A stretch of DNA of 64,000 bases, from positions 1,798,001-1,862,000 of the forward strand of contig NC_089435.1 of NCBI RefSeq assembly GCF_026210795.1, in the 5' to 3' direction. Made by a program: the position numbers and the translations under genes. This DNA comes from Rhizophagus irregularis (Eukaryota). The notes under the pieces are model-generated. The model searched no databases, had not been told where the DNA came from, and saw only the letters and a list, made by a program, of their open reading frames with translations. This document shows positions 1-64,000 of this stretch, piece after piece; position 1 is the stretch's first letter; each line of letters starts with the position of its first letter.

Positions 1-680
1 AGACATGCATATTTATATGTGTTTCAAATAAAAAAGCTCAATTAACTTTTCACAATAAAAAAAATTTTTTTTTTTCATGCAAGAGGCGAAATTTTGCGTA
101 ATGTATACAACCATGCCTATTTAATTTGTGTTTCAAATAAAAAATCTCAGTTAACTTTTCATAATAAAAAAAATTTTTTTTTTTTTATGCAGGAGACGAA
201 ATTTTACGTACGGCAATGAATATTCGACTTGTGTTTCAATATAAAAACTTAATTAGCTTATACAATAAAAAAAAAAATTCTTTTTTTATGTATGAAGCGA
301 AATTTACACACAGATTTATACGAGTGCTACGAAAAGGTGTAGAGTAGTGCCCCCGTGGTGAGTAGAGTATAGCGAGGATGTGACATTATACTCAAGTGAT
401 AAACAAACATCTCGGCCCAAGCTCGGCCCAGCGGTTTGGCCGGGTGTCTATTCATCACTTGAGTATGTTTCACACCCTTTATGTTACACACTGCCAAATG
501 TCACCATACTCTACTCACCACAGGGGCCCTACTCTACACCTTTTCGTCTTACCGGATTTTATACACGTGTTTCAATAAAAAACTTAATTAGTTTTTACAA
601 TTAAAAAAAAATCTTTTTTTATGTACGTATAAGTCGTATAACCATGCATATTTACACGTGTTTCAAATGAAAAAAAAAAC
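1..680. repeat. Degenerate tandem repeat of ~110-115 bp units, interrupted by a MITE
   Basis: The motif gtgtttcaaataaaaaa..aattaacttt..caataaaaaaa-polyT recurs at about 18, 128, 233, 567 and 658. Confidence 0.7.
329..547. mobile_element. Palindromic MITE-like element with nested inverted repeats
   Basis: The outer IR acgaaaaggtgtagagtagtgcccccgtggtgagtagagtat (329-370) pairs with atactctactcaccacaggggccctactctacaccttttcgt (506-547). An inner IR pairs ~388-417 with ~438-466. The element is GC-richer than its flanks. No clear TSD. Confidence 0.7.
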
Positions 681-758
681 TATATAATCGCAAATGGATG
701 ATATAAAAAAAAATAATTTCTTTGGTAAGAAATTTATATATTTATAAGCGATTTCCAG

Positions 759-3700
759 ATGAGTGACAATTCAGTAATCGAAGTTAACGATAATGTTAAC
801 AAAATCGAAATCGAAGTTGATAAAATTGATGATAAAATCGAAGTTGATAAAATTGATGATAAAATCGATGTTGATAAAAATGTTGTTGATAAGTTTTTTA
901 CCTTCGATGATGAACGACATAATGGTAAATCTATTACTATGGTAGAAATATCACCAAATGAAAAATACCTTATTACTTATAGTGAAGAAGATGGTTCAAT
1001 TGTCGGTTGGAATGTTGAAGATATAGATAAGGTACAACTTGAATTTCATCAAGCTGTTAAAACTAATGGAGATAATAAAGATAAGAAATATGGAATCAAC
1101 CGTTTATGCGTTTCCGATGATAAGAAACTTGCTTATATTACTTATACTATTACTGGTAAGTAATAAATTAGTTGATTATGTAGTTATTAAATTATGGTAG
1201 ATATTTATTTTAATATTTTTTTAGTAATCGATATGAATAATAAAAAAGATATTGCGTTATATTTAAATAAAAAACGTTATCGTCGATACTATTTATATTA
1301 TTGTACCTTTAATTTAAAAGGTGAATTTATTTTATATGGTGAAGTTTATGCTGTTTCTGGAAAACATAAAATTATTTATATTTACTCCACACAAACTAAA
1401 AATAACAAATGGGAATATAAGAGATTTTACGAGATACCTGAAGATTATGAATTAATTAGTATATCAAAATATGATAAAGTTTACCTGTTTTCAAATAATC
1501 ACATTTATGAATGGAATATTAATACTGAAAGAGTTGTAAAAATATTTGGTAATAATAAGGATAAGAATAAGGTAATAAATATTATAAAATTTATTTTCCA
1601 ATCAATATTAAATTATAATTAAATATATAAATATTAATTATTTTTTAGTTTGAAACAAAAAATATCGGAATATTCAGTAATGATGAAAAATTTATTTTTC
1701 TAAATATCAATGATAAAATCATCGTTTATTCAATCGAATTGGGAATTTTTATTGCTTCTTTGGATATAAATGATGGTAACCATTTTTAAAAAATTTTATT
1801 TATACTTTAATTATTACTCATATTAAATCATTATTTTTTATTTAGATATTCAACTATATAATTTTATGTATCATACTGGTTTATTTCTTTTACCTTCTTT
1901 ATTCTATTTTACTTCGGATGAAGAAATCAAATATTGCTGGAACAATAAATACGAAAATATGTTTAATCAAATAAAACCAACTGATGAATCAACTGATGAT
2001 CAAACTAAGTTTGTGTTTGGAATTCAAAATGGACGTGTTTGGAAATCTAAATTTGACGAAAAGATGTCAAAGACAAACTTTTCATCTGGAAATTCTGACG
2101 AATTAAACAAAGAACATAACAAAATTGTTGAATGTGATGAATACTTAAATGTTCATTCATTTAATCTATATATGGATACTGTGTCTACATTATTTCAAAA
2201 AGTCACAACAGATGAAAAAGAATTAACTGAATCAACTGAAAATTTAATTAAATGGAATATAAGTGTTGATAACGGTCAAATTAAACTGGAAGTTTTCAAA
2301 AAAATTAATACTAAATGGGAATCAATTAACATAAGAGTTGAAAATTATTATTATCCTTATAAATTTTTTGGTGATTTCCGCAATAATCATAAATTAATTG
2401 CGAGTTTATTATTTAGTAATGATGACATTGTTATATTGACAACATTTGGTATTCTTATTTATACTTTTAGTGAAAATAACAAATCTGGTGAAAAAGAGAA
2501 ATCTATTTTTTTAAACTATTTTTATTTTATGAAATCCAATCATGGTTATATGAATATGAAAACACTTCAATATTACAAAAGAATGCTTTCAAAATCTACT
2601 TTGCCATTACCAAATTATGATGGTTTTAGATTAGATGGATGGGTTTCAGACATAATAAATAATAAGTCAAGTCTTATGAAATATGGGGTTGAATTATTAA
2701 AATTTGCAATTAAAGAACATAAGGTAGAATTAATTGATGATATTTATAAAAAATGTATGACTTATTTTAAAGAGGATTTAATGAACAATAAGTCATTTTT
2801 AAGCATTATCACTTCCGCAATGCCATTACTAGACAAATATTATCCAGAATATATTCTAAAATATTCATCAGAAACGAATATGATTATAGATTCTTCTTTT
2901 TATAGTATAGAGCATCAAAATAAAAATTTACATCTTGATTCTTTTTTTCAATCTCCTCAAATAGCTAATTTATCGAAATCTCTTTTATGGACAAAATGCC
3001 AATTTTATTTTTTTGATTTAGGAATACTAATTTTTATTAATATTTTGCAAGCTTTAATAATACTTTTAACTTTACCCCTTTATTTGATTACATTTTATAT
3101 TTTATCAAAATACAATTTTATTAATAATATTTACGATGTAGATTTATTTTCTCGTATTTATTTCAAAACTGAAAGAAAATATAAAAAAATTTTTAAAAAA
3201 TATGTAACAACGACACCAACAATTACTTTTATGATTCCTTATATTAATTTTGTTAATTATTCAAAAGATTATAATTGGTTTTTAGAATTAATTAGACCTC
3301 AACCTAGTCCATTCACTGAAACAATAAATAGAAATATTTATAAAACATGGAATGGTGAAGCATTAATTAATTTTAAATGGAATGCTTATGGAAAATATTA
3401 TTATGCAATGATTTGGACTGTATTTATGGCTTTGCTTGGATGCTTTACTACTGCTGCAACAATTCCTCAGCAATATATTAATGAAGAAGTTAGACAACAA
3501 CTTTTTATTGCTTCGATTATACTTGGATTTATTCATCTGATTTTAGAAATTCGTCAATTTTTTTATAATATTATTAAGTGGTTCTATAATTTTTGGAATA
3601 TTTTTGGTAAATATAAATGTTTATTTACTATTGTTCTAAGAAAAGAAATTAATTATATAATATTTTATTATTGCAGACATAATTGCTTTTGTGCTTTCAA

Positions 3701-4920
3701 TTTACACTTCTATTTATTGGCTTCAAACAAATGATAAGAACAATAATAAGTATCTAATTCAATTGCTTTCTTTTTCATGCTTGTTTTTGGATATAAAATT
3801 TTTGTTATTTTTTAGAGCATTTGAATATTTTGGTGTATATTTTGCAATAATTATTAGTGTTGGAAAAAAGATTTTATCTTTTTTATTACTCTTATTCATT
3901 ATTATAATAAGTTTTGCACATGCATTTTATATTTTATTATCACCAAAATCTGAATTTTCACTTGAACAATATAATACAAATAATAATAATGATCCAAATA
4001 ATCCTTGGAATTTAGCTCCTAGTTATAGTCAGATTGATAATAATGGAAATATAAATTCAAATCCACTTATGATTCAAATTCCTGATGGAAATACAAACAT
4101 GTTTATAGATATTAAAACATCCCTTTTTGCTATATATTTATTTTTAATAGGTATATTTAAATTTTCATAATTATGTAAATATACATAAATACTTTCTAAT
4201 ATTTTTAAGCAATTCTTCTTATCAATAGGTGATTCAAGTGCATTATCCAATTGGACATATACAGAAAATCCATCAATTGCAGTATTGATTGTTTTATTTT
4301 CCCTTTTAGTTGTTGTATATCTTATGAACTTGTTAATTGGATTACTCAATAATGCAATTGAAGAAGATAATAATAGAGTCTCATATTTGATGCAGAAGGC
4401 AGAGGTAAATAATAATATTATTAAACATTCCATTTCTGTAAATATACTAATATATCTCAACTTTTAGATTTTAGCTGAAATTGAGTTATTTTACCTATTA
4501 CCACATCAGAGACGTTGGCGAACATGGTTTCCTGAAGTAATGTATGTAGTTTTACTTTTAAAAAAAATTTAATGTTATAATTTTATTAATTATTCAAATT
4601 TATTTTCAAGACATTATTATGCCGATTTTGATAAGACTCGAGGAGAAGTTCAAAGATTGATTAAAGAGGGTGAATGGAATACAAAGGAATTCACAGAGAT
4701 GCGGAATATTTTATTAAAAAAACTTGAAATTGAACATAATCCTATTGACAATGAGGCAATATTGGAGAAATTAAAATCCCATGAGAAATTATTGAAAGAA
4801 AATAATAATGAAGTAATATTGGAGAAATTAAAATCTCATGATGAAAAACTAGATAAATTAGAGGAGTTAGAGAAATTAAAGGAATTAGAGAAATTATTGA
4901 AAGAAATATGTGCAAAATGA
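759..4920 (+). CDS. TRP-like ion-transport protein with N-terminal beta-propeller-like region, multi-TM channel domain and C-terminal coiled coil (9 exons)
   Basis: GT-AG exons: 759-1155, 1225-1571, 1649-1775, 1846-3606, 3677-4150, 4229-4404, 4468-4541, 4611-4920 (8 listed; one more exon is not resolved, so the exon count is approximate). Motifs WNGEALINFKW, hydrophobic helices, FLLFFRAFEYFGVYFAII, S6-like YLMNLLIGLL and AEIELFYLLPHQRRW match the Glomeromycota-expanded TRP-like family. Confidence 0.85.
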
Positions 4921-4948
4921 TTTTAATATTATGTTAGTTTTATAATTC

Positions 4949-5247
4949 AGTTTGTAATTTATATAATTCTTTTTTATATGGCTTATCCAAATATTAAATA
5001 TATATATTCTTTTTTTTTTATGAATATTTTACAAAATTCTTAGTTTGTAATTTAAATAAATCTTGATTTTTCTTAACTTATTCAATTATAAAATATAAAC
5101 TAGATTAGGTTGATGTGTGGTGATTGTTGAAAATTATGTGATTAGGCCTTTATTCATATTGGGTATTGCTAAATCTTACCAGTTTGTAATTTATATAATT
5201 CTTTTTTATATGGCTTATCCAAATATTAAATATATATTCTTTTTTTT
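4949..5247 (+). repeat. Direct duplication of ~70 bp in the 3' flank of the channel gene
   Basis: agtttgtaatttatataattcttttttatatggcttatccaaatattaaatatatattc occurs at ~4949-5010 and ~5181-5240. Confidence 0.75.
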
Positions 5248-5640
5248 CACCACTTAATTCCGGCTAGGGATTGGAATCGAAAATCGAATCTTTTCAAGAT
5301 TTTTCTTATAGACGACCAACCTGACATTGAATCAGTTTCTAATTTCAGCAAAAATAATCAGCACGTGGCCGGCATGAAAATTACTTTGAAGTCAGGTTAA
5401 CTTATATGTAAAAAATTGCTGAGAATCGATTCTCGAGAATCGATTTTACTATGTTTTGTCGATTTTCGATTAATCGATTCCAATCCCTAATTCCGGCCAA
5501 AAATTACATTTTGGCCGGAGTTACAAATGCCGGTTTATAATTTTGGCCAGTGTTAAAAAATACTGATCACAAAATTTTAACTTATATGTTAACAAATATT
5601 GATTTGATGTTAACATGACAAAATTTTAAAATTTTTGTCA
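5245..5640 (+). repeat. Dispersed repeat; second copy inverted at ~47250-47392
   Basis: ccacttaattccggccaaaaattac...tatgttaacaaatattgatttga...catgacaaaattttaaaatttttgt matches the reverse complement of 47250-47392, which lacks the hAT MITE. Confidence 0.8.
5265..5489. mobile_element. hAT-type MITE with 16-bp TIRs and 8-bp TSD, nested in another dispersed repeat
   Basis: TIR TAGGGATTGGAATCGA (5265-5280) / TCGATTCCAATCCCTA (5474-5489). TSD ATTCCGGC at 5257-5264 and 5490-5497. Confidence 0.9.
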
Positions 5641-7739
5641 AGAATTGTTTATAAATAAAAATTTAATGTTTCAGCTTGTTTGATATACCTTTAGATTCCT
5701 TGGTGTCACTTCCTTCAAATTCCTACTTTTTAAATTCTCCAGTGCCACTTTCTTCAAATTCTTCTATATTACTGAAAACTAGTTTTGTTATATTGCAAGT
5801 TTGTTTTAATAATTTTGAATAATTCTGATTTATATTATGATTCATGTTATATGTTTTACCTTTATCAATACATTAGTCCATTACTATATCAAAATTCTCT
5901 TTAATTGGAAAGATAAAGTAAATTCTTCCTTTCTTTTTTTTATTATTATTAAACGCCTTTATTAGGCTTTTTTTTTAAACTGAATTTTTCACCATTTAGG
6001 TCTAGATCGGGTAATCGGATTGGTGCTGCAGGCAATGGTAAGTACCTTTTTTCGTTCCTTTATTTCTTATTGTAAATTTAGGATTATTTTTTACTAATAC
6101 TTTTTACCCTCAATATTTTTTTTTTTAAATGTAGACTTTATTAGTACTGAACCAATTACATTGTAATCAAACCCATATTCACCATATATACATACAGTAT
6201 ATCAACAAAGTATCTATTTTCTATTAAATTTATGTTGAAACCTATACTAAATAAGACTTAGCTAATTTGAAACTTGTAATTACTAAAATTACTTTATATA
6301 AATTTCATTTCCAGTCCTTTAAAACAATTTTTTTCAACTCATTTTTTTTTATTTTTATTATTTTTATTTTTTTTATTGTTTTTTTTTAAAACCAATTTTT
6401 TTTTTAATTTTTTCCTTTTTCTATTAAAAACAAAATTTTTCAGGTTTTCCAACTCACCCTTTCCTTTTTCGGGTTGTTTTTTCTAAAATCAAAAATTATT
6501 TTTCAAATATTTTTAATTTTCCTTTATAATCTATACTATATTTTTTTTATATAATTTTTCAATATATTTTTTTAAATTATTTATTAGATATTAAAATAAA
6601 AAAAAATTAATTTATGACTTGCCAACCATAGGAATAAATTTAGTGTTACGAACAGGTTAGGTCAATTTGGGTGACCCGTCAGGTTGACCCGATTGACTTG
6701 TTAACCTGAAGTTAAAAATTATTAAAAAAGAAAATGCTGAGACATTTTCTTTACACTAAATAATTGTCATTTTTTTCCTAAAATTTATATAAAAAAAATA
6801 CTGAAAACATTTTTTCTTAGTAATCAAATGCAAAAAAACGGTTTGGCATTTTTTTTATTATAATTAATTAAAAAACGTTAAGAAACCTTTTTTAATTATA
6901 ATTAAAGATGGTCAATGGTCCTAAAGACCACGGTCCTCTCTGATCCTACATGCAAAAAGACCAGACCATATAAGACGCAGTCTCTTAACTCTCTAGAGTT
7001 AAGGTACTAACTGATTATGTAATAAACTAATAAGACCGGCAGTCTTTTTTAGGATTACAGTCTCCCAACATATACTATTAAATTATTTATTTATTTATAT
7101 CATTATTAATCCTTTTTTTTAAAAAATGATTCAGAACAAACCCTTCAATTGTAAGAATATTTGAAATAAATGTTCAATAACAACAAGAATGGTATCTAAA
7201 AATATTTCAAATAAACTATTTCGAAAATTCAAAAAAATATATTTATTATAATTCACTGAGGATAATAAAATGATTACATGCATTACGCTAAACAAATAAT
7301 AAAAAATTGAAAAACAAATACCAATGTTTATTTATATAACTTATTTTTGTTTAACCAATAATTGAATAACTAAATTTTTATAAACTTCAATATTTTTTCG
7401 TTCTAACCATGATTTCACACATAGATATGCTTGTGCAGTATCTGGATGTAATCGATTTTGTGTCTGAGTAATTTGTTTTTCAGCAATTGGCACCCATTTA
7501 TTATTGCAAAATCTTTAAATTGAACAAATAATAGATGATAAAAAGAAATAAGTTATTTAATTACAAACTAAGAAATTTACAAGTTATCTCATTACTCTAG
7601 TCTTAGTGTTTAATAATTGAAAGTAAAAAAAAAAAATATGTAATAATACATAATTTTTTTTAAAAAAAAAATCGGGAAAAAATATTGAGATAATTTAAAA
7701 ATAAATTTTAAGATGTTTTAATTTTCTTAGAAACTTTAC

Positions 7740-9940
7740 CATTAGAAGTTTTTAAATTATCTTGCTTTTCTAAATGAGAATTTGAATTATCATATATGTC
7801 ATTATCATCTATAAAATAAAAATAAAATTAATAAATTATTGCTTTCAATTATAATAATATGTTATAAAGTTTTGTACCATTTATATTCAAAGGATGCTTC
7901 TTTGTTTGTTGTACAGAAGTTTCTTTTCCATAATCATTTTGATTATCTATAAAAAATGATTATATTTAATATAAATAATATTGGATCTAATAAAACTATA
8001 AGTAATTTAGTATAATAATAATTTACTTACTATAATCTGAATTGATTTCTAATTTCCCAAATGCTGTAAAAATTATTAAAAGTCAATTAATTATTATTTT
8101 ATAGTAATTTTAAATTTAAATAGTAAAAATTTTACCTTTATATATACTATTTGATTTTGTGTTAATATTTTTCCCATTACTTGAATTATTAATAATATCA
8201 TCAACTAAAAATAAAGAAAATAATTAGCAATGTTGTAGTTATATATTTAATTTAGAACCAAAAATACTTACTATTATTAGGAATATTAAAACTATAAGGT
8301 TTACTATGGAATACTATAAAATATATAAAAGATATTTAATTTAAATTAAACACTATTATTTAAAAATTATTGCATATATGTTATACCTTCTTGTTCTTCT
8401 ATTTGTATTTTTATTTAAATAAAAAGAAATTAATGTTAGCATATTATTTTAAACATAATAAATATTTCAAAGCAATATTATTTATTACCTTCTGTTGCAT
8501 TTTTTGGTTCAGGGAAATTTTCAAATTGATAAGTTTTACTAGTATAATTTTTGTTTATTGAATCAATTGAGTTTACTAAATAACAATTACTTAATTGTTG
8601 ATGTTGATTGGAAATTATTTGTTTTTGGCTTTCATCTTGATAGCTTTGAAATTTTAATAATAATTTCTTTACTTCTTTCCATAATGTATAGACATCAGGT
8701 CTCTTTGTTAAATCAGCATTCCAACACTGTTCCATTAATTTTTTATATTCTAAAGGAGTTCCTGGTATTATTTTTGGTCTCATTCCATTTACTATTTTCA
8801 TTGCAAGATCATAATTATATTCATAATTAATAAAAGGTGGTTGTCCAGATGAAATTTCCCACATAAGTATACCAATACTATAAATATCAGATGCAAAAGT
8901 TGATTTTTTTCCATTAATTACTTCTGGTGCTATATAAGGAAGATTTCCATAAACACTATTTAATGGTTTATCAACAGGTCCACAAAATCCAAGATCACTA
9001 ATATAATACCTTTGTCTTTTTTTTAATATGTTACCAGAATGCAAATCTCTATGTATCGCATTTTCTTTATGAATTGTGTCAATTCCATCTATTATATCAT
9101 AAGCAATATGTATCCTTTCTTTCCACATAAGTTTATTATGATTTTGTTTCAGATATGTTCTTAAATCCATATCCATATTATTCATTACAAGCATATAATT
9201 TCCACTTAATGGATTTTTTGTTAAACCATAACATCTTACTACGTCTGTCCATTTGTTACTTATAGTTAAATGAGATTTGCTCTAAAAAAAATTTATATAG
9301 AAATCGTCAATAAATTTCAAAATAATAATACAAGATATTTTTAATTACATACCTCTTCAAACCAACTTCTATTAGCATTTTCAACATTCTCTAACTCTTT
9401 AAGTATTACATATTGATCACCTAATCTTGTTAATTGTTTTTCTTTAGAATCCCATTCATAATAACATCCACATAACCAAACTGCTGTATAAATTTCAGAA
9501 TATCCACCTTTAGTTAAATATTTGATATTTTGTAAATTATTATATGGGATCCATTCAACAATCCTTTCTGGATCATACATTTCCATTTGATATTTTTGTA
9601 TCAAATTATCAATATCATTATTTCCAGATGTCCAATTTGAAAAATTTTCTTTTAAATAATTTCGAACACAATGTTCACAATATAATGTAGCTAAACATTC
9701 ATCTTGACAATTTTCACAAATTCTTTTTGTTCCTTCATTATTTATAATTTTATGATCGTCATAATCTTTATTCAACATTTTTATTACTTCTGATTTTTCA
9801 TCTTCTGTAAGAGATTCATCAGTAAGAACAATTTTTTTTTTAAATTCATATTCTTTATCCAAATTATCTATAGTGGGATCCAATAATGCATATGCTTTAT
9901 TAAAAGCAGCCCAAACAACATCTTTTCGAATATCATTCAT
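7740..9940 (-). CDS. Tyrosine-kinase-like (TKL) Ser/Thr protein kinase with multi-exon C-terminal tail
   Basis: Exons 9940-9353, 9281-8489, 8398-8387, 8313-8272, 8204-8136, 8063-8031, 7946-7878, 7808-7740; the terminal exon near ~7595 is uncertain. Motifs: CxxC...CxxC (CENC/CEHC), WTSGN, KGGYS, VILK, HRDLHSGN, DLG, APE, SDIYS. Confidence 0.88.
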
Positions 9941-12900
9941 AATTAGAATTTATAAATTTTGTAAAAAAAAAGGGTCTTAAAATTTTTAAAAATGAGAAAA
10001 TTGTAAGACAAGTAGACAGTTTCACGATTTGTTATGCAAATATATTATTATTATGCGTAAATTTATGCAATTTGTGCATCTGTGTAACCTGTATAACAGA
10101 GATAACACATGATCAACAATAAATTCTCGCAGTATAAAAACGATTATAATTTACAAAAGATAATAAAAGAGAAGTTAATCTAAGAAGCAATGAAATAATT
10201 GAACGAAAAATTATTAGAAGAATTTACTTCAAAATCATACAAATACGGTTTAAATTCAAGTCAGTATTATAAGATTAAATTTATTAAAGTTAAGTGCTTT
10301 TCCTAATAAAAAATTTGAAAAAAGTTTAATATTATTAATATTAATGTACAATAAGATGAAGTTTCGCATAGAAATAATTAATTATTTGAAGGAAATAAAA
10401 GAGATAAAAATAGATAATTTAACCAAGCTTTATATAATTCTGTCTCTAATGACGATCGTTATTTTCAAAAATTATAAAAAGCAGTTTGAAATCCTGTTGT
10501 AAACTGAATTTTAATGCTAGGATTGCCCGTAATTTTTACCGCCAAAAGTAGACTTGCAAAATAGGTAAAAACTCGTTTATTACATTATTATGTTTAAAAT
10601 CATACCAAAAATTTTATTTGTACCGTTTTTTTCCGACAACTTCACGTGTAATTTCGGACAGAATTATAGATGATCGGCATTGCGGTTAACCCGGAAAGCA
10701 GGAATATTTTCGGGGCCTCTAGCTGTGCCACAAACCTGCAGCATCATTATTTAACCATTTTAGTGTAACATTATAATCTTAAGATTTGAAAGACATTAAT
10801 TAAATTACTATTTGTTTCCTATCAAAAAAGATGAAAAAATTTTTTGTAAAAGAATTATATTAGATTATCTCGGAGCCTGTTAAATTAAAAGAAAAACCAT
10901 GTATTACAGTGCAACATGTCATTGAATTGTTCGAGGTGGATGATGAGTTTATTTTTTCTTGAATTATTAGATATTTTATGTTTAAAATTTACGTCTAAAT
11001 TGACTACATTTGAAAATGCATTCAGGTGGTAACGAGAGAGAAAGACTTGTGCGCACGCCTGGACTTTTTTTTTTTTTACTATAAAGTTTTGCTTAATGAA
11101 AATTTAATATATATTAATAAAAATGAATGAATATCATAGAAATGTGATATTTTAAAAAAAAACCGCTCTTATGATTATTTTTTAAATATATTCTTTTTTA
11201 AACAGACCGTCGAAATTAACATTTATATTTGTATTGACAAATTTATTAAATTTTAGAATTTTTTTATTATTTGAAAATTAATTTGTTTTTATAATTTACG
11301 TTATAAAAAAAAATAAGTCAATACTAAACATTGAAATATTTAATATAGTTATTTATAGAAAATTATTTAATTGACTTTCCATAAAAATTCGTCATAAAAA
11401 TACTGAATGAAAAAAAATTTACCAACAACAATTTGAATTAGTCAGCCTTCCTGTAATACCAATCCATTTAATCCATTTAACTAAAATTTTTACATAAGGT
11501 TATAATAGAGAAGTTATGTATTTTGACATCCAAAATCTTAAAATATTATCATTTTATACAATTATTAATCATGCATATTTTCAAACTCGAATTTCCTCGA
11601 ATTTCTTTAAGGAAATGTGGAATTTCTGAAAATTTATTGCGGAATCCGTATGTGCTTATTTAATATAAGTTTCGCAAGCTAATTTTAGATACTGAGTAAT
11701 AAACCAACGCTACTACTATAAAAATTTGTTTTTCCTAGTGTCTTAGAATTTAAAGCGCTGGATTACCAAATGTTTTTGAAACTTTGAGAAAAAAAGCATT
11801 TTTAAAAATTAATCAAAAAAGTTATATAATAAATAGTTTCTCACATGATCTTGAGTTAAGTCTGTAATATGGACAAGACAATAATACTATTTGATTTGTA
11901 TAAAATTTTCCACCACTATAAATTGAAATTAATAAGAAAGATTAAATAGATTAAATGAAGTTGATGTATAAATTCTATTGATACAATCTGGTAATATGGG
12001 TATTATTATAATTATACATTTATAATTTACTTTGGTAGTCCTTTATTAGGCTACGAATTTAGAAAGCTTCGCTGAGATTGGAGAGAACATTCCCGATTTT
12101 TTTTTAGAAATTGTAATATATGCAAACTACAGATGCTAGCTAAATCTTTATAATTGCAATTGTGTAGTAGTTATAGTAAAATAATGAGCTTAATTTGCAA
12201 AAATAAAATTTCGATACATATATAATTTTATAACTTACCTAATGAATTATCTAACATGCACGCGAACGTGGATAATGAAAAGGAGGAAAGAACTCTAAAA
12301 AATATATATAAAATAATTTATTGAAATTTTAATTTTTTTTTTGAATAAAATTAAAAAAAAAAGAAATAATTTATTTAATGAAATTATGAACTTACTAAAG
12401 GTGATGATGACGTATGAATTGTGATCGGTGATAAATCACTGGTGGTGGCAATCACCGGTGGTGATTTTTTGACATTTCTTTCAAAAAATATATTTATTTT
12501 AATTCTATGAATTTTTTCACATTTTTAACTATGACTTTAGACAATATCAACATAAAAAAAAACATCATTAGCGCCACAAAAATAACAAGATGGTCGAAAT
12601 ATGTACGCAATATCTTCCATAAACAAAATAAATATTTTTAACATTCTTGCTATCCTCAAATTAAATATATATATATAATGTTTATAAAAAAACATACTGT
12701 AGATAAAGAAAATAAAAAGAATGCATTCCTATAAAAAAAGTAGATACATTTTTTATATTGAAAGATACGTTTATATACTGAGAGATACAATTCTGTATTA
12801 TTTTTAAACATTCTTAAAAATTTTTTGTAAGTCTGAAGCTTCTAAACCATTAAAACAAAATAAAAATTATTATCCAAAAATTAAAAATTTTTAGAAAGAT

Positions 12901-14139
12901 CAATAAGAAAAAAATTATGAGACGTAATAAAGGTTGCAAGAAATTTCCAAAATTGGACGTTCAATTGCGCCACCTGATAATACGCCTTGCGCACGCTCAT
13001 TAAATTGTAAGAAACATTCGTTGGCTTCGAAACGAAATGTGGCGGATAGATCACAACTATATGTCATCCTACTTATTCAAAATCAGAAAAACAAAAAATC
13101 TATCGGGCGTTATCAAGGTACTAATTAATTTATATGTACATTTTGTAAAGATTTATATAATTTATTTATATGTTGACGTCTCAAGATAATGGTTAATGAT
13201 CTGATGATCTGTCAAATTCAAACGATAAAAAGATGATATAGAGAAAGAAGTTGAATTTATAAAAAATATAATTTTTTACTTTAAAATTTTATAAAAAAAA
13301 AATTACTAATAATGTCTTCTTACTTCAATACTAGTTTCTACTAAAGAAGATGATAATTCTCTCGAAAAATAATTCACATATTTTTATGTAAGCATTATAA
13401 TAACCGATTGTATTTACTAATTTATAACACAAATGATCTATTTAACCAATCGAGAAATATAGGAATAATATTTTTTTGGTTTATCAACGAAATTATCGCA
13501 AATTCTATATTAAATTCCATGCATGGCTTCAACACAAACGTTATTATTAATAAATATACTGTATTGTATTTATATATACTGTATATATATATATATATTT
13601 TTGATAATATATAGTTACTATAAACAGCGCAAATGAATTTTGATAAAGCAATTTATTGTTTATATCAATGCATACATGAATTACTTGATCAAATATTTTT
13701 TCGAAGTTACCTGTTATATTTGTTTGAATCCTCTTTCATACAATTTAGCTATTTATCTAATTATCCGAAGTGTAACGAAGATCTATTTACTATTACAAAT
13801 GTACAGTTATCCGTACCGCACGTGATGATATGCAATGATAACTGCGCTTCGGGCTTGATAACGGTTTTCGTTTCCTAGTAATATAACAGAATTAACCGAA
13901 AATTTATTCTTAATTCCGACCAAAACTAAAATTCTTAACGTCTTAACCAGTTCAAACAGGACCCGATCCAAAAATTGGCTGATTTTATGTATTATGCATG
14001 CAAGTGTATGCATGCACTATGTAATGTAACCGATTTTTAAGAGTTCCTTATATGCTCGATCATTAAACGACAATAAAATATATAAATTAATAAATTTCTT
14101 GCTGAAAATTGATATATTCTTTATTAGAAATTAAGTAGC

Positions 14140-17100
14140 ATGAATGAGCTAGAAGATCCAGAATATGATACCATTTGTACGCAATGTAATCAAAAAATAA
14201 TAAATTATCTAAAAAAACTTTGTAGAAGAAAATTTCTTCTTTCTGCGCAAGTAAATAAACCTCAAAGCATACAAAAAAGTAAAATAAACAAACTTTCTAA
14301 AGTCAAATTATATATAGTTAAATTATTTAAGACTAAGTCTAAATTACCTAAAAATAAATTGATTGATAATAAGACAAGCGGGAGTTTTATACTAGACGAA
14401 TTTATTAAAGAAACTCAACTAAATTCAAAATATTGTGATGATTTTATTGAATGGGTTCCACATTCAAATTTAGAAAATATACAATATTTAACAAATGGAG
14501 GAAATTCAAAAATTTATTTTGGAACTTGGAATTTATTGTTAAACACGTCTTTAGCTTCAAACCAATTATCTTCTAAAGTTACTTTAAAAGTCATTAATGA
14601 TTCTGATAATATCAATGATCATATCCTAAACGAGGTAAGGAAAATGAAATAAAAAAAAAGAAAACATAAATATAATAATTAACTATTATGATTTATTTAG
14701 CTTAAAATTCACCATAAATGTCGTAATCCTAGAGTTATACCATTCTATGGGATAGCAAAAGCACCTGTAGGAAAGGAATATGCCATGGTAATAAGATATG
14801 CAGAGAATGGAGATCTACGAAATTATATTCGTAAAGTTTTTCCAAAATTAACTTGGACTTATAGAGCAAATATTCTTATTGAACTATCAAAGGCTTTAAC
14901 TTCAATCCATCAAATGAATTTAGTTCATAAGGATTTCCATTGTAAAAATATTTTAGTAGACAAAGATGATAGAATTTTTATAAGTGATTTTGGACTTTGT
15001 CAACCAATTGACTCTGAAATAGGTAAAAATTAAAGAAAACGATTTTTTGTTTCATAAATATAACTAATAAAATTATATTTTTGCTTTACTAAAAGCTTCG
15101 AATAGTATTCAAGGAGTTTTGCCTTATATCGCTCCCGAAGTTCTGAGATGTAAACCATATACAAAACAATCAGAAGTGTATAGTTTAAGTATGATAATGT
15201 GGGAATTAACTTCAGATGAACCTCCATTTTCAAATAAACATCATGACGCAGGTCTTGCGCTTGAAGTTCTTGATGAACTGAAACCGCTGAGGCCCGAAAT
15301 TGTTAAGGGAACACCAGAATTTTATGCTAACATTATGGAGCAATGTTGGAGTTCTGATCCATTAAAAAGACCTGATGCTTCTCTTTTACCGAAATTATTT
15401 GAAGAAATGATAGGTCTATGTAAAGCGGTTGATAGTATTATATTTTCAACATTTACTCGTTATTCATCATTATCTGAATCTAATTTTGTAACTGGTAGTA
15501 GTGTTAATACAGGTAAAAACATGAATAATAATTTGAATACACTATAACTTAAAATAAATATTATTAATATTGAAATTTTTTTAGGGTATGACATTAGAGC
15601 AAATGATAATCTTAATATGGCTTCAACTTATTATCCAAAGGAAGAAAATACAGTTATGATAAATAATAATAATTCTGTAGATATAGAATTATCATCACAA
15701 CCTAATTCTGTAACGAGTATTATTCAACCAGGTACAATGTTTATTTTATAGTATAGGCATTTAAATGTAAATAATTTAAGTTTCATTTTATATTTTAGAG
15801 TATGAAACCAAAGCGTTTGACTATACTCTCGAAGGTCAGTATACAGAACTTTTAAAATACGAAACAAATACAAACCATTCAATAATACTAAATATCAAAC
15901 TTTAAACTTTTGGTTTATACTGTAGTTCCTACAAGTAAGTACATTATAATTTAATTACTAAAATTATCCGGGTATAATGTGTAGTAGAATTAGGCTAAAT
16001 TTGGCCAATTTTTCCATGATCCATATAAATAACCCGAGCATAATCAATGTTTAAATAGGGCATTATACTGAATACTAATTAACCAATCATTCAATAAAAA
16101 TTAACATTTTTATACTATATTTTATAGTTCGTAAGTTTATTATATTATAACTTGTTACTTAATATTAAATTATTTGCTAACATAATTACTAAACACCAAA
16201 CTTTTTTGTACTACATTTTAAAAAAGCACGTAAGTTTATTATTGATAATTAAATTATTTGCTATATAACTACTAATTTCAATATTTAACCTTTATTATAT
16301 ATTACATTTTATAGATGGTAAGTTTTATTACATTATAACTTATTTTTATTAATAATTAAATTATTTTATCAATTTCAATACTTTAACCTTTTTTATGTTA
16401 CATTTTAAAGAAAGTAAGTTTATTTGCATTATAACTTATTGTTTAATAATTAAATTTGTACTATTTCAATATTTTAACTTTTTTTATATTTATTACATTT
16501 TATAGGTGGTAAGTTTATTTACATCATAACTTATTGTTAAATAATTAAATTATTTGATAATATAAATACTAACATCAATACTTTAACTTTTTTTATACTA
16601 CATTTTATAGATGGTAAGTTAATTTATATTATCAATAATTAAATTATTTGCTAATATAAATACTAACATCAATAATATTTAATTTTTTACATTACATTTT
16701 ATAGTTGGTAAGGTTATTTACATTATAACTTATTGTTTAATAATGCTAATATAATAACTATTAACATCAATTTTTTAACTTTCTTATATTACATTTTAAA
16801 GATAGTAAGTTTATTACATATAATAATTAAATTATTTGTTAACATAACTACTACCACTAACACAATACTTTAACTTTTTATACTACATTTTATAGGTGGT
16901 AAGCTATTTACATCATAACTTAATGTTTAATAATTAAATCAGTTGCTAATTAACTATTAACATCAATATTTTAATTTTTTTTTTATACCACATTATTAGA
17001 TGGTAAGTTTTCTACATTATAACTTATCGTTCAATTAATTAAACTATTTTGCTAACATAACTATTAACATCAATATTTTAACATTTTATGCTACAATTTA

Positions 17101-20100
17101 TAGATGGTAAGTTTATTTACATCATAACTTATTATTTAATAAATTAAGTTATATTATAATTTATCGTTTAATAATTAAATTATTTATTAATATAAATACT
17201 AACATCAATATTATTTTAATTTTTACATTACATTTATAGTTGGTAAGTTTATTACACTATAACTTATTGTTTAATAATTAAAATTGTCTGCTAATTTAAC
17301 TACTAACATCAATATTTTAACCTTCTTTATACTGCCTTTTGTAGATTGTAAGTTTTATTACATTATAACTTATTAATTAAATTATTTGCTAATATGTCTA
17401 CTAATTTCAGTATTTTAACCTTTTTTATATTACATTTTATCTCGGAAGCTCTTTTACTTAATTTTAATAATCTTCCTGGACCAAAAAATTCTGATGATTA
17501 TTATGAATATAATGGTAATATAATTAGTATTAAAACTTCAGGTTTAAAATGATTATAACGAATACTAATAAACTATTATTCACTAATTGTTAAACGGTAG
17601 ATGGTAAGTCTGTTACATTATAACTTATTGTTTAATAATTAAATTATTTGCTAACATATGCTAACATAAATACTAACATCAATATTTTGACATTTTTATA
17701 CTACATTTTATAGATAGTAAGTTCATTTATATCATAACTTATTGTTTAATAATTAATTATTTGCTAACATAAATATTAACATCAATAATATTTTAATTTT
17801 TTACATTACATTTTATAGACGGTAAGGTTATTTACATTATAACTTTTTGTTTAATAATTAAAATTATTTTGCAAATATCATTACCGATTTCAATATTTTA
17901 ACTTTTTATATTACATTTTATAGATTGTAAGTTTATTACTTATAACTCATTAAATTATTTGCTAACATAAATACTAACATTAGTATTTTAACTTTTTTTA
18001 TACTGCATTTTATAGCTCGTAAGTTTTTATTATGGCTTATTGTTTAATAATTAAATGACTTGTTTATATAACTAGTTTCAATATTTTAACCTTTATTATA
18101 TTACATTTTATAGTTGGTAAGTTTATTTACATTTAACTTATTGTTTAATAATTAAATTATTATAACTACTAATTTCAATATTTTAACCTTTATTATATTA
18201 CATTTTATAGGAAGTATTATAGAAAGTAAGTCTATTTACATTATAACTTTATTGTTTAATAATAATTAAGTTATTTGCTAGCATACCTATTAACATTAAT
18301 ATTTTAACTTTTTTATATTACATTTTATAGTTGGTAAGGTTATTTACATTATTACTTATTGTTTAATAATGCTAATATAATAACTATTAACGTCAATTTT
18401 TTAACTTTTTTTATATTACATTTTAAAGATAGTAAGTTTATTACATTATAACTTATTGTTTAATAATTAAATTATTTGCTAACATAAATACTAACATCAA
18501 TATTTTGACATTTTTATACTACATTTTATAGATAGTAAGTCCATTTATTTCATAACTTATTGTTTAATAATTAATTATTTGCTAACATAAATATTAACAT
18601 CAATAATATTTTAATTTTTTACATTACATTTTATAGGCGGTAAGGTTATTTACATTATAACTTTATTGTTTAATAATTAAATTATTTGCTATATAACTAC
18701 TAATTTCAATATTTTAACCTTTTTTTATATTACATTTTATAGATGGTAAGTTTATTACATTATAACTTATTTTTTAATAATTAAATTATTTGCTAACATA
18801 AATACTAACATCAATATTTTGACATTTGTATACTACATTTTATAGATAGTAAGTCCATTTATATCATAACTTATTGTTTAATAATTAATTATTTGCTAAC
18901 ATAAATATTAGCATCAATAATATTTTAATTTTTTACATTACATTTTATAGGCGGTAAGGTCATTTACATTATAACTTATTGTTTAATTAAAATTATTTTG
19001 CAAATATAATTACCGATTTCAATATTTTAACTTTTTATATTACATTTTATAGATTGTAAGTTTATTACATTATAACTCATTAAATTATTTGCTAACATAA
19101 GTACTAACATTAGTATTTTAACTTTTTTTATACTGCATTTTATAGCTCGTAAGTTTTTATTTTGACTTATTGTTTAATAATTAAATTATTATAACTACTA
19201 ATTTCAATATTTTAACCTTTATTATATTACATTTTATAGGAAGTAATTTTATTATAGGAAGTAAGTCTATTTACATTATAACTTTATTGTTTAATAATTA
19301 AATTATTTGCTAGCATACCTATTAACATCAATATTTTAACTTTTTTATATTACATTTTATAGGAGGTAAGCCTATATACATTATAACTTATTGTTGAATA
19401 ATTAAATTATTTCTAATATAACTATTAACATCAATATTTTAACTTTTTTTATATTATATTTTAAAGATAGTAAGTTTATTACATTATAACTTATTGTTTA
19501 ATAATTAAATTATTTCTAATATAACTATTAACATCAATTTTTTAACTTTTTTTATATTATATTTTAAAGATAGTAAGTTTATTACATTATAACTTATTGT
19601 TTAATAATTAAATTATTTGCTAACACATACTTTAACCTTTTTTATACTACATTTTATAGCTCGTAAGTTTTTACATTATAATTTAATTATTTAATTGTTT
19701 ACTAATAATTAATTAATAAAATATTGCTTATTTTAATTTATTAGGAAGAGGATCATGTAAGTTAGATTTAATAATTGCTATATAAAAATAAGTTATTAAA
19801 ATTTTTCCAATTTTTTTTTTAATTCATAAAGATGATGATGTCAACGATAATAAATTTAATGAAGTAGAAGGTATTTATTTATTTTAATATATTTATTTTT
19901 TTTAAAAAAAGGAAATAATTATAATACAGTAATTAAGTAATTTCATTATATTATTAGATTCTAGATATAATACACAAACTTACAAATTTTCTTTAGACGG
20001 TAAAGTGATTTATAAATTAATAATGAAATTATTTAAACTATTAACTTTTTTTATCCTTTCTTTATTATATAGATTTGAACAAGGCTTATAATGATTTAAT

Positions 20101-20134
20101 TAATAATCGTTCAAGATTATTGGATGTTTCATAA
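14140..20134 (+). CDS. TKL Ser/Thr protein kinase with a C-terminal tail built from a microexon array (predicted 45 exons, 601 aa)
   Basis: Kinase and proximal tail exons: 14140-14634, 14701-15022, 15096-15512, 15585-15731, 15799-15834, 15926-15934. Then 32 three-nt exons plus 93-, 15- and 21-nt exons, then 19745-19756, 19832-19870, 19958-19999, 20073-20134 (TAA). Motifs GGNSKIY, VTLK, HKDFHCKN, DFG, APE. The kinase core is secure; the tail model is inferred from splice signals and frame continuity. Confidence 0.75.
16090..19700 (+). repeat. Tandem array of ~35 intron+microexon units (~90-135 bp each)
   Basis: Consensus gtaagtttattacattataacttattgtttaataattaaattatttgctaacataaatactaacatcaatattttaacttttttatattacattttatag-NNN. 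It contains a GTAAG donor, a TACTAAC/GCTAAC branch point, a T-rich tract and a TAG/AAG acceptor. Confidence 0.95.
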
Positions 20135-20970
20135 TTATTTTAAATCTTGACTGTTAACGAATTACATGAAAAGGATCGGTAAATTATGCAAATATAAGTT
20201 TATATTAGATCCATAATTATTTGCAACATATTTTATAGAGTATTTTTGTTTATTATTGTTATTTTACTAAAGGAACATTTAACATTTTATTAAATATATA
20301 TATGACATTTATTTATAATTTGAAGTTCTAAATGTATAAAATATTGTTGATACAATTAAAAAATAATTAATGTACTTGTTGTACGGATTAAATAAAAAAA
20401 AAAAATATCATTACTATCTATTAGGTCAACCATCATTTATAAGAATGTTTCTACATATATATGTTGTAAGTGGAAACGGAATCTATGTGGATACGGGATG
20501 TTTGCCAGAATTAAAGCATAGTGTCGGACTAGGATTTCGTAATGCTGGCTAAGTTCCGGTATTCATACAACGTATACATACATATATATCATATAGAAAT
20601 AAACCTATAAGTTTAGTAAAATTATATAACCAAAATCACTAAAGTTATTTTACCTGTTAGCTTTTGTTTTGAAATAAAACTATACAGTACCTTTCTTTTA
20701 AAAGAGTTTGAGCAATACATTTTCCAATTTTATATCACCTAATATACATTAAATATTCATTATTAAGATTTTGGATGCACTGTACAATATTTAAAACAAA
20801 TTTAAATACAAAAATTCTAATTTGATTTTTTTTCAGAATTAAAATTTTACTGACAACGATTACTATCCATTAAAGTAACTGGCCGTTAGTAATAATTACG
20901 GCATTTCAGATTACAACCTGAGGTGCAAACGCGAATATTTAATTTGTGATTAAATCATATATAATATATA

Positions 20971-21374
20971 CAGTCAAACTTCGATATACCGATACTGGGA
21001 AAAAGTATCGGTATTCTGTACATATATATTATGATGCGGGCCAAAATTTCTAATTCTGGTTCGCACTACGAAAAACCAAAAAAATATTATTTTGGCCAGA
21101 CGCTCGAATTATAAGTTTACAATTTTTTTAACTCGGGCCAAACCTATAGTGCCAGCCCAAATTAAAACCAGTGTAACCTAAATTATCGGTACTTCTTTAT
21201 TATACTTTACTATAAAGAGACAAAGAAAGAGTATCGTTACATGTTACATTGCGAAACTATATATAATATCGGTACAACAAGGTTTTTTTATTAATTATGA
21301 AATGGGATAATTGAAATTTATCGGTATAGACCATTTATCGGTATATAGAATATCGGTACATCGAGGTTTGACTG
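20971..21374. mobile_element. Tc1/mariner (pogo-like) MITE
   Basis: TIR CAGTCAAACTTCGATATACCGATA / TATCGGTACATCGAGGTTTGACTG, flanked by TA at both ends, with internal TATCGGTA repeats. Confidence 0.88.
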
Positions 21375-21569
21375 TACTATCTGATATGTATGACACAATC
21401 TAGTGCAGTAAAAATAATCAGATTCTGGCCAAAATTAGATTGTACAAGTAAAAAAACTTAATTCCGGCGGAATTTTTATTAAATCCTTAATGACTTTTTA
21501 ATATTAATCAAATAATCTCACTTTTATAGTTAAAACTGATCTAATATACTAAACTAATAACTATGTATC

Positions 21570-21990
21570 TTAGAATTGCAGATTAGTATTCGGCAACCAG
21601 GTATATATAGATATTTAAATGCGTGTAACTTAAGTAAATTCTAATTTCATTTTGTATTTTTAGGATATGAAATTAAAGCATATGAATATACTCTTAAAAG
21701 TCAGTATACAATATTTTTTAAAATATGATAAAAAGTATACGTTAATTATTCAATAATAATAAATCATTTACCAATCATAACTATAAAAATTTTATTAACT
21801 TCTGGTTAATAGATGTTTTGAGTAAGAAGTACATTTTATTATTTAATAATTAAAAATATCTAGCAAGTTTACTAACATTATAACTTATTATTTAATATAT
21901 AATTAAATCATAGAAAGTCGTAGTAGTAATTAAATCATTTGCCAATTATAATTACTAAACATTAAAAATTTAAACTTTTTTTTTTATACT
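21570..21990 (+). pseudogene. Orphan duplicate of the kinase tail exons preceding the microexon array
   Basis: caaccag|gta...ttag|gatatgaaattaaagcatatgaatatactcttaaaa|gtcagtatac (YEIKAYEYTLK) parallels 15725-15845 (YETKAFDYTLE, gtcagtatac). The following sequence resembles the array intron (acattataacttatt). Confidence 0.6.
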
Positions 21991-23224
21991 ATGAATTTAG
22001 TTAAAACATTTTCTAATTATGAGTACTAAAAATCAATATTTTATTAATGGACTTCTATTTTCCCGTAAAAAAATTGATCATCTTTATATTTTCGTTTCAT
22101 CTGATGTAATATGACATGATTTTTGTGGATAAATCTTCATATTTTCCCGGGTTATTTCTTTTTTTAAAAAAAGTATTTTTTTTTTCATTGAGACCAAATT
22201 CAGATGTTCCTTATGTTCCATATTCGGCAATATTAATGTCTATTCGGAATATATTTTTTTTTCTAAAAAAAAAAAATGAAATCATTTATTTTAATGAAGC
22301 TTATTGGAAACTTTAACACATTGATATGAACGCAATGCGAAACACTTTTAAATTTATATCATAACGGATTTCCGGAATAAAACCGGTATGTTAAGAGTAG
22401 TAAGTCAAATCTAAATAGGGTAAGTGAATTTTAATAATTATTCCATTGTTAACTGTTAAGGCAAAATCTTTTAAACTTCTCCGGTAAAAAATATTATTAG
22501 GGGAATGTTAAAAGTTTCAAAAAAATATTAATAGTAATTAAAACGCAATTTGAATTTTTTTAGTAAAAAAAAAAATTTCTCTCATGGAAAACAAGTTTTA
22601 ATGGACAAAATTTTTTCTAATTAAATGTTTCAAAAAAAAAAAATATAGTAATTATAGTAATCATACTTATGTTAAATTATATTATATATATATCACATTA
22701 TTCATATTATTACGATAAATATTATTTAAAATAATCTATTATTGCCGATGAATCTATAGAATTTATAAATTGTTTTCTTTGTTAAAGAGGTTTATTCCAT
22801 GTAAAGTTTCTAAAACTAAGAAAATAATAAAATATTTTTGTAGAACATTAGCGGAAACAATAAAATATATTTATTTATTTAACCAAACACAATATTAGAA
22901 ATTTTTTATAGACCGTGGAGAATAGTTATCCAATTTTTATCAACGATTATTTGACAAACAAACATTCGTATAAGGAGAACAACATCTGTTTTATTAATAA
23001 GGAAATCTATTACGTAATTATTAAAGGGGAAGGGGGATAAATATGTTACAGTTAAATAAAATCATATAATTTATTAAAAATCTAACAAAGGTATTAATTG
23101 ACATGATCAACAAAATGTCTCTAACCTTATAGGTTTCTCTGGTACCACCTTAGACGCTATAAAATGTCAATTTGTGCGTCAACTGTCAACTCAAATTTTG
23201 CTCCTACTTTTTTTTAAAAAAATC

Positions 23225-23900
23225 ATGTCTTTACCTACTGAATGTTCTAGTAACATACTCTATTTTCTTGATAAGAGAGAAAAACAATTTTATTCCCAGG
23301 ACAAGCACATGATCATTAATTCCCTCTATAATAAGATTGAATTATCAAGTAGGATTCAAAAAATATATCATATGATTATTAGAAAAAGTACAACTTTTCA
23401 GGAATTTGAAGTAAATGCAACACAGAAAAATTTTGTTGGCTTACCTAAAGGTTCCACTTTTACAAATTATGAACCTGGATCAATATTTAATTTAGATTTA
23501 ATAACCGATGATGAAAAACATCAGAATACCATTAAGGTGAATGTCCTGTCAGGAGACGGTCCATAAGCGAATAGTGCATTCACAAAACAATATTTGGATA
23601 TTATCAAATTACAACCTTTATAGAAAATATATTAATTAAAGTTTCTAATTTGGAATTGGAATTTCGAATAGAAACTTTAAAAGTATTAGTAATTGATAGT
23701 ATAGATTTTCAACAATTTGTTTTATCTTTATCTTTCATAGAACATCTTGAATTTTTATACTGTAAAGGATTTGATCATTGTAAAGATTTATTTAAGGATA
23801 AATTATATCTTAAAGAATTCAAACTATGGTATTGTAATATGGAGATGTTGTTTGAGTTGTCTTTGTAATGTGTCATTATAAACATTGAATCTAATTTTAG
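23225..23900 (+). pseudogene. Degraded F-box/LRR-like gene
   Basis: The start MSLPTECSSNILYFLD resembles an F-box-like N-terminus. The downstream fragment LEFRIETLKVLVIDSIDF...LSFIEHLEFLYC...LKEFKLW is LRR-like. Stops and frameshifts lie between the fragments. Confidence 0.45.
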
Positions 23901-26099
23901 AAACTTGATAGAGTTCATTAGTTAGAAACTTGACCGATAATTTAATATTTGTTGAATGTTTATACTTTGTTTTTAATGTTGATTTACAAAGCTTTATATA
24001 TAATTTATTATCTCAATTTGTAATTAATTTATATTCTTTTCATCTCTCTTCTGTTTTTATATATAGATTTAATTAGTTATTTTAAATAAATTTAAAAAAT
24101 TCATAATTCTTTAAAAATCATTTGGAATTAAGAAGTTTGGTTACAATTTGATGATTCTTTTTGATTTTGTGAAATTATACATATTTGTATTAATGTGTAT
24201 TCTTATTATCAGTTATAAATAATATGCTATATCATCACAATAAATATGTATATATGTACAGTTATCTTGTTATACACTTTATTAAACTAACTAATTCAAG
24301 ATTAAAGGCTAAAGAACTGGCCAGGATTATGGACAGTTATGTAACATAAAAAAGTTGACAACGCTTTATTTATTGAATTTGTAAATTATTGTATATTTAT
24401 AATGAAATTGATTTATTCATAAAACTTTAAAATTGGTAATTTAAACTATAAGGTGATATAAAGTTAAAAAAAATTGGTTCTTCATATCAAAATCAAAATT
24501 TACTTTAATTTGACCAGGATTTTTTATTTTTTTAAGAACAAAATTTTTTATCATCTGATTTTTGATTTGCTTTACCGAGTTAGGGTTGATTATTAATTAG
24601 TATTTTGACGTGAGAAACCATTTTATAAAATAGTTATATGGACGAAAGATTTCGTTGCAAATTTTAGTTTATCACGTGATATAACTTTGAGCAATTTTAT
24701 TGGTTAAACATAAAAAAATAAAAAAATTTGGAATTCTCATTCTGCCGGGATATGAGAACCAATTTTTTCACCTAGAATCTTTCTTGTAATAATGCAAACT
24801 GATAATATTCTGGATTTCCTTCCCTATCAATATAGGATTTAATCTCTTAATAAAAGTATTAACTTTAATTCGAATGGAAATGTTATGAACAAAATAAACA
24901 TACACAGATTGTTAATATCAGCTTCAACCTAAAAAAAAATAGAGAATTTTCAATACACATGAGAAATTTTATTACATAGCTGCTAAACCAACCTTACGTC
25001 ATTATAAAAAATAAAATATTATGGTTATAATTTTTTGATCAGTAATTTTTTATTTTCATTTCATGTTTTAATAGTAATTGATTAGTAAAAACGATATATT
25101 ATTGGATGGGAGTAGCTACCAGCGCACAAAAAATTTTTGGAAAGATCTAAAAATCCCAGAAATTGATTTTAGCATCACGTCTGAAAAATTACGGGGTTAA
25201 AAATTTTCACGGATTTATCAACAATCTTTCAGAAAAACTGGCAGAATTTGAATAGAATTTGTGTGCTGCACAGGACTAGGATTGGATCAGTTCCAGACTT
25301 CCAGTAAAGGCCAGTCCTGTATCGGTCTTGGGACCGGCCTTCACAGTCTTCGGTCTGAGATTTGAGGATAACCAGTTCAATCCGTTTCAAACTGATTTCA
25401 CAAAATCCAATAATAACTGAATCGTATATATTTGATAATTCTGGCCAGAATTAAATGTGATCGTCATAAATCTGGCCAAGTTATAATTCCGGCCGGAATT
25501 ACAACCCTTGTGTAACACAATACAAAATTTTAATTATCTATAATAAAATTTTGTGTAACATAACTTACTGGTGGCTAAACTATTTAGCCGTGGTCACGTA
25601 ATTTTAATTTCGTAATTTGGGCTAGTACTATAAAGTTTCAATATCAAACCAGATTGAAAATCCAGTTGCACCTATTTTAAAGTTTAAATGCAAACCGGTT
25701 TTCAGAATATGAATTCAGGTTAAACCAAATTGTCAAAAAATCGGTTGGAACCAATTTTAAACCAGTTGGTGCAACCAGTTCTAAACTCTAGTCCAGACTG
25801 GACCAATTATATAAAATTTACCATTTAATATAAAAATGCTAAATCATATATTATTTAATAAAATTTTCATTTTGAAATATCAAAATTTTCATATGTTGGT
25901 ATTTTGTAATATCAATATCATTTGGTTTCTCATGATGCTTTAAAATGTTAAAGTACATGAAATAAAAATTTTTCATATATACAATTATTTTGTGTTACAT
26001 GATTAGCACAATTTGATAATTTATTTTTTATTTCCATTGCAATTTTTTTTTTTGAAACTTATTTGTTTTTTTTAAAATAAAAATTTAATTTTTTTTCTT

Positions 26100-26365
26100 T
26101 TTTCTTAGGTATGTATTGGCTTCGACCTTTCGCTTTGAATAGGTAAGTTTTGTTCTTCTTTTGAAACCTTTTTTTTTTAAAAAAAATATTTTTTCTAATG
26201 CTTTTTCACTTTTTTTTAGGTATCTGACTTTCACTTTGGATCAATAAGTTTCAAAATTTTCATTCTTGTTCTTTCAAAACTTTAAAATTTTTTTTTAATA
26301 TTTTTTTTTATTTTTTTTTTAGGTATTGTAAGACCCTTCACTTTAGATCAGTAAGTTTTGAAAGT
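26100..26365 (+). repeat. Three ~110-bp degenerate units with acceptor / short exon-like / donor structure
   Basis: polyT-ttag-gtat...ttcactttggatca-(g/a)taagttt-ttgttctttc(a/g)aaa recurs at ~26104, ~26216 and ~26320. Confidence 0.5.
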
Positions 26366-26903
26366 TTGTTCTTTCGAAATTTTGGTTTTTTTTAAAAAAA
26401 GATTCTTTTTAAGATCCGATTCGTATATAATCAGTAGTGCGTTACTATATAAATTCGGGGCAGAGTTATTATGAAAATAGCAAAATTGAGTAGGACAAAC
26501 TTGGGGGTTCTGGGACAGCAGCTATCACATAGGTCTAACCATAATTTAGTGTACCCCCAGACTACCTAGCCTTGTTTTCTGATATGATAACACTATACCT
26601 GTTTTTCTATTCCCAGACCACCTCACCTTGATTCTTGATATATTATTACTTGATAGCTAAAAAGAACCTCCCAAGCGTTGTAAATAAGATTAAAATCATA
26701 TATTCCTAGGCATTATTACCACGCATGGATCCATTCCAGGGTATCATAATTTTATGCTATATCAGATTGCCTTTATAAGTGCCAAAAATATGAAGGACAC
26801 AAAGTGTCTGTAATACCGATGGCAGGATTCAGCAATCCATTGTGGCATACTATTTTTATGATACTCTAAAATGGATTCATTTGATGATTTAAGCCATTCA
26901 TGC

Positions 26904-27350
26904 TCTAACCAAAAATTTTTAACAGGAAGGCAACTAGATATGTTTTAAAGCTTTTCCTGCTATATGAAAAAATCTGGGACAACAGATCTAACCAAAAGTC
27001 TAACCAAAAATCTAACCCAGGTCTAACCAAAAATGTATAGCAGGAAGGTAACTAGACATATTGTAAAGCTTCCCCTGCTATACGAAAAAATCTGGGACAG
27101 CAAAGTCTAACTAAAAATCCAACCCAGGTCTAACCAAAAAATGTATAGCAGGAAGGCAACTAGACATATTGTAAAGCTTTTCCTGCAATACGAAAAAATC
27201 TGGGACAACAGGTCTAACCAAAAGTCTAACCAAAAATCTGACCCAGGTCTAACCAAAAAATATATAGCAGGAAGACAACTAGACATATTGTAAAGCTTCC
27301 CCTGCAATAAGAAAAAATCTGGGACAATTAAGTCTAACCAAAATTTAACC
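26904..27350. repeat. Four ~108-118 bp tandem repeats, each with an internal hairpin and TCTAACCAAAA iterations
   Basis: The unit tctaaccaaaaatgtatagcaggaagg(c/t)aactagacatattgtaaagctt(c/t)cctgc(t/a)atacgaaaaaatctgggaca starts at ~26904, 27021, 27129 and 27247. Confidence 0.9.
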
Positions 27351-27586
27351 CTAATCATAAATTGCTCTGATTCTTTGACGAAGCCTATTTTCATACCAAT
27401 TTTGATAGTAACTCCCAATATGAGATTGACATCGACCACTAGATGAACCTGTAGGTTTACCACATACAGCACAAGGAAAGTGTGATTTTGTCTTCCAATG
27501 AATGCGACAACCTTCTGGCCTCACACAAGGATGACCACAAGGCTTCCTGTGTTATGTAAATATTCACAAGTATATTCTCCAATCAT
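27351..27586 (-). pseudogene. Small Cys/His-rich (putative Zn-binding) protein with a frameshift
   Basis: MIGEYTCEYLHNTG, then a 1-nt shift, then KPCGHPCVRPEGCRIHWKTKSHFPCAVCGKPTGSSSGRCQSHIGSYYQNWYENRLRQRIRAIYD*. Confidence 0.55.
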
Positions 27587-27638
27587 TTTTATTAAGTATA
27601 AATAAGTTAAATTAAAAAAAACTTTATATAATATAAAA

Positions 27639-27989
27639 ATGTCTACCCAAGCTATACCAGCTAAGCCAACATACCGTGAAATTGAATCAGCTCTAATTGC
27701 TGTAATTAAAGCAGGCATCCTTTACAAGAAACCAAAGGATGGAAAATTCATGTTATGTTACAAACAAAGGATAATCAACTTGCGTCAAGCAGAAGAACCA
27801 GAAAATTTTGTTCTTGAAACAGCACAATCTATTCTACCTAATGAGACAAAGTATCAGCAAATCTTGGAAAATTATAAGACCTGGTATAGCAGAGAGCCAA
27901 AACTTTTGTCTGCTATTAATAAGCTATACAGGTTATACTATGAATTGGCAAAAGACTACTTCCTCACAGACTCCTATCTTAATTCGTAA
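27639..27989 (+). CDS. Hypothetical 116-aa intronless protein within the integrase-associated cassette
   Basis: Clean ORF with an aaaATG context, divergent from the Cys-rich ORF. The 3' end abuts or overlaps the integrase, so it may be truncated. Confidence 0.5.
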   Translation: MSTQAIPAKPTYREIESALIAVIKAGILYKKPKDGKFMLCYKQRIINLRQAEEPENFVLETAQSILPNETKYQQILENYKTWYSREPKLLSAINKLYRLYYELAKDYFLTDSYLNS

Positions 27990-29030
27990 GTACCCATTGT
28001 GGTGGAAGTTCTGTATCATCTGGTATAACCAAAAGTTCTTCCCTCACAAAGGATCTCTCTAATTCTTTACCATCATCATCAGTAAGCCAGTATAAAACTG
28101 GTTGATTTTTCTGTGTTAAAGACATATGGATATGATAAATCTTAGGTGACCAATTCATATCTCCTGCTCGACGTCTTCCACCTTCCAGATCATTTGGTTC
28201 AAGTAAGTACCTTACACTTATATCAGGTGGTAGTTTTTCCTCTTCATACCCAACAGGTCCATCATGAGAATAAGAAGATCTGGAAGACACTTGTGATTTT
28301 TTTATAGCTACAGCAGGAGATATACCAAGTTGTTGGGTCACTGAGTTATTTATACTTTCTACAGCAATAGGTAAATTTTTTACCCAGACTCGAGATCTCA
28401 TTTTACCTAAAGTTAGTAAGTCAGATGCATCTTGAGAGGGAAATAGTTTCTCAACCAAGGTACGATTATATCACTCCACAATGCCAACAGTACGCTTAGA
28501 CTTGGCCTTCTGAATTTTTACACCATGGGAAGTCATCAGCTTTTCACACTTACCTTTAAACTCTGAACCCCTATCTGTAATCAATAATTTTGACCAAGTG
28601 AGTGGACATGTTGTATCATCATATACCTTTTCAAAAGCCCGAGCAATAGTATGAGAAGTTAGGATTCCCTGTCAATCTTTAACACTGGTTGAACCTATGG
28701 GAATACTTCCTTTATACTTTGATGCTATATCAACTATATTGAGACAGAAAAGATAAGTCACATGTCCAATCTTGTCATATGGCATATACAAAATGTCAGC
28801 TTGATGAACTTCATTGAGAACTTGTATAGAACTGAAACTTACTTGAGGGATAAATCGGGGACGAGGTTTGTGGACTTGATGTACTGCCTGTCTTTCAAGC
28901 CAATCCTGCACTTCATCTAAGGTGAAATCATGTCCAGCATTTTGTGATGTCTCATACAATTTTTTGGCAGTCCTCTGATATCCAGATGGTTTGTGGAATA
29001 TTCTGCGTAAAGTCAAAGTCACCTCCACAT
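27979..29030 (-). pseudogene. Polinton/Maverick-like (retroviral-type DDE) integrase with two in-frame TGA stops
   Basis: One continuous frame: LRRIFHKPSG...KLY...EVQDWLERQAVHQVHKPR, VHQADIL, LNIVDIASKY, LITDRGSEFKG, GIVE*YNRTL, WSPKIY, SFVREELL. Stops at 28674-28672 and 28473-28471. Confidence 0.8.
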
Positions 29031-29069
29031 TTTGTGCTTCATCAGAATCTATCGGAATAATAGGAATCA

Positions 29070-29351
29070 ATGGGAGTTGAACAGGCATATCTTGACCTAT
29101 TAAATAGCAACTTTGATTTGCACAAACAGCTAGTTCAAGAGGAAACAAATAATATTTCCAATAAAGAGAAAATCCATAAACTCACAAAGGAAATAGAAGC
29201 ATGTGAACGATACATTTCCTACCTCGAAAAAAATCTTGTCTCACATGAGGATGAGATTGATCAGTTAAAAGCAGAGTGTCAGTCCACTTTAGTTGAACTT
29301 GGAAAGTATCGAGATCACTTAGAGTTAAAGGAAGAGGCACTTGTTGCCTAA
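29070..29351 (+). CDS. Coiled-coil protein fragment, probably part of the same mobile cassette
   Basis: 93-aa heptad-rich E/K/L ORF within the GC-richer island. Confidence 0.4.
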   Translation: MGVEQAYLDLLNSNFDLHKQLVQEETNNISNKEKIHKLTKEIEACERYISYLEKNLVSHEDEIDQLKAECQSTLVELGKYRDHLELKEEALVA

Positions 29352-29806
29352 TTCAGCTTTGGTAGAAAGGCTCTGGTCAAACATGGGATTTTTACATTCA
29401 AAACGTCAAAATTGGCTTGATGTATGTAAAAAATAATTTATAATTTAATTGTTTAATTCATATAAATTAATTTAAATTTTATTTTAAGTGTATAAGAACT
29501 GACCTCTAACAATATGAATATTAAACATAACAAAAATAACGGTGTTTCCAAAACATGTATTGTATACTTGGCGTTGTATGTATTGTATATTGATTTTTTC
29601 TGTTTGTATGAAATGTATAGTTTGTTTTATATCCATACATGTATAAATATCGTATACTATGTATGGATTACATATTTTATATTTTATTATACATGTATAA
29701 ATTATTGTACTTAATTGTAATTTTTTTAAATCGGAATTTTGCAAAAATAAACCTTTTATTATCAATAAATTTTAATATTCAATATACTAATTACATATTA
29801 AGTATA

Positions 29807-32800
29807 TTAAGTTCTTTTACGCAATTTAAGATTTTCCAACTCTAATTTTTCGATTTCTGCTTGGGCTTTACGATCTGCTGTTCGCCTTTCAGCTAATTTC
29901 ATTTTTCGTTCTTCAATCTCTAGCTTTATAATTTCTTGCTCTTCATTACTGCTATCAATATCAATTTTAGTTTTATTCGTTTGTTTTGTTTTTGAATTAT
30001 TTTCACTTGTAGTTTCTTGTTCGTCATTACTGTCGTCTATGTCAATTTTAATTTTTTTTGATTTCAAATTATTTTCACTTGTAGTATTCTTTCTTTTTCC
30101 TCTTTTTGGTTGTTCTCTATTTGTTATATCCTGCATTGGTACTATTTTAATATAATTAAATGAGATTAATTAATTAATTAATAATTAGATGAAATTTAAT
30201 TTAATGTACTTTTATAATAAATAGCCTACTTTTTGATTCTTCTGATGTATCCTTTTGGCTTTTTTATTAGCATTAGTATCTATTAAAGTAATGTATTTTA
30301 GAATAAATAATTTAATTACAATTATTACTTTATAATTACTTGCCTTTTCGTGACATAGCTTTTGCTTTTCGTTTAATTTCACTTTTATTTCTTCTGGTAT
30401 ATGGAACACCAAATTTATCATTAATTTCAGCTATCTTAAAAAGTCTTTCATCAAGTCGTCTACCTCTAAAAATGGTTTAAAAAAAAATTAAAAATTAAAA
30501 AAAAAAAATTGATTTTAAATTTAGTGCTATAATTAACCTCATAATTGCTGTAAGAAGCTTCAATTGCTTTCCCTCTCGATTGGCTTGAGCATGAGCTGCT
30601 TCGGCTATATTTGTGTTATTTCCATGACGATCCCAAATTTCATTTTCCATATTTGAGTTATATTTATTTAAAGACGCCAAAACATAGGGTTGGCGATAAT
30701 ATTGAACCCAATCTATTATATGAATAATTATCATAAGAATAAAATTAAAAATTAAAATTACAATTAATAAAAAAAATATTAATTATCATTTACCTATTAT
30801 ACGTTTATTATCATATAACTCTAATTTTTTAAAGCATTCGTGAACTTCTTCGACACTAGATCTGGTTGGAATTGATTTTGCTAATAGATGTACTTCATTA
30901 TCAAATTTTTTAGCTATTAAATTACTAAAAAAAAAATATATTAAAATTTCATAATTTTAAATATTTTATAATAATTCTAAAAGTGTTCTTACCGATTAAA
31001 ATGGACAAAACATGATTTAAAAATATATGTCAAATGCTCTTCCCAATTTCTACTAGGATCTCTTTTTTCTAAAGCCAATCCCAGACCCTTTGCTTGTCCA
31101 GGATCAAGATCTCCAAGTATGCATTCCCAACCTGTTCCATCAATATGATAAAATTTTACAGGCTTTTCACTTAAATTTTCAATTACTTCAAAAAGCTGAG
31201 TAAATAAACGTTGATACGCGTTAGCTGTAAATATGTTAGTATAAATACGACAATAGGACAATACTAAAAAAAATTAATGTTAATTATTTTTATAAAAATA
31301 TAATGATATAAGCATATACTATAATTTAATTAATATATTTACTTAATTTGTGCATTTCATCATAAGAGTTAACTTCGAATTCATTAATATCCCCCTGTAC
31401 TCTTTTAAATGTTAAGTCAATTTGAAAGCACTTTAAATTTTGTAATGCTTTTGCTTGAAAATCAAGCATACATAAAATCAAAGTTTGTCCATCCTCAAAT
31501 TGCTCTATAATAAAAGATAATAATAAATTATAATTTCATATAACAAATCTCAGTAAAATGTAATACAAAAATTAAATATACAGTAATGCTTACCTATACG
31601 ACGTACATAGTTATGCATATCAAATTTCTTGCACTGAACACTATGCATAACACCCAAATTTCCCTGTCCATAGGGATGCATATTCTTGTAACATTTAGCA
31701 ACAAGTGTCCTAAGTTTATCTACATTATTTAATGATGCATGCACCTCTGATAAAGTATCTTTATCAAAGGTTGCATTAATGCTGTTATTTTCTATTTAAA
31801 TAAAATATAGTATAAAATTGTTAGTATTTTAGTATTAAATTATGTAATTACTTTTTTAAAAAAAAACTTACTTGCTATAATTGAGCGTGGAGTTACACTA
31901 TCATCTGAAGTAATAATATTTTGAATCATTGTTTGTAATTCATCTCTAATGCCTACTGGTGTGCATTCTGGTGGTGGTGGTGGGTGGTTATGTGTACCTA
32001 TGCATACTAATGCAATATAAGGACATGCGGCTAAATCATATGGAATGAATTTAATAAACTGCACATTGCATGTTCGTTCAACTATAGTTCCTTGTACGAC
32101 TTGATTATCTTTAACATGTGGAAACTCTTAACAAAAATAAAAAATAATTTTAGTCATTATATATTTATTATGTTTAATTTTTTATATCAAAATTTAATTA
32201 ATTTACTAACCACATGATTTTATTCTTGAGGCTCATGGAACCAAGGTACAGCATTGGTTTTCCTTATCATCTACATCAATCTGAATTTATACAATTAATA
32301 GTATTTAGTAATATGTAAATTAAATAAATAATTGTAGAGTAATACTTACATCTCGTCCTTGAAAAAGATCTCGCAATAATTCCAAATCAATTTCTTCTTG
32401 GACTTTAATGTATCGATGCCATTTTTCTCCTCTAATCCATTTGTCACATCCAATAAAAAACTCTTCGCCTCCATTTTTAATAATTCTTCTTAATTTTGCT
32501 TGGCCATTGCAAAATTGATTATTTACTTTATATTTACAGGTCGTTAATTAGGCAGCAAGATAAAAACTAATTTAAATATATATAAACTGATTAATATTAA
32601 CAAATAAAAATAATTAACATAAAGCAAATATTAATAAACTTACGTATAAGTTTTAACTTTTTTATTATTATTATATTTATGTTGATTTAATTTAATAAAT
32701 GTTTCTGATTCCATATCAACTTCATTATGCTGCTCATTAATAAAATTTGGATCGGCAAAAGAACAATGTTTGATCCCTTGGCACTTTCGCACATCCTTTT

Positions 32801-33284
32801 TTACTGACACTCCAAGATAAGGACAATTTTGTATTGTAGTTGATCCACCTGTTCCATTATTAGAATACTGAATCTAATATGATAATAAATTAAATAAAGT
32901 AGCAAAGTAAAATAATTTTAATGATGAAAAATATTTACATCATTAAAACAGGCCATTGGATTTGCCCAGCCAGTAATATTGAATATTGTGGCCACTCCTT
33001 GTGGTGAAGTTTTTGGATATTCAATCGGAAGAGCTGAATGTATAACTTCTGGAACTGAGAGATATTTTGTAAAAAATGCTATTGGTTCCTCATTTTCATT
33101 AAAATTCCAAATAAAAATTAAAAGTTATTTAAATAATTATATTAAACCTTAATAATATCAAATTAGTAAAAAAGGACAAAAAGTAAACCTGTTCATCTTT
33201 TTCAGAATATTCATCTTCAGATATAGTTTCACCATCAGATATAGTCTCAATATCTGAGAGAATAATTGGATTTATTTTGGACAT
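29807..33284 (-). pseudogene. Multi-exon MULE-type DDE transposase, inactivated
   Basis: ATG at 33284. Zn-finger-like C...CIGTHNHPPPP; first Asp candidate FQIDLTFK; ILGDLDPGQAKGLG; KSCFVHF (CxxH); NTNIAEAAH (catalytic Glu candidate); basic/coiled-coil C-terminus. Premature stops TAA 32550-32548 and TGA 32235-32233. Confidence 0.75.
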
Positions 33285-33334
33285 AGTAATAAACGCATTG
33301 TAAATATTAGAAAAAAAAAATAGAAAAGAAAAGC

Positions 33335-33475
33335 AAACTACAATAATACTGCGCGTTTAAATTGTTATTATTATTATATAAAAGTGAAGCACAATGAGAC
33401 TGCGCGTTAATTGTTATTATTATATAAAAGTGAAGCACAATAAGATTGCGTGTTAATTGTTTTATTATTACTATA
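33335..33475. repeat. Three ~45-50 bp repeats upstream of the transposase
   Basis: acaat(a/g)a(g/t)a(c/t)tgcg(c/t)gttaattgtt..tattattatataaa is repeated three times. Confidence 0.7.
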
Positions 33476-33893
33476 TAAATTATGTAATAAATCAAATAAA
33501 TCATGTAAAAAAACCTGATATAGATAATTTACATAATGCTTTATTATTTTTTTTCCAAAAAAAAAAGTTAAATTTAGTAACAGTAATTGTGTGTAAGTTA
33601 CTATATTTCCATATTTATTAAACAATACATGAAATTGCTACACTTGTTATACAATACAGACATAACTAACTTTACACTTTACACTGAACCATACATTACA
33701 TACGTTGAAAAATTATAATATACTATACATACAGTGTTAATTATACACTACATGTTTGCTATATACCCCAAAAATAAAATTAATATAAATAAAGATTATT
33801 TCAATAATTATTATATCTGTATTTAAAATATTAAAAATTGAAATACAATAACTGACAAATAGTTCAACAAATAAAGAATAAATAATAGAATTA

Positions 33894-36800
33894 TTAAATG
33901 TTAACTTCACATTCAAAACAACCAGTATTTAAGATTTCAGTAAGTTTACGACTTGTATGATATGCTTGTGTATGAGGTTGTATAATAGAAGCATTTGCTT
34001 GCTCTTGTACTAAAGTTTTGTTTGCTTTTATAAATTCAAACATATCAACTTCTGATTGATTATCAATATTAAGTACTTGATATTTATAATTTCCATCCCT
34101 ATTTATTTCATAATATTCATTAATACATCTAATCCATTCAGATATAATATTTTCTAGCATTGTTATGGTTGGTCTATTGGAAGGATCTGAATCCCAACAT
34201 CTTTTCATTAAATCTATATAACATTTTGGAGTATTTTCAATAATTTCAGGGCGTTCCCCTTTACAAACACTCAAAATAAGGTGATGATCATGTGCTACAT
34301 GATTAAATGGAGGAATACCAGATGCAAATTCCCACATTATCATTGAAAAGCTATAAATATCACTTGCTGGTGTATAGGGTTTTTTTCTTAATATTTCAGG
34401 CGCCATATAAGGCAAAACTCCATAAACTTCATTTAATTTACTATCAGAGTCTTGTAAATCACTTATAGGTTTACATAATCCTAAATCAATAATAAATAAC
34501 TCATTGTAATTATCTGATAATAAAATATTACCATCATGAAAATCACCATGAGTTAAATTTGATTCATGAATTACTTTAAGTCCTAATACAATTTTTTTCA
34601 ATAATTGTAACTTTTCTTGCCATTTAAATTTAATTATATCAGATAAACATTTTCTTAAACTTCCTTTTTTTGCATAACTCATTACTATTATATAATTTAA
34701 ATTATTTGGATCTTGGGTAAATCCAAAGAATTGAATAAATTTTGAAAATGATTTTTTCTGACAATTATAATGATATTTCCACTGTATAAATAATAAAACA
34801 AAATTAATTTTTGTCAAAAGAAAAAAAAAATGCCAATAAAAATAAATAATATACCTCATCCAGAAATTCACTATTTAAATTTGTTGAATTATTAAGTATT
34901 TTAAGAATAACCTCATAGCTGAATTGTCTATTCCATTGTTGTTTGTCAAAATTCCAACTAAAAATTGGTCCATCCAACCAGATAGCTTTATTAATTTCAC
35001 TAAATCCTCCTTTATCATAATAATTAATATTTGACAATTTATTATAAGGTATCCATTCTAAAATTTCATAACTATTTTTGGCATTTAGTTGTGCTTCTTG
35101 AATAAATTTATCAATAAATTCATTTTTACTGGTCCACTTTGAAAAATTATGTTGAAATTGTTTGACATTACATTGTTGACACCACTGGTAATTAGTATAT
35201 AGCTGTTTGCATATATTACATAATTCAACTTCAATTTTAAAACCTATTTTATTACTTTCTGTTGATTTTTGATGCCAATAAAAGGCTTTTTCTAAATTCT
35301 TTTCTGTTCCCTCCCTATTATAATACTTATTGGCTAAAATATTCATTGCATAATTATTACCATTTTCTGCTGCTTTTTGATACCAATAAAAGGCTTTTTC
35401 TAAATTTTTTTCTGCTCCTCCATAATAACATCTATTGGCTAAAAAAAACATTGCATAAATATTACCATTTTCTGCTGCTTTTTGATACCAATAAAAAGCT
35501 TTTTCTAAATTCTTTTCTGTTCCTTCTTCATTTTCATAACAAAAGGCTAAATTATTCATTGCATAATCATTACCATTTTCTGCTGCTTTTTGGTACCAAT
35601 AAAAAGCTTTTTCTAAATTCTTTTCTGTTCCTTCTCCATTTTCATAATATAAAGCTAAATTATTCATTGCATTTATATTACCATTTTCTGCTGCTTTTTG
35701 GTACCAATAAAAGGCTTTTTCTAAATTCTTTTCTGTTCCCTCCCTATTATAATACTTATTTGCTAAATTATTCATTGCATTTATATTACCATTTTCTGCT
35801 GCTTCTTGATACCAATAAAAGGCTTTTTCTAAATTCTTTTCTGTTCCCTCCCCATTATAATGCTTATTGGCTAAAATAAACATTGCATTAATATAACCAT
35901 TTTCTGCTGCTTTTTGATACCAATAAAAGGCTTTTTCTAAATTCTTTTCTGTTCCTTTTTCATCTTTATAACATAAGGCTAAATTAAACATTGCATTAGA
36001 ATTACCATTTTCTGCTGCTTTTTGATACCAATAAAAGGCTTTTTCTAATTTATTTTCTGCTGCTTCTTCATTTTTATAACATGAGGCTAAATTATTCATT
36101 GCATCTATATTACCATTTTCTGCTGCTTTTTGATACCAAAAAAAGGTTTTTTTTAAATTATTTTCTATTCCTTCTCCGTTTTTATAACATATAGCTAAAT
36201 TAAACATTGCATCAGTATCACCATTTTCTGCTGCTTTTTGATACCAATAAAAGGCTTTTTCTAAATTCTTTTCTGTTCCTTCTCCATTTTCATAACATAA
36301 AGCTAAATTATTCATTGCATTGATATTACCATTTTCTGCTGCTTTTTGATACCAATAAAAGGCTTTATCTAAATTCTTTTCTGTTCCTTCTCCATTTTCA
36401 TAACATAAAGCTAAATTATTCATTGCATTGATATTGCCATTTTCTGCTACTTTTTGATACCAATAAAAGGCTTTTTCTAAATTCTTTTCTGTTCCTTCTC
36501 CATTTTCATAATATAAAGCTAAATTAAACATTGCATCAGAATCACCATTTTCTGCTGCTTTTTGATACCAATAAAAGGCTTTTTCTAAATTCTTTTCTAT
36601 TCCCTCCCCATTTTCATAACATATGGCTAAATTATACATTTCTTCTTTAACACCATTTTCTGCTGCTTTTTGATACCAATAAAAGGCTTTTTCTAAATTC
36701 TTTTCTGTTCCCTCCCCATTATAATACTTATTGGCTAAATTATTCATTGCATTTATATTACCATTTTCTGCTGCTTCTTGATACCAATAAAAGGCTTTTT

Positions 36801-37332
36801 CTAAATTCTTTTCTGTTCCCTCCCCATTATAATACTTATTGGCTAAAATAAACATTGCATTAATATTACCAATTTCTACTGCTTTTTGATACCAATAAAA
36901 GGCTTTTTCTAAACTCTTTTCTGTTCCTTCTCCATTTTCATAGCATAAAGCTAAATTATTCATTGCATTTATATTACCATTTTCTGCTGCTTTTTGATAC
37001 CAATAAATGGCCTTTTCTAAATTCTTTTCTGTTCCTTCTCCAGTTCTGTAATTATTGGCTAAATTAAAAATTGCATCAGTATTTCCATTTTCTGCTGCTT
37101 TTTGATACCAATAAAAGGCTTTTTCTAAATTCTTTTCTCCTTCTCCATAATAATATCTATTGGCTAAAATATTTATTGCATAATCATTACCATTTTCTGC
37201 TGATTTTTCTAAAGAATTAATACATTCTTTACACCATAATTCTTCAGTAAAGGGTTTATTGCAATATGAACAATTTTTGGTGTTTACTATATCAGTAACT
37301 GAGATATTAGATTTACTAAATTTGGTTTCCAT
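33894..37332 (-). CDS. Sel1-like-repeat (18 units) + TKL protein kinase, ~1121 aa
   Basis: Exons 37332-34855 and 34781-33894. 36-aa repeats xxxAMxNLAxxYxNGEGTEKNLEKAFYWYQKAAENG, CxxC motifs, then KGGFS, VILK, HGDFHDGN, DLG, APE. Confidence 0.92.
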
Positions 37333-39360
37333 TTGTTTTATTTTAGAAATTTATTTTACCAAAAAAATTATTTTTTTAGATAAATATTTTTTAGCAAATA
37401 TTTCATGAATGAGTTACTAAAAAGGAATACTTTAACCAAAAGTAGAAGTTACAACAAAAAAATATTTTTCGGTCCATAATTTTTCCGATGCTCTGATCTG
37501 CGTTGAAAAATTCCTTTAAAAATACCGGGATCGTCTGTACATTTAAGGAGAGTATAATCACATGACTTTTAATAGCGCAAAAATTTTTGTATTGTGCCGA
37601 TCATAATTAACTATAAGTTATTAAATAGTAATGTCGTCTTATTAAATCTTTTCCGGTTAATAAAAAGTTTAAATGTAAAATTGAATAATATGGCATCGTG
37701 ATTGAGCAATACTGTACAAATATGGAAAATATATTAACCATTTGTTTGATTACATGATTATATTAATTTATTTTGCAAGTAAAAAAAAAGCCACACTGAC
37801 TAGTCAAATACAGTCAAATATTATGACCTAAAAATTACGTAACATTTTTTTTTTTCAAAAATATTTCAAACTTCTTTTTTAACTTACTCCCGACTCCCAA
37901 ACTTCTCTTCCAACTTACTTAATCATAAACTTTTAAGTTATCTGAAAAGCCTTTCTTGAAGATTGAAATCCCCGGATCATGGAACGAATTTATTACATTT
38001 ATTACTTTAAAATTTTCATTTATAAAACCAATATTATCAGGTATGGCATATGCCACAAAAGCAGTTAATGTCACCAAGATGAAGTGACAAATGCTCCTTC
38101 CCCAAAGTGATTGATCCAATTTAAGGTGCTACTGATCTTTTGATTCTTATTATAAGTTGAAACTTTCTTTTAATAAATTAATTGTGTAATGATACTCTTT
38201 TTTTAATATATATTCATTATTTTGTTACAATTCATGTTACTGTTTTTAAATTTAAAATAGTTTTTAAGCAATTTTATAATAATTTTATTTTTATTTGTTA
38301 TTATAAAAAGTTTATTTATTTTTGTGTAAAGGATCTTAATAATAATGTGATATAATTAAATAATAAAAGGGGGTTTTGAAAATTTATATAAGCGTATGAC
38401 AAAGACATTTTACGTCGCCAAGATGAGATAACCACGCCGCCAAGATGAGGCCAAGATGAGGTGAGCATTTGATCCTAAAGATGGGCAAATCTATATAACC
38501 GTAAAATCGGAAGTGAGTAAAAATCTAATTTATATGTTTACAAGTTATTTACTGTATAAAAATAGAATCAATTACATATGAAAACTTAGTCATAATTATT
38601 ACATTATTGTTTATTCAGACTGCGCAAATTCAACTTCATTTTGTTTACGTACGGAATATATCTTTTAACGGAAAAAATTGAAAAAATTGAAAAAATTATA
38701 GTAATTTTATCGAGTTGCAAGAAAATTTGCACATCAATCTCTGCAGGTAACTTTGTTCTATTTTCACATCACCTTGCAAGTTGTATGATGTGAAAATCTC
38801 ATAATGGGTTAGGGTTAGGGTCAGCAAAGCATGTTGATAAACAACTGATAGGAATAATCATCTATAGAATATCTACAGAATAGGAGAATAGCGTGTTCAC
38901 GAAATATATAAAATTTAATGTTATATAATATATAGTATACTTAGTATTTATGAGAATCGATGGAGTCACAAAAAATAATTCTCGCATGTATTTGCAATTT
39001 TTATTTCGCTATGCATCAGTTTCTGCAATACTAAAGATAGTTTATGTTTACTTTTAAGAGTAATGGTGATATTTAAAATTATATTTTAAGTCGTGTAAAA
39101 GGTGAAAATTTAGCTATACGTAACTTGTCAGTGACCTTACTTTAATTGAAGGTCATGGTTATTGTCACATGTAAAATAATGATTACGAAAAACAAATCAG
39201 AGTCAGTAAATCATTAATGATTATGATTGTAATTTAAAATTTGAACTTAACACCACAAAATTATATCATATTAAATAAAATAACTCGTTTTTTTTCATAT
39301 AAAAGTATTATCTTTATTTATATATATAAGATATTTCTATATATAACAAGATACTTGTGG

Positions 39361-40823
39361 CTAATAAACATCTGGTTTTTTCCGAATCCAATCAAATTCT
39401 TCATAATCACAAAAACAATCAAAGTCACATCTTTGAACTATTCCTTATACTTCATATTTTTTAACTAGCTCTTCTAATTTCTCTACCTCTCGATTATCAT
39501 CAAAATTCACCCGATTGATTTGTAACATCATAGGATGCCTATCTTTCCAGTTATTAAAAAATGATTTTAATAATTTAAATTTAGGTCCAAATTTCCGATT
39601 AAAATAAATTTTAAATTTATATAAACTTATTGGCGATGATTTAATTAATATTTCAAACAAACTCTTATATTTAAAAAATATTTCATTTTTAAAAATCAAT
39701 CCATTTAATTTTTGACAATTAATTAATAACCTTTCAAATTCAGGAAAATTTAGTTCCATCATTGGCATACTAAGATATCTAAGATTTGGACAATTCTGAT
39801 AAATTGCTCGAATAAGTCTTCTATGATAATTGGCATCACTAACTAGACCATTATGGCAAAGAGTGATCTCATGAAGATGATGACCATTTATTATTTTAAT
39901 CATTCTATCTAAATTTTGATGTGAGTCAATATTGGCTATTAAAACTTTTAAACCAGGTAAAGATACTTTTTCCAAATGACACCAATTTGTTTTATTATTG
40001 GGATATCCATACCAGTAAGGATCACCTATTTTTAAACTACTTAAATTTACAAAATATGAAAGAAATTCATCTTCAGGATCCCAATTTGTTTGTAGATGTT
40101 GAATAGTATCTGCTTTTTTAATTAGTGATTTTTCAATAATATTGGATTGTGCAAAAGCACAACAATCAATTTGAATTTCGTTCAAGTTATTTTGATTTTC
40201 AATTAATGTTAAACTTCCAGAAATATCATCATTGTCAAAATCTGTAATATGATATATAAGTTATTAATTGATTTAGCTATTATAGCCAATCCTTCCACAA
40301 TATTTTTATCCCTATTATCACAATGAAGGGATTTAAGACTTGAAAAGCATTGTTCAGCCCATGAAATACTATGTAATTGATATTTAAAACTATATGGAAT
40401 AAAAAGTGAAAGAAATTTAGTATTTTTGTTAATAAATAACTTTGATAATTCATTTATTATAATATTAATGTTCGATTCTTTGACATTTCTTAATTTGATC
40501 ATATTCTCTAAAAGTTGTAAATCTAAATGTCTCCAGAAGATAATGTAATTAAATGAAGGTGGTCGATAAGCTTCTGTAAAAAGATAGTCGATTCCTTGTT
40601 TCTTCAAAATATCTCTTGAGTCTTCTGATAAATGTGAAAGTATAACGTTGAATATTATACTCCCTGCTTTTTTAGTTAAAGGAATTCTTCCAGGAATTTT
40701 CCATAATACTGGTACTGCTACCTCACACCAAATTTTGTTAACTAAAAGAAATGAATAAAGTGATATACTGTCATTTTGCAAATTTTTTGTTATTAAATAA
40801 AGTACGTCTCTGTCGAATTTCAT
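39361..40823 (-). pseudogene. F-box-like / LRR (RNI-like) gene with a frameshift and a probable premature stop
   Basis: MKFDRDVLYLI...LYSFLLVNKIWCEVAVPVLW; IYQNCPNLRYL; LLINCQKLNGL; SPISLYKFK; FFNNWKDRHPM. A 1-nt shift near 40240-40260 joins the frames (DFDNDDISGSLTLIENQNNLNEI). The TAA at 39447-39445 is followed by family-like GIVQRC...EEFDWI to TAG at 39361. Confidence 0.75.
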
Positions 40824-41633
40824 TTTTTTTTTTAGACAGGTAAGAAAGAAATTTTTTTCAATTGCGAGTTTGGAGAAAAAAAAGATGGGCGCGATAGATA
40901 ATCTGAAACGATTTTATTTGATGATACACTCGTGACCACAAAATTTTCACATATATGTAAGTATTAATAAAACTAGGCTTAGCCTATTTTCACTGTTCAA
41001 TATATCATGTTTTCATTGGTTCATGCCTGAATATTGACATTATAGCTATTAATAGATGATTTACGGCTATATACTTGCTATATATAGTTAAGCTCAATCA
41101 ACATTTTTCATTATCTATGAACAAAGATTTATGACAAATGTTTAAGTTTCAGGGATGTTAATTTGTTTTGACAGAGAAAACACAAGATAAATTAATTCTT
41201 ACGAAGGATATGTGGATATCAAACAATTTCTAAAGTTTGGGCAATAAAGTGAATGTTGTCATTGTTCTCTAAATGTCAACCCTGTAAAAAAAAGTCAATC
41301 CTTTTTTTTTATTCCATCTTTTTTCCGTAAAAGGCTCATATTTCCGGAATTAATAACTTTATATCACAGAATTTATCGAATTATTTAGATTTTCCGTGAA
41401 TGGATCTGTAAAAGGCTCATTTTTACGGAATATTTACAGAAGTAACGGATAAAATTTTTATAGGGTAATATTTTTTCTTAATAATAATTGTAAACATTGC
41501 CACGTAAATATCTTACTTTATTTCATTTCTTGCGAATTTTCTTTTTCAAAAGTTTAAAGCATAACATCATTATAAATAAATATAAAGGTAAACGAAGAAT
41601 CATTACATCACTTCTAACACATTTCAAATATTA

Positions 41634-41906
41634 GGTGATTCAAATGCGTTATCCAATTAGTACTGTTTCGTTTTCGCTCTTGGTTGTAGTATATCTTGTG
41701 AATTTGTTTATTGGATTACTCAATAATGAAGATAATGAGAGTCCCATATTAAAGCAAATGACAGAGGTATTTTATTAATTTAACTATAAAGTTATCGTTA
41801 TATTTTTTGCAAAAGTATTTCAAATTTTTCTTTTCCTATTAGGTTTTGGCTGAAATCGAGTTATTTTATCTATTGTCAAATCAGGGACGTTGGAAATCAT
41901 GGTTTT
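41634..41906 (+). pseudogene. Remnant of TRP-like channel exons (S6 region)
   Basis: GDSNALSN*, VVVYLVNLFIGLLNN, an intron, then VLAEIELFYLLSNQGRWKSWF; this parallels 4229-4541. Confidence 0.8.
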
Positions 41907-42479
41907 GTAATCGAATCACTATTTTTCTCATAACAATATGAACAGATGAAATATATGATAAATTCAAACAAAGTTGGTTTGAATTAGATGAATTTAGTGA
42001 TGACGCCTGTATGACATTTTGCGTTAATTTTGGTATTTTAACATATAAGAAAATATATAGAGTTTATTTACCAAAATAAGAACTCGTATATCCTGAATTT
42101 TGGTTCTTAATTCAGATTCATTTATTACATTTAAAAGCTAAGCGAGAATTAGGTATAGATTAATATATTAATATATTAACGTTAAGTAATTTTTTTTTAA
42201 AGGTAAAAAATTTTTTTGGGAATAGAGTACTTAGTGTATTTGTATAGAAGAATACGTGTATTTGATTTTAAGGGGGCGTAAAATCTTTTTCTTTCCGTAA
42301 TATATATATGTACATATGGGTGGCAGTGGATCTCATGAGACCAATTGGCCCTTAGCGAATTTCCTGACTTAAATTTTAGATAATTACGTTCTTTGTATAT
42401 AACTTAAACAGAATATTAAAAATATGTAAAAATTTAAAATCTATAAATTTTATGAAATAAAAAGGGTGAAAAAAATAAT

Positions 42480-43730
42480 TGAAGTGAATCAACCCTAAAG
42501 TTTTATTAATCCTCCTTCCGTAAGTTACAAACTAATTGAATCTGATGGTTTGTCAGCTTTGGGAACTTCACTTTTATTAATGTTTGTATTATTATCGGAA
42601 CTACTTATATCATATCCTGAGTAAACGAAAATAGTTCATTCGCATCGCCTTCATCATTATCATCTTGTAAATTCTTTGCATCTGATTTTTCCTCCTCGGT
42701 ATAAACAAAGATCATGCCATCATCTGCGTTATCTTTCTAATCATTGATTTCGGTTGATATATGAAAGCAACATCATTGTAGCCTTTAACTGGATAAACAA
42801 AATTTGCATCATCGTTTGTAAAATCCATCACGAGAATCACGAAGTAACAAAGGTGTAATGATTTTGGAATTAATATTAATTTCTTTACGAGGTTTTGATT
42901 CCCTAATTGATTTATTATAAGGATTAATAAAATATTTTAATAAATCTTCATATAACAAATAGGTAATACTTTATTCGAAAATTCTTCAGAAGATAAATTA
43001 TGAAATCTGATAAATGGGATATATTTCTTTAAAGTTTTGAAATCTTCTTATGAAAAATTTGTAGGATCGGAAGGAATCTCTGGGCTTTGAGCAAGTCCCC
43101 ATTTAAGCACATGTTCCCATACTTGAATTTCGTTCATTTGAAGATTATCACTTTGAATAAGTGAGACCAAAAGCTTTTCCGGAATTAAAGAAAAACTTGG
43201 AGAAAAGAATATCTTGTTTGACCTTTTGGTTATTAGATTAGTACAAAATTTTTGAAGTTCCAATGCAAGAAAGAATCGGTTTCAAAGCTTGTTTGATATA
43301 TCAAACTAAAATTTTGTTCCATCCAACTTGCCTTAGTATTAATCAAAAAGGGTTGTAAATTAAGTGATTAATTCTTGAAGACCAAGTTCACTTCCAGCAA
43401 CCAAGATTTTAATTATATCTAAAGTATCATATTCTTCCAAAGAAATTCTTCCACTATAAATATATCTAGAATAAGAAGTATAAATTTAAATTAATTTATT
43501 ATACAACTGTTTTAAGTTTAATTCTTATCATACCACGTCATACCTTAAGATTATTTGAAAAATTTCAGGTAAAATATTATATATACCAAAGTTCCATCAT
43601 TTTTCCTTTTATTGATTGACAAATTTTTCGTAAATAAGTGAAATATCTTATATAAGGGTCATTACCAACTTCAATATTAACATCATAAGATTCAGTAAAT
43701 TTTGTGATAATTTCGTTAAAACTTTATGAA
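42480..43730 (-). pseudogene. BTB-BACK pseudogene with acidic FVYP tail (decayed copy of the 61146-62491 gene)
   Basis: Colinear nucleotide similarity to 61100-62470, including ITPLLLRDSRDGFTNDDANFVYPVKG, with many indels and stops. Confidence 0.85.
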
Positions 43731-45621
43731 AAAAAATTTGACAATTAAACCTTTTTGACAAAAAAAATATTAGGTAACATTTATTACTAATTTTGCAAAA
43801 AATAATTTGTATTAAAACTAGGAAACGGGAACCGTTGTAAGTCCGGAACGAAAAACTAAAATTTGCCGATTTCATTGGGTGACTATCACGTGGCGGACAG
43901 AGAAACTCACGTGATCGATTTTTTTTCATAGTGCGTAGACATATATTGTCCTTCGCTTCGCTCCGGACAATAAAAAAAGATCTATTCTATTGTATTACTT
44001 TTTAATTAACAATTAACAAATCATTTTTTATTTTTTTTTATTTTTTTTTTCGTAACAGTTAATTATTTTCCTTGATTTTCCTGAAAAAAACAAAATATTA
44101 AACAATTAAATTTTTTGGCAAAAAAAAATATTAGATAATTATCATATATTATTAATGAATTTTTTTAAAAAAAAATCTGCAATAAAACAATAAAAAAAAA
44201 GAAACTATTTTATTGTATTCTTTTCAATTAATTTATTTATTGATTATTTAAAAAATTTATTTCTTAAATGATGTTTTTCTTAAACTTTGATAATTATATT
44301 ATAATAATTACTATGATATTTTTTAACTAAATATAATAAAAGAATTTAGCATTTTTTATCAAAATTTTTTTTTAAATTTATCATGAATTTTGGATCGTAT
44401 AATCATAGCTTCATAGGTCATTTCATTACTATGATATCAATCTAACTGAACGGCAATCCATTTACTTGATTACGAATTGGAATAATAATAATAAAATAAT
44501 TTAGTATTATTCAATTTAGTTTAATAGTAAAGTCAATGCGAAGCAAGTAAATTGTTACCAGAAGTAGAAACTGATACATAGCGAAATATTCTCCGTACAG
44601 TATTGCTTAATCATGATTCCTCATAATAAAAACATGTGTACACGCATTTTGTAATAAGTATTAGTAACATTTCAATTTAATAATGAAAAATTAGTAATCA
44701 AGTTATTTTATTGAAAGGAATATGATGAAAATTAATTTCGATGAGCTAATACTAATATAGGTCACAAGACATACAGTACTATTAATTGAATTACTTAAAA
44801 ATAGTCTTTCTACAAGGTTCTATCTAATTATCATTAGCAAAAAAATCTTTATCGTACTAAATCACACTCAATCCTTATTTATATATACTTTTTTATTCCA
44901 ATATGAGTTTTTTTCGAATGTTAACCAATGAATTAACATTGTTAACGATGATTAACAAAGCTGTTTTGTACATTAATTCACAATGTATTGTATCATTCAT
45001 CATTTGTTATTAAATCTATCAACCCCGTAATATCCTAAAAGACAAAAAAATTATGTTTATCTAATTATCTAACATTTTTTTTTTACATTTTTAAATCAAA
45101 ATATGTTAAATTAATTTTATTTTAATTTCTTTACTGCGTAAAAAATTTTATAAGTTAAATTTTCAATATCAAAGTTTATTTGTAACGTTATTGCTTATTA
45201 AGTATAGTCGATACTCACTATTTTGTGAATTCATTTTTTTCAAGAATGTGCCTATTTTATTTTGAAAAAAAAAAATCCAAATTCCAATAGGAAAACTGAC
45301 ATCCAAAATTTTCTTATACAAGGTCGACAAGAATCGATTTATTTTGTTATTAATACTCGAAAATAATATGATTTTTTTTTATTTTTTTTTCTTCAAATTG
45401 AAAAAATCTTTTTAATTTTTTTATTTTCAGCTTTTTAGTTCAATACCGAAAACATATATATATATTTTTTATCATTTTTTTATTTTTTTTGGTACAAAGT
45501 ACAAACCAAAAAAGAAAATTTTTTTACTCAATTTTTTATTTATTCTTTTCGTTCAATATCGAAAAATAGATTTTTTTTAATCGCTTATTTTTGGTTTTTT
45601 TTTTTAGTTCAATAATTTTTC

Positions 45622-45653
<32 letters not shown>

Positions 45654-46109
45654 TTTGGTTCAAACCAAAAAATAATTTTTTTTAATTAGTTTTTTTCTAT
45701 TTTTGATTATTATTTTATTATTACACATTTTTTTTTGTTGGATTTTTGTTAATAATTAATTAACATCAATAAAAATAAAAGGAATTTTTTTGCTATTGTT
45801 TTTTATTGTTCGTAATTTTAATTTTTTTTTTTTGGTTGTCCCCATCCACTAACATGAGTCTATATTTCCATGATATTAAAGTGGCCGCCATACTTCTTTC
45901 GTATATTATGCATCAATTTTTCAATAAATATAATGTGTGAAGTATTGTTAATGCTGTAATTCAAGTACTTCTTTTCAGGAAATATTCGAAGTTGGGGTGT
46001 CTGAATAATGTAAAAAAGATTATGTAAAGAAAGACAAGCTCTTAACAAAAAAAGGAAAAATGTCATGGGTATAAATTTTATGGATGAACAGGCATATTAG
46101 CACAAATTA

Positions 46110-46180
46110 ATCCCGTTGCAACGCAACAAGTATAGTTAATATTTTCTAATTTTAGGTTTATATCGTATTAGTCTAGTTTC
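46110..46180 (+). mobile_element. Possible degenerate Helitron 3' terminus
   Basis: cccgttgcaacgcaac is hairpin-like and resembles the common Helitron 3' hairpin; ctagt occurs at ~46174. No 5' end was located. Confidence 0.3.
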
Positions 46181-48523
46181 ATTTGAATATTTACGATTTA
46201 CCTCGCTTATTTAAAAAATCAATTGTGTAAATACCATAACCGATAATCACTAACTTTTTCCAAATAATGAGTATTAACTGAACTTTAAATAATAAGAAGC
46301 TTATAATTAAATTAAACTTTCTGATGCACTCGGCTAAAAATTTTTGAAAAAAAAATCGAGAAAAATCCTCTATCACTCTTAATAAATATAGAAAAACCAT
46401 ATTAGGCGCGAAAAGTGTTTAGCGACATTTTATAACGAAACAAGATCTTTTATTAACAAGTTTTTTCGAAATATTGAAAGTTTATTAGTACGATCGCTTG
46501 AGAGTAAAATAGAAAAGTTTATGGTATAACTTCAAAGTCTCCTAAATTTTTCTAAAATATAAGTCGAGATACTAGGTTGAATATTGAAATAATAGAGAAG
46601 AATTGTATTTAAACTATATCGAAAAGATGTTGAAACTATAGAAAGACAAATTCAAGTCTCCGTGAGGCGCAGTAAAAATGAAAGGATAATTGGCAGTTTC
46701 GTTGGACTGAAGTAATAATTATAAATTATAAAAATTTTTTTATTCCATTTTTTTTCTTGTAATTTGGCTACGTAATAAATAAAATGTGATTTTATAAAAC
46801 TCGTTGCTTCGCACTGAGAACTTTTTTATATAAAACAATCTACTAATTGTGACGGTATGAGTGAAAATTCGTAGTTACCGACAGGGTTAAATTATCGTCA
46901 ATCAAATTACTGACACAGATAGGTGGTTGGCACAGCAAAATTATCAAAAAAAATTATTAAACACAAAACACACTTCGCAAGTCGCAACTATACACATTTA
47001 TTAATTTATTCTGTTTAATATTTATGAATTAACTGTTAATGTTTTAATTGTGGCTAAAATTTATTATAAATATATTGAATTATATTGTTCATATTGTAAT
47101 ATTTATATTGTATTTAGTATTTACATCATTGATTATTTTTTATCAAAGTCTAAAAAAAATTGTCAGCAATTTGATTCACTTCGGTAATTTGAATGTCGAT
47201 TATTTGACTGTCGGTAATTTGACTGTCGATAATTTGACCAGACTCATTTTTTTTAACAAAAATTTTAAAATTTTGTCATGGTTAAATCAAATCAATATTT
47301 GTTAACATATTTATTATTTAAGTTAAAATTTTGCGACCAGTATTTTTTAACTCTGGCCAATTTGTAATTTTTGGCCAGAATTAAGTGGAGAAATCACCGG
47401 TAGTGATAAATAATTGTAATTCGAAAATTATACCCACAAATAAACAAACAGTATTGAAAGCAACAATTTTTTTTTCTTTTCCTCCATTATGCTTTTCAGA
47501 TATGTTAAGCTATATTCTTTTAAGTTTTTTGGCATAAGATGATTTTTGTTATTTTTTTTTTTATATAATTTCTTTAAAAATTTAGCCTTTAAAAACAATA
47601 TTTTTTTCTCAACATCAGTAATCACTGAGTTTAATTATTGGGAATTGGGATGTCAGTAATTTCATTGTCGGTAATTAAATGTCGGTAATGTGACCGGGTC
47701 CCAAAAATTAATTTATGCAAATGAAAATTTCTTAATTTATTCATTGCTCATACTCGTATTACGTGACTTTATAGAAAAAAATTATATAATAAAAATTTTA
47801 ATAAATAGGAATATAGTATGGTATGAGTATTTTTTCCCGTTCTGCAAGTTTACTTAAAGCGTCAAAGTTGGTTTTTAATGTCAATTTTGACTTATTTAAC
47901 AGATTTTGGTTTTCTTCTGTTTTCCCTCTAAATTTAATTCTGCCCAACATTAAATGATCAGCATAGAAAATTTTCTTTTTTGGAAACCCGTGTTTAAACA
48001 CAAATAGAAATCGTCATTATAAATCTATTTTTAATAATTATTAATTCAAATTTTTTTACATATTATAGAATAAAAAACTTAATTTAATCTTGATCACTAG
48101 TTGTTAAGAAAATAACGCAAAATAATATAAGATTAGAATTTAGTATATATTCGTTATAAACGAATGATATTTTTAAGGCTGTAATAAAAAAGAATTATAA
48201 ATTATCAATAATTTTTTTTTTATAAATATGTTAAATAGGAATTTAATGTATTTTATACATTCATTTTTGTAAGAAAATGCGATTACTTCCTTTTATTTAA
48301 ATCACATGAACGGCAAATTTTATCATTACATAATGTATTTTTAAAGGAATTTCTCAACGCAGATCATTGCATCGGAAAAATTATGGCCCGAAAATATTTT
48401 TTTTATTGTAACTTCTACTTTTGGTTATTTTAATAACTCATTCATGAAAGTTTTCGTATAAAATCATTTGTCTAGAAAAATAATAATTTTTTTTAGTAAA
48501 ATAAATTTCTAAAATAAAAACAA

Positions 48524-51500
48524 ATGGAAACCAAATTTAGTAAATCTAATATCTCAGTTACTGATATAGTAAACGCTGAAAATTGTTCATATTGCAATAA
48601 ACCCTTTACTGAAGAATTATGGTGTAAAGAATGTATTAATTCTTTAGAAAAATCAGCAGAAAATGGCAATAAAGTAGTAATGTTTAATTTAGCCACAAGG
48701 TATTACAATGGGAAAGGAACAGAAAAGAATTTAGAAAAAGCCTTTTATTGGTATCAAAAAGCAGCAGAAAATGGTAATATCAATGCAATGAATAATTTAG
48801 CTTTATATTATGAAAATGGAGAAGGAACAGAAAAGAATTTAGAAAAAGCCTTTTATTGGTATCAAAAAGCAGCAGAAAATGGTTTAACTGATTCAATGCA
48901 TAATTTAGCCAATAGATATTATAATGGAGAAGGAACAGAAAAGAATTTAGAAAAAGCGTTTTATTGGTATCAAAAAGCAGCAGAAAATTGTTTCACAAAT
49001 TCAATGCATAATTTAGCCATATGTTATGAAAATGGAGAAGGAACAGAAAAGAATTTAGAAAAAGCTTTTTATTGGTATCAAAAAGCAGCAGAAAATGGTT
49101 TCACAAATTCAATGCATAATTTGGCCATGTGTTATAAAAATGGAGAAGGAACAGAAAAGAATTTAGAAAAAGCTTTTTATTGGTATCAAAAAGCAGCAGA
49201 AAATAGTAATATCAATGCAATGAATAATTTAGCTTTATGTTATGAAAATGGAGAAGGAACAGAAAAGAATTTAGAAAAAGCCTTTTATTGGTATCAAAAA
49301 GCAGCAGAAAATGGTTTCACAAATTCAATGCATAATTTAGCCATGTGTTATAAAAATGGAGAAGGAACAGAAAAGAATTTAGAAAAAGCCTTTTATTGGT
49401 ATCAAAAAGCAGCAGAAAATTGTAATATCAATGCAATGAATAATTTAGCTTTACGTTATGAAAATGGAGAAGGAACAGAAAAGAATTTAGAACAAGCCTT
49501 TTATTGGTATCAAAAAGCAGCAGAAAATGGTAATATCAATGCAATGAATAATTTAGCTTTATGTTATGAAAATGGAGAAGGAACAGAAAAGAATTTAGAA
49601 AAAGCCTTTTATTGGTATCAAAAAGCAGCAGAAAATGGTAATATCAATGCAATGAATAATTTAGCTTTACGTTATGAAAATGGAGAAGGAACAGAAAAGA
49701 ATTTAGAACAAGCCTTTTATTGGTATCAAAAAGCAGCAGAAAATGGTAATATCAATGCAATGAATAATTTAGCTTTATGTTATGAAAATGGAGAAGGAAC
49801 AGAAAAGAATTTAGAAAAAGCCTTTTATTGGTATCAAAAAGCAGCAGAAAATGGCTTCACTGCTTCAATGCATAATTTAGCCAATAGATATTATTATGGA
49901 GAAGGAACAGAAAAGAATTTAGAAAAAGCCTTTTATTGGTATCAAAAAGCAGCAGAAAATGGAGATACTGATTCAATGAATAATTTAGCCATATGTTATA
50001 AAAATGGAGAAGGAACAGAAAAGAATTTAGAAAAAGCCTTTTATTTGTTTCAAAAAGCAGCAGAAAATGGTTCAACTGATTCAATGTATAATTTAGCCAA
50101 TAGATATTATAATGGAGAAGGAACAGAAAAGAATTTAGAAAAAGCCTTTTATTGGAATCAAAAAGCAGCAGAAAATGGTTTCACTAATTCAATGTATAAT
50201 TTAGCCATATATTATAAAAATGGAGAAGGAACAGAAAAGAATTTAGAAAAAGCCTTTTATTGGTATCAAAAAGCAGCAGAAAATGGCTTCACTGCTTCAA
50301 TGCATAATTTAGCCAATAGATATTATTATGGAGAAGGAACAGAAAAGAATTTAGAAAAAGCCTTTTATTGGTATCAAAAAGCAGCAGAAAATGGAGATAC
50401 TGATTCAATGAATAATTTAGCCATATGTTATAAAAATGGAGAAGGAACAGAAAAGAATTTAGAAAAAGCCTTTTATTTGTTTCAAAAAGCAGCAGAAAAT
50501 GGTTCAACTGATTCAATGTATAATTTAGCCAATAGATATTATAATGGAGAAGGTACAGAAAAGAATTTAGAAAAAGCCTTTTATTGGTATCAAAAAGACG
50601 CAGAAAATAATGGTTCCATTGATTCAATGTATGATTTAGCCATATGTTATGCAAATGGAGAAGGAACAGAAAAGAATTTAGAAAAAGCCTTTTATTGGTA
50701 TCAAAAAGCAGCAGAAAATGGTTCAACTGATTCAATGTATAATTTAGCCAATAGATATTATAATGGAGAAGGAACAGAAAAGAATTTAGAAAAAGCTTTT
50801 TATTGGTATCAAAAAGCAGCAGAAAATGGCTATACTGATTCAATGCATAATTTAGCCAATAGATATTATAATGGAGAAGGAACAGAAAAGAATTTAGAAA
50901 AAGCCTTTTATTGGTATCAAAAAGCAGCAGAAAATGGAGATACTGATTCAATGCATAGTTTAGTCATTTGTTATGTAAATGGAGAAGGAACAGGAAAGAA
51001 TTTAGAAAAAGCGTTTTATTGGCATCAAAAAGCAACAGAAAGTAACATAATGGATTTTGAAAATGAAGTTGAATTATGTAATATATGCAACCAGCTATAT
51101 ACTAATTACCAGTGGTGTCAACAATGTAATGCCAAACAATTTCAACATGATTTTTTAAAGTGGACTAGTAAAAATGAATTTATTGATAAATTTATTCAAG
51201 ATTCACAACTAAATGCCAAAAATAGTTATGAAATTTTAGAATGGATACCTTATAATAAATTGTCAAATATTAATTATTATGATAAAGGAGGATTTAGTGA
51301 AATTCATAAAGCTATCTGGCTAAATGGACCTGTTTTTAGTTGGAATTTTGATAAACAACAATGGAATAGACAATTAAACTATGATGTTATTCTTAAAACA
51401 CTTAATAATTCATCAAATTTAAATAGTAAATTTCTGGATGAGGTAATTATTTATATTTATTAGCAATTTTTTTTTCTATTGCAAAAAATTAATTTTTTTT

Positions 51501-52410
51501 ATTATTTATATAGTGGAAATATCATTATAATTGTCAGAAAAAATCATTTTCAAAATTTATTCAATTCTTTGGATTTACCCAAGATCCAAATAATTTAAAT
51601 TATATGATAGTGATGAGTTTTGCAAAAAAAGGAAGTTTGAGAAAATGTTTAACTGACATAATTAAATTTAAATGGCAAGAAAAGTTACAATTATTGAAAA
51701 AAATTGTATTAGGGCTCAAAGTAATCCATGAATCGAATTTAACTCATGGTGATTTTCATGATGGTAATATTTTAATATCAGATAATTACAATGAGTTATT
51801 TATTATTGATTTAGGATTATGTAAACCTATAAATGATTTACAAGATTCTGACAATAAAATTAATGAAGTTTATGGAGTTTTACCTTATATGGCACCTGAA
51901 ACATTGAGACAAAAACTCTATACACCAGCAAGTGATATTTACAGTTTTTCAATGATAATGTGGGAATTTACATCAGGTATTCCTCCATTTAATCGTGTAG
52001 CACATGATCATCACCTTATTTTGAGTGTCTGTGAAGGGAAACGCCCTGAAATTGTTGAAAATACTCCAAAATGTTATATAGATTTAATGAAAAAATGTTG
52101 GGATTCAGATCCTTCCAATAGACCAACCATAACAATGCTCGAAGATATTATATCTGAGTGGGTTAGATGTATTAATGAATATTATAGTATAAACATGGAT
52201 GGAAATGATAAATTTGAAGTACTTAATATTGATAATAAATTAAAGGATGATATGGTTGAATTTATAAAAGCAAACAAATCTTTAGTACAAGAGCAAGCAA
52301 ATGCTTCTTTTATACAATCTCATACACAAGCATATTATACAAGTCGTAAACTTACTGAAATCTTAGTTCAAGAAAAGTCTGATTGTTTTGAATGTATAGT
52401 TAAAATTTAA
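48524..52410 (+). CDS. Sel1-like-repeat (22 units) + TKL protein kinase, ~1271 aa
   Basis: Exons 48524-51442 and 51514-52410. Same architecture as 33894-37332, with near-identical N-terminus and kinase domain. Confidence 0.92.
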
Positions 52411-53748
52411 TAATTCTGTTATTTATTCTTTATTTGTTAGTTATTACTGATATTTTCAATTTTATTATAAAATAAATATTTTAAATACAGATGTAATAAT
52501 TATCGAAATAATCTTTATTTATAATTTTTATTTTTGTTTGAAATTTGTTATGTTTAATATTCATATCCATACTTTAGATTAAGAACTTTAATCTTTTCTT
52601 TAAACTTTTTATAAATAATTATTTAAAAACAAACAAGAATTATTTAACAGTATTACATTAATACAGACGTACAGTCATTTGTTAAAATCAAAATTCACAT
52701 GAGAGATTTTTTACATATTCTAAATTCGAGTATCAATTTATATCAGCTGAGATTTAAATATCTTTTTTACATTAAAATCTTAATTATAGATATGCGAATC
52801 TCATTCTGACTTTCAAAAGAAAGCTTTATATTTTTATCCTCATTGCTATCTCGAATTTTCATGCAAATCTCATCTTATTAACGAAGATATATATTGAGTT
52901 TCTCCTTTATATAATTCCTATTTTCAAGTTGCGCCCAATTTGTGTATAAAGAAAAGGATGAATAATTTTTTTTTTTGTTATCAGATCGGTATAAAAATAA
53001 TAATTTTAGGAAATATTCGATAAATAATTGGATAAAAATTCTTGAAAGATAATTCATCAAAATGCTTTGTTATACGTATTACCACTTGATGCATGATATT
53101 AGTACACCGAATTTTGACAAGAATGGTAAATATACTACAAATTTAAAAATTTTATATTTATAAATTTTACATTTAGAGCATTCAAAATATTCATAGGGAA
53201 TTTTATTCAAAAAATTATTTATGTTTTCGGTTTGTTTGCTCATAAGTAAAAAAATTCTACCAAGAATTTTGTGCGATAAATAAACATTCTAAACTTGATA
53301 AGAGATAAGTAGAGCAGAACTTGTTGTAATAAGGCGATTAAAACAATTTTACACAGTCTACTAAGGCCATTCCAAATTAATTTTAAGTTTAACGTCCTCC
53401 CTCCCCCTCTAGTATTTTTGAAAATGTTAAAATAAATTAAACACATATATTCATATATGTTTAAAACACACCCTCTCTTTTCTGAAATTGGGTGTACCGA
53501 ATATTTCCGATTTTACCGAAAACTTCCAGAAATTTTAATATGTTTAAATATCATGTTTGTTTAAATTATTCCCCCCAAATTTTTCAGCCAGAAAGGACGT
53601 TAAACTAATTATTAGTTTGGAATGGACTAACAGTCTAATACATTGTAATTTTAACGATTTAAATTTACTAATGAAATATAAATAATATATAATTAGGATG
53701 AGGTTCAGCTTGATCAGTTCCATTTTAGTTCCATACTTTAAAATTTCA

Positions 53749-53904
53749 TTAATAATTTTTCTCGTTCCTTTTTCGAAAGATTTTTGTGAAATATTCGTGA
53801 AATATTCCAATATAAATAGGAGCCTTCGTTAATAATTTTTCTCGTTCCTTTTTCGAAAGATTTTTGTGAAATATTCGTGAAATATTCCAATATAAATAGG
53901 AGCC
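53749..53904. repeat. Near-perfect tandem duplication, period 80 bp
   Basis: ttaataatttttctcgttcctttttcgaaagatttttgtgaaatattcgtgaaatattccaatataaataggagcc occurs twice. Confidence 0.9.
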
Positions 53905-54089
53905 TAAGTATATATGGGTAGTACATGTGAAGTTGGACAACTAAAAATAAATTTTGGTTATTATTAACAAATTTGATCTATAAATCATTTAATTCCGATT
54001 CGTTGGATTTGGTTCGGAGCCGACGCCAATAACACCTCCATAAATAATGAGAGAAACATAAAAAAAGCTTATATCAACTATTATTAATT

Positions 54090-55670
54090 TATAATTTGAT
54101 ATACTTGAAATACTTCTTATTTATTTTCTGTGGAAGAATATGTAGTTTTTCTAATCTGTTTTTCATAAAGTCAATTATCGCATGAGCCTTTGTCTCCATA
54201 TGAAACAAGGTCACCATTACCAAATGATGGACCAAGGTCATAATTTCTAAGTACAGCATATTCATTTTTTACGCGACTTAAAATATAACCCTCAAAATTA
54301 TCATTATTATCAAAAGAGAATATAAAACTATCTTTAATAGTGCCATAATAATAATCAGAATTCCATTCAATTGGGTTATATCCTCTAAGAATTTCATTTA
54401 CTATCTTCACTTTAATAATTGTTATAGTACGAGTTTGGTTATCGCAGATTTCATGAAATTTTTTAATTGTAAATCCATCACGAGGTCCGAAGTAATAATT
54501 CAAATTCGTACTTATTTTTTATCACTTCTGTATTTTCTAATCTACATCAGGAAATTTTTTTATATGTAAAAAATATGCAATATTTTGTGCATGAAAAAAT
54601 TGATTTGCACACCCTGAAAATGCACATTAATTGCATATTTAATATATATAATGTATTTTTCATACAAATATATTGTAAAAAAATGGGTTAATTTTTATAT
54701 AAATTTGTACAAAGAATTATACATATAATATTGTTAATTATATTGCGTAAATTTTGAGAAATTTAACTATTTGTGCAATATTGAATACCCTGAAAATTTT
54801 GTGATGTATTGATCCATTTTGAGATTAATTCAGCATGTTGAAATGTAATGATTTTGGAATCAATTTTATTTTTAATTTATTCGAAAAATCTTCATAAGTT
54901 AAATTATGAAATTTGATAAATGGAATACATTGACGTATATTAATCTTTAAAGTTTTGAAATCTTCTTTTGAAAAATTTATAGGATCAAAAGGAAGATCTG
55001 GACTTTGAGCAAGCCCCCATCTAAGCACATGTTCCCATACTTGGATTGAGTGAGACCAAAAGTTTTTCAGGAATTGAAGAAAATTTTAGAGATTTGAATA
55101 ACTTATCTGGTTCTTTTGATGTTAAATCAGTACAGAATTTTTGAAGTTCCAAGAAAGAATCGTCTTCAAAGCTTATTTGATATATCAAATTAAAATTTTG
55201 TTCCATCCAATTTGCCTTAGTTTTAATCAAAAAGGATTGTAAATAAGTGATTAATTCTTGAAGACCAAGTTCACTTCCAGCAACCAAGATTTTAATTATA
55301 TCTGATGTATCATATTCCTCTAAAGTAATTCTCCCACTATAAATATATCTAAAATAAAAGACGTTAATTTATTATACAAATATTTTGTATTATATTTTAT
55401 TATTTCCTTTTTTACTTACCTTAAGATTATTTGAAAAATTTCAGGTAAAATATTTTGTAATTTTATATGAAACAAAGTTCCATCATTTTTCCTTTTATTA
55501 GTTGACAAAATTCTTCGTAAACAAGTAGAACGATAATGTAAGATAACCATATGAGCACGAAATATCTTTTATATAAGTGTCATTCCAACTTCAATAGTAA
55601 CATCATAATATTCTTCATCATTTAAAATTTCAAGTAAATTTTGTGATAATTTCGTTATCATTCGTGATTT
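54090..55670 (-). pseudogene. BTB-BACK-TLDc pseudogene interrupted by a MITE
   Basis: KLSQNLLEILNDEEYYDVTIEVG, WMEQNF, LELQKFC, FHEICDNQ, GYNPIEW, DSFIFSF, GPSFG. Frameshifts, deletions and an insertion at 54545-54806. Confidence 0.85.
54545..54806. mobile_element. 262-bp MITE-like insertion with TA TSD
   Basis: The paralog at ~57510 reads tctaatcta-tcgatccattttg; here tctaatcTA-CATCAGGAAATTTT...AAAATTTTGTGATG-TAttgatccattttg. Imperfect short TIRs. Confidence 0.8.
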
Positions 55671-57056
55671 AATAAATTTAAAAAAGAAATGAAAAGGATA
55701 AGGATTAGCAATTTTGCTGAATTGCTAACATTATATATAATTGCCGATGCTGCTTGTTGACCTTGTAATAGCACCAGGTGATTAAGATTATAAAATATTA
55801 TTAGTCCGAATTCTGAACGTTATTGATGGTCTTGAATTTTATAAAAAAATTTCATGTAATTTTCATCTTATTAACGAAGATATTTTATATTTGCCAAAGT
55901 TTTATCATCTATAACTGATAATGATTTGATTCATAAATTTAAATAACTTTATATAAATTCTATTTTCCAAGTTGCGCCCATTTGTGTATAAAGAAAAGGA
56001 TGAAATAAAATTTTTTTTTTTTGTTTGTTATCTTATCGGTATAAAAATTAAATAATTCTGGAAAGATAATTTGTCAAGATGCTTTATTATGCGTATTGCC
56101 ACTTTCAACGCTTAATTGCTGATAAATGGTTTATATTTTTGAGATTCGGATGTATAGTTTTTCAAAACAAAATATATGTATACCTTACGTGATATTTGTT
56201 ATAATTTTACAAATCATTTATTTCGTCCTATGAACAGTTAATGATGACCTCGAGAACATTTATTTAGTTGAATTACGACCGCTTTAGTAAAGAAAAGAAA
56301 TTTATCATTAACACGAATGATAAGAGGAACGTAGTATAAAATACGCAGTATTACCAAGAAAATAAACAACAACCTTCGAATTTGATCATCATTTTTTTTT
56401 TAAAAAGGAAAAAAAAATTTACAACGGACGTTAAAAAGTTTTTGAATTAACCGAGCGGAATTAGAGATTTTGATACACCGAATTCTGACAAGAATGGTAA
56501 ATAATATACAATATATATTTAGAGCATTCAGAATATCCATAGGAAAATTTATTCAAAAAATTATTTATGTTATCGGTTTGGCTTGCTCATAAATGAAAAA
56601 ATTCAAGGGATTTTGTGGGATTAATAAATTAGCATTCTAAGAGATAAGTAGAGCAAAAACTCGTTGTTATAAGACGATTAAAATAATTGTTACACAGCAT
56701 ACTAACAATCAAATACATTATATATATATATATATTTCAATTTAATTTAACGATTTAAATTTTATTAATGAAATATAAATAAATATGACCTATCACTGAT
56801 ACTTCACTAATCATAAAAAGAGATCTTACATTACACAACGGGTCCAAAGATCGTTCGTGACTTTTATTGATAATTTTACGGATAATGTTTATTTAGAAGA
56901 ATAAATAAAAAGTCTACTAAAAGCTAAAATTATATAAATTCCGTTATATAAACTAAGTTCCATGCGATATTACCGATTTTAAGTTGCGTTCAAAAATAAA
57001 CAAACAAACAAACAAACAAATAAATAAATACTAAAATTGACAACTGTAAATGATAT

Positions 57057-58539
57057 TTATCTTATAATTTGAAATACTTCATACTCTTCCACAAAAAAAA
57101 AAACCAGTAAATAGACCACTAGCTTCTCTGATTTTCTTTTCGTAAGCCATTTTACCGCATTTACCAACGGTTTCATTAAAAAAAGATCGACACCGAATGA
57201 TGGACCAAGACCACGATCGTTACTTACAGCATGTCTTTCATCTTTTACACGACTTAAGATATAACTTTTAATATCATCATTCTTAAAAGAGAATATAAAA
57301 CTATCTTTAGTGGTGCAATTAGAACCATCAGATTTCCATTCAGATGGATTATATCCACCAAGAATTTCTTTACTATTTTTCACTTTAATTATTGTCACAG
57401 TATGAGATTGATTATCACAGATTTCATGAAATTTTTTAGGTGAAAATCCATCATGAGATCCACGAAGTAACAATTTGAATTCGTACGTATTTTTTATCTC
57501 ATCTGTAATTTCTAATCTATCGATCCATTTTGAAATTAATTCAACATGCTGAGGTGTAATGATCTTGGAATCAGCAACTATACGAGGTATTGATAATTGG
57601 CCATTGGGATTCAAAAAATATTTTAATAAATCTTTATATAATTCTTTTGGCAAAATTGTTTTATAAGGCAACACTCTGTTTGAAAATTCTTCAGAAGTTA
57701 AATTATAGAATCTAACTAATATGTGGGATGCAATGTTGTAAACTATTTTTCAAAGTATTAAAATCTTCTTTTGTAAAATTTGTAGGATCTGACGGAAGTT
57801 CTGGATTTTGAGCAAGTCCCCAATTAAGCATATGTTGCCATACTTGAATTTCGCTCATTTGAAGATTATCACTTTGAATAAGCAAGACCAAAAGTTTTCC
57901 CGGAATTGAAGAGAAACTTGAAGATCTGAATATCTTGTTTGGCTTTTTGGTTATTAAACTAGTACAAAATTTTTGAAGTTCCAAAAAAGAATCGTTCTCA
58001 AAGCTTGTTTGATATATCAGACTAAAATTTTGTTCCATCCAATTTGTCTTAGTTTCAATCAAAAAGGATTGTGAATAAGTGATTAATTCTTGAAGACCAA
58101 GTTTACTTCCAGCAATTAGGATATCCATTATATCCGAAGTATCATATTCCTCTAAAGAAATTTCTCCGCCATAAATATATCTAAAATAAAAAGCGTAAAA
58201 TTAAATATTTTTTTTTTATAATTATGACACATCATTTTGTTAATTTAAATATTTAAAATTAATTCTTTTCTACTTAATTCTTTACCTTAAAATTATTTGA
58301 AAAATTTCAGGTGAAATATTTGGTAATTTTATATGTACCAAAGTTTCTTTATTTTCCTTTTTATTGATCGATAAAATTCTTCGTAAATAATTAGAACGAT
58401 CATGTAAGATAACCATATGAGCATGAAATATCTTTATATAAGGGTCATTACCAACTTCAATAGTAACATCATAATATTCTTCATCATTTAAAATTTCAAG
58501 TAAATTTTGTGATAACTTAGTTAAAATATTATCATTCAT
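57057..58539 (-). pseudogene. BTB-BACK-TLDc gene with a 4-bp duplication frameshift
   Basis: Exons 58539-58286 and 58180-57057. All domains are present, but attagTTAGattc near 57712-57718 shifts the frame, and there are compensating poly-T slips near the C-terminus. Confidence 0.8.
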
Positions 58540-59859
58540 GATTTAATAAATTTAAAAAAAAAATGAGAACAATTAAAAATTTTGTTGAATTATTAACCCT
58601 TATATATAATTTCCGCTACAACGTTACACGTAGCAGTCGTAGCACCGGATGATATGCTTGATAGTTTGTGTTACTCAAAATTAGTCCGAACTCTGCTGAT
58701 CTTGAATTTTATAAGAAATTTATCTCAATTAACGAAAATATATAGAGTTTCTCAACATAATTTAATTCTTTTCCTTTAAGTTAAGAAATTTCAAATAAAT
58801 ATTTAGTAATTTAATATTTGCCAAAGTTTTGTTATCATCCATAACAAATAATGGTTTAATTTATAAATTTAAATAACCCTACACAATTACTATTTTTCAA
58901 GTTGCGCTATTCTGAAGCAAAATGCTTTATTACGCGCATTACCTCTAATTGCTGATAAATAGTATATGCTATCATTCAAAATTCTGAATATATAGTAAAC
59001 TTAAATGAGATTTAAAAAATATAGTTTAATTCAAGACTTGGATGTATAGTATACTATTTCTCAAAATAATTGTAAGATCGTTTTTTCAAAAAAAAAAATA
59101 TATGTATACCCTATGAGATATTTATGATGATTTTACAAATAATTTATTTCGCTTTGGACAAGTAACGACGACTTCGAGATCATTTATTTAGTCTGCTTCA
59201 ATAAAGAAAAGAAAATTTTTCTTTCATAATCAGAAATTATTAATACGAATGATAAGAGGACATAAAAAGAACGTAATAAAATACGCACCATTACCAAAAA
59301 AATAATATAAAATATATATATCAAAAATGCAATATACTGCCTGTCCATAATAATAAGGGTCAAATTTTGTGGATTATTAACCAAAGATAAGATAGCTGTG
59401 ATTTAATGTCATAATTAGTTCAGAAATTTCTTCTGTGCCCAATTGTTTTGTTGTAAAAGCCGAGATTATTATATAATCCATAAATAAACTGATAAACTAG
59501 ATCTTTTCTAGAAGATGGTGAGAAGATCAGATTCGGGAATCAAAGGTTATTTATTTATTTCAAATTAATAGACCAACAAAAAGTCATTTATATTTGTGAA
59601 TGAGCTTTTTTTTTTTATTGATACTTTATCTCAAATATTATTTAAAGACTTTTTTTCCTCGTGGTTATCACAAAATTTAGACGAGCGAAATTAGAAATAT
59701 TGATGAATCCATCCATGATATTAAAACAAAAAAAATCTGATATGTTTAAAATGGTAATTATAGTACCGTAGTTTGGTTTGTCTATAAATACAAGAAATTC
59801 TAGTTTAATATCAAGGATTTCAGCCGTAAATAACTGGACAAGATGAATTAGCATAATGC

Positions 59860-60740
59860 GAAGTGAACCACTAGAGTCGGTAGTTGGTAACCTGGTTGAA
59901 ACTTTAGCATAATTATAAATAAGCCATTGTAGAGCAATTAATGTGCCAATCAAATAACACGAGCGCCGAGTCTTCGCCACATCCTACTAATCCTAGTAAA
60001 CCCGAGTTCTTTCGTAAGACGTAGAGAAAGTTCAAGAGTTGATTCACCTTCGGCTTTCTTTACATTATTAAGCTAGTAGCACGAGAATAAATCAATATAA
60101 CAGTTATTTACATATTGAATTATTAATCACTGCTAATATTACCTTAGAAACAAAGGTGTCTGCAAGGTGACTGACAATCGCATAAAATACACTAGCGGTG
60201 CATTCACCAAGAAAAGAAACGCCTAATTGTTCAAGTTTAATATAGTCTAGTTTTAGTTTTAGTTTTCCGCGAGAAGAATAAATAAATTCTGAATAATAAA
60301 ATTATGATTAGTATCAAATAATTATACCAGATTTCTTATTAAAACGACATTCCAATTCAAACATACCGACCATTCTTTCGCAACTAGCGAATTTCAGAGT
60401 AATTTGTCCCGATTGTTTATGCCGATGAATTTAATCAATAGTAATTATATTTTATTCTGTCTTCATCAGAGATATTAATTATTCTAATTCATTTTACGGA
60501 TTAATTCATTAATACAATCTTCACGGTCACCAAAATCACCGCCTTCAACATAATGTCTAAAAAATTCCTAGTATTACAACCACCAGTAGGACACGGATGT
60601 GGGCACTGTTCTGAAAACATTATCACATAAGCACATTTTTTAATGTCATATAAATGCAATAATTTAGCTTAATATACTTACAACCCGGTGGACATTGTCA
60701 GTTTCGTAGAAAAAAGCGAACTTTAAATACTCTGTGATCC
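59860..60740 (-). pseudogene. Degraded mitochondrial phosphate carrier (SLC25A3/Mir1-like)
   Basis: Fragments LKFASCERMV, KLEQLGVSFLGECTASVFYAIVSHLADTFVSK | intron | LNNVKKAEGEST...KELGF, MWRRLGARVI / IGTLIALQWLIYNYAKVSTRLPTT resemble phosphate-carrier motifs (AIVSHPAD, IGTLTALQWFIY). Frameshifted. Confidence 0.7.
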
Positions 60741-61145
60741 TTAAATTTTTTTTTAGATATTTATTTATCCAATTGGTTGAGATGATCAAATATAAATACA
60801 CAATTTGAATTTCAAAATAACTAAAATAACTTAAAAATAATATTCCTACGTGATAATGTAATATAATAAGGTATGTTATTAAATCGAAATAAATTATTAA
60901 AATAATAATGAAAATCGGTTGTATCATTCGAAAATGAGTTCAAAAAAAAAAAGAATACCCTCACATATCGAAATGTATAAATAAACCATTTTCAGAAAAA
61001 CTCCCATAAGATATAATAAATATGAAAAACCGAATAAAAATATTTCTTAAAATTTAATATCCCAATAAATAAATACATGGAAGTCTCCAAAAAGACTTAA
61101 ACAGAAGAAGCTTGAATGTTAAAAAATATGTAAAAATTTAAAATT

Positions 61146-62491
61146 TTATCGAATATAAATTAATCCTCTTTCCGTAAGTTTCACCATAATTGTACCTGAT
61201 GGTTTGTCAACTTTGGGAACTTCATTTTTATTAATGTTTGTATTATTATTATTATCGGAACTATTTATATCATTTCCTGGGTAAACGAAACTAGTTCCTT
61301 CGCCTTCATCATTATCATCTTGTAAATTCTTTGAATTTAATTGTTCCTCTTTACTGCTATTCTCGGTATAAACAAAGACCGTGTCATCATCTGCGTTATC
61401 CTTCAAATCATTGATTTCGGGTTGATATATGAAAGCATCATCATCGTAGCCTTTAACTGGATAAACAAAATTTTCATCATCGTCTGTAAACCCATCATGA
61501 GAATCACGAAGTAACAAAGGTGTAATGATTTTGGAATCAATATTAATTTCTTTAGTAGTCATACGAGGTTTTGATTCACCAATTGATTGATTATTAGGAT
61601 TCATAAAATATTTTAATAAATCTTCATATAATAAATCCTTTGGTAAAATTTTTCTGTATGGTAATACTTTATTCGAAAATTCTTCAGAAGATAAATTATG
61701 AAATCTGATAAGTGGGATACATTGACGCATATTATTCTTTAAAGTTTTGAAATCTTCTTTTGAAAAATTTGTAGGATCGGATGGAAGCTCTGGACTTTGA
61801 GCAAGTCCCCACTTAAGCACATGTTCCCATACTTGAATTTCGTTCATTTGAAGATTATCACTTTGAATAAGTGAGACCAAAAGTTTTTCCGGAGTTGAAG
61901 AGAAACTTGGAGATTTGAATATCTTGTTTGGCTTTTTGGTTATCAGATTAGTACAAAATTGTTGAAGTTCCAAGAAAGAATCGTTTTCGAAACTTGTTTG
62001 ATATATCAAATTAAAATTTTGTTCCATCCAACTTGCCTCAGTTTTAATCAAAAAGGATTGTAAATAAGTGATTAATTCTTGAAGACCAAGTTCACTTCCA
62101 GCAACCAAGATTTTAATTATATCTAAAGTATCATATTCCCCCAAAGAAATTCTTCCACTATAAATATATCTAGAATAAGAAGTGTAAATTTATTATACAA
62201 CTGTTTTAAGTTTAATTATTATCATCCTATGTCATACCTTAAGATTATTTGAAAAATTTCAGGTAAAATATTTGGTAATTTTATATGTACCAAAGTTCCA
62301 TCATTTTTCCTTTTATTGGTCGACAAAACTCTTCGTAAGTAAGTAGAACGATAATGTAAGAAAACCATATGAGCACGAAATATCTTTATATAAGGGTCAT
62401 TACCAACTTCAATAGTAACATCATAATATTCATCATCATTTAAAATTTCAACTAAATTTTGTGATAACTTCGTTAAAATATTATTATTCAT
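61146..62491 (-). CDS. BTB-BACK protein with TLDc replaced by an acidic tail carrying four F(V/I)Y motifs
   Basis: Exons 62491-62238 and 62169-61146, open throughout. After DSKIITP-LLLRDSHDGFT the TLDc similarity stops. Confidence 0.8.
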
Positions 62492-62798
62492 GATTTAACA
62501 AATTTAAAAAGAAATGAGAAGAATAAAAAATTTTTTTAAATTTTGTTGGATTGTTAACCTTATATATAATTGCCGCTGCAACGTTGCAACGTTACAGTCG
62601 TTACATGTATACATGTAACCATTGTAACCGGATAATAGTTTGTGGGACCATCTTACGGAGCTTACCCGGCTATATGCTTATGGTAGCACAGGTGACATAT
62701 TATGTAGGTGACAAATAGAGATCAGAGCATCTCAAAGAAATCTAAGTCGATGTCTAACTGTCATCGTCAACGTGACTGCCTCGTTCGCGTTGTTCATA

Positions 62799-62983
62799 CA
62801 CAGTGAAATTCGATATAACGTTCCATTAGTAAAATTTGTCAAAAATCCGTTATATCGAGAAATCCGTTATATCGAGGGTAAATTAATTATAGATAATGTC
62901 ATTATGTAATCCGTTCCAGACCCAATTCAGACTTTACTTATGTTCCGATATATCAAAGTTCCGATATATCGAATTTCACTGTG
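62799..62983. mobile_element. Tc1/mariner (pogo-like) MITE
   Basis: TA-CACAGTGAAATTCGATATA...TATATCGAATTTCACTGTG-TA. Confidence 0.85.
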
Positions 62984-63658
62984 TATCACCTTCCCGAGGT
63001 GTGATAAGATGATTCGTTAAAATTTACAATGAATCCAAACATTGCAGATTTTGTGAAAATATATTGAGTTTCTCAACACAATTTAACTCTTTTCCGTAAT
63101 TGAACATGGTTTAATTTATAAATTTAAATAACCTTATTTTGTAGCTCCTTTGGCATCATCTTATCGGTATAAAATAAAAATTTTAGGAAACATTAGATGA
63201 ATAAATTTTATTACGCGTATCGACATTTTTCGCAACGTCTAGTTGTTGGTAAATAGTATATGATATCATTAAAAATAAGTAAATGAGATTTAAAAAATAT
63301 AGTTTAATTCGAGATTCGGATGTATAGTATATTACTCAAAAAAAAATTTTTTTTTTAAAAAAAAAATCATAAAATATACCCTTTGATTCCCGAATTTGAT
63401 CATCTCACCATCATTTTTTTTTTTTTTTGAAGAAAAGATCTAGTTTATTGGTTTATTTATGGATTATACAATAAAAACTTCTTTCCTCATGGTTATCAAA
63501 AATATAGACGAGCGGAATTAGAAATATTAATTTCTGAATGACAAATATACTAAATATACTGTAAATTTCATAAATTTTGTTCAAAGTTTTGAAAATATTT
63601 ATAGGAAAATTTATCCAAAATTCATTTATGTTATTACTCGGTTTGGTTTGTTTATAAA

Positions 63659-63767
63659 CAGCGAAATTCGATATAATGAAACCATCTGTTCCATTAGTAA
63701 AATTTGTCAAAAATCCGTTATATCTCGAAATCCGTTATATCGAAGGATAAATTAATTATAGATTATG
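63659..63767 (+). mobile_element. Left part of a second copy of the same MITE, interrupted at 63768 by a TAGGGATG-starting (hAT-like) sequence
   Basis: cagcgaaattcgatata...gttccattagtaaaatttgtcaaaaatccgttatatc...aaattaattatagat matches 62801-62897, then switches to tagggatgtaaaattaccgtaa. Confidence 0.7.
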
Positions 63768-64000
63768 TAGGGATGTAAAATTACCGTAATTTATAAAATT
63801 TATTGTTACGTTACGGTAATTTTCTATAAGTTATGTTACATTATGTTATTGTAACATAAAATTTTTTTTTTAATCAAAATCTGAAGAAACAATAAATCCC
63901 AATAAAAAAATGATATAAATATAAATACTGTAATTCTAAGTGAACAAAAATGCGACAAGATTGCAGGAATATGTTAAAACTTGTATGATAAGATCATAAA

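What the first reader, a model, noticed from the sequence alone, without database searches (positions are those of the whole stretch)
16128..19662. Kinase tail encoded one codon at a time: tandem array of 32 three-nucleotide microexons separated by near-identical introns
Seen: the apparent satellite is a run of complete introns (GTAAG donor, TACTAAC/GCTAAC branch point, T-rich tract, TAG/AAG acceptor; mostly 85-133 nt), each followed by exactly 3 nt before the next GTAAG. Triplets and start positions: TTC16128 CAC16227 ATG16315 AAA16411 GTG16506 ATG16611 TTG16705 ATA16802 GTG16896 ATG17000 ATG17104 TTG17240 ATT17345 [93 nt] ATG17601 ATA17714 ACG17819 ATT17924 CTC18016 TTG18114 [15 nt] TTG18331 ATA18429 ATA18532 GCG18637 ATG18743 ATA18846 GCG18951 ATT19053 CTC19146 [21 nt] GAG19363 ATA19467 ATA19570 CTC19660. 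Upstream and downstream exons are also phase 1. Joining them all gives a stop-free tail: ...YTLEVPTIPHESDVDSDDVDSLLLNFNNLPGPKNSDDYYEYNGNIISIKTSDDNDSLGSIIEIDNSDDSDSRSNFIIGRDNTRRGSYDDVNDNKFNEVEDSRYNTQTYKFSLDDLNKAYNDLINNRSRLLDVS*. The AG and GT and their 3-nt spacing are kept while the intron bodies carry indels, which suggests selection on splicing (inference). Isolated 3-nt microexons are known; I do not know of a described array of dozens inside one fungal kinase. Standard gene finders and short-read aligners would probably miss it.
Basis: partly seen in the sequence, partly recalled or inferred. Interest (0 to 1): 0.95.

Follow-up and report, generated by a model that had tools for sequence, protein, structure and literature searches.

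The report
One-codon exon array in fungal kinase
A kinase gene of the root-symbiotic fungus Rhizophagus irregularis holds a 3.5-kb repeat of short introns separated 32 times by exactly three bases, with splice signals intact while the rest drifts, so it likely spells an acidic tail one codon at a time; this is untested in RNA, and a similar design is reported in truffle immune genes.

Summary
Observation confirmed. All 32 triplets lie where stated; AG-NNN-GTAAG occurs 34 times in the array (two more nested in the 15- and 21-nt exons) against twice in the rest of the window, both strands. The gene is an R. irregularis PF07714 kinase. Its last exons lie beyond the array and are conserved in R. 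clarus. Over 30 units the seven splice-signal bases show 0 changes against 1.74 per intron column, while triplet positions 1 and 3 (amino-acid-changing) show 11 and 8 and the wobble position 4. That points to selected, coding microexons. Inclusion in mRNA is not shown: two polyA runs barely covered the gene, none of 71 database proteins holds the triplet-coded stretches, and skipping every triplet also leaves the frame open. The design is not new: three papers cite alternative splicing of multiple or tens of codon-sized microexons in Tuber nank genes (Iotti 2012, seen second-hand only), and this scan noted similar arrays on other DNA, one behind a kinase. New here: Glomeromycota, a kinase tail, split (phase-1) codons, and a model species where it can be tested.

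The parts
14140..15512 (+). Exons 1-3 (14140-14634, 14701-15022, 15096-15512): N-terminal region and protein kinase domain with Gly loop, VTLK lysine, HKDFHxxN, DFG and APE motifs
   Evidence: Pfam PF07714/PF00069 above cut-off for exons 2 and 3; motifs; first 100 aa identical to R. irregularis DAOM 197198 protein P0001
15585..15934 (+). Tail exons 15585-15731, 15799-15834 and the 9-nt exon 15926-15934, all phase 1; the flanks of the 9-nt exon resemble the array unit
   Evidence: present in annotated proteins P0002, P0015, P0017, P0021, P0022
16128..17347 (+). First run: 13 three-base candidate exons between repeat-type introns of 85-133 nt
17441..17600 (+). Decayed junction (17441-17448), then a 93-nt exon (17449-17541) and a 59-nt intron that do not belong to the repeat; from 17454 the exon is a piece of a tail common to many R. 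irregularis kinases, likely inserted
   Evidence: (loose ends and high paralogue depth at 17454-17515); the exon is used in annotated P0015 and partly in P0021
17601..19662 (+). Second run: 19 three-base candidate exons plus a 15-nt (18211-18225) and a 21-nt (19240-19260) exon, each with a nested in-frame 3-nt option (18223, 19258); contains a recent block duplication (about 17601-18431 versus 18743-19469)
19745..20134 (+). Last exons (19745-19756, 19832-19870, 19958-19999, 20073-20134) coding a conserved C-terminal motif and the stop
   Evidence: annotated in P0021; homologous in R. clarus P0007, P0040 and Glomus cerebriforme P0059

Best explanation
The repeat is a tandem amplification of one 'short intron plus three bases' unit inside the tail of an R. 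irregularis kinase gene, and the three-base pieces are likely real exons that would be spliced in, probably in varying subsets, to build an Asp/Ser/Asn-rich linker between the kinase and a conserved C-terminal motif. Shown: the anatomy, phase 1 throughout, every internal exon a multiple of three, frozen splice signals and fast-changing triplets. Inferred: the unit arose by an in-frame duplication across a small exon and spread by unequal crossing-over (block duplications are visible); each ~100-nt intron is recognised on its own (intron definition, from general knowledge of short fungal introns) and removed in turn, so a triplet is first joined to the upstream exon and never has to be defined alone; pairing a donor with a later acceptor skips triplets in frame. 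Because the introns are phase 1, each residue is set by two neighbouring exons, so a skip changes length and can also create a new residue; 75-95% of random subsets stay stop-free. The likely effect is a linker that varies in length, charge and Ser/Thr sites between isoforms, paralogues and strains.
For: 0 parsimony changes at GTAAG and AG in 30 units against 1.74 per body column (3.6 at G/C columns, none of 12 G/C columns invariant); 10.1 expected at GT+AG; counting the one decayed junction as 2 changes, P=0.003. 38 distinct gap runs in the intron bodies, none changing the 3-nt spacing in those 30 units. Triplet positions 1 and 3, which are codon positions 2 and 1 in phase 1, have 11 and 8 changes and diversity 0.64 and 0.67 (matched or exceeded by 2 and 0 of 94 body columns); position 2, the wobble, has 4 and 0.35. 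In the recent block pair triplets differ at 4 of 27 bases, introns at 24 of 626, one-sided P=0.024. The three irregular exons (15, 21, 93 nt) are all multiples of three. Triplets drawn at random from the array's base content are stop-free in 1.3% of 20,000 trials. Phase-1 reading gives D13, S6, N3 of 32 residues; the same linker in paralogues P0009, P0011, P0041 is 51-61% D/E/N/S, the model 53%. The gene continues past the array. Precedent that such exons are spliced in fungi: passages in PMC4986451, PMC3689799, PMC13449251, PMC10197012 and 27 three-nt exons in 26 Coprinopsis genes from long reads (10.1101/2024.05.10.593147).
Against: No RNA read or transcript-derived protein showing even one triplet junction. 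0 six-residue matches to the triplet-coded stretches among 71 proteins held, and annotated P0021 and P0015 jump from the 9-nt exon to the 93-nt exon, though these are genome annotations that would miss 3-nt exons. In two polyA runs only 7 of 383 and 14 of 433 laid reads were 99% alike or better (about a quarter of each run read), so expression there is low or the strain differs. The open frame proves little. The tree of ~95-nt units is poorly resolved, gene conversion can distort parsimony counts, units were picked by their splice sites (corrected only by adding the one decayed junction found), and the block-pair test rests on 4 differences. 7 of 35 introns lack a CTRAY motif. Alternative rather than fixed inclusion is an analogy to Tuber, not a result.
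Confidence: 0.68

Rival explanations
1. The splice sites are used and selected, but as stepping stones or decoys for removing a long intron; mature mRNA mostly lacks the triplets.
For: Skipping all triplets keeps the frame; annotated P0021 and P0015 lack them; frozen splice sites fit this too.
Against: Ratchet points have 0 nt between AG and GT (recalled); here the spacing is 3 in 34 cases and 0 in one, itself part of a triplet. It does not explain faster change at codon positions 1 and 2 than at the wobble, nor why a short-intron gene would need stepping stones for an intron that the array itself creates.
Confidence: 0.14
2. A neutral intronic satellite: one intron-plus-triplet unit amplified by slippage and unequal crossing-over, with junctions kept alike by recent amplification or gene conversion.
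For: TRF reads it as a ~95-105 nt tandem array with higher-order periods; recent block duplications exist; one junction has decayed; similar units at 21830-22000 lack intact GTAAG donors.
Against: Bodies differ by 17% pairwise with many indels while the splice bases do not vary; conversion would homogenise the triplets along with the AG and GT beside them, yet the triplets are the most variable bases.
Confidence: 0.1
3. The array was a working microexon linker but this copy is now silent, or its transcripts end or stay unspliced before the array, giving the short annotated proteins.
For: Very few exact RNA reads in two runs; many annotations end at the 36-nt or 9-nt exon; retention of the intron after 15934 gives a stop within a few codons.
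Against: Kinase motifs and all 45 exons are intact; recent duplicates still keep their splice sites; the C-terminal exons are conserved across species.
Confidence: 0.08

Closest known systems
Codon-sized microexons of Tuber melanosporum nank (NACHT-ankyrin) genes (Iotti et al. 2012, Fungal Biol 116:261; not held, known only from passages in PMC4986451, PMC3689799, PMC13449251, PMC10197012)
   Same: Fungal gene of an expanded family; multiple or 'tens of' 3-bp exons; read as a diversifying device.
   Different: Host gene here is a PF07714 kinase, not an NLR; phylum Glomeromycota; the exons lie in a predicted acidic linker, not a sensor domain; alternative splicing is reported there and untested here. 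Whether nank exons are phase 1 or flanked by near-identical introns could not be checked.
Micro-exon genes (MEGs) of Schistosoma mansoni (PMC10526429, abstract start and passages)
   Same: Runs of very short exons down to 3 nt; variation by alternative splicing.
   Different: MEGs have exons of 3-81 nt with long introns up to 5 kb and code secreted proteins with a signal peptide; here introns are 59-193 nt and near-identical, and small exons make up under a tenth of an intracellular-type kinase.
Isolated fungal microexons, e.g. Coprinopsis cinerea (10.1101/2024.05.10.593147, passages)
   Same: 3-nt internal exons are spliced in fungi and missed by annotation.
   Different: 27 such exons are spread over 26 genes there; here 32-34 lie in one gene.
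Expanded PF07714 kinase family of R. irregularis (PMC6123716, passages)
   Same: The host gene is a member; it carries a piece of the family's common tail.
   Different: No microexon array is mentioned in the passages seen.

Membership tests
Tuber nank-type codon-sized microexon array | Tens of 3-nt exons in one gene | tested here: met
   32 triplets plus 2 nested options between intact AG and GTAAG; met at DNA level only
Tuber nank-type codon-sized microexon array | Inclusion and alternative splicing shown in transcripts | tested here: inconclusive
   Two polyA runs gave 7 and 14 near-exact reads and no informative joint
Tuber nank-type codon-sized microexon array | Host gene is a NACHT-ankyrin NLR, exons in its sensor part | tested here: not met
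   Four pieces scanned gave kinase families only; 13 homologues carry kinase families only. It works like nank by analogy, but is not a nank gene
Schistosoma MEG | Short exons separated by long introns (up to 5 kb) | tested here: not met
   Introns 59-193 nt
Schistosoma MEG | Gene composed of short exons (3-81 nt) | tested here: not met
   Triplets give 96 of 1806 coding bases; three exons of 322-495 nt
Schistosoma MEG | N-terminal signal peptide, secreted | not tested
   No predictor run; the N-terminus is acidic and polar by inspection
Recursive splicing ratchet points | Acceptor directly followed by donor (0 nt; recalled) | tested here: not met
   Spacing 3 in 34 cases, 0 in one that is part of a GAG triplet
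Neutral tandem satellite | Head-to-tail repeats | tested here: met
   TRF periods 94-105 and multiples, 70-81% matches
Neutral tandem satellite | Change spread evenly along the unit | tested here: not met
   0 changes at 7 splice bases, 11/4/8 at the triplet, 1.74 mean in the body
R. irregularis expanded PF07714 kinases | PF07714/PF00069 domain with catalytic motifs in a Rhizophagus genome | tested here: met

The most novel reading that the evidence does not exclude
A subfamily of Glomeraceae kinases uses arrays of phase-1 split-codon exons as a combinatorial device: stochastic skipping, plus unequal crossing-over in the DNA, gives each nucleus or transcript a linker of different length and sequence, including residues that exist only at skip junctions, under diversifying selection. 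It would be a hidden layer of protein variation in arbuscular mycorrhizal fungi that all current annotations miss, and an independent origin of the Tuber nank design in a kinase.
Probability: 0.3. Interest if true: 0.8.

Novelty: new variant of a known kind. Interest (0 to 1): 0.58.

Why it matters
Splicing of dozens of consecutive 3-nt exons strains the usual picture of exon recognition, and the only printed fungal precedent that I found (Tuber nank) is cited second-hand. R. irregularis is a sequenced, cultured model with many strains, so inclusion, order of intron removal and skipping can be measured with one long-read amplicon. If true, annotations of this kinase subfamily are wrong (truncated or split genes), and repeats masked as satellites in AM fungal genomes may be coding.

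Tried and rejected
No whole genome is held for this window, so no genome-wide scan for other arrays. Run search: no RNA holder listed on record; 24 rows. laid 4 of the 24 runs at 90% likeness: X1 and X15 cover introns like exons and behave as DNA; X23 and X24 (polyA) gave mostly paralogue reads (91% and 89% ran on unlike) and no canonical joint, not even for the kinase introns, so the absence of triplet junctions says nothing. Metagenome pattern scan: 7 single matches, none in an array. Protein searches and cluster look-ups found genome annotations; none with triplet-coded residues. ESM Atlas for the C-terminal motif: unnamed short clusters, no family. Stop-free joining rejected as evidence. 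Assembly artefact rejected. A first script had the 9-nt exon one base off and gave a false frameshift, corrected. Literature: 10 searches; those pairing microexon or micro-exon with Rhizophagus, arbuscular mycorrhizal or Glomeromycot listed 3, 4 and 2 papers; none by title or abstract start concerns such an array (one, PMC10197012, read in passages). Iotti 2012 is not held. No supplements were read; long-read annotation files of R. irregularis that I could not see may already hold these exons.
Full report
What is there. The window is AT-rich fungal DNA with kinase and Sel1-repeat genes. The first 100 residues of the gene at 14140 are identical to a protein of Rhizophagus irregularis DAOM 197198, and all 13 hits are Rhizophagus kinases. 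Exons 2 and 3 pass the Pfam cut-offs for PF07714 and PF00069, and the catalytic motifs are intact. TRF reads 16.1-19.6 kb as a tandem array of about 95-105 nt.

Check of the observation. AG-NNN-GTAAG occurs 34 times in 15900-19800, once elsewhere on + and once on -; each other spacing from 0 to 24 gives 0 or 1 in the array. The two extra sites are nested at the 3' ends of the 15-nt and 21-nt exons, which look like local 12- and 18-nt duplications around a triplet. The 45-exon model is phase 1 from exon 2 onwards and gives 601 residues with one stop. One junction has decayed (17441-17448: AG lost, GT to GG) and its remains supply the acceptor of the 93-nt exon. That exon is, from 17454, a piece of a tail shared by many R. 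irregularis kinases (loose ends and depth) and is followed by a 59-nt intron unlike the repeat, so it is likely an insertion. Contigs of two DNA-like runs match 16790-17640 letter for letter, so the array is no assembly error, though these runs may include the assembly's source.

The gene spans the array. The JGI model P0021 joins the 9-nt exon, part of the 93-nt exon and the four last exons, without any triplet. The C-terminal motif is conserved in R. clarus and Glomus cerebriforme (16 proteins at E up to 0.001 among 1.84 billion representatives, 10 looked up by name, all Glomeraceae). Other annotations stop at the 36-nt or 9-nt exon or list the tail as a separate small gene. Three of those small models (P0033, P0036, P0037) contain translated repeat-type intron, so such introns exist in other strains or paralogues; contigs with other letters at triplets 17714 and 17819 point the same way.

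Is the array under selection? I aligned the bodies of 30 introns that are followed by a plain triplet (of 35 array introns; left out were the foreign 59-nt intron, those before the 93-, 15-, 21- and 12-nt exons; the 193-nt intron before the first triplet was also not used), built a tree and counted changes. Body columns average 1.74 substitutions (3.6 at G/C columns, none of 12 invariant), with 38 distinct gap runs. The five donor and two acceptor bases have none; 10.1 are expected at GT and AG alone. Because units were found by their splice sites, I added the one decayed junction as two changes: P=0.003 for GT+AG, 1e-5 for all seven bases (Poisson). The triplets go the other way: 11, 4 and 8 changes. 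In phase 1 the first and third bases are codon positions 2 and 1 and the middle base is the wobble, so change is concentrated where it alters the residue. Tree-free diversity agrees: 0.64, 0.35, 0.67 against a body mean of 0.17. In the recent block duplication triplets differ at 4 of 27 bases and introns at 24 of 626 (P=0.024). Limits: short units, weak tree, possible gene conversion, few differences. The open frame is no evidence: skipping everything is also open, and 60.6% of shuffled orders are stop-free; only random triplets of array composition usually fail (1.3% open). The predicted residues are D13, S6, N3 of 32, like the 51-61% D/E/N/S linkers annotated in three paralogues.

RNA. The run search listed no holder on record as RNA. 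Of four runs laid, two were DNA-like; two polyA runs, about a quarter read, gave 7 of 383 and 14 of 433 reads at 99% likeness and no usable joint. None of 71 proteins held has a six-residue match to the triplet-coded stretches, but all those named are genome annotations or unrelated. Inclusion is therefore open.

How it most likely works. An in-frame duplication across a small exon made an intron-plus-three-bases unit; the flanks of the 9-nt exon resemble the unit, and in P0036/P0037 a repeat-type intron leads straight into an Asp/Asn-rich exon, so either end could be the source (inference). Unequal crossing-over spread it. Short introns recognised one by one and removed in turn would carry each triplet into the mRNA; pairing a donor with a later acceptor would skip in frame. 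Of 666 possible direct joins 11 make a stop, and 75-95% of random subsets stay open. The product would be an acidic linker of variable length between kinase and C-terminal motif. I put real inclusion at 0.68, and regulated or functional combinatorial variation at about 0.3.

Comparison. The original is not held. This gene is not a nank gene and not a Schistosoma MEG (PMC10526429, abstract start and passages), but works like the former if spliced. Long reads show 27 three-nt exons in 26 Coprinopsis genes (passages). PF07714 is the commonest motif among expanded R. irregularis genes (PMC6123716, passages). Ten searches showed no paper on such arrays in Glomeromycota or in kinases; the library lacks most subscription papers, and supplements were not read. 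The scan's own notes list similar arrays in other genomes, unchecked by me, none in this genome or alike in sequence.

Verdict. Real, well beyond chance, with a clear signature of selection; a new variant of a known but little-studied design; RNA proof missing. Interest 0.58.

Noticed in passing
window 21640-22010 +: Orphan fragment homologous to the 36-nt exon, the next intron and the 9-nt exon position, followed by decayed repeat-like units without intact GTAAG donors (one AG-AAA-GT remains near 21910); no kinase frame of 90 aa or more lies in 20134-21660. Likely the remnant of a paralogue's tail.
   Followed up: partly
window 17441-17600 +: A fragment of the common R. irregularis kinase tail with its own intron sits in the middle of the array beside the only decayed junction; strain C2's P0015 has the same exon with several residue differences.
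   Followed up: partly
window 16131-19744 +: CTRAY motifs lie 33-60 nt before the acceptor in the array introns (one at 15), while most ordinary introns of the gene have none; a far branch point may matter for tiny exons.
   Followed up: partly
window 34804-37350 - and 48518-52410 +: Two Sel1-like repeat kinases in opposite orientation with 18 and 22 near-identical 108-nt repeats (85-88% matches).
   Followed up: no
window 729-4920 +: Large multi-exon membrane protein, by recall like the TRP-type channels of Rhizophagus; not scanned.
   Followed up: no
window 26986-29351: 119-nt tandem repeat (26995-27351) next to ORFs of higher GC, one integrase-like by recall (28672-29181 -); possibly a mobile element.
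   Followed up: no
window 54171-62494 -: Cluster of BTB/TLD-like gene pieces (names recalled, not scanned).
   Followed up: no
proteins P0005, P0007, P0040, P0044 (R. clarus, one contig): Neighbouring accessions hold a kinase ending at the 36-nt exon and separate tail pieces, as if a hard-to-annotate stretch also splits the gene in R. clarus; P0007 has a proline-rich linker instead.
   Followed up: no
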